From NCBI GenBank assembly GCA_020137815.1, contig CM035351.1, positions 4,588,001 to 4,652,000 of the forward strand: DNA of 64,000 bases, written 5' to 3'. Below the pieces are notes generated by a model that was given only the letters and a program-made list of their open reading frames with translations, was not told where the DNA came from and did no database searches. The position numbers and the translations under genes were made by a program. Shown here piece after piece: positions 1 through 64,000 of this stretch. Position 1 is the first letter of the stretch, and the number at the start of each line of letters is the position of its first letter. The stretch comes from Hormiphora californensis (lineage: Eukaryota; Animalia; Ctenophora).

Positions 1-85
1 AACTGTAACCAGTAAATTCACAAATCAAGAATCAAAAAATCACATGAGAAAAGCATAAAAAAGAAGCATTTTTTGCTCGAACTTT

Positions 86-1387
86 CTAGGACCCCTTAGT
101 GCCTCGGATCATTTTCTCAAGCATGTCCCACTGATCCGGAGTAACCTTTGAAAGTCCATTGAACATGCCACCCATGTAATTAGCCATTCCCCCATCGAGA
201 TCTAATTCTCTGTCCAGGTCAGCCAGGACGACACGGGGTGAACCAAATAACATGCCAAGTTAGCTATCTCCTCTCCTTCACCCATTCGACCAACTGGAAG
301 GTTGTCCAGACCTGCCTCCATGAAAGATCCGGTAGGGTCGAGCCTATCAAATGCGCCCTTCGTGTAAATGGGACCGGGTCCAATACTGTTCAACCGGATT
401 CCATATCGACCCCACTCAGAAGCCAAGGAATGTGTCATGGCATCAACCCCTGCCTTGGCACAGGCAGAGGGGAGAACAAAACCAGTCCCTTTGAATCCAG
501 AAACAGTAATATTCAGGAAAGTCCCTCCTGTCTTTTCTTTGATCATCATATTACCGAACGTCGAGGTCACATTAAACGTGCCCTGCAGAACGATACTTGT
601 GACTGTGTTGAACCCCTTGGGTGTGAGTCGCTCCGAGGGTGCAATAAAGTTTCCCGCAGCATTGTTGATGACGGATTTGGGGATACCGTGATCGGTTACA
701 ATCTGGTTGGCAACCTCTTGAACCTAGAAACAAACGGAGATTAAACGGATACAGAAATTGTTAAGTTCATGTGTTACCACGCTTGGTTGTTTGTGAACAA
801 ACTCAGACAATAGAGTATTGTAGGGGGCGTCGATTAGTTATCACTTACCCTCTCCTGATCTCGAATGTCCATGGAATAGTAATGAACCGTATTTCCAGTG
901 AGATTTCCAATTTCCTCCGAAGTCCCTTTTAGCTTCTCCTCACTGCGACTTGCAATGCACACGTTAGCTCCCAGTTTTGATAACATCGTTGCCATGGCCT
1001 TACCAAGTCCTGTGGCACCTCCTGTCACCAAAATGGTATGCCCTGAAAATATTTGAAGGTAATACACACGTGTAGAGTCTCCTACCTATACCGTCAGTTT
1101 AACAGCCCACACTGACACTAAGGAAGAAAGTACAGTACCGATCAATTTGATTTTGAAAACTATTACTAAGCACAGTTATGTACCCAGGATAAGGGTAACA
1201 TATCCCTTACATGCTAAAGCCTTGCACAAGCCAGCGTCCCACTAGAAGAAGAACAGTATGCTTGCCTACCTTTGAAAGCGTCTTGTTGAAATATGGGCTC
1301 ATTAAAAACAGGGAAATGTACACTCTGGGGCTTTGTCTTTAATTGTCGAACATGACCAACGTTTCTTAATATGGAACGTGTGAACAT
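86..1387 (-). CDS. DECR1: Mitochondrial 2,4-dienoyl-CoA reductase (SDR family); 3 exons ~1387-1270, 1042-849, 723-86
   Basis: Targeting-like N-terminus MFTRSILRN; Rossmann motif ILVTGGATGLG; INNAAGNFIAPSERL; SACAKAGVDAMTHSLASEWGRYGIRLNSIGPGPI; C-terminus VTPDQWDMLEKMIRGTKGS*. GT-AG junctions seen. Apparent indel errors near 200-215. Confidence 0.9.
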
Positions 1388-3317
1388 TGCTGACAAAAAA
1401 ATGAAAGGGTTAAAACAACAAGATTTACAGTGCTGCTTGTAGTCGCATTACCGTAATGGAAATACAGTAATGAGAGGCACACTTTGCATAACGTGCAGCA
1501 AAAAGTGCATTTGTTCAGCATGTACTAGCACCCTGATTGGCTACGGTTGTGCGTCGTCTTACTGTATCTCCGTTTTCCATTACCGTTTTCCCACTACAAG
1601 CGACCGTGTAAGTGCATTATGTTCTAACATGATAACGCTGAATTTCCCTGCCCTGTGAAGTTGTGAAGAAAGGACATCATGGCTACATTTGCTGTTACAG
1701 CAAGCGGCACACAAAATCCCAATCATATATACTATCTCAGACAAACAGATCAAATCCTTGTGTTTTAGTAGCACTGAATTGTGCGCCACACAGCTACATT
1801 GTGCGCAACACATTTCCTGAAAACGTGTCATAACGTGGTTGATGAAGGAGCAGCTCGTCACTGTGTGTGCGGCTACACCGTTGCCCCTGGCAATAACGTG
1901 ACAAAAAAGGTCCGTCTGCAGGATTTTTTTCGGGCATTAAGCTGACGCGTACCAAGTCTCATACCACCCGGGTATAGACGGCATAGCCTGAAACCCTCCG
2001 TACGAACTCCCTTGAAAATTCAAGGAAGAGCAGTGCATATTGGAGGGCCCTTCGGGCTTCGCTTGTTGTATGTCTGTCTTGGTCGGTCATTTAGATTGAT
2101 AAAAACTGATCATAATAATTCAAAGGATTCAATGATTACGCAAGCTGTATCCTATACAGTGAGCTACAGGGTCTGGAACAAGGTAACGTTTTGCCTTTGA
2201 GAGTTTCTTGAGTTTGGGTCTGGAATCCCAATGTATACCGTGTTTTGAGTGGCCAGTTACATTGAAACTATAAAATGTACACAATCTTTGAACAGACAAT
2301 ACGGACAGATGAACTTACAGCATTTTGATGAATGATTGGTACCGTGACGTTGTTGGTGATGAGATGAGAGGTGTATCAATTTCCAGTTGAGATGAAGATA
2401 AACGAAAACGATTAAAACACCAATGCGGGGTAGTACAGATGAATACTAGGCGGGTGGGGCAGATAAGAACATTTGTTAGTTGTTACACGCGATAAGCGAC
2501 TTAGTGCACCAAAACACAAGGATTGTCGCTGTAGTGAGCTGTTTAAGAAAGTCCTCTACCTTGGGACGGGTCAGGGCGGGGCATGATGACAACAAATACT
2601 ACAAGATCAATAGTATGATATGCAATCGTCATTATTTTCTGTATAAAATTGAATCGTAAACATAACGTCATCCTAAAGAATGAGTAGTTGAGTAGTTTTA
2701 TTTATAGAAAATGACCAACTTTTTAGTAACCACCCTTTTAAACCCTCCCTCAGGGAAGCTCCGCCCAGCAGCAACACTTACAATAATGACTGGCGATCAT
2801 TCCCTGCCTGGGTAACATGGGCGACGTATCCACGGTTGTTCAGTTTTAGTATTGGGTACAGTATAGGTCCCCGTAAAGACATATTTATTAGTCCCGTTTT
2901 ATTTTGCAGGCACACTGTTGATACTGAGACAATACTGCTGTAGTTTGCTTTAATTGTGTGTTTATTTTTGTACGCTTGAGAAGACTTGACAACCCTTTAC
3001 TAAGTTATTTGGAACAAAAGATAGGGAGCGAGAGAGCGAGAGATAGATGCAGAGAGACGTATTTCTTGTCGAATTGTTCACCGCCCTGTCACCTCTCGCT
3101 AGTAACTTACATATTACCTAGCATCATACCTACCTACTGCATGAGTGAGAATTCCCACGCCAAGTCACGTACTCTAAGAACACTAATAAGTTTCTCACTT
3201 GATCCACTTGATAACACGCAGTGTAGCTTTGTGTCGACCACCTTCCTGGTGGGTCCCCACTACACATCTGTTTCTAAACCCCCCCCCCCTGCTCAGTTTT
3301 ATTACAGATCGTCTGTG

Positions 3318-7203
<3,886 letters not shown>

Positions 7204-8172
7204 ATACGTATTTGTGAGAGACGATAGGTTGAGAGAGAGGGCGGGCGGGGTAGCTAGCTACCAAGAGACACGAGCTGGTAATATGACGATTCAAGATTCA
7301 AGATGTGTAAACTGTATAGTTTCAATCAAATGGGGACTATATCTATAATATAATCGGGGAATGTGAAGCTGATGATGTTGTTGAAATATTATAATCATAT
7401 CCAACTTGTGGTTGTACTACAAACTCTGCTACTCCAATGTGACGATTCAGCTATCTAACCTCCCCTTCCCATCGTAGCAATGACACGTAAGGTGTGGCTA
7501 TAATGGCAGCTCATTGTAATGGAAATGTAATGACGGAAACTACTCCTATGACGTCATTACTGTTGAATGGGTAATGAGGGTCGGCAGTTTAGGAAGGTGC
7601 TAGACCAATGTAAACACGGTGGCATACGGGTGGGATAACAAAATAGACGGTAGTACAACATATGGTAGTTTGATATAGGAAATCTGGGCCGTCTGCAGGT
7701 TCGTTTGTTTGTTTGTTTGTTTGTAACTAAACCATGGGGTACGCTCAGCAAACCTCCATACCAAACCGGGTACACCTGCCGTCTCAGTTCTGTTACTCCT
7801 CTCCGTGACTTGACGATTGGATGCCTTTAGCCCTTTAAATATAATTATAATAGGGATTAGGGGTCCCAAATAAAGTTGTGACTTGTCAATGTAGTTCTTT
7901 TGGGTCTCGACTACCAGCATCACGTGGTGCGATCTTGATCTCACTAACAGTCGTGCCCCCTCCGAGGTATGAGATGGAGGCGTGCAATTTTAAGGGACGA
8001 AGCTGGGCCTCCGGCTCCAGCGTTTCCCTAGGCGTCCGGGCCGGCAGCCACGGTTAGGGGCGTGAAACCCGCAAGCAGGGACCAGTGTAGCGGGCAGCGC
8101 CGCAATTTTTGTCAGCTGAATTGGCAAACGTCGCGGACACTCAAACAGCTGAACTGAAAAAAACTAAAGGAA

Positions 8173-8671
8173 AACCCAAGCAACAATAGCCCTCACTTGG
8201 GTTTTGTGAAATTTCCCACGATCATTGCTCCACCCCGGGCGCGATTATAATCTGGGTGCCTTGCAGCCTGTTTACAGGTGCGCGCTACCAAAAGAGTATA
8301 CTTAGACCGACTTTTTTCAAACGGCTATAGCCATGGAACCACATGGCCGATTTGAGTAAACTAAACGGTATCAGTTAGAGAATCGATAGCCCTAACCGAT
8401 AACCCCAAACCAAACCCTAACCAGACCCTAACGGATAGCCCTAACCCGTCGCGCGCGCAAAAACTACGAATTGTTAGCAATGAAAGGCACCCAGATTTTA
8501 ACGTTTTCCCTCCACCCCCTGATGAGATAGAGACTTGAAATTTTGTAGTTGGATAGATCATGTCGAGTTCTACCTCACTACAAAATTTCAAGTCTCTATC
8601 TCATCAGGGGGTGGAGCAATGACCGTGGGAAATTTCACAAAACCTAAGTGAGGGCTATTGTTGCTTGGGTT
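8173..8671. mobile_element. MITE with ~60-bp terminal inverted repeats
   Basis: AACCCAAGCAACAATAGCCCTCACTTGGGTTTTGTGAAATTTCCCACG at 8173 and its near-perfect reverse complement ending at 8671; internal inverted repeat 8512-8614. Confidence 0.8.
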
Positions 8672-9386
8672 GGCATACGTTGCAGGCCCCTTATAATATA
8701 ATATAAGGGGCCTGGAGGGAATACCGCGCTGGGGGGGAATACATAATCAATCATATCTCCGGTTCCAGATAAGGTACAGAAATCGTTTTAGTAGCGTTGG
8801 AAAGAGGAAGATAAGAGCTTTTAAATGCAACCAGTTTCAGGTCTCTATCTTATCAGGAACAGGAGATATGAACCAAACTCCGCAAAATCGAGTGCGGTAA
8901 AATCGAAATTTGAATGAAATTTAAAAAAAGGTGTCCCTGCAGGAATCTGTGACGTCACTTTTTGAAAACAACCCATCTTTCAACGGCTATTGCTCAGCCT
9001 CCTTAAGTCCAATTAACTTCTCTCAAAAACAGCAAGGTAGATAATCGTCAGATCTAACAACTGGTGAACCTTCGAAATTAAATAAGTAACGCGCGCATCT
9101 TTAAATTTAAATTGCGCGGAGGTATATTTGCGCGTGCTAAATTCACGACGTGATGACGTCACAGCGCTGGAGTAACGATCAAGGAATTCCACGCCCATTT
9201 TGTTTATATCCAGTCGAGGCCATTGGATCAGAGCCAGGACAACCTCCCCATATCCCATTCCAACACAACAAACATATAATTAGTTAGGTAAGAAAAAAAA
9301 ACCTCAATTTAAGTTAAAACTCAAAATAAAAAAGAAACATTATCGGACAAGTGTGGGGCGAGTGATTCACATCCGAACGAGTGTCT

Positions 9387-11150
9387 CTACAACTTATCGT
9401 AGTAATTCTCGAACTGTGGCAGCTCATCCTTGAGACCCTTTCGTTTCCTTGTGGTCATGACGATTCCGTTGGCTTGACTTCCAACGGTCATGGGGTCAGA
9501 TGGCAGGTTCTGAAGGGGGATGTTGGGTTAGTGGACGATATTAGGATACCGAATTACAATGGATTCTAAAATGGTATTGCTTGAGCAACACTAAAATACA
9601 CAATTGAAGGGTAATACTTACAGCCCAATGATCGAAGACACACTGAGGGAAGGCCTGTCCACCGGTGGCAGCCCTGAGAGCACTGGAGAATCCGAATGAC
9701 TCGTTGACGGGGAGATGAGCCTTGACCATGAACATGGGTGTTCCCTCAACCTGGAACTCCTCAATGACAACACCCCTCCTCTTGGTCAGGGTACCGTAGA
9801 TTCCTCCAACGCTGTTCTCGGGACACTGGATCTCGCACAGGTAGACGGGCTCCAGAAGGGAAGGCTCAGCTCGGAGCACGGAAGCGTACACGACACGTCG
9901 GGTGGTGGGGATGATCTGGCCACCTCCCCTGTGGATAGCATCAGCGTGGAGGGCGACATCGTGGACGTTAATCCTGACACCTCGCATGTTCTCGTCACAG
10001 AGCACACCCTCGTTGGCGGCCCACTGGAATCCAGCGACAACGGAATCCTTGATTTCGTTCAGGTACTGCACTCCCTTGGAGACATCAGTCACCAGGTTGG
10101 GTCCAGTCTGGTCGGGTCCGAAACACCAGATCTTCCTGGCATCGTTGACGTTCCAGTCGTTCAGGCCGGGTTCGGCAACATTTTCCGGGAACTTGTCGGT
10201 GATGATCCTGCGGGGAAGGGGTGGGTGAGTTGGGGAGGTCTACATCTCTCTCTGGTATATACACCCCATGTAATGTAACACACACACGGTCACATTCGAG
10301 CGTGTTACATTACACGGCTCTGTGGATGAATTTTGATAGACGCGCGGGAAGACGTACTTTTAGAATGCTGTCCACTGCAAGTTTACATAATCGCGCACGC
10401 GCACACCGCACCAAGTGAGAGAGAGGGGGAGTTGCAGCCTCTCTCTCGGGCGATGTAGGGGAGAGGGGAGGGGAGAGACTGACACGTCAAGTAGAATGGG
10501 AGCAGGATGTGGTGTGTGTGGAATGGGAGTGGCGACTACCATTGAAATTGAATCAAACATTCAGACAGACCAACAGACATATACCAATATTCTAGCACCC
10601 TAGGGGGACCCTCTCAATCACCGGTAACTTTCTGCAGGATTGAACAGAGAATATCGGCCCTAGTTACGGCATATTTTAGTGTTCCTGAGATTAGTTCATC
10701 GGGGAGGTGCCCGGAGCTCCAAACGGCCCTAATTGCACCCTTTTGGTCGACACAACACGTCACACTGCCCTCCTCTATTCTCTCCTCAGCCCCCGTGGGA
10801 TCAGGGATGGTTGTACCATCGAACACTAGGGAGGGGAGGAATGGGGTCAGGAAACTGGGAGGGAAGTGGTCAGGAATTGAGAGAGGAGGAAAGAATGAAA
10901 CACTAGGGAGGGGAAGGAAGGGGTCAGGAAACTGGGAGGGAAGTGGTCAGGGATTGAGAGAGGAGGAAAGAATGAAACACTACGGAGGGGAGGGAAGTGG
11001 TCAGGAATTGAGAGGGTCAGGAATTGAGAGGGGAGAGAGGACACTGGAGAGCTAGAGAGAGGACCAGACAGATATTGATAAGGTAGAGCGTCCAAGGAGA
11101 TCAATTTCAAGGAATTAAATGTGTTAGGATGAGGTCATGCGAGAGAGGGG

Positions 11151-11236
<86 letters not shown>

Positions 11237-12016
11237 GAGAGAGAGGGGGGGGGAGAGTTTAAACTGATAAGATCATCACCTGATAATGTAACAGAAACAG
11301 GAAGATAGTTCAACTTCAACTTTACTCCCTCCCCATCCCTATCCACAGCCACCACATCTGTCTCTGCCGAGTACTGGGTGGCTGGCAGGGTGGCTGATTT
11401 GAGTGCCGCTGAGGTGGCTAACAACAAGGCATCCCACACATTTCCATCATCATTCAGACATACCGCATCAACGTACAGACACCAAGACGTCTTGCCGGGC
11501 CGGACACATAACTGTGTCTTGTCCACAACTTTATCAAGTACGGCAGCCAGTCGACACGACATAGCAACAGCTGTGTCACTGGGCATTCCGGGTCGATATT
11601 TAGAGTTGCAGAGAGAGGGAAGGGTAACATTGGGTACCACAAACCCCTCACCAGGCCTGTCTATATCAGGTTGTGCAAAGCGGCCCTTTATCCCCGCTAT
11701 TACTCGAGTATCCCCAAAGCACACCATTGAACTGCCGAGAGCAGTGGAGATAGAGTTGACATGAAGTTTGATATCCCGGCAAGAGGTAACAGCCCGGCCG
11801 TCCGGTCTGATGGATTCTCGGAGGAAGAGGCGGTGGTACTGGTGGGGTTGGGCAACTTTGAAATCGTCAGCCATGGCTATAGAGGGGGAACACGGGGGTT
11901 TACTTTGTTCTGTGTAACAGAGAGAACGGAACAACTTTCATATAATGGGATACTGTACAATGTGGGAACAGGTGTCGTGGATGTGTGAGTACGTATGCAG
12001 TAGAGATAGAGGGGGG

Positions 12017-12085
<69 letters not shown>

Positions 12086-15000
12086 ATCGATGAAGCATGT
12101 GATCATAATTAAGATACATTTGTTTAACAGCGTAGTGCTACGTCACGGGTGATCAAAGGGGGATATTATGTAACCGCAGTGGGCAGCATTCCCAGTAACG
12201 CGCAATCGCACTTGGTTACCATGCCCTTAAGGGTACACCTGGCGTTTTTCATCATCGAGTGCCCAACCAAATGACTTCACCAGGGTTTAGGCCATACAAA
12301 ATGGACCTCAAATATGCAATTTTAGCCCTAAAGTCGAATTCATATTTTTGCTACAGCCTATTTTCAAAGTGGCGTTTTTTCAATTTTTGGTGGAATTTTT
12401 AACCTCAGGACCACTTTTTTTGAGATAGAAACATTAAATTCTTGGAATTTGAAGAGAATATAAAGGTAAATAAGCCCAAAGAAGGATTTTTGAAATGGAG
12501 CTTATTTCTGGCCATGAGAACGGTTTACTTTTTTGCTTCTTTGACACGGTGGCTGAGAATGTTCCCATGCTTCATTAGAGATGAAAATCTGGAAATAGTT
12601 GCTCAAAACGATTATCTATGTGGCCCAAAAATTTTGGAACTTTCCCGCCAAAGATGTGGTGTACAGGGCTTGTTTTGTGAAACCCATCTTTTTGAAAAAG
12701 AGGGAAATTCCCTGTATCTCAAAAATGGATGATCGTAGAGACCTGCGACCAAGCTTAATCGATTCAGAAGGTCCGATTTTGGGGGGGTCTTCTGAGAGAC
12801 ATTTTGCTCCTACTCCAACCGTTTTTGCTGTACTTGCAAAAAACCAATTCTATGAAAAGGGGGAACAACTCTATTCCAGTAGCCTGCTTCGGGCTGATTT
12901 CCCCCTTACTTACTGATACCTTTTTCGCAATTACAGCAAAAACGGTTGGAGTAGGAGCAAAATGTCTCTCAGAAGACCCCCCCAAAATCGGACCTTCTGA
13001 ATCGATTAAGCTTGGTCGCAGGTCTCTACGATCATCCGTTTTTGAGATACAGGGAATTTCCCTCTTTTTCAAAAAGATGGGTTTCACAAAACAAGCCCTG
13101 TACACCACATCTTTGGCGGGAAAGTTCCAAAATTTTTGGGCCACATAGATAATCGTTTTGAGCAACTATTTCCAGATTTTCATCTCTAATGAAGCATGGG
13201 AACATTCTCAGCCACCGTGTCAAAGAAGCAAAAAAGTAAACCGTTCTCATGGCCAGAAATAAGCTCCATTTCAAAAATCCTTCTTTGGGCTTATTTACCT
13301 TTATATTCTCTTCAAATTCCAAGAATTTAATGTTTCTATCTCAAAAAAAGTGGTCCTGAGGTTAAAAATTCCACCAAAAATTGAAAAAACGCCACTTTGA
13401 AAATAGGCTGTAGCAAAAATATGAATTCGACTTTAGGGCTAAAATTGCATATTTGAGGTCCATTTTGTATGGCCTAAACCCTGGTGAAGTCATTTGGTTG
13501 GGCACTCGATGATGAAAAACGCCAGGTGTACCCTTAACATGGTAACATCTCTTGTGACCATAGTAGCACCTCTAGTTACCATGGTAACACCTCTAGTTAC
13601 CATGGTAACGCATCTAGTTACCATAGTAACACCTCTAGTTGTAACAAATCTAGTTACCATGGTTACACATCTAGTTACCATGGTAACACATCTAGTTACC
13701 ATGGTAACACACCCAAACCATTCCACTTACTTGGCTCGGACTTTGGGATCCTGTCGGGGTGTGATATCACCATCATCAACCATACAACAGAAGTCCTCTC
13801 CAAGGGGCTGGGCCTTGCAGAACAGCCTGTTGTGCTTGTTGGGAGATTTTGAGAGACACATCATGTCACTCCTGTCTCCGATGGTCTCCTTGTAGGACAC
13901 AACGGGGTCGGATTTCTGTGGGGAGGGATGTTGTTAGTTTCAAGTGGAATGGGAGCAGAACAGAGTCAAGTTTGATTAGATTCACTAATCACTAAGTTTG
14001 ATAGCAATCACTATAATAATAACGGGTGACCGATGGGTGTTAGGTTATGGGGCTCTCTATATCTATACCTTGATGGGAATACAAGCATGGTCTTCCTCAA
14101 GATCCTTCAGGCAGATCTCAAGATGGAGTTCTCCAGCACCAGCGATAATGTGCTCTCCACTGCTCTCGTTGTAACACTGCACCATGGGATCGGACTTGGC
14201 CAACCTCTTCAGACCTTCCACAAGCTTGGGCAGATCCTTGGGGTCCTTGGCCTCAACCGCAACTCGGACAACAGGGGAGACAGAGAACTTCATCTGTTTC
14301 ATGTTGTGGGCATCCTTGCTGCTCTCGTTGGTGATAGTTCCCGTCTTGACAATGTACTGGTCAACTCCGACGAGACCGACGGTGTTACCGGCAGGAACGG
14401 TGTCAATGTGCTCAACATATCGTCCCATCATGAGAACGGTCCTGGTGGGAATTGAAGGGGTTAAAGAGTGAACATCGGGAGAGATTTCAGTTACATATCT
14501 CTACTGAAAAAAGTAGTCTTACTACACACTAACCCAACCTAAAAAACACTAATTAATAATTTGTAATTATTAACTACTAATTACCTCTGGATGGTCTTGA
14601 CGTTCAAGTCCTCGTTCTTGCCAGGGATAAAGTTGGGTCCCATGATCCTGCACTTGTATCCAGATCCAACGGTTCCAGAGAAGACTCGGCCGAAAGCGTA
14701 GAATCGTCCCTTATCAGAGGTGGGTACCATCTTACTGACGTACATCATCAGAGGAGCATTGGGGTCGCAGTTCTCAATTCCCTTCATGTAGGGGTCGTCC
14801 TTGGGTCCCTCGTACAACATACTGGCCCTGTACTTCTGGGCAGTAACAGGAGATGGCAGATGGATGGTGATCATCTGAAGGAGGGTCTCTCCAGCAGGCA
14901 GCCACTTCCTCATGATCACCTTGAAGAGCTGCTTGCCTTCCAGTTCCTTGTCGGCATTGGTCAGCTCAACCCTTAGCTTCTCAGCGAAGGCGATGGCCTC

Positions 15001-17048
15001 CTTGGGAGCGAAGGGAGGGGTCATGCAGAAAGAGAAGATCTTGTAGATGGGCTCGAGGACGAGCTTGCAGAAACCTCGGACGGCTCCATCCTTCTGTTTC
15101 TTGCTCCATTTTCCCTCGGCATCAATATAGTTGTCACCCCACAGTTTCTTGATGTACTTGTCACACTTCTCCTTGTCCTTCTTGGTGTAGAAGTCAGCGA
15201 ACTGCTTTCAGGGAGAAACCCCATCCGTGGAGTCCAGATCCGAATCCGACGGTTCCGAACTGGGGGTCAACCTGGATATCACCCATGGGTCCCTCCTCCT
15301 CTCCGTAGATGGAGACGATGGCGTTGATGTTCTCAACAATCTTACGGAAGGTATCGTACAGGGTCTCCTTGTCCAACTGCAACTCCAGAAGGGCTCGGTC
15401 CATCTTGTTCATGAAGACGATGGGCTTGATCCTCTCGGTCAGGGCCTGCCTCAGGACGGTCTCGGTCTGGACGCACACACCGGACACGGCATCAACGACA
15501 ACGAGAGCTCCATCAGTGACTCGGAGGGCAGCGGTAACCTCGCTGGAGAAATCAACGTGGCCCGGTGAATCGATCAGGTTGATCAGGAAACCGTTCTTTC
15601 CATCGTGGTACTGGGTGGTGTTGAGGAACTTCATGTTGTACTCATCCAACTCGTAGTAGAGAGACACACCAGTGGATTTGATGGTAATACATCGCTCCTG
15701 TTCGTCCTTACGGGTGTCAGTGAATCGGGCTTCTCCGGCCTTCTCGTTGGCAATGATACCTGGGGTGAGAGGTGAGGGGGTTAGAGGAAGGGGTGAGAGG
15801 TGAGGGGGGTTAGAGAAGGGGGGTGGGGTGAGGGGGTTAGAGAAGGGGGGGGGTTGAGGGGGTTAGAGAAATGGGAGGTGTAGGGGGTTAGAGAAATGGG
15901 TGAGAGGTGAGGGGGAAGTGGGTGAAGAGGGGGTTAGAGAAGGGGGGGTGTGAGGGTGAAGAGGGGGATAGAGAAATGGGATGGGGTGAGGGGAAGTGGG
16001 TGAAGAGGGGGTTAGAGAAATGGGGTGAGGAGGGTTCTGAGAAAGGGAGAAGGAAAGGAGGGAGTTTGGGAAACGGGAGGGGGAACACTGAGTGTAAATA
16101 TAAGATGGGGGTGGTTGGAGAACTAAGGGTGAGGGGTGGTGATAGAGAAAGGATAAGATGTGAAAACCGGGGCTTATAATATTGAATATTGGAATCGAGA
16201 TTATCAGTAGATCAACTTAAGTGATACTAGAGTATGGTACGCTCCCAATGTGACATTCCTCGCTAGAGGGTTCATGGTGGGGGTCATTGCAGCAGTAGGG
16301 TGTTAATGTGACTACGTGGCAGAGGGGTAATTGTTATTTTAATAATCTGCCAAGTTGTTCATGTTGTTGACATAATGAATAATCAGGTGATCACGAGAAA
16401 ATGGAAATATCCCCAATTCCGACTTACCAGCCTTGGAGACAAGGGAATCGGTCAAAGTGGATTTGCCGTGGTCAACGTGAGCAATGACTGACATGTTTCG
16501 GATATTCCTGGGATAGTCCATAGACTTCCGGATATCGGCAACTGTGAAATACACCTGAGGAGAGATGAGGGTGTTAGAGGAGGTTTGGAAATAAAGGGAA
16601 TTAGAGGGGTATCAGATTTTGGGAGAGTTGGGAATGTTCCATGTCAAGTTGAACCGCTCGTCCCGTGTGTGGGGATTGTATGAACAAATGGGAAGCAGTG
16701 ATATACACATTATCCGATAGTCTAGTTGTTTAGTGAATTAAATTGTGCAATTTGGGTGAAAAACAGGTTTGGAATGTCAATAGAACTTAAATTACGAATA
16801 TCAATGATTCATTGATTACACAATGATCAGATGCATCTAATGAATAATGATGTAGTACGTTCCAGGGTCCAATTCAGGTGCATTATGACGTATTGAACAC
16901 TAAGTTCCCTCTCCTGTGCATGTGAAACCATTGCAACATGTACAAAAACACACGTGGCAAAGGTGTGGCAAAACGGGGAGCAATTAAGGGGTTTAATCGA
17001 GGTACTTAAGACATTAAACAAGGTATTTAAGACACAATGACTTACCAT
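9387..17048 (-). CDS. EEF2: Eukaryotic translation elongation factor 2; 7 exons: 17048-17046 (ATG only), 16554-16428, 15759-14585, 14441-14069, 13915-13731, 10207-9622, 9509-9387
   Basis: [22 protein letters not shown]; [22 protein letters not shown]; diphthamide loop [16 protein letters not shown]; C-terminal ENYYDKL*. All junctions GT-AG. Two apparent frameshifts (~15210, ~15020) are likely assembly errors. Confidence 0.98.
10614..11874 (-). CDS. EXOSC8: Exosome complex component RRP43, nested in EEF2 intron 5 on the same strand; exons 11874-11280 and 10825-10614
   Basis: [27 protein letters not shown]...[10 protein letters not shown]...[23 protein letters not shown]...[19 protein letters not shown]; exon 2 [15 protein letters not shown]; the phase-1 junction G|TG joins in frame. 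Confidence 0.92.
12231..13533. mobile_element. Foldback non-autonomous DNA transposon, ~610-bp near-perfect arms, TTAA duplication (Kolobok-like termini)
   Basis: ttaa-GGGTACACCTGGCG...CGCCAGGTGTACCC-ttaa; mirror-image ORFs in the track; ~80-bp spacer near 12844-12920. TTAA with purine-starting termini fits Kolobok rather than piggyBac (CCY). Confidence 0.85.
13538..13710. repeat. 21-bp minisatellite containing palindrome GTTACCATGGTAAC (X-box-like)
   Basis: Unit CATGGTAACACCTCTAGTTAC, ~8 copies, starting ~20 nt downstream of the EEF2 intron-5 donor. Confidence 0.9.
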
Positions 17049-17473
17049 CTTGTCTTTTGTCGATGTAACTCAACAATCAATGTGATAGTGTGCAAACGTT
17101 TGAAAAGGAGGCTTCTGCCTGAATCAAGAAAGGTAAGGGCTTGAAGGGTCACGTGACTTTGGCGTGTAACCTCCGCAAAGACGACCTTGAATTTTATAAT
17201 CTCGAGAGTTGAAATCGACAAATGCAGCGTGCAGCGTTAAATAAGTCGCGCGCTACGTATAATAACGGTGTTTTGCAGCGTACTTTTTGGCTGTAGAACT
17301 CAAAATTTCGGACACAAACTTTTTTTGAAAAGCGCTGCCTATCGGGGGCCAGCAACGTTTGCCAAAAACTTTTTCAAACTTTCTTCAAACTTTTTTGATG
17401 TTTTTAAATTTTAAATTTCTTCGTTTCCACAAGGCAGTACAGCGTGTAGTAATGATAATAAGGTTGCGATCCC
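17049..17473. promoter_or_regulatory. Putative bidirectional promoter between EEF2 and the F-box ORF; possible TCT/5'TOP start for EEF2 at 17101-17110
   Basis: Head-to-head starts ~425 bp apart; CTCCTTTTC on the minus strand ~55 nt upstream of the EEF2 ATG; palindromic GTCACGTGAC at 17148-17157. Confidence 0.4.
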
Positions 17474-17929
17474 ATGGATTACTTATCTGAAGATGTGGTT
17501 GTGAAAGTTTGCAGCTATCTCACTCTTCGAGACCGCCTGGAGCTCTCATATACCTCGAAACGACTCTTCTTTTTTGTGCAAGAGACATGGAGGGACTATG
17601 CTTTGTCAATGGGGTGGAAGGGCAATCATAAATCATGCTGGCTGGATGTTTGTAAAAGGTATCACAAGCTTCAAAATGGTTGGTTTACCGGAAACTTTAA
17701 ATCTGAGCGGATTCCTTTGAACGATGCGACCAGAACAAGACAAGAACTGTTTGGGATTTGCAAATCTAGTGATACTGTTGCACTGTGCACCAACACCGAG
17801 ATTTCTTGTTACCGGAGTGACTCTAAAAACTTAAAAGTTCATCGCCTTCTATCAAAGAATCGAATGTTACGTTGCTCGAAAACACCTCTGTGTCAGTCTA
17901 GCATATCCCCAGCCCTTTGTGCGGGCTAG
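17474..17929 (+). CDS. F-box protein, N-terminal part; continuation disrupted or unresolved
   Basis: MDYLSEDVVVKVCSYLTLRDRLELSYTSKRL is an F-box motif, followed by W..VCKRYHKLQNGWFTG as in F-box/beta-propeller proteins. Possible broken continuation at 18450-18780. Confidence 0.7.
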   Translation: MDYLSEDVVVKVCSYLTLRDRLELSYTSKRLFFFVQETWRDYALSMGWKGNHKSCWLDVCKRYHKLQNGWFTGNFKSERIPLNDATRTRQELFGICKSSDTVALCTNTEISCYRSDSKNLKVHRLLSKNRMLRCSKTPLCQSSISPALCAG

Positions 17930-18937
17930 GCCCCGCAAACCCAGACACGTTTCATGGCCCCTCCCACTACCCCCACACAATCCCTTTCGAGAAGTCGGTG
18001 GGGGGGTGGGTGACCCACTGCAGTATTGGTTCCTCCGGAATCTACTTCAGTTTTCCCGTGTACGTTATGGTACCATCGTGTAGATTGTGGTCTTGTGTGC
18101 TTGTATCCAGTATTTTGTGAATGTTCTCTTTTCCCTCATTATCTAAGGCCTAAGCTCTAAATTTCATAGGGAATTGGAGTTCTGGTTAGGCGAGAATGTT
18201 TGGGGGGGGGGGGGTTTGTTTTTTTTTGTTTTTTTTTTGTTCTGTGGGATTGGGATATTTGATAGTGTGGGGTTCCATGGATGGTGGGTGAAAGGTGTGA
18301 TGTGGGTAGGGCGGTGTGGGGCTGGGTAATTAATGAATCAAATTTCATATTGGAAAAACATAGTTTATAGAACTTCATAATTAAACATTGACAATCTTAA
18401 ATATCTCTCATACACTACTTCCGCGATCAATTCTTATACAGTTAACAGAGTTCTGAAAAAGAGGGGAGATTGGTCGTAGCTGCTACCCAAGAGAGCCTTT
18501 GATTGTTCTGGATGTATTAACAATATATGTCAAGAAAACTGGCATAGTTGAGTGAGAGTTCTGGCACAGGAGCTATTTGGTGAGACCGGTGTACATATTA
18601 GATTGCTGGTGCCAGACATCTCGGTGCAGCAATCGGATCCGCGGATTTCAAGACAACTTTTGCTTCGAGTAAAGTGTCCGGATGGGTGAAATGTTTTGAA
18701 AACCTGGTTACTGTTGCGAAGACTCACCCCCACTTTTATTGATATGATGAACAGGGGAACCAGTGATGAAGCGATGTTGATGCCGGGGGGGGGGGGGGGT
18801 GGGGTGCAGTGGGACTAGCAGTTGGACGTGTCTAGCATTACCCCACATCCCGATAAGAAGTCGTACAACTTTTCCCAGTTGCATGTCTTTATGTATCCAG
18901 GGTGGAGGTATTTTGCCTGGAGGTGTTAATCATATTC

Positions 18938-21280
18938 TTATTCCTCGTTAGCTGGCAAAGCTGGGTGATCGTCCATAACCCCGATTTCATCCAAGAAATT
19001 TTCAAGGATTCCCATGTTAATGGTTGCTACAGTTTTGGGATGTAACGTGAGAGCGTGAAAGTGTTGCCCTCTTTGACGGGAGAGGGCTTGACAGAAGCAC
19101 AAGATATGAGAGTTGTCCTCTTTTTCCATCCCACACCATCTGCATAATTCTGATTGGATGAGCCCCCTCTTGAAAAGGAACACTCCCAGAGTTCCCCGGT
19201 TCGATAGGAAATTAGTTACCTTGGCAGAGGTAACTCGCGGCTTTGTTGTGAGGAGCGGAATTACATGGCCAATTAGGTGGTTTGTGCTCACCAGGTTTTC
19301 TTTAAGCTCTCTATAGTAGTCTTGTTCCTCTTTACCTGACCTTTCCTTGGTGTTGAGCTTTACTTTCGACAGGGAAATACGGTATGATGATGGTTCTAGA
19401 AATTCTGTGGCTGCTGCTGATTTAGCCAGTTTATCTGCCAGTTCATTACCATATGTCCCCTGATGAGCTGCACACCATCTTACCGTAGTCTCACATCTTT
19501 CACCGACCTTGTTGAGAATGTTAATCAGGTCCCGGATAGATTTTAGGGATACCTTGTTGTTCTGCAGTCGCAAGAGGGTGACCTGGCTATCAGTGTGGAA
19601 TTTGACCGTCCTGATTGTCAGGTCTTCCAGAACTGCCCTGAAGGTGTCTTCTGCAGCTAATCTCAATGCCTTTGACTCTGCTGCGTTGATAGTCTCTCCA
19701 GGGTGCAGTTTGCACTGCCCTTTGAAAAGTTGTTTGCCTCCTTGGAAGGCACACCATCCCCCTCCTATTTTGCCGGAACCCTGGTCAGAGCCATCTGAAT
19801 AGATGTGAAGTGTGTCTAATTCCGTATTCGGCGTTTCCTCAGTGAGCAAAACTGCAAACAGTTTTGTAGGGTAGGTCGGCGTGCTATCGTCCATCTCCTG
19901 CCCATTCGTCGCTTCTTCCACCTCGTTAGCCAATAGAGTCCTGTGGTCCTTCCACATTTTGCCTTTCCTCATAGGAATGTGTGCTGGTGTTGGGAGTTTC
20001 GCTTGGGCCACTATTGCTCTCCTCTTCGCTGCAACATGCATTGGTTCTATATCCGATAGCCCTATAGCGATTAGCTTTGGAGCAGTTTTCGAGCATCTTA
20101 GAATGCGTTTGGAGGCATTGTATGTAACTGTTTCTAATTTGTTTTGTACTCCCTTCGTAGCAAATCCACTTAACGTTACATTGCAGCCATAAAGCATTTT
20201 CGCCATGGTTATAGTTTTATATACCCACTTCTGTATTTCCGGGTTTGCCCCCCAGTCTGCCCCCAGAGCCCTATTGGCCAGGTGCTCGACCTTTGTTGCC
20301 TCTTTCATCGTTCGTCTAAAGTGTTCTGCCCAGTTTAGTTTTTGGTCCACTGTGACCCCCAGGTATTTGTATACCTTAGCTTCCGGAATTTGGACATTTT
20401 TGTAGAGTAGTTGGGTTCGAATGGGTGGTATTTTGGTTTTATGGGTGCATACCATGAAAAACGACTTTGATGTAGATATGTCCAATCCCATGGTATTGCA
20501 CCACTCCTCAACTCGTTCAAGAATCCATTGTGTCCTCTCTATTAGAGGTTCAAGTTCGGGGCCAGTCACAGCACTGCTTAAATCGTCCGCTAAAGCTTGG
20601 AGGTGCTCAAGCTCATTTACCTTTTCCAGCAGTGGAGTTGTCACCGTGTTCCACTGTAGGGGCATGGAAATCAGTCCTTGAGCTCCTCCTTCCAGTTGAC
20701 CTCTGATGACCCTATCCTCCCCTTCTCCCACCGAGATGATTCTGTGGTCCAAGAATTTCTTCAGGATACCTGAGAGTGGAGCCGGACAACCATGATTTGT
20801 GAGGTGATGGTTCAGCTTCTCCTTGCTTATCCTGTCAAAGGCACCCTTTATATCGATAAAGAGGACCACCGCGTACTCTCTTCTGTGTAGTGCTCCTTCG
20901 ACTTTTGTTATCAAGGAATCCAAGGCTTGTTCACATCCCCTGCCGGGGACAAATCCGTACTGTTTCGGATGGAGCTTTGTGTAAATTTGGGTGTCTGTTT
21001 CCAGATGCTGGAGTATGAGTCTTTCCAGCAGCTTGAAGAACACCGAGGCCAGAGTTATTGTTCTATAGTTGGCCGCGTCCTCCTTTGGTCTATCTGGTTT
21101 GGGTATTAAGACACCCCGGGTTTCGCACATTTTGCTCGGTATCGATTGTAAGACAATGCAGTCCCGGTATATTCTGCACAATCTCTCTCCAATTACTGGG
21201 AGGATGGCTGTGAGAGTTTTCCATCGAATACCGTCCGGACCAGGCGCCCCATTCGGGTTGTTAATTTTCCCCATAGCCAA
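18938..21280 (-). mobile_element. 5'-truncated non-LTR retrotransposon ORF2 (RT + RNase H + zinc knuckle; I-group, Loa/R1/Tad1-like)
   Basis: APGPDGI; LIPKP...NYRTITL; QYGF; FIDIKGAFD; ALADDL; YKYLGVTVD; RNase H IYSDGS, AE, TDSQ, GNELADKLAK; CRWC...HILCFC. No endonuclease or ORF1 present. Confidence 0.93.
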
Positions 21281-21292
21281 TTCATTTTAAAC

Positions 21293-24200
21293 ATGTGTTT
21301 ATCAGGGTTTTTGGTATTCTCTCAGGGCAGAAGAAAATTAATTAACCAGACTGGTGTTTGTTTCAACGAATTCACTATAAAAGTTACCGGCTTTCAGGTC
21401 AGTAAAACCCAGAAGTTTGGGTACGGTTACATGGTAAGTCAGATTGTGTGTATCCCTGCTGGTCTACTAGCTCTTGAGAGATGTGGATTTCTCTCCCAAC
21501 TCTCCCAACACCTGTGGACACTGTTGGAGAATAACGGGCAGGCCACATCCGTTGATGATCCTATAACCCAACCGCCAGATCCCAACTTCGAGGGTGCTGT
21601 TTTAAAGGCCCTTACTAGCTTACTACAGGTATCCCCCCGTCACACCATTGTTTCTCAGTGAACTTCATCTCTCACTTCATCTCTCACCTGATTTCACCTA
21701 GCAGCTAGGATCTATCTGCATGTTTTATTAACCCTCAACCCAATATCTCGTTAGGTATTGGTTTGTTACGACTCTCTGTACTGTATTCTGGGAGGGGAGT
21801 ACAAGGCGGTCCCTCTGAACCCTGAGATCTACCGACAGCCACCTCCGGAGCATGTTCTAGATCTGATACATCGGATAATCTTTATAGGTAGGGACTGTTC
21901 CACCTCTCTCAGAGAATAGATTCTCGGAGCTACATCACACATATAATAATAAAATGAACGTTTATATACCCTCGTCCCTAGGGTATATCACTATTAAAAC
22001 AGTATATAATGATCATGAATCAGATAATCCCTCATTTTGGCTAATTTTCCATGTCTCCCTACAGATAAGTCGAGGATGTGCCTGCTGAACTACGATACAA
22101 TGCAAGTGTTTGGTCTCCGTATCCTTCTCCGTGCTGACGTCATGTCTGGATACCCTGTTGTACCTACAGGAGTATCATGACGTCATTGCCTTTCTGTTGC
22201 AGTGCCAGTCGGAGAGCAAGATAGGGGGACGGATCGTGGTAGATGAGAGTACCATTGAGAGAAATCAGATACTTGTCCGGTGTACCGTGCTAGGTGAGAA
22301 AGATGAACTTCGAGTATTGTTCATGAATTGTACCATCTAGGCCCTAGGGGCTACTATACCATGAATTACCCCAGAACAATACTACATGATAGTCTTTTCA
22401 TAATGAACAATCACCCTTCATTTTGCAGGTGGTGCTACAGAGAAGGTGATACCTCCTCGTGTCCTAACGGGTGACGCTTCCTACCCGTATACACTGTTCG
22501 ATACCCTACCAGCCCCGTCATGTTACTGTACACCAACACCCAATGATGTAAAGGTTAGTCAGCTGCCAGGCCAATGCTCTGACCACAGTTCTCGCACACT
22601 CCGCCAATGCTCTGACAGCTGCCACGGGAATGAACCCTACTACTGTGATCTAAACCTCCTCCTGAGAATATTGATTTTTCCACCCGGTAAAGTGTGAAAT
22701 ACCTACCTAAGTGGTGGCAACGATTTACTAGAAATGAGAAATATGTGTGTGTCTGTGTGTAAGCGTCGTAACGAGATACAGTTGAGACTTGAGAGCAGTA
22801 AAAATTATTTCCCCGGATCCAACTCTACTACTTTCGGGCAGGTCATCCTCCAGACGCAGCAATCACAAACAAACAAACTCCCACCCGATCAGAACGAGAT
22901 CACAAACAAACAAACAAACCAACTCCCATCCTCAGAACGAGATCACAAACAAACAAACAAACTACCACCCGATCAGAACGAGATCAAGCTATCAGCAGCC
23001 CTTCTGGGGGGAAGTGTAGGTGACACCTGGTTGGAGAGAACGAGATCATTCGTCCTTGTGGCATGCCGTAAACCCTCCTTTTCTGGTCATGTTGGGCTCA
23101 TGGAGGTGGTGCTAAAATACCAGCTACAAGAGGCACCAGAGCAATGCTTCAAACCTATCGAGGTAACGAAGGGGGCCTTGGTAACGAAATAACCCTTGCG
23201 GGCACGCTAAGACGTGCTTTACTACCGTAATGCCTTAGTTACGAGGGGTAGTTTCTTTACCAATGAATGGATACCGGGATTAGTATAAAACTATGCCCAC
23301 ATGTCTTGTTTTGAGTCGCCTGACACTGTGTATAATATTGTCTACCCTGTTTGTTACACCACCTCATTATCCCCAGATGTCTGCAGAAGATTTCATCCCC
23401 GGCTCCCCGACTGGATATAAGATAATTGGAGTGAAATACGGGTGTAAACTGTTTGTTGAGTATGGTATGCGATTGGGTATTCTACCTGAGCACTCCACAC
23501 CGGAGGCTCTGGAGGATTTCTGCTATCAGTTTGCCCATGCGCTTAGCAAGCAACAACACTATGTCGGTGGGTTAACAATAACATGATCTGCTAAGAAAAC
23601 ACTGCCTAGATTTCTTGGAAACAGCCTGCTCGAGGTTACTGTCAATTGCCTCCCAACTGACATGTTATGTGTAACCCCATGTCATATTCAGGTGACATAG
23701 CTTAGTGTGTAACCCCCCACCCCCCCCCCCCCCCCTCTGTCAGGTGACCAAACTAAGTTTGACTGATATATCCCCCTGTCAGGTGACCAAACTAAGTTTG
23801 ACTGATATAAACCCCTGTCAGGTGACCAAACTAAGTTTGACTGATATAACCCCCTGTCAGGTGACCAAACTAAGTTTGACTGATATAACCCCCCTGTCAG
23901 GTGACCAAACTAAGTTTGACTGATATAACCCCCCTCTGTCAGGTGACCAAACTAAGCTTGACTGATATAACCCCCTCTGTCAGGTGACCAAACTAAGTTT
24001 GATTGGTTTATTGGTGTCATATACCTGCTGTACAGTGGACATATTGACCGTGCGACTGATTTCCTAGTTGCATTCTCAACCACCCTTACCTCTGGATACA
24101 TTTGGAAACAACGGCTCGTTAAATCACGGGCCATCAAACCGGAAATCGCGTCAAGGTAGGAACTAATTTATCTATAATGGTACAGTTTGTTATGTTCTAA

Positions 24201-27200
24201 CCCTCCTTTACACTTTATAACCCTCCTTTACATTTGTTCGTGGGCTGGGGGGGGGGGCGCAAAACAGAGTCTAGCTAGGCAACCTACAGTGTAATCGCAT
24301 ATTATAGGAGGCAGATGAGGGCCGCATTTATTTTCCCATCTATGGGTCCTATCACGGAGAAGACAATCGCCTGAGGGGCTTTTGTATCTCACCCATATCT
24401 CACCCATATCTCACCTATATCACCAAATACTCGGATTAATACCCCCATATCCATTATCCTTTCTACTGACTTCACACATAACGCTGGGTTTCACTTGTTT
24501 TGTGTGGTGTTGTCGGCGATATTTTACTAGTGGATTTTATCCATGCACTTAAGATGATATTATATAAAGGAAGTCACGCTGCCGAACTTTTCAGTAACTT
24601 TGTTGTAACACTCTCACACAGGTGTCTATGTGACCTACTATTGGCAGATCAAACAATAATATCTCTCATTATATCTCCAATTTTTCTCCTCAATCATCTC
24701 TTTTCCAGTAGCTGGGTGGCCAGTCACTGATTCACGATACGGTGAACATTACCGATCAAGAGAGTTGCTCATCTAGAGATTTGAATCTAGAGAGTCACCA
24801 TTCTGATTCCACGGAAAACTACCCATGAAAAATACGGATGTAAATTCTGCACTGTATGCCATTTTTTAGCGAATCCACAACTTTTTTCTTATTCCCATAT
24901 AAAACTACTCAATTCACCATTCTGGGTAGCTTTCACGAATGGTATAACGCGTGATGTTAACGGATGTAGATTCTGTCATGTTCATAGCAAACTTCACCAT
25001 TTGTTGTTGCTCCCAGCTTTTTATTTTACTTGTCCTCGAAAAGAAGTCAAATATAGTCGGACCCCGATTTAGGGACACCCCCGGGGGAAAGGCTCTTGTC
25101 CACTAAATCGGGGTGTCCACTAAATCGGGGTCAAATAAGGCTAATTTCCTATATCGGGGGAAAAAATCCTGTCCCTAAATCGGGGTGCCACTAAATCGGG
25201 GTCCGACTGTATTAGTTAATTGTTAATTTACCAATTTATATTGTACAGAGTCAACGTGATGAATGAATCAGAGATCTATCTCCCAACAACAGTATCTATA
25301 CCCCTGAGTGTTTACAACTTTATCGCTACCTTCTTTGGGATCGCTGGTAACGGCCTCGTCATCTATTCCTCTATCCGATACGATGCTGTACAGCTTGATG
25401 AAGTATCTGTGGAGTTTGTTAGAAACCTCGCATTGGCTGACATGATGTTTGTCATCTGCTATACCCTTCCCTACTTCATTACACTATCTGTCCGTCGGTG
25501 GGTACTTGGACCGGTTTACTGTTTCATTCAGGCCATAGTCGTTTACATTCCTTGGGCTGTAAACCTCCTGACCGTGCTCGCTATATCGGCATACCGACTG
25601 AAAATGATCATTTCCCCGTTTCACCATATCTCGCTGAGGGCATGCAGGTTGGTCATTGCTCTAATCTGGATGTTATCTTTCTCTTCATTCGTCTTTATCA
25701 TGTTCAACGGCCGTGGAGTGTTTGTCCCCTCTCTTGGGGCATGTGTTGTTGGGTTCCAGAGGGACTTTTCACAACAAAGTGATTATATAGATTTTCTTTT
25801 ACATGTTTTATTCCATTTCACCCCCTTTGCTGGAGTTTTAAGTATTAATATGGTTCTCTTGGGGATAGCAATAAAGAAAAACAACAGTGGGATTAACTAC
25901 AAAGCCTTGTGTGTCATTCTGTCCCTGTCAGGGTTGTTCATGTTGAGTTGGGTTCCGTTTCTTGTGTTTAATTTGTTTGAACTTATCAAACTTCTCTTAC
26001 TGAAATCTCCCTATATTTCCGAGAGTTGGTTGTTGGTTGTTTTTAATACTCAATGTCTCAATTCATTCGGAAACCCCGTCCTTTACACGCTTACCAACAG
26101 ACGCTTTAAAAGATATGTCCGAGGCTTGCTCTATGGTATGTTCACATCAGGGAGGAGAAATCGGCAAATTGCTCATCGTACCGGTAATCGAGGAGACAAC
26201 CTTCCTGCGAGGAGTCGGGTCCGTGCTAACAATGCTGTCATGCAGCAGTCGTCGAGGGTTTAAACTGTCGGATGACTAATAAACTGTTCCCCTGACACAC
26301 AATGTGTGACTCAAGTGTCCGCTGGCTCCACTTTTTGGCCCAAAAACTGTCTCGCAAAATAACTTCAAAATCACAACAAAAGTCAGGGAGCTTGAACCTC
26401 ACCTGGGCAGCCCCTACCTCTCTTGACCCTATCCTTGGTGATTTCACTCCCAACCTCCTTGGCTGGGTATCCACCTCATCCCTTTCAAAACGTCCCCTAC
26501 ATCAACATGGATTCTGGATGTAGCCCCAGGTTGCCTAGCTAGACTGTGTTTCGGGCGCCCCGTAAAGAGAGGGTTAGAACATAACAAGCCCCAGGATTCA
26601 GGAATATTTTCTGCACCTTACGGAACTTTCTTTTGATTGATTGTTTTTATCTTTTACTACATGTATTGTTCTCTACTAACGATTTCCTTTTTCTCTAAAG
26701 AAGAAAGATTTTGTGTTTGAGTTTGATAATTGAGAGGGTAGAGAAGGTAGAGAAGGTAGAGAGGGTAGAGGGTAGAGAGGGTAGAGAGGGTCGGATGTAG
26801 TGGTCTAATGCCCTACATGCCGACGGCGATCTTATCCCAACTTCGTCGGCATTTAGGGTATTAGACCACTAAATCCTACTCGCCCTGGCGAATGCCCTCC
26901 CTACCGACCATTCGGCAAGTTGAGGGTGACTCCAATTCTGTGATTCCAATCGGTGTTGGGGTTCGTGACTCCAATTCTGTTTGTTTGTGCGCGTAGTGTT
27001 TGTACCGCGCGGTAACTCTCCTGTTATGAAAGCAAACTGATTGCTGCGTCTGTCGGCTGTCCAAAAAGAAGAAAAAAGGGTTTGTAGTGAACCTGATTTT
27101 GAGCCTGCAATGCATGCAGCAGCTGTCAGAGCATTGGCCTGACCCTATTCTCATTTCTTTCAAGAGAACTGTGGTCAGAGCATTGGCCTGACAGTGCAGC

Positions 27201-28135
27201 AGCCTGGGAAATGGAAATGGCAGTCTGCCGCCTCTAACAGTTCGGGTAGCACGGCAAGAAATGAATTCTAGCGGGCAATAGTTGTTGAACAAATGATCTC
27301 GTTGACATGTTCCTTGTCTGTCAGCTCTCACACCGGGCCCGGTGCGAGCTCTCACACCGGGCCCGGTGCGAGCTTACGCTTAAATGCCGATAGACAGACT
27401 GCGTAGCATGGCAATGATCTCGTGGATACATGTTGTGAGAACCCTTTGTCTGAGAGGCAGGGATAGAACTCAAATCCAGTCCACTCAGAGTCAGATTAAA
27501 ACAAACAGCACATTTTCTATTGAAAATTAAAAGTATTATCATTTACAACCACCCTTCCTCCCACCCAGTGGTTTGACTTTGGTTCACTACAATGCCTGCT
27601 ATTGCGTAGAGAGGATCATCCAGAAAGTCCTGCCAAAGGTTTCCTGTGCCTTCCGGACTGCTGGCATGTCACCTACTCATATTGTGAAACGGTGGCTAAC
27701 CGCCTGTTTCGTCAACATTCTCAGTTGGAGCGAAATATGTAACTTTGTACTTTTGGTAAGTGTGTGATGCAAGATGTTTACTAGTAGAGTTGAACTTTTT
27801 TTACTTGGCAACACGTGAATTCTGTTTTAAAACTGATTCTACCCAAATTAACCGACAGCCAAAATAATGTTTGTCAGGTCTTTTTAGAATTCTAACCACT
27901 TCCCTTTCAGAGCGTATCAGAAGGATCCGTTTACACTATTCTATACTGTGTGGCGGTGCTAAAACATCTAGAACCTCGTCTACTGAAGCACTCAACCCAC
28001 CACACCCTTCTATACGATCTTCTAGAGGGACCTGTGACAGGGTTCACCCTTCACCAATATCTGGACTATATCTTGGGACTAGAGAAAGAGTTTGGGAAAA
28101 TGTTGAGGGATGAGCTGAGCTGTTTAGAAATCTAA
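21293..28135 (+). CDS. TBC1D32: Protein broad-minded (TBC1D32), C-terminal half; exons ~21293-21628, 21755-21887, 22066-22292, 22429-22553, 22977-23163, 23377-23567, 23984-24155, ~27569-27755, 27911-28135
   Basis: QVSKTQKFGYG; LERCGFLSQLSQHLWTLLE; IVVDESTIERNQILVR; GGATEKVIPPR; FDWFIGVIYLL...TSGYIW; CYCVERII...SCAFRTAGMSP; AVLKHLE. These match my recollection of the BROMI C-terminal region in order. Confidence 0.85.
22877..22986 (+). repeat. Triplicated 3' splice site (cag|AACGAGATCA) of a TBC1D32 exon
   Basis: cagAACGAGATCA at ~22889, 22933 and 22974; the last runs into NEIKLSAALL. Confidence 0.85.
23731..24002 (+). repeat. ~40-bp tandem array of 7 acceptor copies (ctgtcag|GTGACCAAACTAAGTTTGA)
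   Basis: Seven units counted; only the last continues as DQTKFDWFIG. Confidence 0.92.
25054..25209. mobile_element. MITE, same family as 5405-5575 (also 45168-45251 and a left end at 62827)
   Basis: (C/T)AGTCGGACCCCGATTT...GGGGTCCGACTG flanked by TA. Confidence 0.88.
25259..26263 (+). CDS. Intronless rhodopsin-class GPCR nested in a TBC1D32 intron (same strand)
   Basis: Seven hydrophobic segments; GIAGNGLVI, NLALAD, WVLGPVYC, AYR (DRY position), SWVP, NPVLY. Confidence 0.92.
   Translation: MNESEIYLPTTVSIPLSVYNFIATFFGIAGNGLVIYSSIRYDAVQLDEVSVEFVRNLALADMMFVICYTLPYFITLSVRRWVLGPVYCFIQAIVVYIPWAVNLLTVLAISAYRLKMIISPFHHISLRACRLVIALIWMLSFSSFVFIMFNGRGVFVPSLGACVVGFQRDFSQQSDYIDFLLHVLFHFTPFAGVLSINMVLLGIAIKKNNSGINYKALCVILSLSGLFMLSWVPFLVFNLFELIKLLLLKSPYISESWLLVVFNTQCLNSFGNPVLYTLTNRRFKRYVRGLLYGMFTSGRRNRQIAHRTGNRGDNLPARSRVRANNAVMQQSSRV
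26793..26876. repeat. 84-bp hairpin (33-bp arms)
   Basis: GGATGTAGTGGTCTAATGCCCTACATGCCGACG / CGTCGGCATTTAGGGTATTAGACCACTAAATCC. Confidence 0.8.
27123..27194 (-). mobile_element. Mini-element with two direct GTCAG-GCCAATGCT-CTGAC sites (other copies 22563-22618, 34299-34366, 51769-51842, 55062-55168; solo site 5078-5100)
   Basis: Same structure at five loci plus a solo site, read directly. Confidence 0.8.
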
Positions 28136-28983
28136 GAGAGAGAGAGAGAGATAGAGCTGTAAATGATACCGAGGAATACTTTTTATACAATTTTTATGTC
28201 TATTTTAAGTTATTTTATTCAGCAGAAGTATTGTATTTGTTTTTGTAAATATGTAAACATGTGGTAATGAAGTTAGCTAGTTTTCGGTATGAATGAGATC
28301 GGGAAATGAGTGTTTTTGAGCTGCCTGGCCGCGCCGACCCGATCTGAGCCCGCTGTTGTTGGGGTTGAGAGTCAAAACAGGATACGGGTCTGGCGCCACT
28401 AGAAAGTTGAGTGTATCTACAAGAGAACGTTATCTAATCTTCAGCCAGAATATAAATTGTTATTTATGTCCATAGTTTATATTCATATCCATATATCCCT
28501 AGTTTATATTCAATGCGTGGGTTTGTGGAAATTACATTGTCCACAAACCCATGCTGCCTGTTTCTATTTCGTTTGGTTGGATTTTCGGTGCTAATATTAT
28601 GAGGCTACATAAATATACTGCTATCTTGCGCAACCCTGCCTTGCTCGACCCTGTCCCAGGGTTTGAACAAAACAAGTGCAACCCTCTGAGAGCAAAAAAA
28701 GGGGCCGGTACATTAGGGATTTACCATGTATGAGGTCTAATATGGTACATAGTTGGTTATTGTCCAACAACAACAACTAGTGAAGATTCACTGAAGAACA
28801 TATAAAGTTGAGAGACTCGAGCCTCTATCAATATGCTATAGCATATTGATAGTGCAGTTAACTGCTGCATTTCTTTATCATTAGAACATCTGGCTACCCC
28901 CATGATAGTGTCATATTTGGTCATTTTGGCTGTGTAGCGAACACGGCCACATGTTGTGAAGTTCCCAACCATGTTATCAGCTT

Positions 28984-31327
28984 GGTGACATAGACACCGT
29001 GCGCGACCAAGATTGAGCTCACACACAGGTGTCTGCTCCGCCTCAAAAAGGGTCGTTTCTTTCAAGGGATGTTGCACGCGATCCACTGGACCGATTTGCA
29101 TCCGGTTTGTCGCAAAAGACTACAAATGATCCTAATATAGGGTATACCGGGGTAATTTGGACGGTGGGGCAATGTGGTCACAGGACGGGGCAATGTGGAC
29201 TAGTGATTTATATGGGACTTTTAAATTGTGGTGTTTAGTGTGAAATAACGAAAAATGACGACTTTAAAGTTTAACTTTATTTCGGTAAACTTAATTATGA
29301 TAATTATTTAAATTATGGGTCAGAATTGCACAATATGATATTTTTCTATCCAGTTTCATCATCAAAATGACATTAGCTTTCGATTTAATTAGCTAATTGG
29401 CATTTTAATGAAGCGGGGCAATTCGGACAATTTGGGGCAATTCGGACGAAAAAATCGGGGGCAATTCGGTCATAAACCAGATTGCCCCATGGGGCAATTT
29501 GGACTAGACCAAATTGCCCCATGGGGCAAATTGGTTAAGACAAATTGGCCTCATGGCGCCATTATACTCGTTTCTATGGAAACCATAGACAACCTACTTT
29601 CATAAGTATCCTATTCAATCAATATAGATGGCTAAAACTGAGTAAATATACCAAAAAAAAATAGAAGAAAGGCGCATTTTACACCCAATTCTCTGCTTGC
29701 CAAGGTGACAAGTCAATCCATGGTGTGGTATTCGACAAACCAACTTAATGGGGTGCTCCAGAATATCTAGGACTGGTGCTTTGATAACCAAAAGTAGTGT
29801 TTTATCATGATAATCATCCTTATACAGCTGATAAAACTGAATAAAGGGATAAATTACAGGCTAACTTAGAGCAATAGGCATACATTTGATAACCAAAGCC
29901 ACTGATTGGCTTGCCATGGCTGGTAACTGAGGGCAGTCTGATGTCTCATTGTGATTCACAATCATGTTTAAACAATCGATAGTCTAATAATACGGATGTA
30001 TTGGGTGAATTTGGAGCAAGAAAATAGTACATTACTGCAAATTCGCCGGTTGCTATGGTAACAAACTCCGTTGCTATAGCAACCCCAGGGAATTGCATTG
30101 AGTGGGAATCGGCCATGAACATGATTTATTAGACTGGATCCCCATAATAGATATTTCTGGCCTTGTAAGCACCTGAAAACACAGACACCATTCCTTTGAA
30201 AAACGTAGCTTTATTTGTGGCTTTTTGATCTTTGATGTCGATTTTCTCAAAAACCCTATTCGGGATTAGATTAAATCTTTTTTAATCGACTAGGCTAATC
30301 CTGAGCTTTCGAAAATGCACCCTGTTGATATAGATTTGATGAACACTTGATTTTTTGGTTAATTAGGCTAATTACTACCTAATTAACTAATTTTGAAAAA
30401 AGGAATAGCACGGGATACTAAGTTACTAGATGACTGAAAAGTTTGAAATCGATATCTCAAAAACTGTGGCTACAATCTAAGTTTGTCCGAATAGCCCCAA
30501 CCTCGGTCTGATTTACATCGCAGATTTACAGCTGGGGCAATGTGGTGTGTCGCGGTCACGTGATTGAATGCGCGCATTGTGATTGGTGTAGAAGCCACTA
30601 GTCCAAATTGCCCCGTGTCTCGCGATCGAAAATATTCCGACTTACCTTCATTAACAAGGTTAATTAGCTATCTAAAAGTTATGCTTTCGGTGTAGATTTG
30701 TTCTGAGGCTCTAGATAAAGGTTCAGTTGCACAAATTGAGTAGCTAACTAATTGATTAAGTAAATTAATGGCTCTTGAAATACCAATTGAATGCCAAAAC
30801 CGTCCAAATTACCCCGGTATACCCTACTGGAAAATACCCGAGAAGTTTGTCTGTCAACAGGAAGTGTGTCAAAATTGACACTGACGTCAAACCTATAATC
30901 TGGCTTCCGAGAGTTTCTGCACTACGCCCATGCGATTTAGAAGATATTGGGAGATATGTTGATGCAATTAGCATCAGCTATTAATGCCGGGTATTTTCCA
31001 GTACTCACAAGTCACAAGAGTTCAACCTATCTTCTGATACCCTCAGATTCATTCTACACCGTCTGGGAGTGGTGCAAAAAGGCTCGGAAGCCAGATTATA
31101 GATTTGACTTCAGTGTCAATTTTGACCCACTACCTGTTGACAGACAAACTTCTCGGGTATTTTCCAGTAAACTAGGACCAATTTGTAGTCTTTTGCGACA
31201 AACCGGATGCAAATCGGTCCAGTGGATCACGTGCAATTTGGCTTGAAAGACACGACCCTTTTTTAGGGGGCGGAGCGGACACCTATGTGCGAGCTCGATC
31301 TCGCACGCACTAGGTGTCAATGTTAGC
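28984..31327. mobile_element. Non-autonomous element with long imperfect TIRs, split by a nested TIR element; mini-derivative at 46653-46710
   Basis: 28984-29120 is inverted-homologous to 31190-31327 (e.g. AAAAAGGGTCGTTTCTTTCAAG, GATCCACTGGACCGATTTGCATCCGGTTTGTCGCAAAAGACTACAAAT). Confidence 0.75.
29140..30824. mobile_element. 1.7-kb non-autonomous TIR element with TA flanks
   Basis: ta-GGGTATACCGGGGTAATTTGGACGGT...ACCGTCCAAATTACCCCGGTATACCC-ta; internal GGGGCAAT(T/G)TGG subterminal repeats. Confidence 0.85.
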
Positions 31328-31534
31328 TCGCTAACTTTGTTAGTTGAGATCTGCATTATGCAGTGCATGTATAATATAACATGCCTATAATAGGCCTCAA
31401 ACAAATCGAATTGCCGGAAGGCCTTTGCCTAAAACGGGAAACGATCAGCTAACTGTAATCGGAAATTTACTTTTCATTTATATCCCATAATTATGTGTTT
31501 AATTATAAACAATCAAATCATCGCTATTTCCCTC

Positions 31535-32089
31535 TTGGCCACATTGATGCCTGAGTGAGATCGAGGTCGCGCAGCGACCGAGATCGATCTCACATCTAGG
31601 CCTCCGGCGCGTTATTGATTTTAGAGCAAACTTTTTCAAAGACCTGGCTGCAAGGAACTACTGAACCGATTTGCATCTCGTTTGTTGCTCCTGGCAGATA
31701 ATTGTCTCTAGTTTTACGGAAAATACCCGCGAATATCAGCATTTGAGGAATAGTGGGTCAAAATTGACGCTAAACATGAGCAATTCTTTAAAGACCTGGC
31801 TGCAAGCTCCTACTCGGTCCTGGGACAATCTGCGGGTACTGTGTGAATCGTCATGGCCTTGTGAGTATGGGAAAATGCCCGCCGATACATCAAAGTGCCA
31901 ATTGAGGCGGTAATTGGGGTTTTGGTAGTGCTATGTCGGCTAAAAATGCCTGCTAAAACAGTATATCGCGCGCGATTTGATAGTCCCACTGCTGAAAACG
32001 TGCTTTACATCGCGCGCACGTGAGTTCTTGCTGTCCACAGGCCGGGAGCCTATTCTCCGCGGAGCGAGAATAGGTTGCAATGGAGCCAA
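31535..32089 (+). mobile_element. MITE with imperfect TTGGC..CATTG TIRs; inverted copy at 36390-36916; internally deleted copies at 36151-36206 and 47657-47743
   Basis: TTGGCCACATTGATGCCTGAGTGAG...AGGTTGCAATGGAGCCAA; the 36390-36916 copy is its reverse complement along the full length. Confidence 0.85.
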
Positions 32090-32463
32090 ATTTCCCTCTT
32101 AGTCGTTGGCCCCTAATTTGCCAATTCTGCAATCAAACTCAATTTACACAATATCAGTGTCCCCTCGCAGTGCTATGGACAAATGTGCGAGATATGCAAA
32201 GTGTCCCTTAATTGTAACAAACTCCGACACTTCAATTTAGGGCACCATTCTCCAGCTATATCCGCAAGGTTTTTCAGAGCGACTTGATACCATTTGGAAT
32301 GTCCAAGTTGTGTTATATTATCGTCTTGACCTTTCTCCCTTACTTCCAGGGACCAGGCCAGTAGTCTTTTCTTCGTTGGAGCAGCTCCGAGTAGGCGTGC
32401 TCGATACTGAAATTAGTGGTTTTCTTGTTAAAATTATACTTGAGAGAAGAGAGGAGAGAGGAG

Positions 32464-32555
<92 letters not shown>

Positions 32556-32592
32556 AGAGATCTCCTCTCGCGCCTCTCTCATCTCTCCGCTA

Positions 32593-32639
<47 letters not shown>

Positions 32640-33357
32640 CTCTCCTACTCTCTCTCTATCTCTCTAGTCTCTACCTGCTATCCTCTCTATCTCTCCTAGA
32701 AAATAATTTCGATATCAAGCAGCAAATGATTCCGTAGAAACAGGCTCACAATTATACCAAGAGTACTGTGTATCAAGAGCCGGATTAATAGAAGGATCTC
32801 CATCATGAGAAGTCATGTCAGGCAAGAGACTGAGAGAGACCCAATATCATCACCAACAAGAGACAACACAATATATCGAGGGTATGCTACTGCGGCAGTA
32901 CCTGGGTAATTTTCTGGACATCCTCTGAACCTTGAGGAACCCCGACATATTCGGCGTCAGTGGTTTTGTTTTCCCATGATGTCCGCTACCGTTACTTCCT
33001 TTCTGACCTGAAACATATAAGATAATTACGGCAATGGAAATGTAATTATGTAATGTATGAACTGTACTCTTATAAGACATGTCATTAGGCAATTATACTA
33101 GAGTTTTCTTGGGCTGGTATATTGAAGTGAGAATGAGATCAGAGTCTCACATTGTTGAGTAACACTCTTCCCCCTTACTCAACAAGTCTCACATGTAATG
33201 GGAGTCTCGTTATACCTTGGACCTAACTCAGTACACGTGGGTGCAATATTATATGTGGAGCTGCCATTATTTAACTCTTTACTTTATTCCTGTAAATGTT
33301 GTTTCTCTGAACGTTCAATGAATCAATTATATGCCTCTGAGTCTATTCTTCTCTGTC

Positions 33358-34298
33358 TAGTAGGGTCGGTTGTGGGAAGTTGGGTCTGGAATTTTAAATT
33401 TGACTTGCTGATATGATTAGGGACTCTATAAAAAGTCCAAAGTACCATCCCACAGGTCTCTACCACCCCCGGTTCACTAATTAGCCGTAATTATGTGATT
33501 TATGACGTTATCGCCAATTAGCACTAATAATACCAGTTCCTGGTCACTTAGAGCTTAGATTTTGATACCAGCTGATAGAGGATCACTAGATTAGTGGGCA
33601 TTCAAAATTTTAGGTCGATCGGAGTTATGGTCAAGGAGTTATAACCGTTTTTCCGTTTGGCTGGCGGTTGGCTGGCACCACGTGGGATTACGGGTTTAGG
33701 TCGTCGTGGGAGGTCGTCATTGGTCGCGTTCGATCGGGCTCGATGAGGTGATCAAAACCTAGTGGGGCCAGACCTTGGCCCCACCCCGTTCTTGGGTTAT
33801 TGGGCTTTTTCGGTTTCCCGCCAAAATATTTTCCCGCCAAAACCGAAAAAGCCTAATAACCCAAGAACGGGGTGGGGCCAAGGTCTGGCCCCACTAGGTT
33901 TTGATCACCTCATCGAGCCCGATCGAACGCGACCAATGACGACCTCCCACGACGACCTAAACCCGTAATCCCACGTGGTGCCAGCCAACCGCCAGCCAAA
34001 CGGAAAAACGGTTATAACTCCTCGACCATAACTCCGATCGACCTAAAATTTTGAATGCCCACTAATCTAATGATCCTCTATCAGCTGGTATCAAAATCTA
34101 AGCTCTAAGTGACCAGGAACTGGTATTATTAGTGCTAATTGGCGATAACGTCATAAATCACATAATTACGGCTAATTAGTGAACCGGGGGTGGTAGAGAC
34201 CTGCGGGATGGTGCTTTGGACTTTTTATAGAGTCCCTAATCATATCAGAAAGTCAAATTTAAAATTTCAGACCCAACTTCCCACAACCGACCCTACTA
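33358..34298. mobile_element. Foldback palindrome, ~455-bp arms
   Basis: TAGTAGGGTCGGTTGTGGGAAG...CTTCCCACAACCGACCCTACTA, centre ~33815-33840, few mismatches. Confidence 0.88.
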
Positions 34299-34658
34299 TG
34301 TCAGGCCAATGCTCTGACCACAGTTCTCACGCGCTCCGAGAATAGGTCAGGCCAATTCTCTGACAGATTCTTCTGGGATCCCGTGCAGAACACCAAAGCA
34401 CTGTGTGGGATTACGAAAGTTTGTGGTTTGTTAAAGACGCAGACTTCGATTTCGAATAATGCCTACTTTTTGTTGGTCTTTAAACGGCTCTTATCTACTG
34501 CAGCCAATTGACTAAATAATTAAAGCAGTAGTTTCTTTATTCGTTAAAATTGAAAAGATTGAAAAGTTCACTAGACACATTTTTGAAATCAACCACAAAA
34601 TTTTCAAACAGAAATATTGTTTCTTTTTCCAACATTTTCTCTATACCATTCTATTGCA

Positions 34659-35615
34659 TTAAATAAGGGGGTAAAGGGCCATCGATGCGATTCCGCACAT
34701 ATTCTGTTTGTTCCTCGCGATCCTCAGATACCCCTGCTCACCCCAGACGGGTCCCCAGCTATTCTTCACAATCCAATAATCCTTACCCTTCTCAGTTCCA
34801 TAACCCACAACCAGTACACCATGATCAATCCTGGATGTCATACACATTGGGTCAGAGTAGATTCCCTCTTTGTAAAACATCATACTCCTCTCACCAGCAT
34901 CAATCCCCACACTAACAGGTCCAATGTTGCCTACTGCAGCCATCAGTTCAGCTTCCTTGTACTTCCTAATCTTGGCCCAGGACACAACCTTCACCACACC
35001 CGCAGCACCCGATTTACAGGAACCCTCCTGTCCTGTATAGGGGTAACTCTTCTCGGTGGCCAGACCGGTGGTTTTCAGGAAGTTGAAAACATCCTCCACC
35101 ATACCTCCATTACATCCCCCGGTTGTAGGACAACAGTCCACTATCTGCTGTTCAGACAATGACGTCACTTTGCCCTTCTTCTGAGCGAGTTGACCCTCGA
35201 TGGCACCAACAGCTGCAAAGGCGTAGCAAGATCCACAGTCACCCTGATTCTTCACCTCCGAGACAGCTCCATTTTTCCTCCAATCCCGGGCTGCAGGGGC
35301 TCCCTTACCAGACAGGTCCACCTCAACAGCATCATCAGCGGCAGCACGCAGAGAGGAACGGGTTCTCAGCTTGTCCTTGAATTCATTGTGAGTCATGTCC
35401 GCAAATTGGTTCACCTCTAGAGTGATCCCAGTGTCGAGGGAGTTGTACCAGGCCACATAGGCTGCGTTATCTCTCCAGATAGTTTCCCGGAGCTTGTACT
35501 CTTCAGGGCTAGAGTAGGCCGACCCTTGGAGACCTTTGTACTTGAGTTGCCATTCGGCAAAGTTGCTGGTGGTAGTCACAAGAATGAGTGTTGAAAGGAC
35601 AGCAAGGTGTATCAT
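34659..35615 (-). CDS. Cathepsin L-like papain-family (C1A) cysteine protease, intronless
   Basis: Signal peptide; I29 propeptide (ERFNIN-like, VNQFADMT); KNQGDCGSCYAF; DHGV; YWIVKNSWG. Confidence 0.95.
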   Translation of the reverse strand: MIHLAVLSTLILVTTTSNFAEWQLKYKGLQGSAYSSPEEYKLRETIWRDNAAYVAWYNSLDTGITLEVNQFADMTHNEFKDKLRTRSSLRAAADDAVEVDLSGKGAPAARDWRKNGAVSEVKNQGDCGSCYAFAAVGAIEGQLAQKKGKVTSLSEQQIVDCCPTTGGCNGGMVEDVFNFLKTTGLATEKSYPYTGQEGSCKSGAAGVVKVVSWAKIRKYKEAELMAAVGNIGPVSVGIDAGERSMMFYKEGIYSDPMCMTSRIDHGVLVVGYGTEKGKDYWIVKNSWGPVWGEQGYLRIARNKQNMCGIASMALYPLI

Positions 35616-36005
35616 ATTGAAAGAGAAGTGGGGGTAGATAAGATTCTCCTCACGAGGGTTTTATAACTCGTGTTATACACAGTAGTGACAATTGAATCTA
35701 GCCCCCGGTAACGTGTCAAATGACGAGACACAATGGCCACTAAAATGTCGGTCCCCATTGACAATACCTGGATTTAATTTTCCGAGCAGCTGCTGTGCAC
35801 TAGTACTGCTAAATCATTCAAGTTCAAATCGAATATGTGTCAATACGGCATACTGATTCATGAATAGTATGAACCAAGTGACACCACGGTGTGGTGAACA
35901 GTTACGGTGTCTGCATAAGTGTTCACCTGGTAAGATCTAATGACATCGGTAGTCCGTTTATGTCAAGTCCTGCATGATCTAACTAAACCGTTGCTTTACA
36001 GTAAA

Positions 36006-36090
36006 GTATTATCATTAGCTGAATCGATCAAAACTAAAAGTAAAGTTTACTTTTAGTTTTGACTTGGATCGATTCAGCTAATGATAATAC
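36006..36090. repeat. 85-bp AT-rich hairpin upstream of the cathepsin gene
   Basis: GTATTATCATTAGCTGAATCGATC...GATCGATTCAGCTAATGATAATAC. Confidence 0.8.
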
Positions 36091-36207
36091 CGATGAATAT
36101 AGACATTAGATGCTTCTCATTAGATGCTGATGATGAGACAAGTTGAGTATTTGGCTCCAATGCAACCTGCGCGACCTCGACCTCACTCAGGCATCAATGT
36201 GGCCAAG

Positions 36208-36389
36208 GTACGGGTCTGGCGCCACTAGAAAGTTGAGTGTATCTACAAGAGAGCTTTATCTACCTAATCTTCAGCCAGAATATAAATTGTTATTAATGTT
36301 ATTAATGTCCATAGTTTATATTCATATCCATATATTCCTAGTTTATATTCAATGCGTGGGTTTGTGGAAATTACATTGTCCACAAACCC
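36208..36389. repeat. ~170-bp dispersed repeat, second copy at 28383-28550
   Basis: TACGGGTCTGGCGCCACTAGAAAGTTGAG...ACATTGTCCACAAACCC at both loci. Confidence 0.85.
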
Positions 36390-37567
36390 TTGGCTCCAAT
36401 GCAACCTATTCTCGCTCCGCGAAGAATAGGCTCCCGGCCCGTGGACAGCAAGAACTCACGTGCGCGCGATGTAAAGCACGTTTTTCAGCAAATCCCGCGC
36501 GACAGACTGTTTTGGGAGACCTTTTTAGCTGACCTAGCACTACTCAAACGTCAATTACCGCCTCATTTCGCATCGTGATGAATCGGCGGGTATTTTCCCA
36601 TGCTCACAGGGCCATGACGATTCTCCCAGTACCCGCAGATTGTCCCAGGACCGAGTAGGAGCTTGCAGCCAGGTCTTTAAAGAATTGCCCATGTTTAGAG
36701 TCAATTTTGACCCACTATTCCTCAAATGCTGATACTCGCGGGTATTTTCCGTAAAACTAGAGACAATTACCTGCCAGGAGCAACAAACGAGATGTAAATC
36801 GGTTCAGTAGTTCCTTGCAGCCAGGTCTTTGAAAAAGTTTGCTCTAAAATCAATAACGGGCCGGAGGCCTAGATGTGAGATCGATCTCGATCTCACTCAG
36901 GCATCAATGTGGCCAAGTTGAGTATGACATCAGTGACGACAGTGACATATTTTTGACATGACATCCCTCTCTTTTCTTTGGTTACGAAGTCACCCCTAAT
37001 TTTATTGCTTGCGCAGTGGGGTGATTTCATTACCAACTCTTTTCTGAGCCTTCAGATACAATATGCTATTCTCTCAGCTCCCGTCGTATACTAGAGTTGT
37101 TAATGCTATTCATAAACTAAGACTATGATCCTCTGTTATGTAAAACTATCCTCTGTTATGTAAAACTTACCATTAGCCGTGTTTTGTATTCTTGGTAAGA
37201 GGACTCTCGTCTTGGGGGACACTGAAAATGAGAATAATATCAAACACTTCTTGTAATTACATAATTACTAGATAATCGATCCCCTCCCCCCTAACCGAAT
37301 TCTGTAATTTTGTAGTCATATTGCCACCTCTGATTATATCAGAGATGGTCTGGTGGAAAGAAAATCAGTGAGCATTGTTGAGAGGTGTTAGTCCGAGCTT
37401 GAGCTAATTTGGAAATTTAGAGAGGGCCTAAGACCATGAATAAACAGCTGCAACATGGGGCGATCCTTAAAATGAAGTTGGCCATTCTTGAACTTGTGTC
37501 TTGAAATGCCCTAAATTTCCGCTCGAGGGTTTATTACTGAGATGAAACTTTTAAGAGATGAAAGGTT

Positions 37568-37665
37568 CAGGAACCGTAAACAACCAATCAGAACTCGTTA
37601 TTCAGGTCACGTGACTGGTTATCAGCCAATCAGGGACCAGTATTTCCTGATTCGGTCGGTTCCTG
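37568..37665. mobile_element. Small MITE-like element (TIR CAGGAACCG)
   Basis: CAGGAACCG...CGGTTCCTG enclosing two CCAATCAG boxes and GTCACGTGAC. Confidence 0.55.
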
Positions 37666-38408
37666 GAAAGGTTGGAGATATATGATCTGCCCAAAATATG
37701 ATATACTGAAGCAACAGAACGTCATGCTAGGTGTTGCAGAGTTACTAGAGAGTGGTAGTGAAATAGTAAATTTTATTGACCAGGAAAATTCAATTTAATC
37801 AGATCTTTCCTAGCTGTAATACAGGCAGTTCCAGTCAATATCTTTCCAAACACGCCTTGATAACACATGCCTCGTATCTAGAGATACCTTGCTTTTCGTT
37901 TTTTTTCAGGGAGAGGGAGAGAGAATGATAGAATTTAGAAACCGAGAGAGCTAGTTAGAGAAAAAGAGAGATCTGAGACAAAATAATGAAAGTGGCAGAC
38001 TGAAAGGTTACAAGGATCCACCTGGATAAAAAGATTGATAAAGAGGGGAGGGCGCCGTTACTGAGTAAGGGCGCAGGGTAGTGTCAACTGCGAGACTATT
38101 TCGTTACTCCACAGTCCACTTTTCGACACATATATGTTAATTGTTCAATGGCCCAACTATTGACACGGTCCTATAATTTCCATGATATTGACACGTTCCA
38201 TGATATTGTATCACAACTTCCAAGTTCAACAAACATCTTCTTTTATATGTTGTATTACTAGTCGTCACTCGTCACTCTCTTCCAAAGTTCACTGTTCTAA
38301 CCTTGCTTTGTTGATATTACACCATTGAATGTTCAATGTTATACTTTTGTTCATGAACACCTCTTAGTGCACTAAAACTACTTTTCACCCTGCAGGTATA
38401 TCAGATAT

Positions 38409-39461
38409 ATGACTGTCGTTATTGATAAAGCACTTGGAACCCTCTCACTCCTATGTCTCGTCCTGGGTACACCCCTAAACCTCTACAGCTTCTACTACTT
38501 CCGAGCAGGGCGTCCTACCCCCACATTCCTAGTCTTCTCGATAGTCTGCCTGACAGATGCCTGGGTGTGTCTCAGCGGTTACCCCTTCATGTTGCTCATG
38601 CTACGGGAGAGAGACCCCGGACCCTTCTCCAACTACACCTTTAGACAGCTGTGGGGTGCAACATGGGACCCCATCATCTATCTCTCGGTCTTCCTCGTCC
38701 TGGTCCAGAGTCTCATCCGGCTGGTAACCATGAGATGGGGAGGTGGGAGGGTGAAGAGGAATCACGTGGTTGCCATGGTTACCATATACGGTGTGTTCCT
38801 TCTACTCCGTTGGGTGGGAGGATTCGCCCTGGGTGACCGATACATCATGAGGCCCGGGGACCCCTTTCCTTATGTCGAGAACAATGCCAGCGATGTCTAT
38901 AAAGATGTGGAGTTGGTGGTGGCTAACATCTCTCTGGCACTACCCGTTCTACCCATTCTACTGTCCTGTGGGTGGACCACCCATCTCTTACTATCAGGAC
39001 GAAAACAGGCCAGTGGAGGGGCGGGGAGGAAGGGCAACAAGAGAACAAGCGCGACAGTCACCGTCCTGTTTTTCACCCTCACCTACATTCTGTGTAACAT
39101 CCCTGTGTTTATCTGCTATGTGAGACACTCCGTTATCGTGTCTACCGGGGGATACCAAACCGGATATGATATTCTGGGACTTAGTGATGATACAGAGCAG
39201 TACCTTTGGGCGATCACCTATATATCTCTAGTTCAGGTTAACGCGCTGGTGAACCCCCTGTTGTATATAACAAGGATGAAAGGATTCAGGAGGCAGTTCA
39301 GGTGTCACCTCATGTTGGGGGGTGTCAGTGGTGAGGTAGGTGCCTCAATGGGGCACACCAGTGAGAGGAGGGATGTTGAGAGAAAGGACATGAGGAGGGA
39401 TGTTGTTCTTGTGGGACCTGGAGCAGCTCCAGCTGTAGCAGTAGCTAGTATAGAGCTGTAA
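38409..39461 (+). CDS. Rhodopsin-class GPCR with intronless CDS
   Basis: LGTPLN, CLTD, QSLIR, LCNIP, VNPLLY; seven hydrophobic segments; acceptor ctgcag ~13 nt upstream of ATG. Confidence 0.9.
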   Translation: MTVVIDKALGTLSLLCLVLGTPLNLYSFYYFRAGRPTPTFLVFSIVCLTDAWVCLSGYPFMLLMLRERDPGPFSNYTFRQLWGATWDPIIYLSVFLVLVQSLIRLVTMRWGGGRVKRNHVVAMVTIYGVFLLLRWVGGFALGDRYIMRPGDPFPYVENNASDVYKDVELVVANISLALPVLPILLSCGWTTHLLLSGRKQASGGAGRKGNKRTSATVTVLFFTLTYILCNIPVFICYVRHSVIVSTGGYQTGYDILGLSDDTEQYLWAITYISLVQVNALVNPLLYITRMKGFRRQFRCHLMLGGVSGEVGASMGHTSERRDVERKDMRRDVVLVGPGAAPAVAVASIEL

Positions 39462-40759
39462 TAGCAGTGGCTGGTGGCTAAAAGAGCCGTATATGTAATA
39501 GCAGTGCCGTAGTTCAAGTGGCTAGTGGAGCTGCAGAAGTGCCTTGTTGATTAGCCGTCGCTAGTGGCTATTGATTAGTTGTTAGTGTAGTAGCAGTGCC
39601 ATGCTCAAGTGAGGTGAGAGTAAAGAGACTGTTGCATACTCTGAATATTGAACCTACCCTATGCTATGAACATGTGAAGAAAGGACATGAAAAAGAAAGA
39701 GAGAAAGTGGAAGTTTTACCCAACTGCTGATCGAGTGAATTTTGTACTGAATTAGAATATTCTATTTTCATTCTATGTTTTTTGAAATTTGTTGTTCGCA
39801 TGTAGGTACATTACCTAATTTAGCGGGATCATTGCAAATAACATCCCATCACGTTCACTAAGTTTAACCACTCCCCACTAACCACTCCCCACTAACCACA
39901 TACAGTATACACTAACCACTCCCCTGGACCTAACCACATAGTACCTGTAACCACGTACCTTGTACAGAGAGGTTATAGGCGCTTATCTCCCGATCCACGT
40001 CTGTCTGCGGGGAGATGACAGGACACATGTTATTATTAGGGGTGAGTATACTTTTTTCCATAAAATAATCGAGTATTTTATGAGAAAATGAAAATAAAGT
40101 AATATTAGGGGGGGGGGGGGGTGATGGCTGTAAACTTGTTGGGTGATAACCAACTAGACATTAGAACTCAAAATACCCTTCAAGATAGATAGTGAGAATG
40201 GGAAAGTAAGCGGTTTTAGGTCATAGCTCAGGCTACTTCCCCTGAGTAGAATGCCCCGCAAAACTTTCCCACCATTACTCGGGCTAGGAATAGGAGAACT
40301 GATTACGCCAGTCATGTATCTTTCTAAGTACAGCAGATATTTTTTACATAACTCTGCCTAGTGGTGGTGGCCGCGGTATTGAATTCATACAAGCATGTAA
40401 ACACGTGTTGCCCCGGGGGGGGGGGGGGGGGGGGTAGCTTTCACAAATCACAGTTTGAGATGGGTATTGGGTGTTTATTGTTTAACCTGGTTTAAAAGTT
40501 GTTGGCACTAGTATTATATCTCCCATCCCAAGCAGTGCAGCAGTGGGTACCACATATTTCACACTTATCGGCAAGTGTGAAATATGTCTTGCTCGACCAC
40601 TTTCACACTGACCACTTTCTCACCGCGCCCCGGTAAAGGAGGGTTAGAATATAACAAGGTAAAGGAGGGAACTATAAATAAATTTCTTTGTAGGTCGGTA
40701 CTGGTTATACTCGCTGATGTTTCAGAAATCATACAAAATTTCCACCATACTCCTAGATC

Positions 40760-43700
40760 ACTGCTATTACCCTCTTGTTCTTTCTAGTACACATCATTTT
40801 CCTCTCTGCCTCTTGTGTGCCGCCCTCGTTGCTTGTGACTTACATTGCATTACCGTGTTCCCTCGGGGGGGGGTGGTGCTGCTGGCCTCTTTGCTTGTCG
40901 ACTCTTGTGTCGCTTCTTGCTTCTCGACCCTCATTCCTCTACACCCTTATATGGTATTGGGTGTTTTTGTATACCCTGGTTTAATTGTTTGGCACTAGAT
41001 TACTCCCTCCCAGCGTGCCGCTCGTGTGACTGCGCATATTTCACCACTTTCTGGCCAAGTTGATATGCTTGCCTCGCTCCACTTTCCGACCCCTCTTGTC
41101 TCTCACCTTCTTGCCTCTCGGCCCTCTGCTTGCTCGCCTTCTTGCTTGGTAGAACTTTCACATGGTCAGGCCATCTGGCTTTCTAGACCCATACAATTGC
41201 TCCCTTTCTCAATGTAGATGTCGGACGTGTCTCCATACTCCGCCCTGGATGTTTCAAAGCTAAACATAGTTGTACCACGCTTACCTTTGCTTCACATCCT
41301 TGCGGCGCTACCTATCTTTGCCTTGCATTCGCACCCGCTCCCCTACCCCCCGGTTTACAACATTACGATCGTAACTTAGTGACATTTTAATTGATAATTT
41401 AACATGGTGCGCTACCGTTTAGGGATCGCTTGGCCCATTAGGCCACTGTCTCTATATCGGTCGTCTTCTAATCGGGGTAATAGTCAATTTCCTTATGGGG
41501 AAAATTTCCTGAAATTGGGGTCATAATGGGGGCCTAAATGTTCCTGCGTAATTGGTGGATATTTACCTTGCATTTTTCATGTGCTCGCGAGTCGCGATTC
41601 TTGGAATAGGCCCACTTCCCGGTACGGGGACAGTACAAATAATATTCCAAGATTTTACAGGGTATATCTGGGCCAGGGTATTATGTTAAATTCTAGTAGA
41701 GTATAACATGCATCAGTTTTTTCTCGCGCCCTCTCCGCGTCCTTAGTGTCACCGAAGGCTATGTTGGGCCCTTTGTGAAACTACGAAACTCCCAATGCCC
41801 CTTGTTTGCCCCCAGTACCTTCTCGGCCCGGCACTGGTCATCCTGGTCACACCTGGATTCAGTTATTCATTCTCATTATAACATACCTCGTGGGTGTTGA
41901 ATTTAGGACAAAACTGTATCATTCCAACAACACTCTGAGGGCTGGGAGTTACACAAACAACGTTCTTGTCCATCACTATCTCGTCAACTTGCTCCTGAAA
42001 TTAGAGACACAGTGTTAGAACACAACTTGCTCCTGAAATCAGAGACACTGTGTTAGAACACATCAACTTGCTCCTGAAATCAGAGACACAGTGTTAGAAC
42101 ACATCAACTTGCTCCTGAAATCAGAGACACAGTGTTAGAACACATCAACTTGCTCCTGAAATTAGAGACACTGTGTTAGAACACATCAACTTGCTCCTGA
42201 AATTAGAGACACTGTGTTAGAACACAACTTGCTCCTGAAATCAGAGACACTGTATTAGAACACATCAACTTGCTCCTGAAATCAGAGACACTGTGTTAGA
42301 ACACAACTTGCTCCTGAAATTAGAGACACTGTGTTAGAACACAACTTGCTCCTGAAATTAGAGACACTGTGTTAGAACACAACTTGCTCCTGAAATCAGA
42401 GACACTGTGTTAGAACACATCAACTTGCTCCTGAAATCAGAGACACAGTGTTAGAACACAACTTGCTCCTGAAATTAGAGACACTGTGTTAGAACACATC
42501 AACTTGCTCCTGAAATCAGAGACACAGTGTTAGAACACATCAACTTGCTCCTGAAATCAGAGACACAGTGTTAGAACACATCAACTTGCTCCTGAAATCA
42601 GAGACACTGTGTTAGAACACATCAACTTGCTCCTGAAATCAGAGACACAGTGTTAGAACACAACTTTCTCCTGAAATCAGAGACACTGTGTTAGAACACA
42701 TCAACTTGCTCCTGAAATCAGAGACACAGTTTTAGAACACATCAACTTTCTCCTGAAATTAGAGACAATGTGTTAGAACACATCAACTTGCTCCTGAAAT
42801 TAGAGACACTGTGTTAGAACACATCAACTTGCTCCTGAAATCAGAGACACTGTGTTAGAACACAACTTGCTCCTGAAATCAGAGACACTGTGTTAGAACA
42901 CAACTTGCTCCTGAAATCAGAGACACAGTGTTAGAACACATCAACTTGCTCCTGAAATCAGAGACACTGTGTTAGAACACATCTTGCTCCTGAAATCAGA
43001 GACACAGTGTTAGAACACATCAACTTGCTCCTGAAATCAGAGACACAGTGTTAGAACACATCAACTTGCTCCTGAAATCAGAGACACAGTGTTAGAACAC
43101 ATCTTGCTCCTGAAATCAGAGACACAGTGTTAGAACACATCAACTTGCTCCTGAAATCAGAGACACTGTGTTAGAACACATCAACTTGCTCCTGAAATTA
43201 GAGACACAGTGTTAGAACACATCAACTTGCTCCTGAAATCAGAGACACTGTGTTAGAACACATCAACTTGCTCCTGAAATCAGAGACACAGTGTTAGAAC
43301 ACATCAACTTGCTCCTGAAATCAGAGACACAGTGTTAGAACACAACTTGCTCCTGAAATCAGAGACACAGTGTTAGAACACATCAACTTGCTCCTGAAAT
43401 CAGAGACACAGTGTTAGAACACATCAACTTGCTCCTGAAATTAGAGACACAGTGTTAGAACACATCAACTTGCTCCTGAAATCAGAGACACAGTGTTAGA
43501 ACACATCAACTTGCTCCTGAAATCAGAGACACAGTGTTAGAACACATCAACTTGCTCCTGAAATCAGAGACACAGTGTTAGAACACATCAACTTGCTCCT
43601 GAAATCAGAGACACAGTGTTAGAACACATCAACTTGCTCCTGAAATCAGAGACACAGTGTTAGAACACAACTTGCTCCTGAAATCAGAGACACTGTGTTA

Positions 43701-45606
43701 GAACACAACTTGCTCCTGAAATCAGAGACACAGTGTTAGAACACATCAACTTGCTCCTGAAATCAGAGACACTGTGTTAGAACACAACTTGCTCCTGAAA
43801 TTAGAGACACAGTGTTAGAACACATCAACTTGCTCCTGAAATCAGAGACACTGTGTTAGAACACAACTTGCTCCTGAAATTCAGAGACACATGTGTTAGA
43901 ACACATCAACTTGCTCCTGAAATCAGAGACACTGTGTTAGAACACATCAACTTGCTCCTGAAATCAGAGACACAGTGTTAGAACACAACTTGCTCCTGAA
44001 ATTCAGAGACACAGTGTTAGAACATCAACTTGCTCCTGAAATCAGAGACACATGTGTTAGAACACATCAACTTGCTCCTGAAATCAGAGACACATGTGTT
44101 AGAACACAACTTGCTCCTGAAATTAGAGACACAGTGTTAGAACACATCAACTTGCTCCTGAAATCAGAGACACAGTGTTAGAACACATCAACTTGCTCCT
44201 CGAGACTGGTGTGTTAGGAGACATCTGTCTTGGCGGCGACAGATCCCGTTTTGGTTCTCAACAGTACGCTCATATCGGATCGGTGCCGTCAGACAATTCA
44301 ATGACACATTGAATGGGATTGAATGGGATTCTGAGACTCTCAGAATCTGAGAGTTGTGTCATGACACACCATCAAAGAGGACAATATGGCTGGTATAGGG
44401 AGAACGAGGGGAAATTGAAAGTCAAACAGTAGCACTAGCGTGCGGAACAGTATAGAACCTATTCTGAAACAGCTCTCTACCCTCTGTAATGCATCATATA
44501 ATTGGCCTAAAACAGTTCTCTTTTACCTGTGGAAGTTGGGTCATCTGTTCAAGGTGCTCCTCAGTCAGGAGAACTGCAACGGTGTCACCTGTAAAAATAG
44601 CAGCTGATAAATTAGTTGATTAAGTAGGGCCGGTAGTTGGGGAAGAAGGAGGTAGTCATGATGGGAGAAGCGGGTATTTGGGGCAGGGGGTAGTTGGGGG
44701 AACAATCATGATGATGACCACATGTCTGATTTTAGAGAAATTGAGTAGGTGGAGGAGAGTAGCGGGGAGCTCGGCGTGACGTAAAAGGTATGTTATAATA
44801 ATACTGAGAACTGAGAAGGCACAATGCCAAATGATGTGAATAACGGCCAAACGAGGATAAATTTGTCAGATTTACCCTTCCTCTCCCGCTAAGTCTAGTA
44901 CCCCCTCTTCTTCTTTCTCTCCCTCCCACTAATCCATGTCTCTCCCTTCCACCTACTGCCTATCCATTTCTCTCCCTATCTATCTACAATAGCTTGTTCT
45001 TACCTGTGTTACAGTATTTGTCAGTTAGATACTGAAGAACTCGGGGTAGCATGGTGTAGCACCTCTGGGAACTCTCCCAATCGTCAATTCTGAGAAAAGG
45101 AATATGCTGCTTTTTTGAAACATATTTTACTAGGGCGTGTTATAATATGGACTGAGAAAATATAATACAGTCGGACCCCGATTTACCGGGATGCTCAGGG
45201 GGAGAGGGTTTTGCCCGGTAAATCAGGGCCCAGTAAAACAGGGTCCGACTGTATAGAGATAAGTGGATCAGTGATCACTGTTAGACAGCTCATTGATAGA
45301 CCGAGACGGGATATATTAGAAGATATATGCGAAATGAACGGGAAGGTTATTGGAGAAGGTAGGAAAAGAAAAATGCTAAACATGAAATAAATTGCGTAAT
45401 AGATAATAATCTTGTGGGGGGGGGGGCAAATCTATCCAACATTCAGACCCCGGCATTGCTTTGTACTTTCCAGTCACGTTGTGATTTTCACCCCTTCTCC
45501 TAGATATTATATGTGTGTTTCTCTGCAGCATCGCCAGCACTTCTGATGTTGCAGGAGCTGAGTAGAATTTAGCTGTACTGGTCCACAAATCAACTTGTTT
45601 TTCCAC
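40760..45606 (-). CDS. Unidentified multi-exon gene, error-rich
   Basis: AG/GT-bounded open exons at ~45089-45004 (IDDWESSQRCYTMLPRVLQYLTDKYCNT), 44588-44527 (DTVAVLLTEEHLEQMTQLPQ) and 41994-41887 (EQVDEIVMDKNVVCVTPSPQSVVGMIQFCPKFNTHE). Other exons are frameshifted; limits uncertain. Confidence 0.4.
41985..44199 (-). repeat. 2.2-kb satellite, ~55 copies of a 38/41-bp unit that is a complete 3' splice site
   Basis: Minus-strand unit GATGTGTTCTAACACTGTGTCTCTGATTTCAG|GAGCAAGTT. No unique spacers. Confidence 0.95.
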
Positions 45607-45756
45607 TCTCTGTTATCAAGATCCCCCTCTTTGATCTTTAATCCCCCCCGCTATCTGTCCTAGCCGGATCTACAGAGTTCCAGACGCGGGGTAGTGGAGG
45701 TCTGCTTACTTTTTTAGATAAGACGCGTTCCTCCAATTAGAGGAAATACCCAAGGA

Positions 45757-45794
<38 letters not shown>

Positions 45795-46442
45795 GACGAT
45801 ATAGAGAGAGCAGAGAGAGAGAGGACGAAGAGAGTTAATCAGGAACTGATTTGTGTACATTCTACATGACGCTCCTCTCTACGACTCACGAATCACGTCA
45901 TTTATCATTTCTCATATCTCTCGTCATCGTCTCTCTCTCTCTCTTCTCTCTTCCTCTTCTTCTCTCGTCTCTTCATGCCTCCTTTCCTTCCTGCTCTCAT
46001 CTACCTACTGTTCTCTCCCTCTCATTTTTCTCATCTTTGATTGCTTGACATCAAATTTCTGAACTAACCTTAACTTCAAGATTGTTTATTGTTCAATTTT
46101 ACCATTTTCTCATTTGCTTTCTTATGCTTGACCTAACCTTCATGTCTAGTTAACTAACCGTATTGTTAGTTATGATTCAATTTTACCCTTTCTCTCCAAT
46201 TTGCTGTCTTTCACTGGTGATTGCATTGTTGACATTAGGTTGGTAGGTATTCCGATCCAAATGCAATGGATGCATGTGTGTAATCCTGCAATTCCTGAAA
46301 CCTATTATAATAATGACCCGATTTATACCCCCCCGATTACCCTCAGGGAACATATTTGTTTTAATTTTGCACTTTGTATACATTCTTCCAAAAAATAAAA
46401 AATGCAATGATAGCATGTTTCCATGATGGATATTCCATAATT

Positions 46443-46542
46443 NNNNNNNNNNNNNNNNNNNNNNNNNNNNNNNNNNNNNNNNNNNNNNNNNNNNNNNNNN
46501 NNNNNNNNNNNNNNNNNNNNNNNNNNNNNNNNNNNNNNNNNN
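46443..46542. other. Assembly gap (100 N)
   Basis: Run of N. Confidence 1.
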
Positions 46543-46904
46543 CCCCCCATACAAACAAGATATGAATGGAGGTTCAGTATCGGATCTACCAGGCCGGGAG
46601 AACATGTGCGGTATCTTTGGGTGGAAACCGAGATTTCTACAGGTATAAGGATTGGTGACATAGACACCTGGCGCGACCGAGATTAAGCTCACAGGTGTCT
46701 ATGTCACCAAGTATAAGGAGTGATATTATATACGTGATGTCTTATGATTCTTGATACCCCACCAATAATTCCTAATATTATAAGCAGTCCCTGGTACCAC
46801 CAAACCACAGTACCCGAGTGCAACAGTGCAATTTCGCGGTTACTAACCACTTGTTACTTACTCACTAATTACCTAACCACTAATTATTATTCCCATCCAC
46901 CTAG

Positions 46905-49444
46905 GTGTTCAATAGGCCAGCTACCTTTGTCCTCCTCTACTCCCTCACAGTATGCCTGTTCTCAGTTACTATTGGCATGAACAACTTCCTCATTCCTGAT
47001 CTTCAGAACATCTTTAATCTATCCTCAAAACAGATAGGTACCATTAGAATTGTTTAGTGTTCTTAGAATTCAAATCCCGTGGGATTGGAAAGTATTCGAG
47101 ACAATACAACATTTGGATATCCATGATTTACCACCCAGCCATTTCAGATTCCCTCTCTATAATGAACACTTCCGGCAGGTATGATATTGATATCTAACGA
47201 CATATCAGGACTCCTGCTATCCTACACTATAGGCCACTTTGCCAGTAAAGGGAAAATCAGGTGGATTGGCTTTGGAGTTGTTCTCTCTGTCGTGGCATGT
47301 GCTATGGAGAGCGGAACTCAGCTCTTTGTAGAGGTACGTACGGTTATAGATGAGATCGAGAGAGAAAAGTCTCGGGAACTAAAGAGCAACAAGAATATAA
47401 AATCCCAATTCATCCCTCTCCCAACCATGATTTGATTTATCTGTCTTACTCTCTAATCTACAGCTACCGGAAGTAATGAATGAGACAGTGGAAGCTAGTA
47501 GTATGTGTCACGACCAGCAGCCCGACACCCTAGAAGGTGGGGATGGTGGTGTGATACACTTTGCAGCTAGGAACAACCCTCTCTGGTGGATACTATTTTT
47601 CGGGGGAATTGTACAGGTATAGTTAGCATTACTCACTGCAGTAAGAGGGCACACCCTTGGCCACATTGATACCTGAGTGAGATACCTGAGTGAGATCGAC
47701 GTCGCCCACGACTGAGATCGAGAATAGGTTGCAATGGATCCAAGTCACACCCCTACTTGATAGACCTCTCACATTCATTAGAAGTAATGAGACCACTTTA
47801 GTTCACTTAAACACTCACACTTCACAGTTCCACATATATCTTCAACCTGAACCCTGTACTATATCTCTTTCTCTTCTCTGTTCAGGGCATAGGAAATACA
47901 CCACTCCAAATCCAATATCTCTCTCTTTCCTCTGTTCAGGGCATAGGAAATACACCACTTCAAATCTGTGGGCCGACCTACATCGATGAGATCCTATCGG
48001 AGAAGAAACTTGGCATCGCAGTGGCTGTTTCCCAGATTCTCCAACTCCTAGGCTTCTCTATTTCCTTCATTTTCGGGGCCTCCATAATGAAGTACTATGT
48101 CACCCTTGGCGCCCCACCCCCGGGTGTGACACCTTCCAGTAGCCACTGGGTCGGGGCCTGGTGGTTGGGGTACTTCATACCAGGGGTTTTGTTGTGTATC
48201 GTGGGGCCGCCTCTCATGCTGTTCCCAGCACAGAGCCCTGCTGCCCTGAAGGTGCTGGAGAAGAAGATTGAGAAGGGGCAAACGAGTTTAAAGGAGAAGG
48301 AAACGGAGCTGAAGAGGTCATTCGTTGAACAGGTTAGACTAGAGGGCAGGTTTTAGGGTCTTATACTCACCTGCAGGTTTTAGCAGGGTTAGTGTGAAAC
48401 TGTTATGAACTATTTAGCTCATAACTGACAACTGTCTCTACTAGAGACTGATCGAAGATTAATACATAATTATGTATTATATCAGTGATCAAGGTGCAAA
48501 CAGCATCGAAAACAGAACTACTATTTTTCAGTTCAGGGACGTAAAGCCGACACTACGGAGGCTGGTAAAGAACTGGGGTCTTGTGTTCATCATTCTGGGC
48601 GAGTCTCTAAGCAGTATCTTCCACTCATCAATGCCTTTTGATGTCAAACTACATGCAATTATGTTCAGGTAAAAAACACCTGGCCTCAGCTCCCCCAAAT
48701 ATAAAATAAAGATTAGAGAACCATGCCAATACCAAACAACTGAAATTTTAAAACTTGGTTTTCCCTTTCCCTGGGGCCCACACTGTGTGGATTTTGGGTA
48801 AGGAACAGTTACTAAGCCCTAAATGTAGGAGGGGCAACTCAACAACACAATTTACAATTACTAAGATCTCTGCTGCAGAAGTCCCCTCCAGCTAGCTACT
48901 ATATGCGATACATACTGTTTAGCAATTTCATGGCGCTGTGATTAGCATGTTACACGCTGTTTAAAACAAAACTGTATCATTTACTAGATTGACCGCTCTG
49001 TAAATAATATATTATATCTCTCTCCCTCACTCTTACTACCCCAATATCCCTCTCCCTCACTCTCACTACCCCAATATCTCTCCCTCACTCACCATCCCAA
49101 TATCTCTCACTCTTACTATCCCAATATCCCTCTCCCTAACTCTCACTACCCCAATATCTCTCTCCCCACTATCCCAATATCTCTCTCCCTCACTATCCCA
49201 ATATCCCTCACTCTCACTATCTCACTACCCCATTTCCCCAACCTCCCTCTCTCCAAGGATCGGTGTGCCAGAGACGGGTCTACTGCTTGGAACGTTCCGG
49301 ACCATATCAACTGTTGTTGGTATAGCTACTGGAGGGTATCTAGCAACAAAGCTCAATCTTGGAGGTAAGCACCACCTATAGACAAGGAGGGATCTGATTG
49401 ATGCGCATGAACGCATAAAGCGTGAGAGAGAGAGGGGAGAGAGA

Positions 49445-49517
<73 letters not shown>

Positions 49518-49819
49518 GAGAGAGAGAGAGAGGAGAAAGTTCGAGACGGAGCATAAAATCAAAGGTATATTATATCGATCAGTTCAATTGACAAAGTCGA
49601 GACGTGGCGACCGTAAAGCACAAAGAGAGAGAGAGAGAGGGAGAAAGAGAGACAACAAGCATCGTACACACGCGCAAAAACAATTATATCCCCCGGACCA
49701 CAATGTTTCTAGCATCGTCTCTCTCGGCGGTATACATACTCTCGTCACTATGATATTATATCATGCTTGAAACCCATCTCTCTCTCACTCTCACTCTCTC
49801 ATATACAATCGGATCTTCG

Positions 49820-49915
<96 letters not shown>

Positions 49916-50792
49916 TGCCTAACCGATCTGCTACCCCCTGCCAGGCCGCCGAGGAATCGTGTATATAATCGTCATTCAGATCATTACCTTGCCGTTCAAT
50001 CTGGTTACCCTTCTCCACTGCTCACAGGATACCGTCGTGGGCATGGATGTACCTTACACCACACACAATACACTTGGGTAAGGTGCAATTTATTCCGGGA
50101 TTACACCCTGTCTGACAAAAAAGGGGACACGACAAATCTACATTGGGATGTAGTTCTCCTACCGAGCGCTACGAGGGCGACCCAAGTAACCAAATATGGT
50201 TGTATCATCGTGCACTACAATAACACCATGTAATTTCTACCTGCAGGAACCTAACCGCGGATTGTAATATGAACTGTCATTGTACAACAGGATTCTATGA
50301 TGCAGTGTGCGACACAAACACCATGACGACCTACTTCTCCCCCTGCCACGCCGGTTGTTGGCAGCATGAAACGGTAATTGTTCCAACCTTTACAGAATTT
50401 GTTATAACCCTCCTTTACAGAGCTTGTAAAAAGAGGCCTTCGCGGTGAGACGAGGGTCGGGCAAAGCATGTAATGGTACTAAACGCATCAATTTCTCTAA
50501 ATTATTGTACCTCCTGTCTCGGACAATTACTTCCTCAATCAAATCCCCGAAACCTGGACTTTTGCTTATCAGTACAAAGTAGGCCCAAAAGTAAAAAACA
50601 ACTAGCGCCCACGCCATCACAAAGAGGAGATCGATGTTATCGGAAACAAAGACGAGACACCTCTCAAAGGTTATCCGCTATCGGAAAAAAGAAGATCTAT
50701 ATCTCAATGGGGATCTAACAAGAGTTCTTAAAAAAGAAACGGATAGAGTCAGCCAGTGGCATGCACAGCTCGACACACATAAGTGTCTTTCT

Positions 50793-50870
<78 letters not shown>

Positions 50871-52409
50871 TCTCTCTCCCCTCTCTCTACTCTCTAGCTA
50901 TTAAGATATTTTAACTTGTGTGGTGGAGCACCGTTGTTGCAATGCTGTGGTAGTGCAGGACATTACACGATCCCTTAGTTCTTACCGCTAAAATAATAAG
51001 CAGCATATGTAGCGGGTATATGTAGTAGAGGATTAATCAGATATATCAAGGAGATATATCAATCATTTAAAATGATAGACATTTGATAGCCAAGCGAGAT
51101 GGATCTACGGAAAAATGACCTCATACAGCTGTACACGAGCTGTGATACCGATAGGAAACTAAAAAAGAGAAAAGCTCAGAAAAGATGCCGAGTGTACCTG
51201 TATGTTTGGGCAAACCGATTTGGCCAATCGAATTGACATTGATATGATTTAGGTGTGCCACCCCTCCCTCCCTGTTAGAGCACCACACACAACCAACCAA
51301 CTTGTTCTCCCCAGACACATATCTCCCTTTTTATCCTATTCGCGAGTCATTACTGAAACCTCCCGATCAATACCTCATAAGCACAAGGGATTATTTCTTA
51401 ATCAAATACACAACCATACCTCACTTAAATCATAATCTCCCTCCCTAAAACTCACAATCCCCCGATCCCCATCCCTCATTAACACCATAATCCCCCTCCC
51501 TAGAACGAGACAGGTACGTTCTACTGGGGCTGTGAGTGCAACCCAGACGCCGTCCTTACCTCGGGGCCCTGTCCAGCGGAGGAGAGGTGTAGTGACAAGA
51601 AGTGGTTTGTGATAGTGGCCAACCAACTCGTCTCCATCTTGATCTACATCAGCTTCTTTCCCACCCTGCAGATTGTGTACCTTCGGTTAGTATCATGGGT
51701 ATCTAGGGTTGGTGGGGAAAGGGGCGGTGGAGTTGGTGGGCGAATGGGCGGTGGAGTTGGCGGACAAACTGTCAGGCCAATGCTCTGACCACTGCAGTTC
51801 TTGCGAGAGAAATGAGAATAGGGTCAGCCAATGCTCTGACAGTGGACAAAGGGGCAAGGGAGGTTTAGGGAACGAAAGAATACGGTGGTAAACTTTCTAA
51901 TCGAATCATCCCAAATTATCAGGATTGTGCCAGAGTTGGACCGGTCAGCAGCCATGGGAATCCGGCAGTTTATGACCCGGACATTTGGGTATGTCCTGGG
52001 TCCTCTCATATTTGGTGCGATCATTGACAGCTATTGTAGCTTGTGGAGAAATGGAGATCTAGGGACGGGGAGCTGCCACATATACGATCTTGACACGTAA
52101 GTAAACACGAGGGAATTCGAATTGACAGTGAACTGACAGTGATGAGCATTGAGCGGGAGATTGTTCTTTCCCCAATACCCATGGCGTATAACTACCTCTC
52201 TCAGAATGATAAAGACGATCATAGGATCCCAAATGGCCCTCCGGACGGGATCTATTCTGTGTTATTGTGCAGGGTGGTGGTTCTATGACATGTCACAGAC
52301 GGACAAGGGTGACTACGAGCTGGTGGAGAAGGCCCCACCACCTGGTAGAGATGATACGAGATTGAAGGGGGAGGAGAAGGGTAATGGTAATCCAAATGAT
52401 GGATCCTAG
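46905..52409 (+). CDS. Organic anion transporting polypeptide (SLCO/OATP); ~11 exons, start not resolved
   Basis: FNLSSKQIG; GIGNTPLQICGPTYIDE; HWVGAWWLGY; Kazal-like DCNMNCHC...YDAVC...TYFSPCHAGC; RIVPELDRSAAMGIRQFMTRTFGYVLGPLIFGAIIDSYCSLW...GSCHIYD. Confidence 0.92.
49015..49245 (+). repeat. Degenerate ~25-29-bp pyrimidine-rich tandem repeat just upstream of an SLCO acceptor
   Basis: Units like TACTACCCCAATATCTCTCTCCCTCACTC ending before ctccaag at ~49257. Confidence 0.8.
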
Positions 52410-52735
52410 TGGGATCATTCAGAGACATTCAGAGACAGTGAAATAGGAATAATATCTGGGATGGTCAGCGCGAAATAGACACATTATAGTTTGTAGGGAA
52501 AGATAATATATTGATCTGGCGAGACAGAGACCCTAATTTACTATGACGTATTTACCGTCTCAGTTACTATCTATAGGGACAGGATAATTATTAGCAGGCC
52601 TTGTGATATTTCCTTTGTTTTATCCAATATGTGTTTGCTAGAAAACTTCCGAACCAAGACACCGTAATTTTTGTGGTGATGCTCTTTGTTCCCTACGCCA
52701 TACACCTGCCGTGAAGACGGGACCTGGCGCTGAGA

Positions 52736-52854
<119 letters not shown>

Positions 52855-53062
52855 AGATGGAGCGGTAGCTCGTACTCACGTCTCACTTAGTATACAGCTG
52901 CGCCAGACCACCGGTGTGAAGGCGAGAGAATGAAGTAACGAATATACAAGGAACCAAGAAGGAGAGAATTAGGTTGACGAGAGGGGTATATGAGGGTAGT
53001 AAAAAGAAGAGTCGACCTAGTAGTAGAGCCAGCTGCACAGGCCACAGATCACAGTTCCGAAA

Positions 53063-54691
53063 ATGTCACATTCTTTGTTCTTTCTCCTCTTATGGAGTGG
53101 TGCTATCGGCACCTATAGCCCTCCCTCTGTGTGGGATAAGAAGACCTGGACGGACTTCATCCCTACTACCAGGGAGGACATAGAGTGGGGATCTGGGTTT
53201 AGTACTCTGACCCTCAGGAGAACCTTTAATGCCGCCACCCGACCCACCAAGATCACACCACTGGGGGAGGTAGAGGAGAGGTTCGAAGTAAAGGGATGTA
53301 CCACAGCTGGGGAGACTCTAAACTTCCTAACCGACCCCATGGATCTTGCCGCAGGGTTCCTCACCCAGGGAAACGAGTTAGTTGATTCTGCCCTTCGTAT
53401 CTCCGCCTTGACAGACCTCCAGACCACACTTGTTAGCAAGATAGACGTCCAGACAGACGTTCTGCTTATGGAGGGTTGGGAGCTCAAGGACGGGCCCCGG
53501 GATCTCCTGGCTACTCGGCAACATGCCAAGTTTGTGGAGTATTACGGGACACACCACCTGAGACGCGTCTACACGGGAGGATACATGTACCTCGTACTGA
53601 AATTCTCATGCGCCAGCAAGGATGAAAAGTCCGCACTGGATGATCGGTTAAAGAGGCATTCTGGGATGTTCTCTACAGTCGATGAAATGTTGAGTTCTCT
53701 GAGGGGCATCCGGGAAACCATAGCAACAGAAATCAGCGTCTTCACAGCAGGGGGAATGAAGCCTCCTTCCAAGTTAAATCTTGCTGGTGCAATAGAGTTT
53801 GCACATGAGTTCACTGCCCAAGCCAGGTCCTCCCGTGCCGTGACGCATGTCCAATACACCACTCTCTTCTACGCGTGGAGCTCGGATTTCGCATTTCGCG
53901 GCTATGTAGTCCCACTCCAGGAGAAAGTGGATGAGATGTTGGAGGTGGTTGTTGACCTGAAGAACACCCAGCTGATCCTAGGAAGTGCGGTGGAACTGGC
54001 GGGAAGGGACGAGGATCTGTCCTATCTGAGCCATACCGGGGTGGAGAAGATAATGGAGCTTGTGGAGCAGGCAGGAGATGCTGAGACGGAGCTAAAGACA
54101 GGGTTCATCGCGGGGAAGAATTTAGATCATATCTCTGATATATCGGGTGAGATATCGGTGAGATTTGAAGAGATCATGTACGAGGAGCAGCATTTTGATT
54201 CAACCAAAACGTTCTTTCTCCGGAGTAAGGGGCTGAAAATGTTCGCTTCTGAAGGATCAAAGGGCTATATTTCCTTCACGGAAACCTCCCCCATACTGAT
54301 GAAACTTACTCCGGTAAGAGCAGACTCAGACCCAACCGTTCTCTTCCGGCATGAGCTCTTCTTTATTACCCCCGCACAATACCCCGACAATAAGCTGTGC
54401 TTTGGCCGGGATAACTGGTATGCATTTTGGGTGTACAAACCAACATATGACCTAGCCATGTGTGCCTGGAGAGTGTTTGCAGCAACACGAGATGCAGAAA
54501 ACGAGCCGTTCGTGAGATTCTCGGTTCCGATTCACATCCAGAATGAGTACTGGAGTGGGTACGAGTTGGGGTTGAGTAACGATAGTAAGTGGGTGGCGGC
54601 TGTAACTCGACAGGATAGCAGATATAATCGGAAGCACTGGTGGACGGTGGAGAAAAGCCCCTTTGGGATAACTCCAGTTAAAGAGGAATGA
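53063..54691 (+). CDS. Secreted MACPF/perforin-like protein, single exon, with a Trp-rich beta C-terminal domain
   Basis: Signal peptide MSHSLFFLLLWSGAIG; FVEYYGTHHLRRVYTGG matches the MACPF signature YGTH-x7-GG; downstream FTAGG; 542-aa uninterrupted ORF. Confidence 0.75.
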   Translation: MSHSLFFLLLWSGAIGTYSPPSVWDKKTWTDFIPTTREDIEWGSGFSTLTLRRTFNAATRPTKITPLGEVEERFEVKGCTTAGETLNFLTDPMDLAAGFLTQGNELVDSALRISALTDLQTTLVSKIDVQTDVLLMEGWELKDGPRDLLATRQHAKFVEYYGTHHLRRVYTGGYMYLVLKFSCASKDEKSALDDRLKRHSGMFSTVDEMLSSLRGIRETIATEISVFTAGGMKPPSKLNLAGAIEFAHEFTAQARSSRAVTHVQYTTLFYAWSSDFAFRGYVVPLQEKVDEMLEVVVDLKNTQLILGSAVELAGRDEDLSYLSHTGVEKIMELVEQAGDAETELKTGFIAGKNLDHISDISGEISVRFEEIMYEEQHFDSTKTFFLRSKGLKMFASEGSKGYISFTETSPILMKLTPVRADSDPTVLFRHELFFITPAQYPDNKLCFGRDNWYAFWVYKPTYDLAMCAWRVFAATRDAENEPFVRFSVPIHIQNEYWSGYELGLSNDSKWVAAVTRQDSRYNRKHWWTVEKSPFGITPVKEE

Positions 54692-55187
54692 GAGATACTG
54701 AGATAATAGGGAGAGGGGATAGTTTCACTAACTGAAGAATCATTCCAGGATGAACGTATAGGGTTTGAAAGGTAAATGGAAATTATGAAATTTGATAAAT
54801 CCGATAACTTACGTTTTTGAACTTGGTACTGCTGATTGATCAATTTACTTGTCTTGAACTTCATGCATTGTTCATTAACCTATTGTCAGAGAGTAAGGGG
54901 GTGTGAATGACAGATCTGGAAACAAAATCATATCTACAAAACCTCGTGGTCATATCCTTCAAATATCTAAGACACTTGGGATACGGTTGGTAAAAACGTA
55001 AAAAATATCATACACAGGAAAAATAAATTAATCACACTTGGTTTCCTCACTATTTTCAACTCTGTCAGGCCAATGCTCTGACCACAGTTCTCGTGCACTC
55101 CGTGTGCACTGTGCAGAAATGAGAAAAGGGTCAGAAATAAGGACAGGGTCAGGCCAATGCTCTGACAGTTTCAACTCTACTACCATT

Positions 55188-58100
55188 TCAGTCCGTCCCA
55201 CTCTTTTTTCCAAAGGTATCAATCAAATAGCCCAGGTCGGTAAACTTGGAGGTTTCTGTTTCGGATCCCACTACTACGTTTCCATGGAGATTATCAGGGG
55301 CGAGGTATCGTCCTGCCACGTCCATTACTTCTTGTCGTGTCACGGAGAGAACACCTAGATGCAGCGAGAATAATCAGTTAGAGTTGTGCACCGGGGGGGG
55401 GGGGGGGGGGGGGGCACGTCGCGCCCCTCATGTTCGCGCGCCCGTAGGGCGATCCCCTCACATACGCGGGCACACCAGGGGGGGGTAGTTCGAGAGTGGT
55501 GGCTGTAACCACTTTGGAGTAGACCTAGTAAGAAATTAGACAACTCCAGACTAACGAAAAGAGCGCGGTGTGAGTCACACAACTCCAGAGTCTGGTATTC
55601 TACTTGTAGTCTGGACTACAAGAACAACACCAGCTCATACAAAATTAATCAGAGATATTATGTAAATTACCTGCTCTATAAGCTCGTCTCTGGTCGAGAT
55701 CCATACCACCCAGGAACTCTCCCAATCCTCGTGATCCAGGGGCAACGGGTGCGTCCTGTTTCCCCATCACCGATATCTAGATCAGGACAGGCCGGTTAGT
55801 AAAATAGTAACTTTATGAAACGGATATCTAGTAAGACAAGGACAGGGGTTATTAATGGGTTATAAGATAGACAGGGGTTAGTAACTCTATGAAATGGATA
55901 GTGGTGAAAGCAGGAGCACCGATTATATATATTTGCACGATCCACAGTCAGGCATCACTATTCTGACAATGGTCACTAGGCAGACATCGCGATGACAGAT
56001 GACACTTTTTGTCAAACATACCTGCGCTTCGTTAAGCTGTTCGTCAGTGAAGGCTCCCTCAGCAGCCCACTGAGCAGCCCTATCAAACACCTCCAGGGTG
56101 GCAGTATTATTGGGATCTCGGTAGGAGAAGAACGAAACAGCCTGGTTACTCGCCACACATCCACTACCATATGCTCCACCCTTCTCTCTGACCTCCCGGT
56201 GCAGGTATTTGGAGGACAGGAGAGCAGCTAACACGCTCAGTTTGGGGGAGTCAGGGTGGGCGGCTGGGGCTCCTCTGAAGGACCTACTGCAGAAGTTGAC
56301 ACCGAGGTTCTGGACTTCGATAAACCTGGGCGGGGGAGGATGGTTTACATTTTGTCGAATACATAGTCATTGATATTTGTGTGTTTATGGATGTTAAGCA
56401 CCGGCCCGGTGCTTTTAGTGTTTAGGGACCTAAGATATCATACGATACCGTGTGAGTACACGAAACAACTGTTCTTACTCGTTAATAGCAGAGATAGATG
56501 TGAAAGATCGAGTGTCAATTGAGTAGTCCTTTGATGACACTCTATCTGGTATTCTTCTGAGCAGCTCACTTAACGCATCAACAACCTCGTCTACCTGTCA
56601 TAAGTGGAGAGGAATCGTTTGGATTTATAATCACGAATTATTTTATGAATTCAAAACAGGTTCCGCCGTGCCGAATTACAGCTATATTGCGTTAGAAATA
56701 GTACGTTCCCATGGTAACCGGGAGAGGGGGGTGCTGCCATGGTAACATGGTGCTGCCATGGTAACATGGTGTTGCTATGGTAACATGGTGTTGCTATGGT
56801 AACATGGTGTTGCTATGGTAACATGGTGTTGCTATGGTAACATGGTGTTGCTATGGTAACATGGTGTTGCCATGGTAAGATGGTGTTGCTATGGTAACAT
56901 GGTGTTGCTATGGTAACATGGTGTTGCTATGGTAACATGGTGTTGCTATGGTAACATGGTGTTGCTATGGTAACATGGTGTTGCTATGGTAACATGGTGT
57001 TGCTATGGTAACATGGTGTTGCTATGGTAACATGGTGTTGCTATGGTAACATGGTGTTGCCATGGTAACACGGTGTTACCATGGTAATATGGTGTTGCTA
57101 TGGTAACCTAGTGTTGCTATGGTAACATGGTGTTGCCATGGTAACATGGTGTTACCATGGTAACCTGGTGTTGCCATGGTAACATGGTGTTGCTATGGTA
57201 ACATGGTGTTGCTATGGTAACATGGTGTTGCCATGGTAGCATGGTGTTGCCATGGTAGCATGGTGTTGCCATGGTAATATGGTGCTGCCATGGTAACATT
57301 GTGTTGCTATGGTAACCTGGTGTTGCTATGGTAACATGGTGTTTCTATGGTAACCTGGTGTTGCTATGGTAACATGGTGTTGCTATGGTAACATGGTGTT
57401 GCTATGGTAAAATGGTGTTGCCATGGTAACATGGTGTTGCTATGGTAACATGGTGTTGCCATGGTAACATGGTGTTGCTATGGTAACATGGTGTTGCCAT
57501 GGTAACATGGTATGGCAGTTACCTGACTGAGTGTCGTGTTGATTGCCACACTCATTAGCGACCTATCCATGGTGACATAATGGGTACCCGCTACCTCCGA
57601 TACCAAGTCCTGAGGGAGAGAAGGGGATTTACAAATATAGCTCGTTTCGAAACCTTCCTGATTATGCTGCTTATCTTGACGAAGCTGTGCTACATACTAT
57701 TCGTCTTGCTCGGCCCTCTTTCAAAACAATAAACGATAGAAAGAAATAATATCAATCCAAATGGAATCTCCAAGTTATGTTCTAGTTTTGACTCACTCAG
57801 ACCTCAGTTCTAGTTACCTGTACATCACCGTTGTTGTACTGCTGAACCAGCTGGGCCTGTTTGAAGCCACCTAACTGTTCAGATAACTGGCCCAGGGGTG
57901 ACAGGTGGGACCGAGACCGGGTCATGGCGTACTGGTGGCCACTCTGGGTTATACCATCTTTCTGACTCGCTACCTGGAGTGTGGTGGATCAGTACTAAAG
58001 AGAAGTGGTGGATGCAGGATGGGATCTAAAGAATATATTTACAAGTGGTGACTTAGAGGTAACCAGAACTATAAAAAATACCCAGATCCAACAGACCTAG

Positions 58101-58652
58101 ACATTGAAAATGAAACCAACTAGGATTTTGTACCTTTGAGTCCAGAAGTGCTTTGATCCTGTCAGTTTCATGGAAATGAGGCTGAGTTAGAAGATCCTGC
58201 CATAGACACGTCATGTAGGGAAGGTTGGAGTCCAGACAGTAGGAACTCATTACCATACCTACCTTAAACTCATCCGTTTCTGTCACACTCGCAGCTGAAA
58301 ATGAGAGATTTATCAAAATGATTCCATGTCTTGCTCAACTGGTTGAGTAAGGCAATTACACCATCTCTTTCTCACAACGCACCGGTGTAAAACCAATTAC
58401 GTCATGGTTTTTGTTAGAATCATGGTTTTCAAACAGCTACAATAACCACATACCAGTATGTGTTGAGCAACCAAAATTCCCTGTCCTCAACATTTTATCC
58501 AGGTCACACTCCTGATAAGACCGGCCCTTGGCCCCGACCTCGCTTAGAATGGAGGAGTAGAGAGGGAGTACAGCACGCTGCTCATCCACCATGTCCGTAT
58601 CGGTTACCAAGCAACGGAAATACGTGACACCGTTAGTTGGTCCCGTGTAAAT
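55188..58652 (-). CDS. PITRM1: Presequence protease (pitrilysin M16C), 3' exons; upstream exons not identified in the window
   Basis: PTNGVTYFR; SSYCLDSNLPYMTCLWQDLL; DGITQSGHQYAM; LAALLSSKYLHREVREKGGAYG; FFSYRDPN; QDAPVAPGSRG; last exon ends KKSGTD*. Confidence 0.92.
56705..57510. repeat. 19-bp minisatellite, ~40 copies of GTTGC(C/T)ATGGTAAC-ATGGT (X-box array) in a PITRM1 intron
   Basis: Directly visible; begins ~12 nt downstream of the minus-strand donor at ~57522. Confidence 0.95.
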
Positions 58653-59135
58653 CTGAAATACGTGACACCGTTAGTTGGTCCCGTGTAAATCTGAAATACG
58701 TGACACCGTTAGTTGGTCCCGTGTAAATCTGAAATACGTGACACCGTTAGTTGGTCCCGTGTAAATCTGAAATACGTGACACCGTTAGTTGGTCCCGTGT
58801 AAATCTGAAATAGGTGACACCGTTAGTCGGTCCCGTGTAAATCTGAAATACGACATACGTGACACCGTTAGTTGGTCCCGTGTAAATCTGAAATAGGTGA
58901 CACCGTTAGTTGGTCCCGTGTAAATCTGAAACACGTGACACCATTAGTTGGTCCCGTGTAAATCTGAAATTAGAAATACGTGACACCGTTAGTTGGTCTC
59001 GTGTAAATCTGAAACACGTGACACCGTTAGTTGGTCCCGTGTAAATCTGAAATTAGAAATACGTGACACCGTTAGTTGGTCTCGTGTAAATCTTAAATAT
59101 GTGACACCGTTAGTTCGTCCCGTTTAGATCTAAAA
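58618..59135 (-). repeat. 38-bp tandem array (~13 copies) of a PITRM1 acceptor plus the exon start
   Basis: Unit cag|ATTTACACGGGACCAACTAACGGTGTCACGTATTT encodes the conserved IYTGPTNGVTY; only the last copy continues FRCL. Confidence 0.93.
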
Positions 59136-59142
59136 CACGTGT

Positions 59143-59960
59143 ACAGGTTTGTTTGTTTGTTTGTGATTGCTGCGTCTGGAGGATGACCTGCCCGAAAGTA
59201 GTAGAGGCTGCACCGAACACGCTTATTAGGCGCCCCAGCACGTCCTCCACTCCGCCGTAGCAAGGACACCCACCAATCAGTTTATGCAGAGCATGTTACT
59301 TCAGACGCTCCAGGAAGACCGTGGTCAACCACTGGCGACACCGAGCGGCGAGAGCCGCACGGCGTCGACAGGGGTATCACACTACTCCTGGCCTAAATCA
59401 AATTCTAAGGTTTGTGTTAAGCTGGATCAGGTATCGTTTTGCCTTTGAGAGATTCTTGAGTTCGTTTGGTCCGGAACAAGGTAACGTTTTGCCTTTGAGG
59501 TAGTCTTGAGATGATTTGTTCTGCAACAATGTAGCAAGTCTTGGACTTGGACTGGATCAAGGTAACGTTTTCCATTGTGAGTAAGGTCTGTCAACAGCGC
59601 TAGCTAAATATACTAAGAATAAGATTTTAATCTCGCAATGGCAACGTTCATATTTTGGATACAACTGTACATAACAACAGACTGACAAACTTACGACCTT
59701 GATGGATGTGATGGCCGATGGGTACCGTGACGTGTTGGTGATGAGATGTGAAGTGTGTCCATTTCCAGTAGAGACGAAGATAAACGAAAACGATCAAACA
59801 CAAATAAGGGGTAGGACAGATTGTAGGGCTAATGGAATGTAAGATGTTCTAGAAGACAAGTCGGGTGGGCCAGATAAGAAAATTTGTTAATTGTTACACG
59901 CGATAAGCGACTTAGTGCACCAAAACACAAGGATTGTCTCTGTAGTGGCGTGTTTCACAA
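59143..59960. mobile_element. Dispersed repeat with (GTTT)n end; related segments at ~2170-2545, 22824-22877 (reverse) and possibly ~7695
   Basis: GGAACAAGGTAACGTTTTGCCTTTGAG and TTGTTACACGCGATAAGCGACTTAGTGCACCAAAACACAAGGATTGTC shared with 2176-2530; 59147-59205 is the reverse complement of 22824-22877. Confidence 0.7.
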
Positions 59961-60521
59961 AGAAAACGAGCAGGTATTGAAAACGAGCAGGTATTGAGTG
60001 CATTAGAGATCAGATATTAGAGGTATTGTGTTGAAAGATACAGAAAAGGAGCACTATTTGACAGAATGACTGAACCAAACTAGGTGATACGGTTGTAAAG
60101 TGATAGATTTAGCTAGACTTAGACGGGTGTATGTCAGTGTAACAGAGCATTCAAAATGAAACAAATATGAAACTGCAAATGTATGAACTCCACGTTTCCG
60201 GTTCCTCAAAAGATAGCTACTTGATCTTGGTTGCGTTGGATTGGTCTCAATTTAACACCTTTCCAACGCTACCAAAACGGTTTCTGTATCTCATCAGGAA
60301 CCGGAGATATTACGGTATCAATTTATAAATTGCGCCTCTCGTTTATCAGTAGACCCCCTATTTTGCACATACTTCTAGCCGACAAAAAATTCCGAAAAAA
60401 TGCCGAAAGTCAATGATAAATCAAAATAAGACGGTATCTTGTTAGCAGATTAGCACCAGTAGAACAAAAACAGGATTGGTTAGTGGTTTAGTAAATAAAG
60501 GGGCATTGGAGGTCCACAGGG

Positions 60522-60680
60522 TAGCTATCCTCTGAGCGGGGTAAACTATCTCCTCTGGAACGGGGTAAACTATCCTCTCTGGAACGGGGTAAACTATCCT
60601 CTCTGGAACGGGGTAAACTATCCTCTCTGGAACGGGGTAGACTATTCTCTCTGGAACAGGGTAAGTTAAACTCTCCGGGG
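60522..60680. repeat. 24-bp minisatellite GGGGTAAACTATCCTCTCTGGAAC, ~6 copies
   Basis: Directly visible. Confidence 0.85.
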
Positions 60681-61765
60681 TAGAACCCTATCTGGATCGG
60701 GACCCTATTAATGAAATGGATTAGGGGGTTAGCAGATTAGTATCAGGATTGGTTAGTGGGTTAGTAGATAAAGGGGCATTGGAGGTCAGGTGGCTAGAAG
60801 GTGCCTGTTCCACGGGTAACCCTAAGCCGGAGAAGGCGGGGTAGGAACGTAATAGTTGGCGATGATACACTGTGGGCCGCCTAGCCAAGAAAATCTTATT
60901 GTGTTATGAAACCCGATAGTTGATTTATCAGTCGTTTGAAGATTTTGCGCGCTCATGATAACTGCTAGCTGGGGGATTTAACACCCTGCTCGCGATTTAT
61001 CAGGCCAGTGTCCTTTTTCACGCGTTTCTCTTCATTTGAATAACATGCGTGTAAAATTCTAAGTATTGAAAATGTGTGTAAACACACAGTTCTGTCAACA
61101 AAAGAAAGGGGAAACATGTCTGCAACACGTTTCAATGTTATCTCTCTCATAAGGAGTTAAAAGAATCACATTCCATTCATTTCTCTCTCTCATTGTCTCT
61201 TTTACTGTTCACTACCTCTGACAGTGTGTATTGCCCCCAATCTTGCTCTCTCTTTCTCAAACATGTTAGGAACAGTAGACACTAAGTCTACACACATTTT
61301 CACGGTGTCTGTTGACTAATTGCCAGCAGTCCTAGTGTGTTTCACCTTGTGTTGTGTCTCTTATTTGTGTGTAATTACTATCGGGTTTCATAAAATATGA
61401 ACGTTTGTTAGCCTATCGCGTTATAGGTTTAAACTTTAAATCACCTCCCCCTCACCCTCGGCTGGCGCCTCGGGATCGGCGTCGGGATTTAAACCAGTTT
61501 AATCGCCCTGCCGGGCGATTAAACTCCAGTTGGCTGTCCCCAGCTCGCGCTGGGAACAGCCAACTTGATAACGCGCCAGTCTACAAACGTTCATACTTCA
61601 TTTGTATTTTATGATTTTTTTCCGTATTTTTGATACACAGCCACGCTTAGCCACGGCCACACGGACCTGAAAATCGATCAAGGGGAAAGGGGATGGGGAA
61701 AGGTACTCCGTGTGACCCTGTTGCCCGGGGGAAACCGATAGGAGGTGGTGGCAGGCGGACCAACT

Positions 61766-61866
<101 letters not shown>

Positions 61867-63506
61867 CTTACACACGAAGAAGAGGGAATCATGGAGACAT
61901 TATCATAATGTGGAGATAAAAATAGTAACCACGGACAATCCCTTGCTCGTAGAGTATCTGGATTCCCTCTCTCTCTTTCTCTCCGTCATGGCGTTCTTTT
62001 CTTTTCTCGTAGCTCCTGGTTCTTTTCTCTTTCTCAGCTTATCTCTCCTCCTAGCCATTGCTTTTCCTCCTTGCTCTCTCTTTTCCTCGCCTCCGCCACA
62101 GTCCACGGTGAAGGTTAGAGGAGGGGTGGGTGTTCGAGGCGTACCGATTAACAATTTTGCTCTCTTATTTCCTCGCAGCTGATCTCTCCTTCTGCTCTCT
62201 TTTTTCCTCGCCTCCGCCACAGTCCACGGTGATGGTTAGAGGAGGGGTGGGTGTTTGAGGCGTACCGATTAACAATACCCAACAAAGCAGTACGCTCTCC
62301 TATAAATGATCTCTCGGATCCCTCTGATCTCTATATTTCCTGTTGCTCTGGTCTTTCTCTAATACAAGGCTGTTATCAGTGATATAGTGACAAGAACGAG
62401 AGTGTTGTGACTTGTACTGTAAAGTTGCGAAAATATGGGCTTTTTTGAGACCTAAAAACTCGAATTTTAGGCCGTATTTTTTATTTTTTTCAAATTATTT
62501 GATCTTGAGCTAATCTAATACCATCGGGCCATGCAAATGGATCAATTTGAGCACAATGGCTATCGACGAACAACATATTTTAACCATAATAGGGGGCTGC
62601 AGTATGTCAAAAAGTGAGTTTTTGGGCGGCAGTGTGAGTTTTTGACAGAAAAATTTAAAAAAATTCATCGTTAAAAAGAGGCTCACGTGTTCAATTATGT
62701 GTTATTCAACTTGCAATGGTATATGATGGGTCTCGATGAGGTTCAGCTGAAAGTTTTATTTTACAAAATATGAATTATCATTAAATTAGTTTTTAGGTGA
62801 TTTTTCGAGTTGTAAAATTCTTAGTACAGTCAGACCCCGATTTACCGGGCCCCGATTTACCGGGACGATCTCCTTCCCCCGATTCTTCGGGGGGTGAGGA
62901 AGTATCAAAGTTTCAAAACAACTTTTTCTCTGAAAATTTACGGGGAGCATCGATCAAAGCATTGACAACGATTCTGTAAAATTTTGCCAAAAAAGTTATA
63001 AAATTGGTATAAGACGTATACCAGCCACTTTCGAATCGTTTTTCGAATCGGTGCATCTTATCACGTATCCTGCCGCTATAAGCCTGTCAAAACGTGTCGA
63101 TTTTTGGCCAAACCTTGAAGTCACGAGAGGCAAGCCAATTCCGGTTGTACATCCTAGGTATAGGTCTCCTAAACATAAAAAACCAAAATGTCAGTCTCAA
63201 TTATTTGGGGGAAGCTGTGAAATTAGCCCCTAATTGATTGGTAATTGAGCACAAGGGGGAAAAGCTGTATCTACCCTTAGGAAAGGAGTAGAGACAAAAT
63301 TAAGGGCACCAAAGTGTTCAGCGTCCTCGCATTAGTGGGGGTAGGTGCCGGAATGAAGTCTCTATCTCATCTGGTTAATTAGATAATTGGATAATTAGGT
63401 ATGCGCATAGCCGTTTGCTGACCATATGGCTATAGCCATGTTAGGAAAGGAGTAGAGACAAAACCGAGGGCACTAAAATGATCAGCGTCCTCGAATTAGT
63501 GGGGGT

Positions 63507-64000
63507 AGGTGCTAAAATTAAATCTCTATCTCATCCAGTTAATTAGATAATTGGATAATTAGTTTTGCGAATAACCGTTTTTAGGCTATATGGCTATAGC
63601 CACTTAGGAATGGTTCAGAGACTTTTCATTGGTGCCATTTTGTAGGCAATGGCCAAGTTATGGGGGGTCGACGTCGGACTTTTAAGCTCTATCTTCAACC
63701 GTTTAGCCGTTATTTGGCTTTTAAGGTGCTGAAAATGAGTAAAAATCGGGCTTTTTACCGTTTTTTGCTCATTTTGAGCACCTTTAAATCCAAATAACGG
63801 CTAAACGGTTGAAGATAGAGCTTAAAAGTCCGACGTTGACCCCCCATAACTTGGCCATTGCCTACAAAATGGCACCAATGAAAAGCCTCTAAACCATTCC
63901 TAAGTGGCTATAGCCATATAGCCTAAAAACGGTTATTCGCAAAACTAATTATCCAATTATCTAATTAACCGGATGAGATAGAGATTTAATTTCAGCACCT
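63507..64000. repeat. Long palindrome (centre ~63757) running off the window end; preceded by ~165-bp tandem units
   Basis: 63507-63745 is the reverse complement of 63765-64000; TTAGGAAAGGAGTAGAGACAAAA recurs at 63277 and 63441. Confidence 0.85.

Follow-up and report, generated by a model that had tools for sequence, protein, structure and literature searches.

EXOSC8 is nested on the same strand within an EEF2 intron of Hormiphora californensis and may be released from its host's transcript

The 64,000-nucleotide stretch of Hormiphora californensis DNA analysed here (the window) carries the whole of EXOSC8 within one intron of EEF2, intron 5, on the same (minus) strand, and RNA contigs from two studies show that both genes are expressed and separately spliced. 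The status of EXOSC8 as a parallel nested intronic gene of EEF2 is confirmed, the same intron position is occupied in a relative, and a lobate orthologue carries a spliced leader (SL). For the origin of the nested mRNA we tentatively favor release from the EEF2 transcript by SL trans-splicing together with 3′-end formation of its own, with two complementary arms looping the gene out, a reading that we place just short of an even call. The locus contains the following features.

EEF2 exons 1-5, minus strand, spanning 13731..17046: 17046-17044, 16554-16428, 15759-14585, 14441-14069 and 13915-13731
10208..13730, minus strand: EEF2 intron 5, the host intron (GTAAGT...CAG), removed whole in RNA
13538..13730, minus strand: donor and 21-nt tandem repeat, with a related array near 57000
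12227..13537, no strand assigned: 1303-nt foldback element between TTAA duplications, with ends GGGTACACC
12165..12191, minus strand: upstream complementary arm, 27 nt, whose core CCACTGCGG..ACATA recurs in the L002 intron
11877..11900, minus strand: pyrimidine tract and AG (11878-11877), 2 nt upstream of the ATG and probably the trans-splice acceptor
11280..11876, minus strand: EXOSC8/RRP43 exon 1 (ATG 11874), from RNA contigs, profile match and homology
10826..11279, minus strand: EXOSC8 intron, with donor GTGATG, (CT)n and 77-nt tandem copies of the acceptor edge
10517..10825, minus strand: EXOSC8 exon 2 and 3′ UTR, the stop ending at 10614 and RNA cover reaching at least 10517
10363..10391, minus strand: downstream complementary arm, 29 nt, located 155 nt upstream of the acceptor of EEF2 exon 6
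10266..10317, minus strand: 18-bp hairpin formed locally ahead of the exon 6 acceptor (z -3.7, matched by 1 of 200 shuffles)
EEF2 exons 6 and 7, minus strand: 10207-9622 and 9509-9387 (coding), with the 3′ UTR to near 9280

The EXOSC8 product of 268 aa matches RNase_PH (PF01138, E=2.5e-23), and its closest named relative is a Bolinopsis RRP43-like protein (61% identical); PF03725, present in the EXOSC8 orthologues, did not score in exon 2 alone. The EXOSC8 splice 11280->10825 appears in contigs of two of the four RNA runs, from two studies, and the EEF2 exon 5->6 joint in three of the four, again from two studies, where it is listed as a loose end whose letters equal 13731-13760. The analysis upholds what a first-pass annotation of this DNA had proposed, namely a two-exon EXOSC8 on the same strand in EEF2 intron 5, EEF2 splicing that skips it, and an acceptor 2 nt before its ATG. 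The poly(A) signal claimed for EXOSC8 in the same annotation was not recovered: a search for 14 poly(A)-type hexamers, AATAAA among them, placed none tellingly behind the gene, so no such signal is seen there, and AATAAA is also absent from EEF2's own 3′ UTR. Contig depths were about 19-190 for EEF2 and 2-5 for EXOSC8, depths of a kind that cannot rank genes. The first-pass reading of an immediate stop upon cis-joining exon 5 to 11876 is correct, the join running ...VRANHG-stop, and an early stop follows this join in all three species compared, where three out-of-frame joins would arise by chance 30% of the time. Positions 11818-11876 are without contig cover in the four RNA runs, a gap that is uninformative on an exon 5-EXOSC8 junction.

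Orthologues were compared at three loci, L001-L003 (51-61%), out of 62, the other 59 (28-40%) being left out. In the divergent ctenophore L002, EXOSC8 follows the same EEF2 donor at a distance of 230 nt, and a single contig runs from EEF2 exon 5 through GTAAGT, 230 nt and an AG into ACC ATG of EXOSC8, with the EXOSC8 intron absent; three sequences 88% identical to it (P0175, P0177, P0178) continue into an intron at the EXOSC8 intron codon. EEF2 and EXOSC8 also bear neighboring accessions on one chromosome in Bolinopsis (XP_063695222.1/223.1) and in Mnemiopsis (G012192/G012194), although gene order is largely scrambled between Hormiphora and Mnemiopsis (PMC8527503). In the synteny check in relatives that the first-pass annotation had suggested, the pair is numbered as neighbors in both lobates and L002 has a nested-type layout. 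The pyrimidine-rich end of L001 (...TTTTCA) is a candidate exon 6 acceptor; if it is one, the gene is nested in lobates as well. Aligned whole, intron 5 and the L002 intron show no significant similarity (249 of 1000), and a search for further ctenophore DNA in viral contigs and prokaryote genomes returned nothing. That the nesting is a misassembly is extremely improbable in light of these results. Errors do occur in the assembly, as the 1-nt frame break of EEF2 near 15205 and the near-perfect inverted repeat of 617 nt in the intron indicate; the frame break is itself a likely assembly error because transcripts 96% identical are open there. Against a misplaced EXOSC8 stand the matching arrangement in L002, a separate species, the neighboring lobate accessions, which make misassembly very unlikely, the TTAA duplications at both ends of the foldback element, and the EEF2 exon 5->6 joint in RNA.

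Sequence comparison suggests that SL trans-splicing likely gives EXOSC8 its front end. The orthologue L001 (99.6% to Bolinopsis XP_063695223.1) opens with AATTTGAG, the end of the leader, 9 nt upstream of its ATG, the ctenophore leader motif being taken from PMC8527503. The motif has no match at up to 3 mismatches in the 64-kb window and is not templated upstream of EXOSC8. An AG stands directly before the EXOSC8 ATG both in H. californensis and in L002, and we infer that the H. californensis mRNA very probably bears a leader too. The trans-splicing proposed in the first-pass annotation is supported in the orthologue, while the 5′ end in H. californensis falls outside contig cover. A capped start of its own, with a cis-spliced or unspliced 5′ UTR and no leader in H. 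californensis, would accommodate that uncovered end and the occurrence of the leader in one contig of a lobate orthologue, but it is very unlikely given the AG before the ATG in two species, the leader at the matching place in L001, and the fact that no GT donor besides that of EEF2 is demonstrated as serving EXOSC8.

The complementary arms that bracket EXOSC8 are newly described here, and their complementarity around the skipped part exceeds chance against both shuffles and masked tiles. The arm duplex of -38 kcal/mol is equalled in 10 of 2000 shuffles, the 6 of 512 tile pairs found against a repeat-masked background represent the EXOSC8 locus twice and one other locus, and the window holds no third copy of the arms. 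The arms co-fold at -69.3 versus -47.2 when separate, and imposing the duplex on a 2019-nt fold carries a penalty of 0.8 kcal/mol; the free MFE and ensemble fold of 12226-10208 lacks the duplex. Under permissive scoring on an unmasked background, repeats included, 388 of 1964 random genomic pairs reach the arm score, and with all 1854 nt of the 5′ flank included, 238 of 500 shuffles do equally well. The upstream arm matches the L002 intron at a level reached by 37 of 5000 shuffles and is the top-matching 27-mer in its 350-nt flank, a test that followed spotting of the common motif by eye, and three unrelated places in the window equal the L002 match. There is no covariation for the arms because the 3′ parts of L001, L002 and L003 hold no recognizable partner arm. 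We put pairing of the arms in vivo at about even odds.

Release of EXOSC8 from the EEF2 transcript would give one primary transcript two fates. In the usual fate the arms would pair and draw the exon 5 donor near the exon 6 acceptor to yield EEF2, with the foldback element folding on itself to help shorten the donor-acceptor distance, and the paired arms would hide the EXOSC8 acceptor, donor and 3′ end. In a minority fate the leader would be added at 11876 and the RNA cleaved behind EXOSC8 to yield EXOSC8 mRNA, each copy costing one EEF2 transcript, while the product of an exon 5-EXOSC8 cis-join, with its early stop, would be degraded. In fly Nmnat, arms mediate choice of a distal acceptor over a proximal one that bears a poly(A) site (PMC2724269). 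Dependence of EXOSC8 on the EEF2 promoter, a component of this proposal, seems to us at or marginally below an even prospect. If EXOSC8 has no promoter, the locus would amount to an intragenic operon in which the supply of exosome depends on EEF2 transcription; the functional link between translation and RNA decay put forward in the first-pass annotation is conjectural here. The processing of same-strand ctenophore nests is described as unexplained in PMC8527503, and EEF2/EXOSC8 makes the question directly testable through its two conserved housekeeping genes, conserved intron position, orthologue leader, 230-nt spacer and short, mutable arms.

The nearest competing account, which we regard as a real possibility somewhat further below an even call, treats EXOSC8 as a standard parallel nested gene driven by a promoter of its own, located either within the 5′ portion of intron 5 or among the upstream EEF2 exons. 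At least 56% of Hormiphora long reads bear leaders (PMC8527503), so most monocistronic genes have them and a leader on EXOSC8 is no sign of an operon; parallel nesting is frequent (PMC8527503; PMC11694760), and the window itself holds a second gene of this kind, a GPCR in BROMI. Some 260-320 nt ahead of the acceptor there is a conserved block containing a CRE-like TGACGTAG, a possible promoter, but the block also shows complementarity to sequence on the gene's far side, and the young foldback element sits 35 nt from it. The CpG o/e peak here is 1.05 against 2.16 at the EEF2 start, 1.22 at an SDR gene and 1.38 at a cathepsin gene, a comparison that is weak because 43% of 182 background stretches reach at least 1.0. 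The L002 donor-acceptor distance of only 230 nt argues against a separate promoter, as this spacer would leave little room for one plus an outron, and L002 fits an uncut host transcript terminating at EXOSC8's 3′ end. Being built from short reads, the L002 contig may alternatively have arisen when reads of EEF2 pre-mRNA or of DNA were joined in assembly to those of mature EXOSC8 mRNA, in which case a promoter of EXOSC8's own would yield the same contig. Were EXOSC8 to have such a promoter, it would be a nested gene of the usual sort, albeit well conserved, and the arms would remain candidates for shielding the host.

A further reading would have one EEF2 transcript yield both mRNAs, either with EXOSC8 excised and the arms holding the EEF2 halves together for splicing of a broken intron, or with EXOSC8 made from the excised intron, and we consider it quite unlikely. 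In its favor, the arms flank the piece that would be removed, the upstream arm preceding the acceptor branch region and the downstream arm, with a hairpin after it, lying at least 125 nt behind the RNA-covered EXOSC8 3′ end; against this, the arm pairing is a prediction, and cleavage of an RNA leaves what lies downstream open to 5′-3′ degradation and to termination. Rescue of such a kind has been hypothesized for human introns (PMC8052449). The broader claim that ctenophores run intronic operons, with a conserved duplex holding severed halves of the EEF2 transcript for splicing so that both mRNAs result, also seems unlikely; if true, an intronic operon would be a self-made split intron and would explain in general how ctenophores cope with their many same-strand nested genes.

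Release from the EEF2 transcript, our preferred reading, can be set beside several known systems. Intron-encoded snoRNAs and miRNAs are a second product drawn from host-gene introns, and here too a housekeeping host transcript would supply one, whereas the EXOSC8 product is a capped and spliced mRNA. Known snoRNAs or miRNAs in the intron itself are rejected, since the Rfam matches (nine weak ones in 9000-17500, one in L001-L003) all fall far under family thresholds. As in the SL operons of C. elegans, Ciona and Oikopleura (PMC7986045, PMC1657053), a same-strand downstream gene would receive its 5′ end from a leader, the spacing being 230 nt in L002 versus about 100 bp in C. elegans operons. 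Unlike the genes of those operons, which lie downstream of the upstream gene's poly(A) site, EXOSC8 lies within EEF2 behind a splice donor and precedes exons 6 and 7, so that cleavage at its 3′ end would sever the host transcript. In Nmnat (PMC2724269) and in human PCCR loop-outs (PMC8052449), complementary boxes flanking a proximal acceptor and 3′ end likewise favor a distal acceptor, but what is looped out there is an exon of the gene itself, whereas here a whole second, trans-spliced gene would be looped out by arms whose pairing is predicted. There is also a likeness to the Hormiphora nested genes of Schultz et al. 2021 (PMC8527503), which share a ctenophore host, a same-strand protein gene in an intron and a leader-bearing transcriptome; that study counts 2357 nested genes, many of them parallel, and calls their processing open. 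With these counts, the slight orientation bias of mammalian nested genes (PMC11694760) and the GPCR in BROMI, the first-pass statement that nested genes are mostly antisense was overstated. Within the openly available literature, our search found no report of leader-resolved genes in ctenophore host introns or of an EEF2/EXOSC8 pair.

A bracket around the GPCR in BROMI (duplex -92 kcal/mol) was not retained as support, each of its halves having further copies elsewhere in the window (6496-6525 and 40625-40658), and no full-length relatives of BROMI were found. The foldback element has arms of 617 nt including TTAA, with 3 mismatches and a 77-nt spacer, and it is single-copy within the window and holds no ORF with a clear role. 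It resembles non-autonomous DNA transposons of the Kolobok/T2 type that target TTAA in its TTAA duplication, long terminal inverted repeats and purine-first ends, and it is only a passenger in intron 5. The foldback element, the tandem repeat and the arms are all additions to the first-pass annotation.

EXOSC8 is a real, conserved gene nested on the same strand within EEF2, a minus-strand gene of seven exons with GT-AG introns. It encodes a 268-aa RNase PH protein in two exons, and its closest named relative is an RRP43-like protein of Bolinopsis microptera (61% over the first exon; 15 matches among 146 candidates).

13730-10208, minus strand: EEF2 intron 5, containing EXOSC8 on the same strand

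RNA contigs map to 11255-12005 in two of four runs (two studies), both breaking off at 11280 and continuing with the letters of 10825-10796, and one 559-nt EXOSC8 contig reaches 10517. EEF2 exon 5 sequence forms a loose end at 10207 in at least three of four runs (two studies; RNA contigs, 9150-10812), and transcript-sized records, 96% identical, tile every EEF2 exon except the 3-nt first. Expression and splicing of both genes follow the first-pass annotation, whose nested two-exon model agrees with the RNA splice joints. Its early stop in a cis-join of exon 5 to EXOSC8 also holds, the stop following three codons; the poly(A) signal it assigned to EXOSC8 was not seen, AATAAA being absent behind both EXOSC8 and EEF2. 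The RNA contigs leave 11818-11876 uncovered, so a leader or an exon 5-EXOSC8 junction lies outside their view. The acceptor edge of EXOSC8 exon 2 sits in 77-nt tandem copies (10822-11052) with decoy AGs at 10902 and 10979; the last AG (10825) is the one used in EXOSC8 RNA.

Synteny in relatives, named earlier as a check, bears out the arrangement. Among 62 loci from a metagenome scan, three are ctenophore EXOSC8 (L001-L003). L002, from a divergent relative, begins in EEF2 exon 5 (40 of 40 residues match the EEF2-related record P0025) and continues with GTAAGT at the window's codon, 230 nt, AG and the ACC ATG of an EXOSC8 51% identical to the window's; thus the same EEF2 intron carries EXOSC8 in a divergent ctenophore. 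Among 24 EEF2 proteins placed in a tree, that of L002 clusters with the window's protein (92/94, not starred), away from lobates, and the two records nearest the window share a clade of 19 rows (100/100) with Mnemiopsis and Bolinopsis. The window comes from a ctenophore. EEF2 and EXOSC8 share a 23,028,209-bp contig in Bolinopsis (XP_063695222.1, XP_063695223.1) and a 20,866,784-bp contig in Mnemiopsis (ACHWQZ_G012192, G012194), which shows linkage, not nesting. The single intervening Mnemiopsis gene number, ACHWQZ_G012193, is possibly another nested gene. L002 lacks the EXOSC8 intron, apparently kept in records 88% identical to L002, so that it looks like RNA passing unspliced from EEF2 into matured EXOSC8; it is not proof of a bicistronic precursor, because a short-read assembler could join separate molecules into such a contig.

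The Bolinopsis-type locus L001, 99.6% identical to the Bolinopsis protein, opens with TATAACAAATAATTTGAG 9 nt ahead of its ATG, and leaders of Hormiphora and Mnemiopsis end in AATTTGAG according to excerpts of PMC8527503. This match is a single contig, at the position where a leader is expected; L003 is without its 5' end. An AG precedes the EXOSC8 ATG by 2-3 nt in the window and in L002. Given this AG and the L001 leader end, EXOSC8 is likely trans-spliced in the window's species, and the earlier spliced-leader proposal gains support from an orthologue.

The stretch from the exon 5 donor to EXOSC8 consists of a 21-nt tandem array, a foldback element and 350 unique nt, overlooked in the first pass; related GTTACCATGGTAAC arrays occur at 13538-13712 and about 56950-57460.

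12227-13537: foldback element, 1303 nt, TTAA duplications on both sides, ends GGG...CCC, 3 mismatches in 617

The element is young and would fold each EEF2 pre-mRNA into a hairpin of 600 bp, a possible editing substrate. A self-search of the window also revealed overlooked arms flanking EXOSC8, 12191-12165 being complementary to 10391-10363 at 25 of 29 positions. Their duplex (-38 kcal/mol) was equalled in 10 of 2000 shuffles, and its score was reached by 6 of 512 repeat-masked tile pairs of equal spacing, representing the arm locus and one other; the window holds no third copy. Co-folding the arms gains 22 kcal/mol and forcing the duplex into the 2019-nt fold costs 0.8 kcal/mol; the duplex is missing from the free fold. 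Under permissive scoring, 388 of 1964 unmasked pairs score as high, and 238 of 500 shuffles equal the arms against the whole 5' flank. The upstream arm is matched in the L002 intron (37 of 5000 shuffles as good), through a motif spotted by eye before testing, and three unrelated window sites match the arm equally well; alignment of window and L002 across the whole intron was not significant. The partner arm was not found in L001-L003, L002 stopping 133 nt after its stop codon, short of the window arm's place. Arm pairing is a predicted candidate with evenly balanced prospects. An 18-bp hairpin (10266-10317; z -3.7), without further copy in the window, precedes the acceptor of EEF2 exon 6 by about 55 nt.

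The conserved block upstream of EXOSC8 may serve as a promoter, as a pairing arm or as both at once. CpG o/e peaks at 1.05 ahead of EXOSC8 and at 2.16 at the EEF2 start; ahead of two further genes it reaches 1.22 and 1.38, and 43% of the background stretches reach 1.0. An intronic operon, in which EXOSC8 and EEF2 would be competing fates, is our tentative reading, held at nearly an even chance; that EXOSC8 has its own promoter plus an outron is a serious possibility, somewhat short of even. Production of both mRNAs from one transcript is improbable. An EXOSC8 without a leader, set beside the L001 leader end, is very improbable, and with the nesting recurring in L002 an artefact is hardly credible.

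Excerpts of published surveys report 2357 nested genes in Hormiphora, many of them parallel, whose processing is not explained (PMC8527503); 75 parallel versus 152 antiparallel human protein-coding pairs, kept in mouse at 29% versus 52% (PMC2330155); only a slight bias in a broader mammalian set (PMC11694760); and many nested genes in leader-bearing genomes, the excerpts drawing no tie between the two (PMC10282587, PMC12584245). The window contains a second parallel pair: a GPCR gene without introns lies between two successive exons of BROMI (TBC1D32; profile positions 245-295 and 302-358). From these counts and this case, parallel nesting is common; conservation, leader and arms, rather than layout, make the EEF2/EXOSC8 pair useful. 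In the literature searched, neither this pair nor a ctenophore intronic operon is described; Derelle 2010 and the Hormiphora supplements, outside that search, may bear on it. EXOSC8 can be likened to an SL-resolved operon gene combined with an Nmnat-type loop-out, without being placed in either class.

24157-27568, plus strand: BROMI/TBC1D32 intron region with an intronless 7tm_1 GPCR ORF (25220-26263) on the same strand
18938-21286, minus strand, antisense: open LINE RT-RNase H ORF, 782 aa, with an F-box-like ORF (17462-17929) on one side and a BROMI exon on the other

The GPCR is flanked at 24187-24285 and 26528-26587 by two copies of a short dispersed repeat in inverted orientation (duplex -92 kcal/mol), with more copies at 6496 and 40625. 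EEF2 and the F-box-like ORF stand head to head, their starts ~430 nt apart (17046-17474); the strong CpG peak (o/e 2.16) between them is likely a promoter for both. At 15205 the reading frame of EEF2 is interrupted by a single additional base in a short run of A, likely an assembly error since the 96% identical records are open there. Right after the exon 5-6 joint, ctenophore EEF2 records (P0018, P0167, P0031, P0197) are 7-10 residues longer than annelid P0052.
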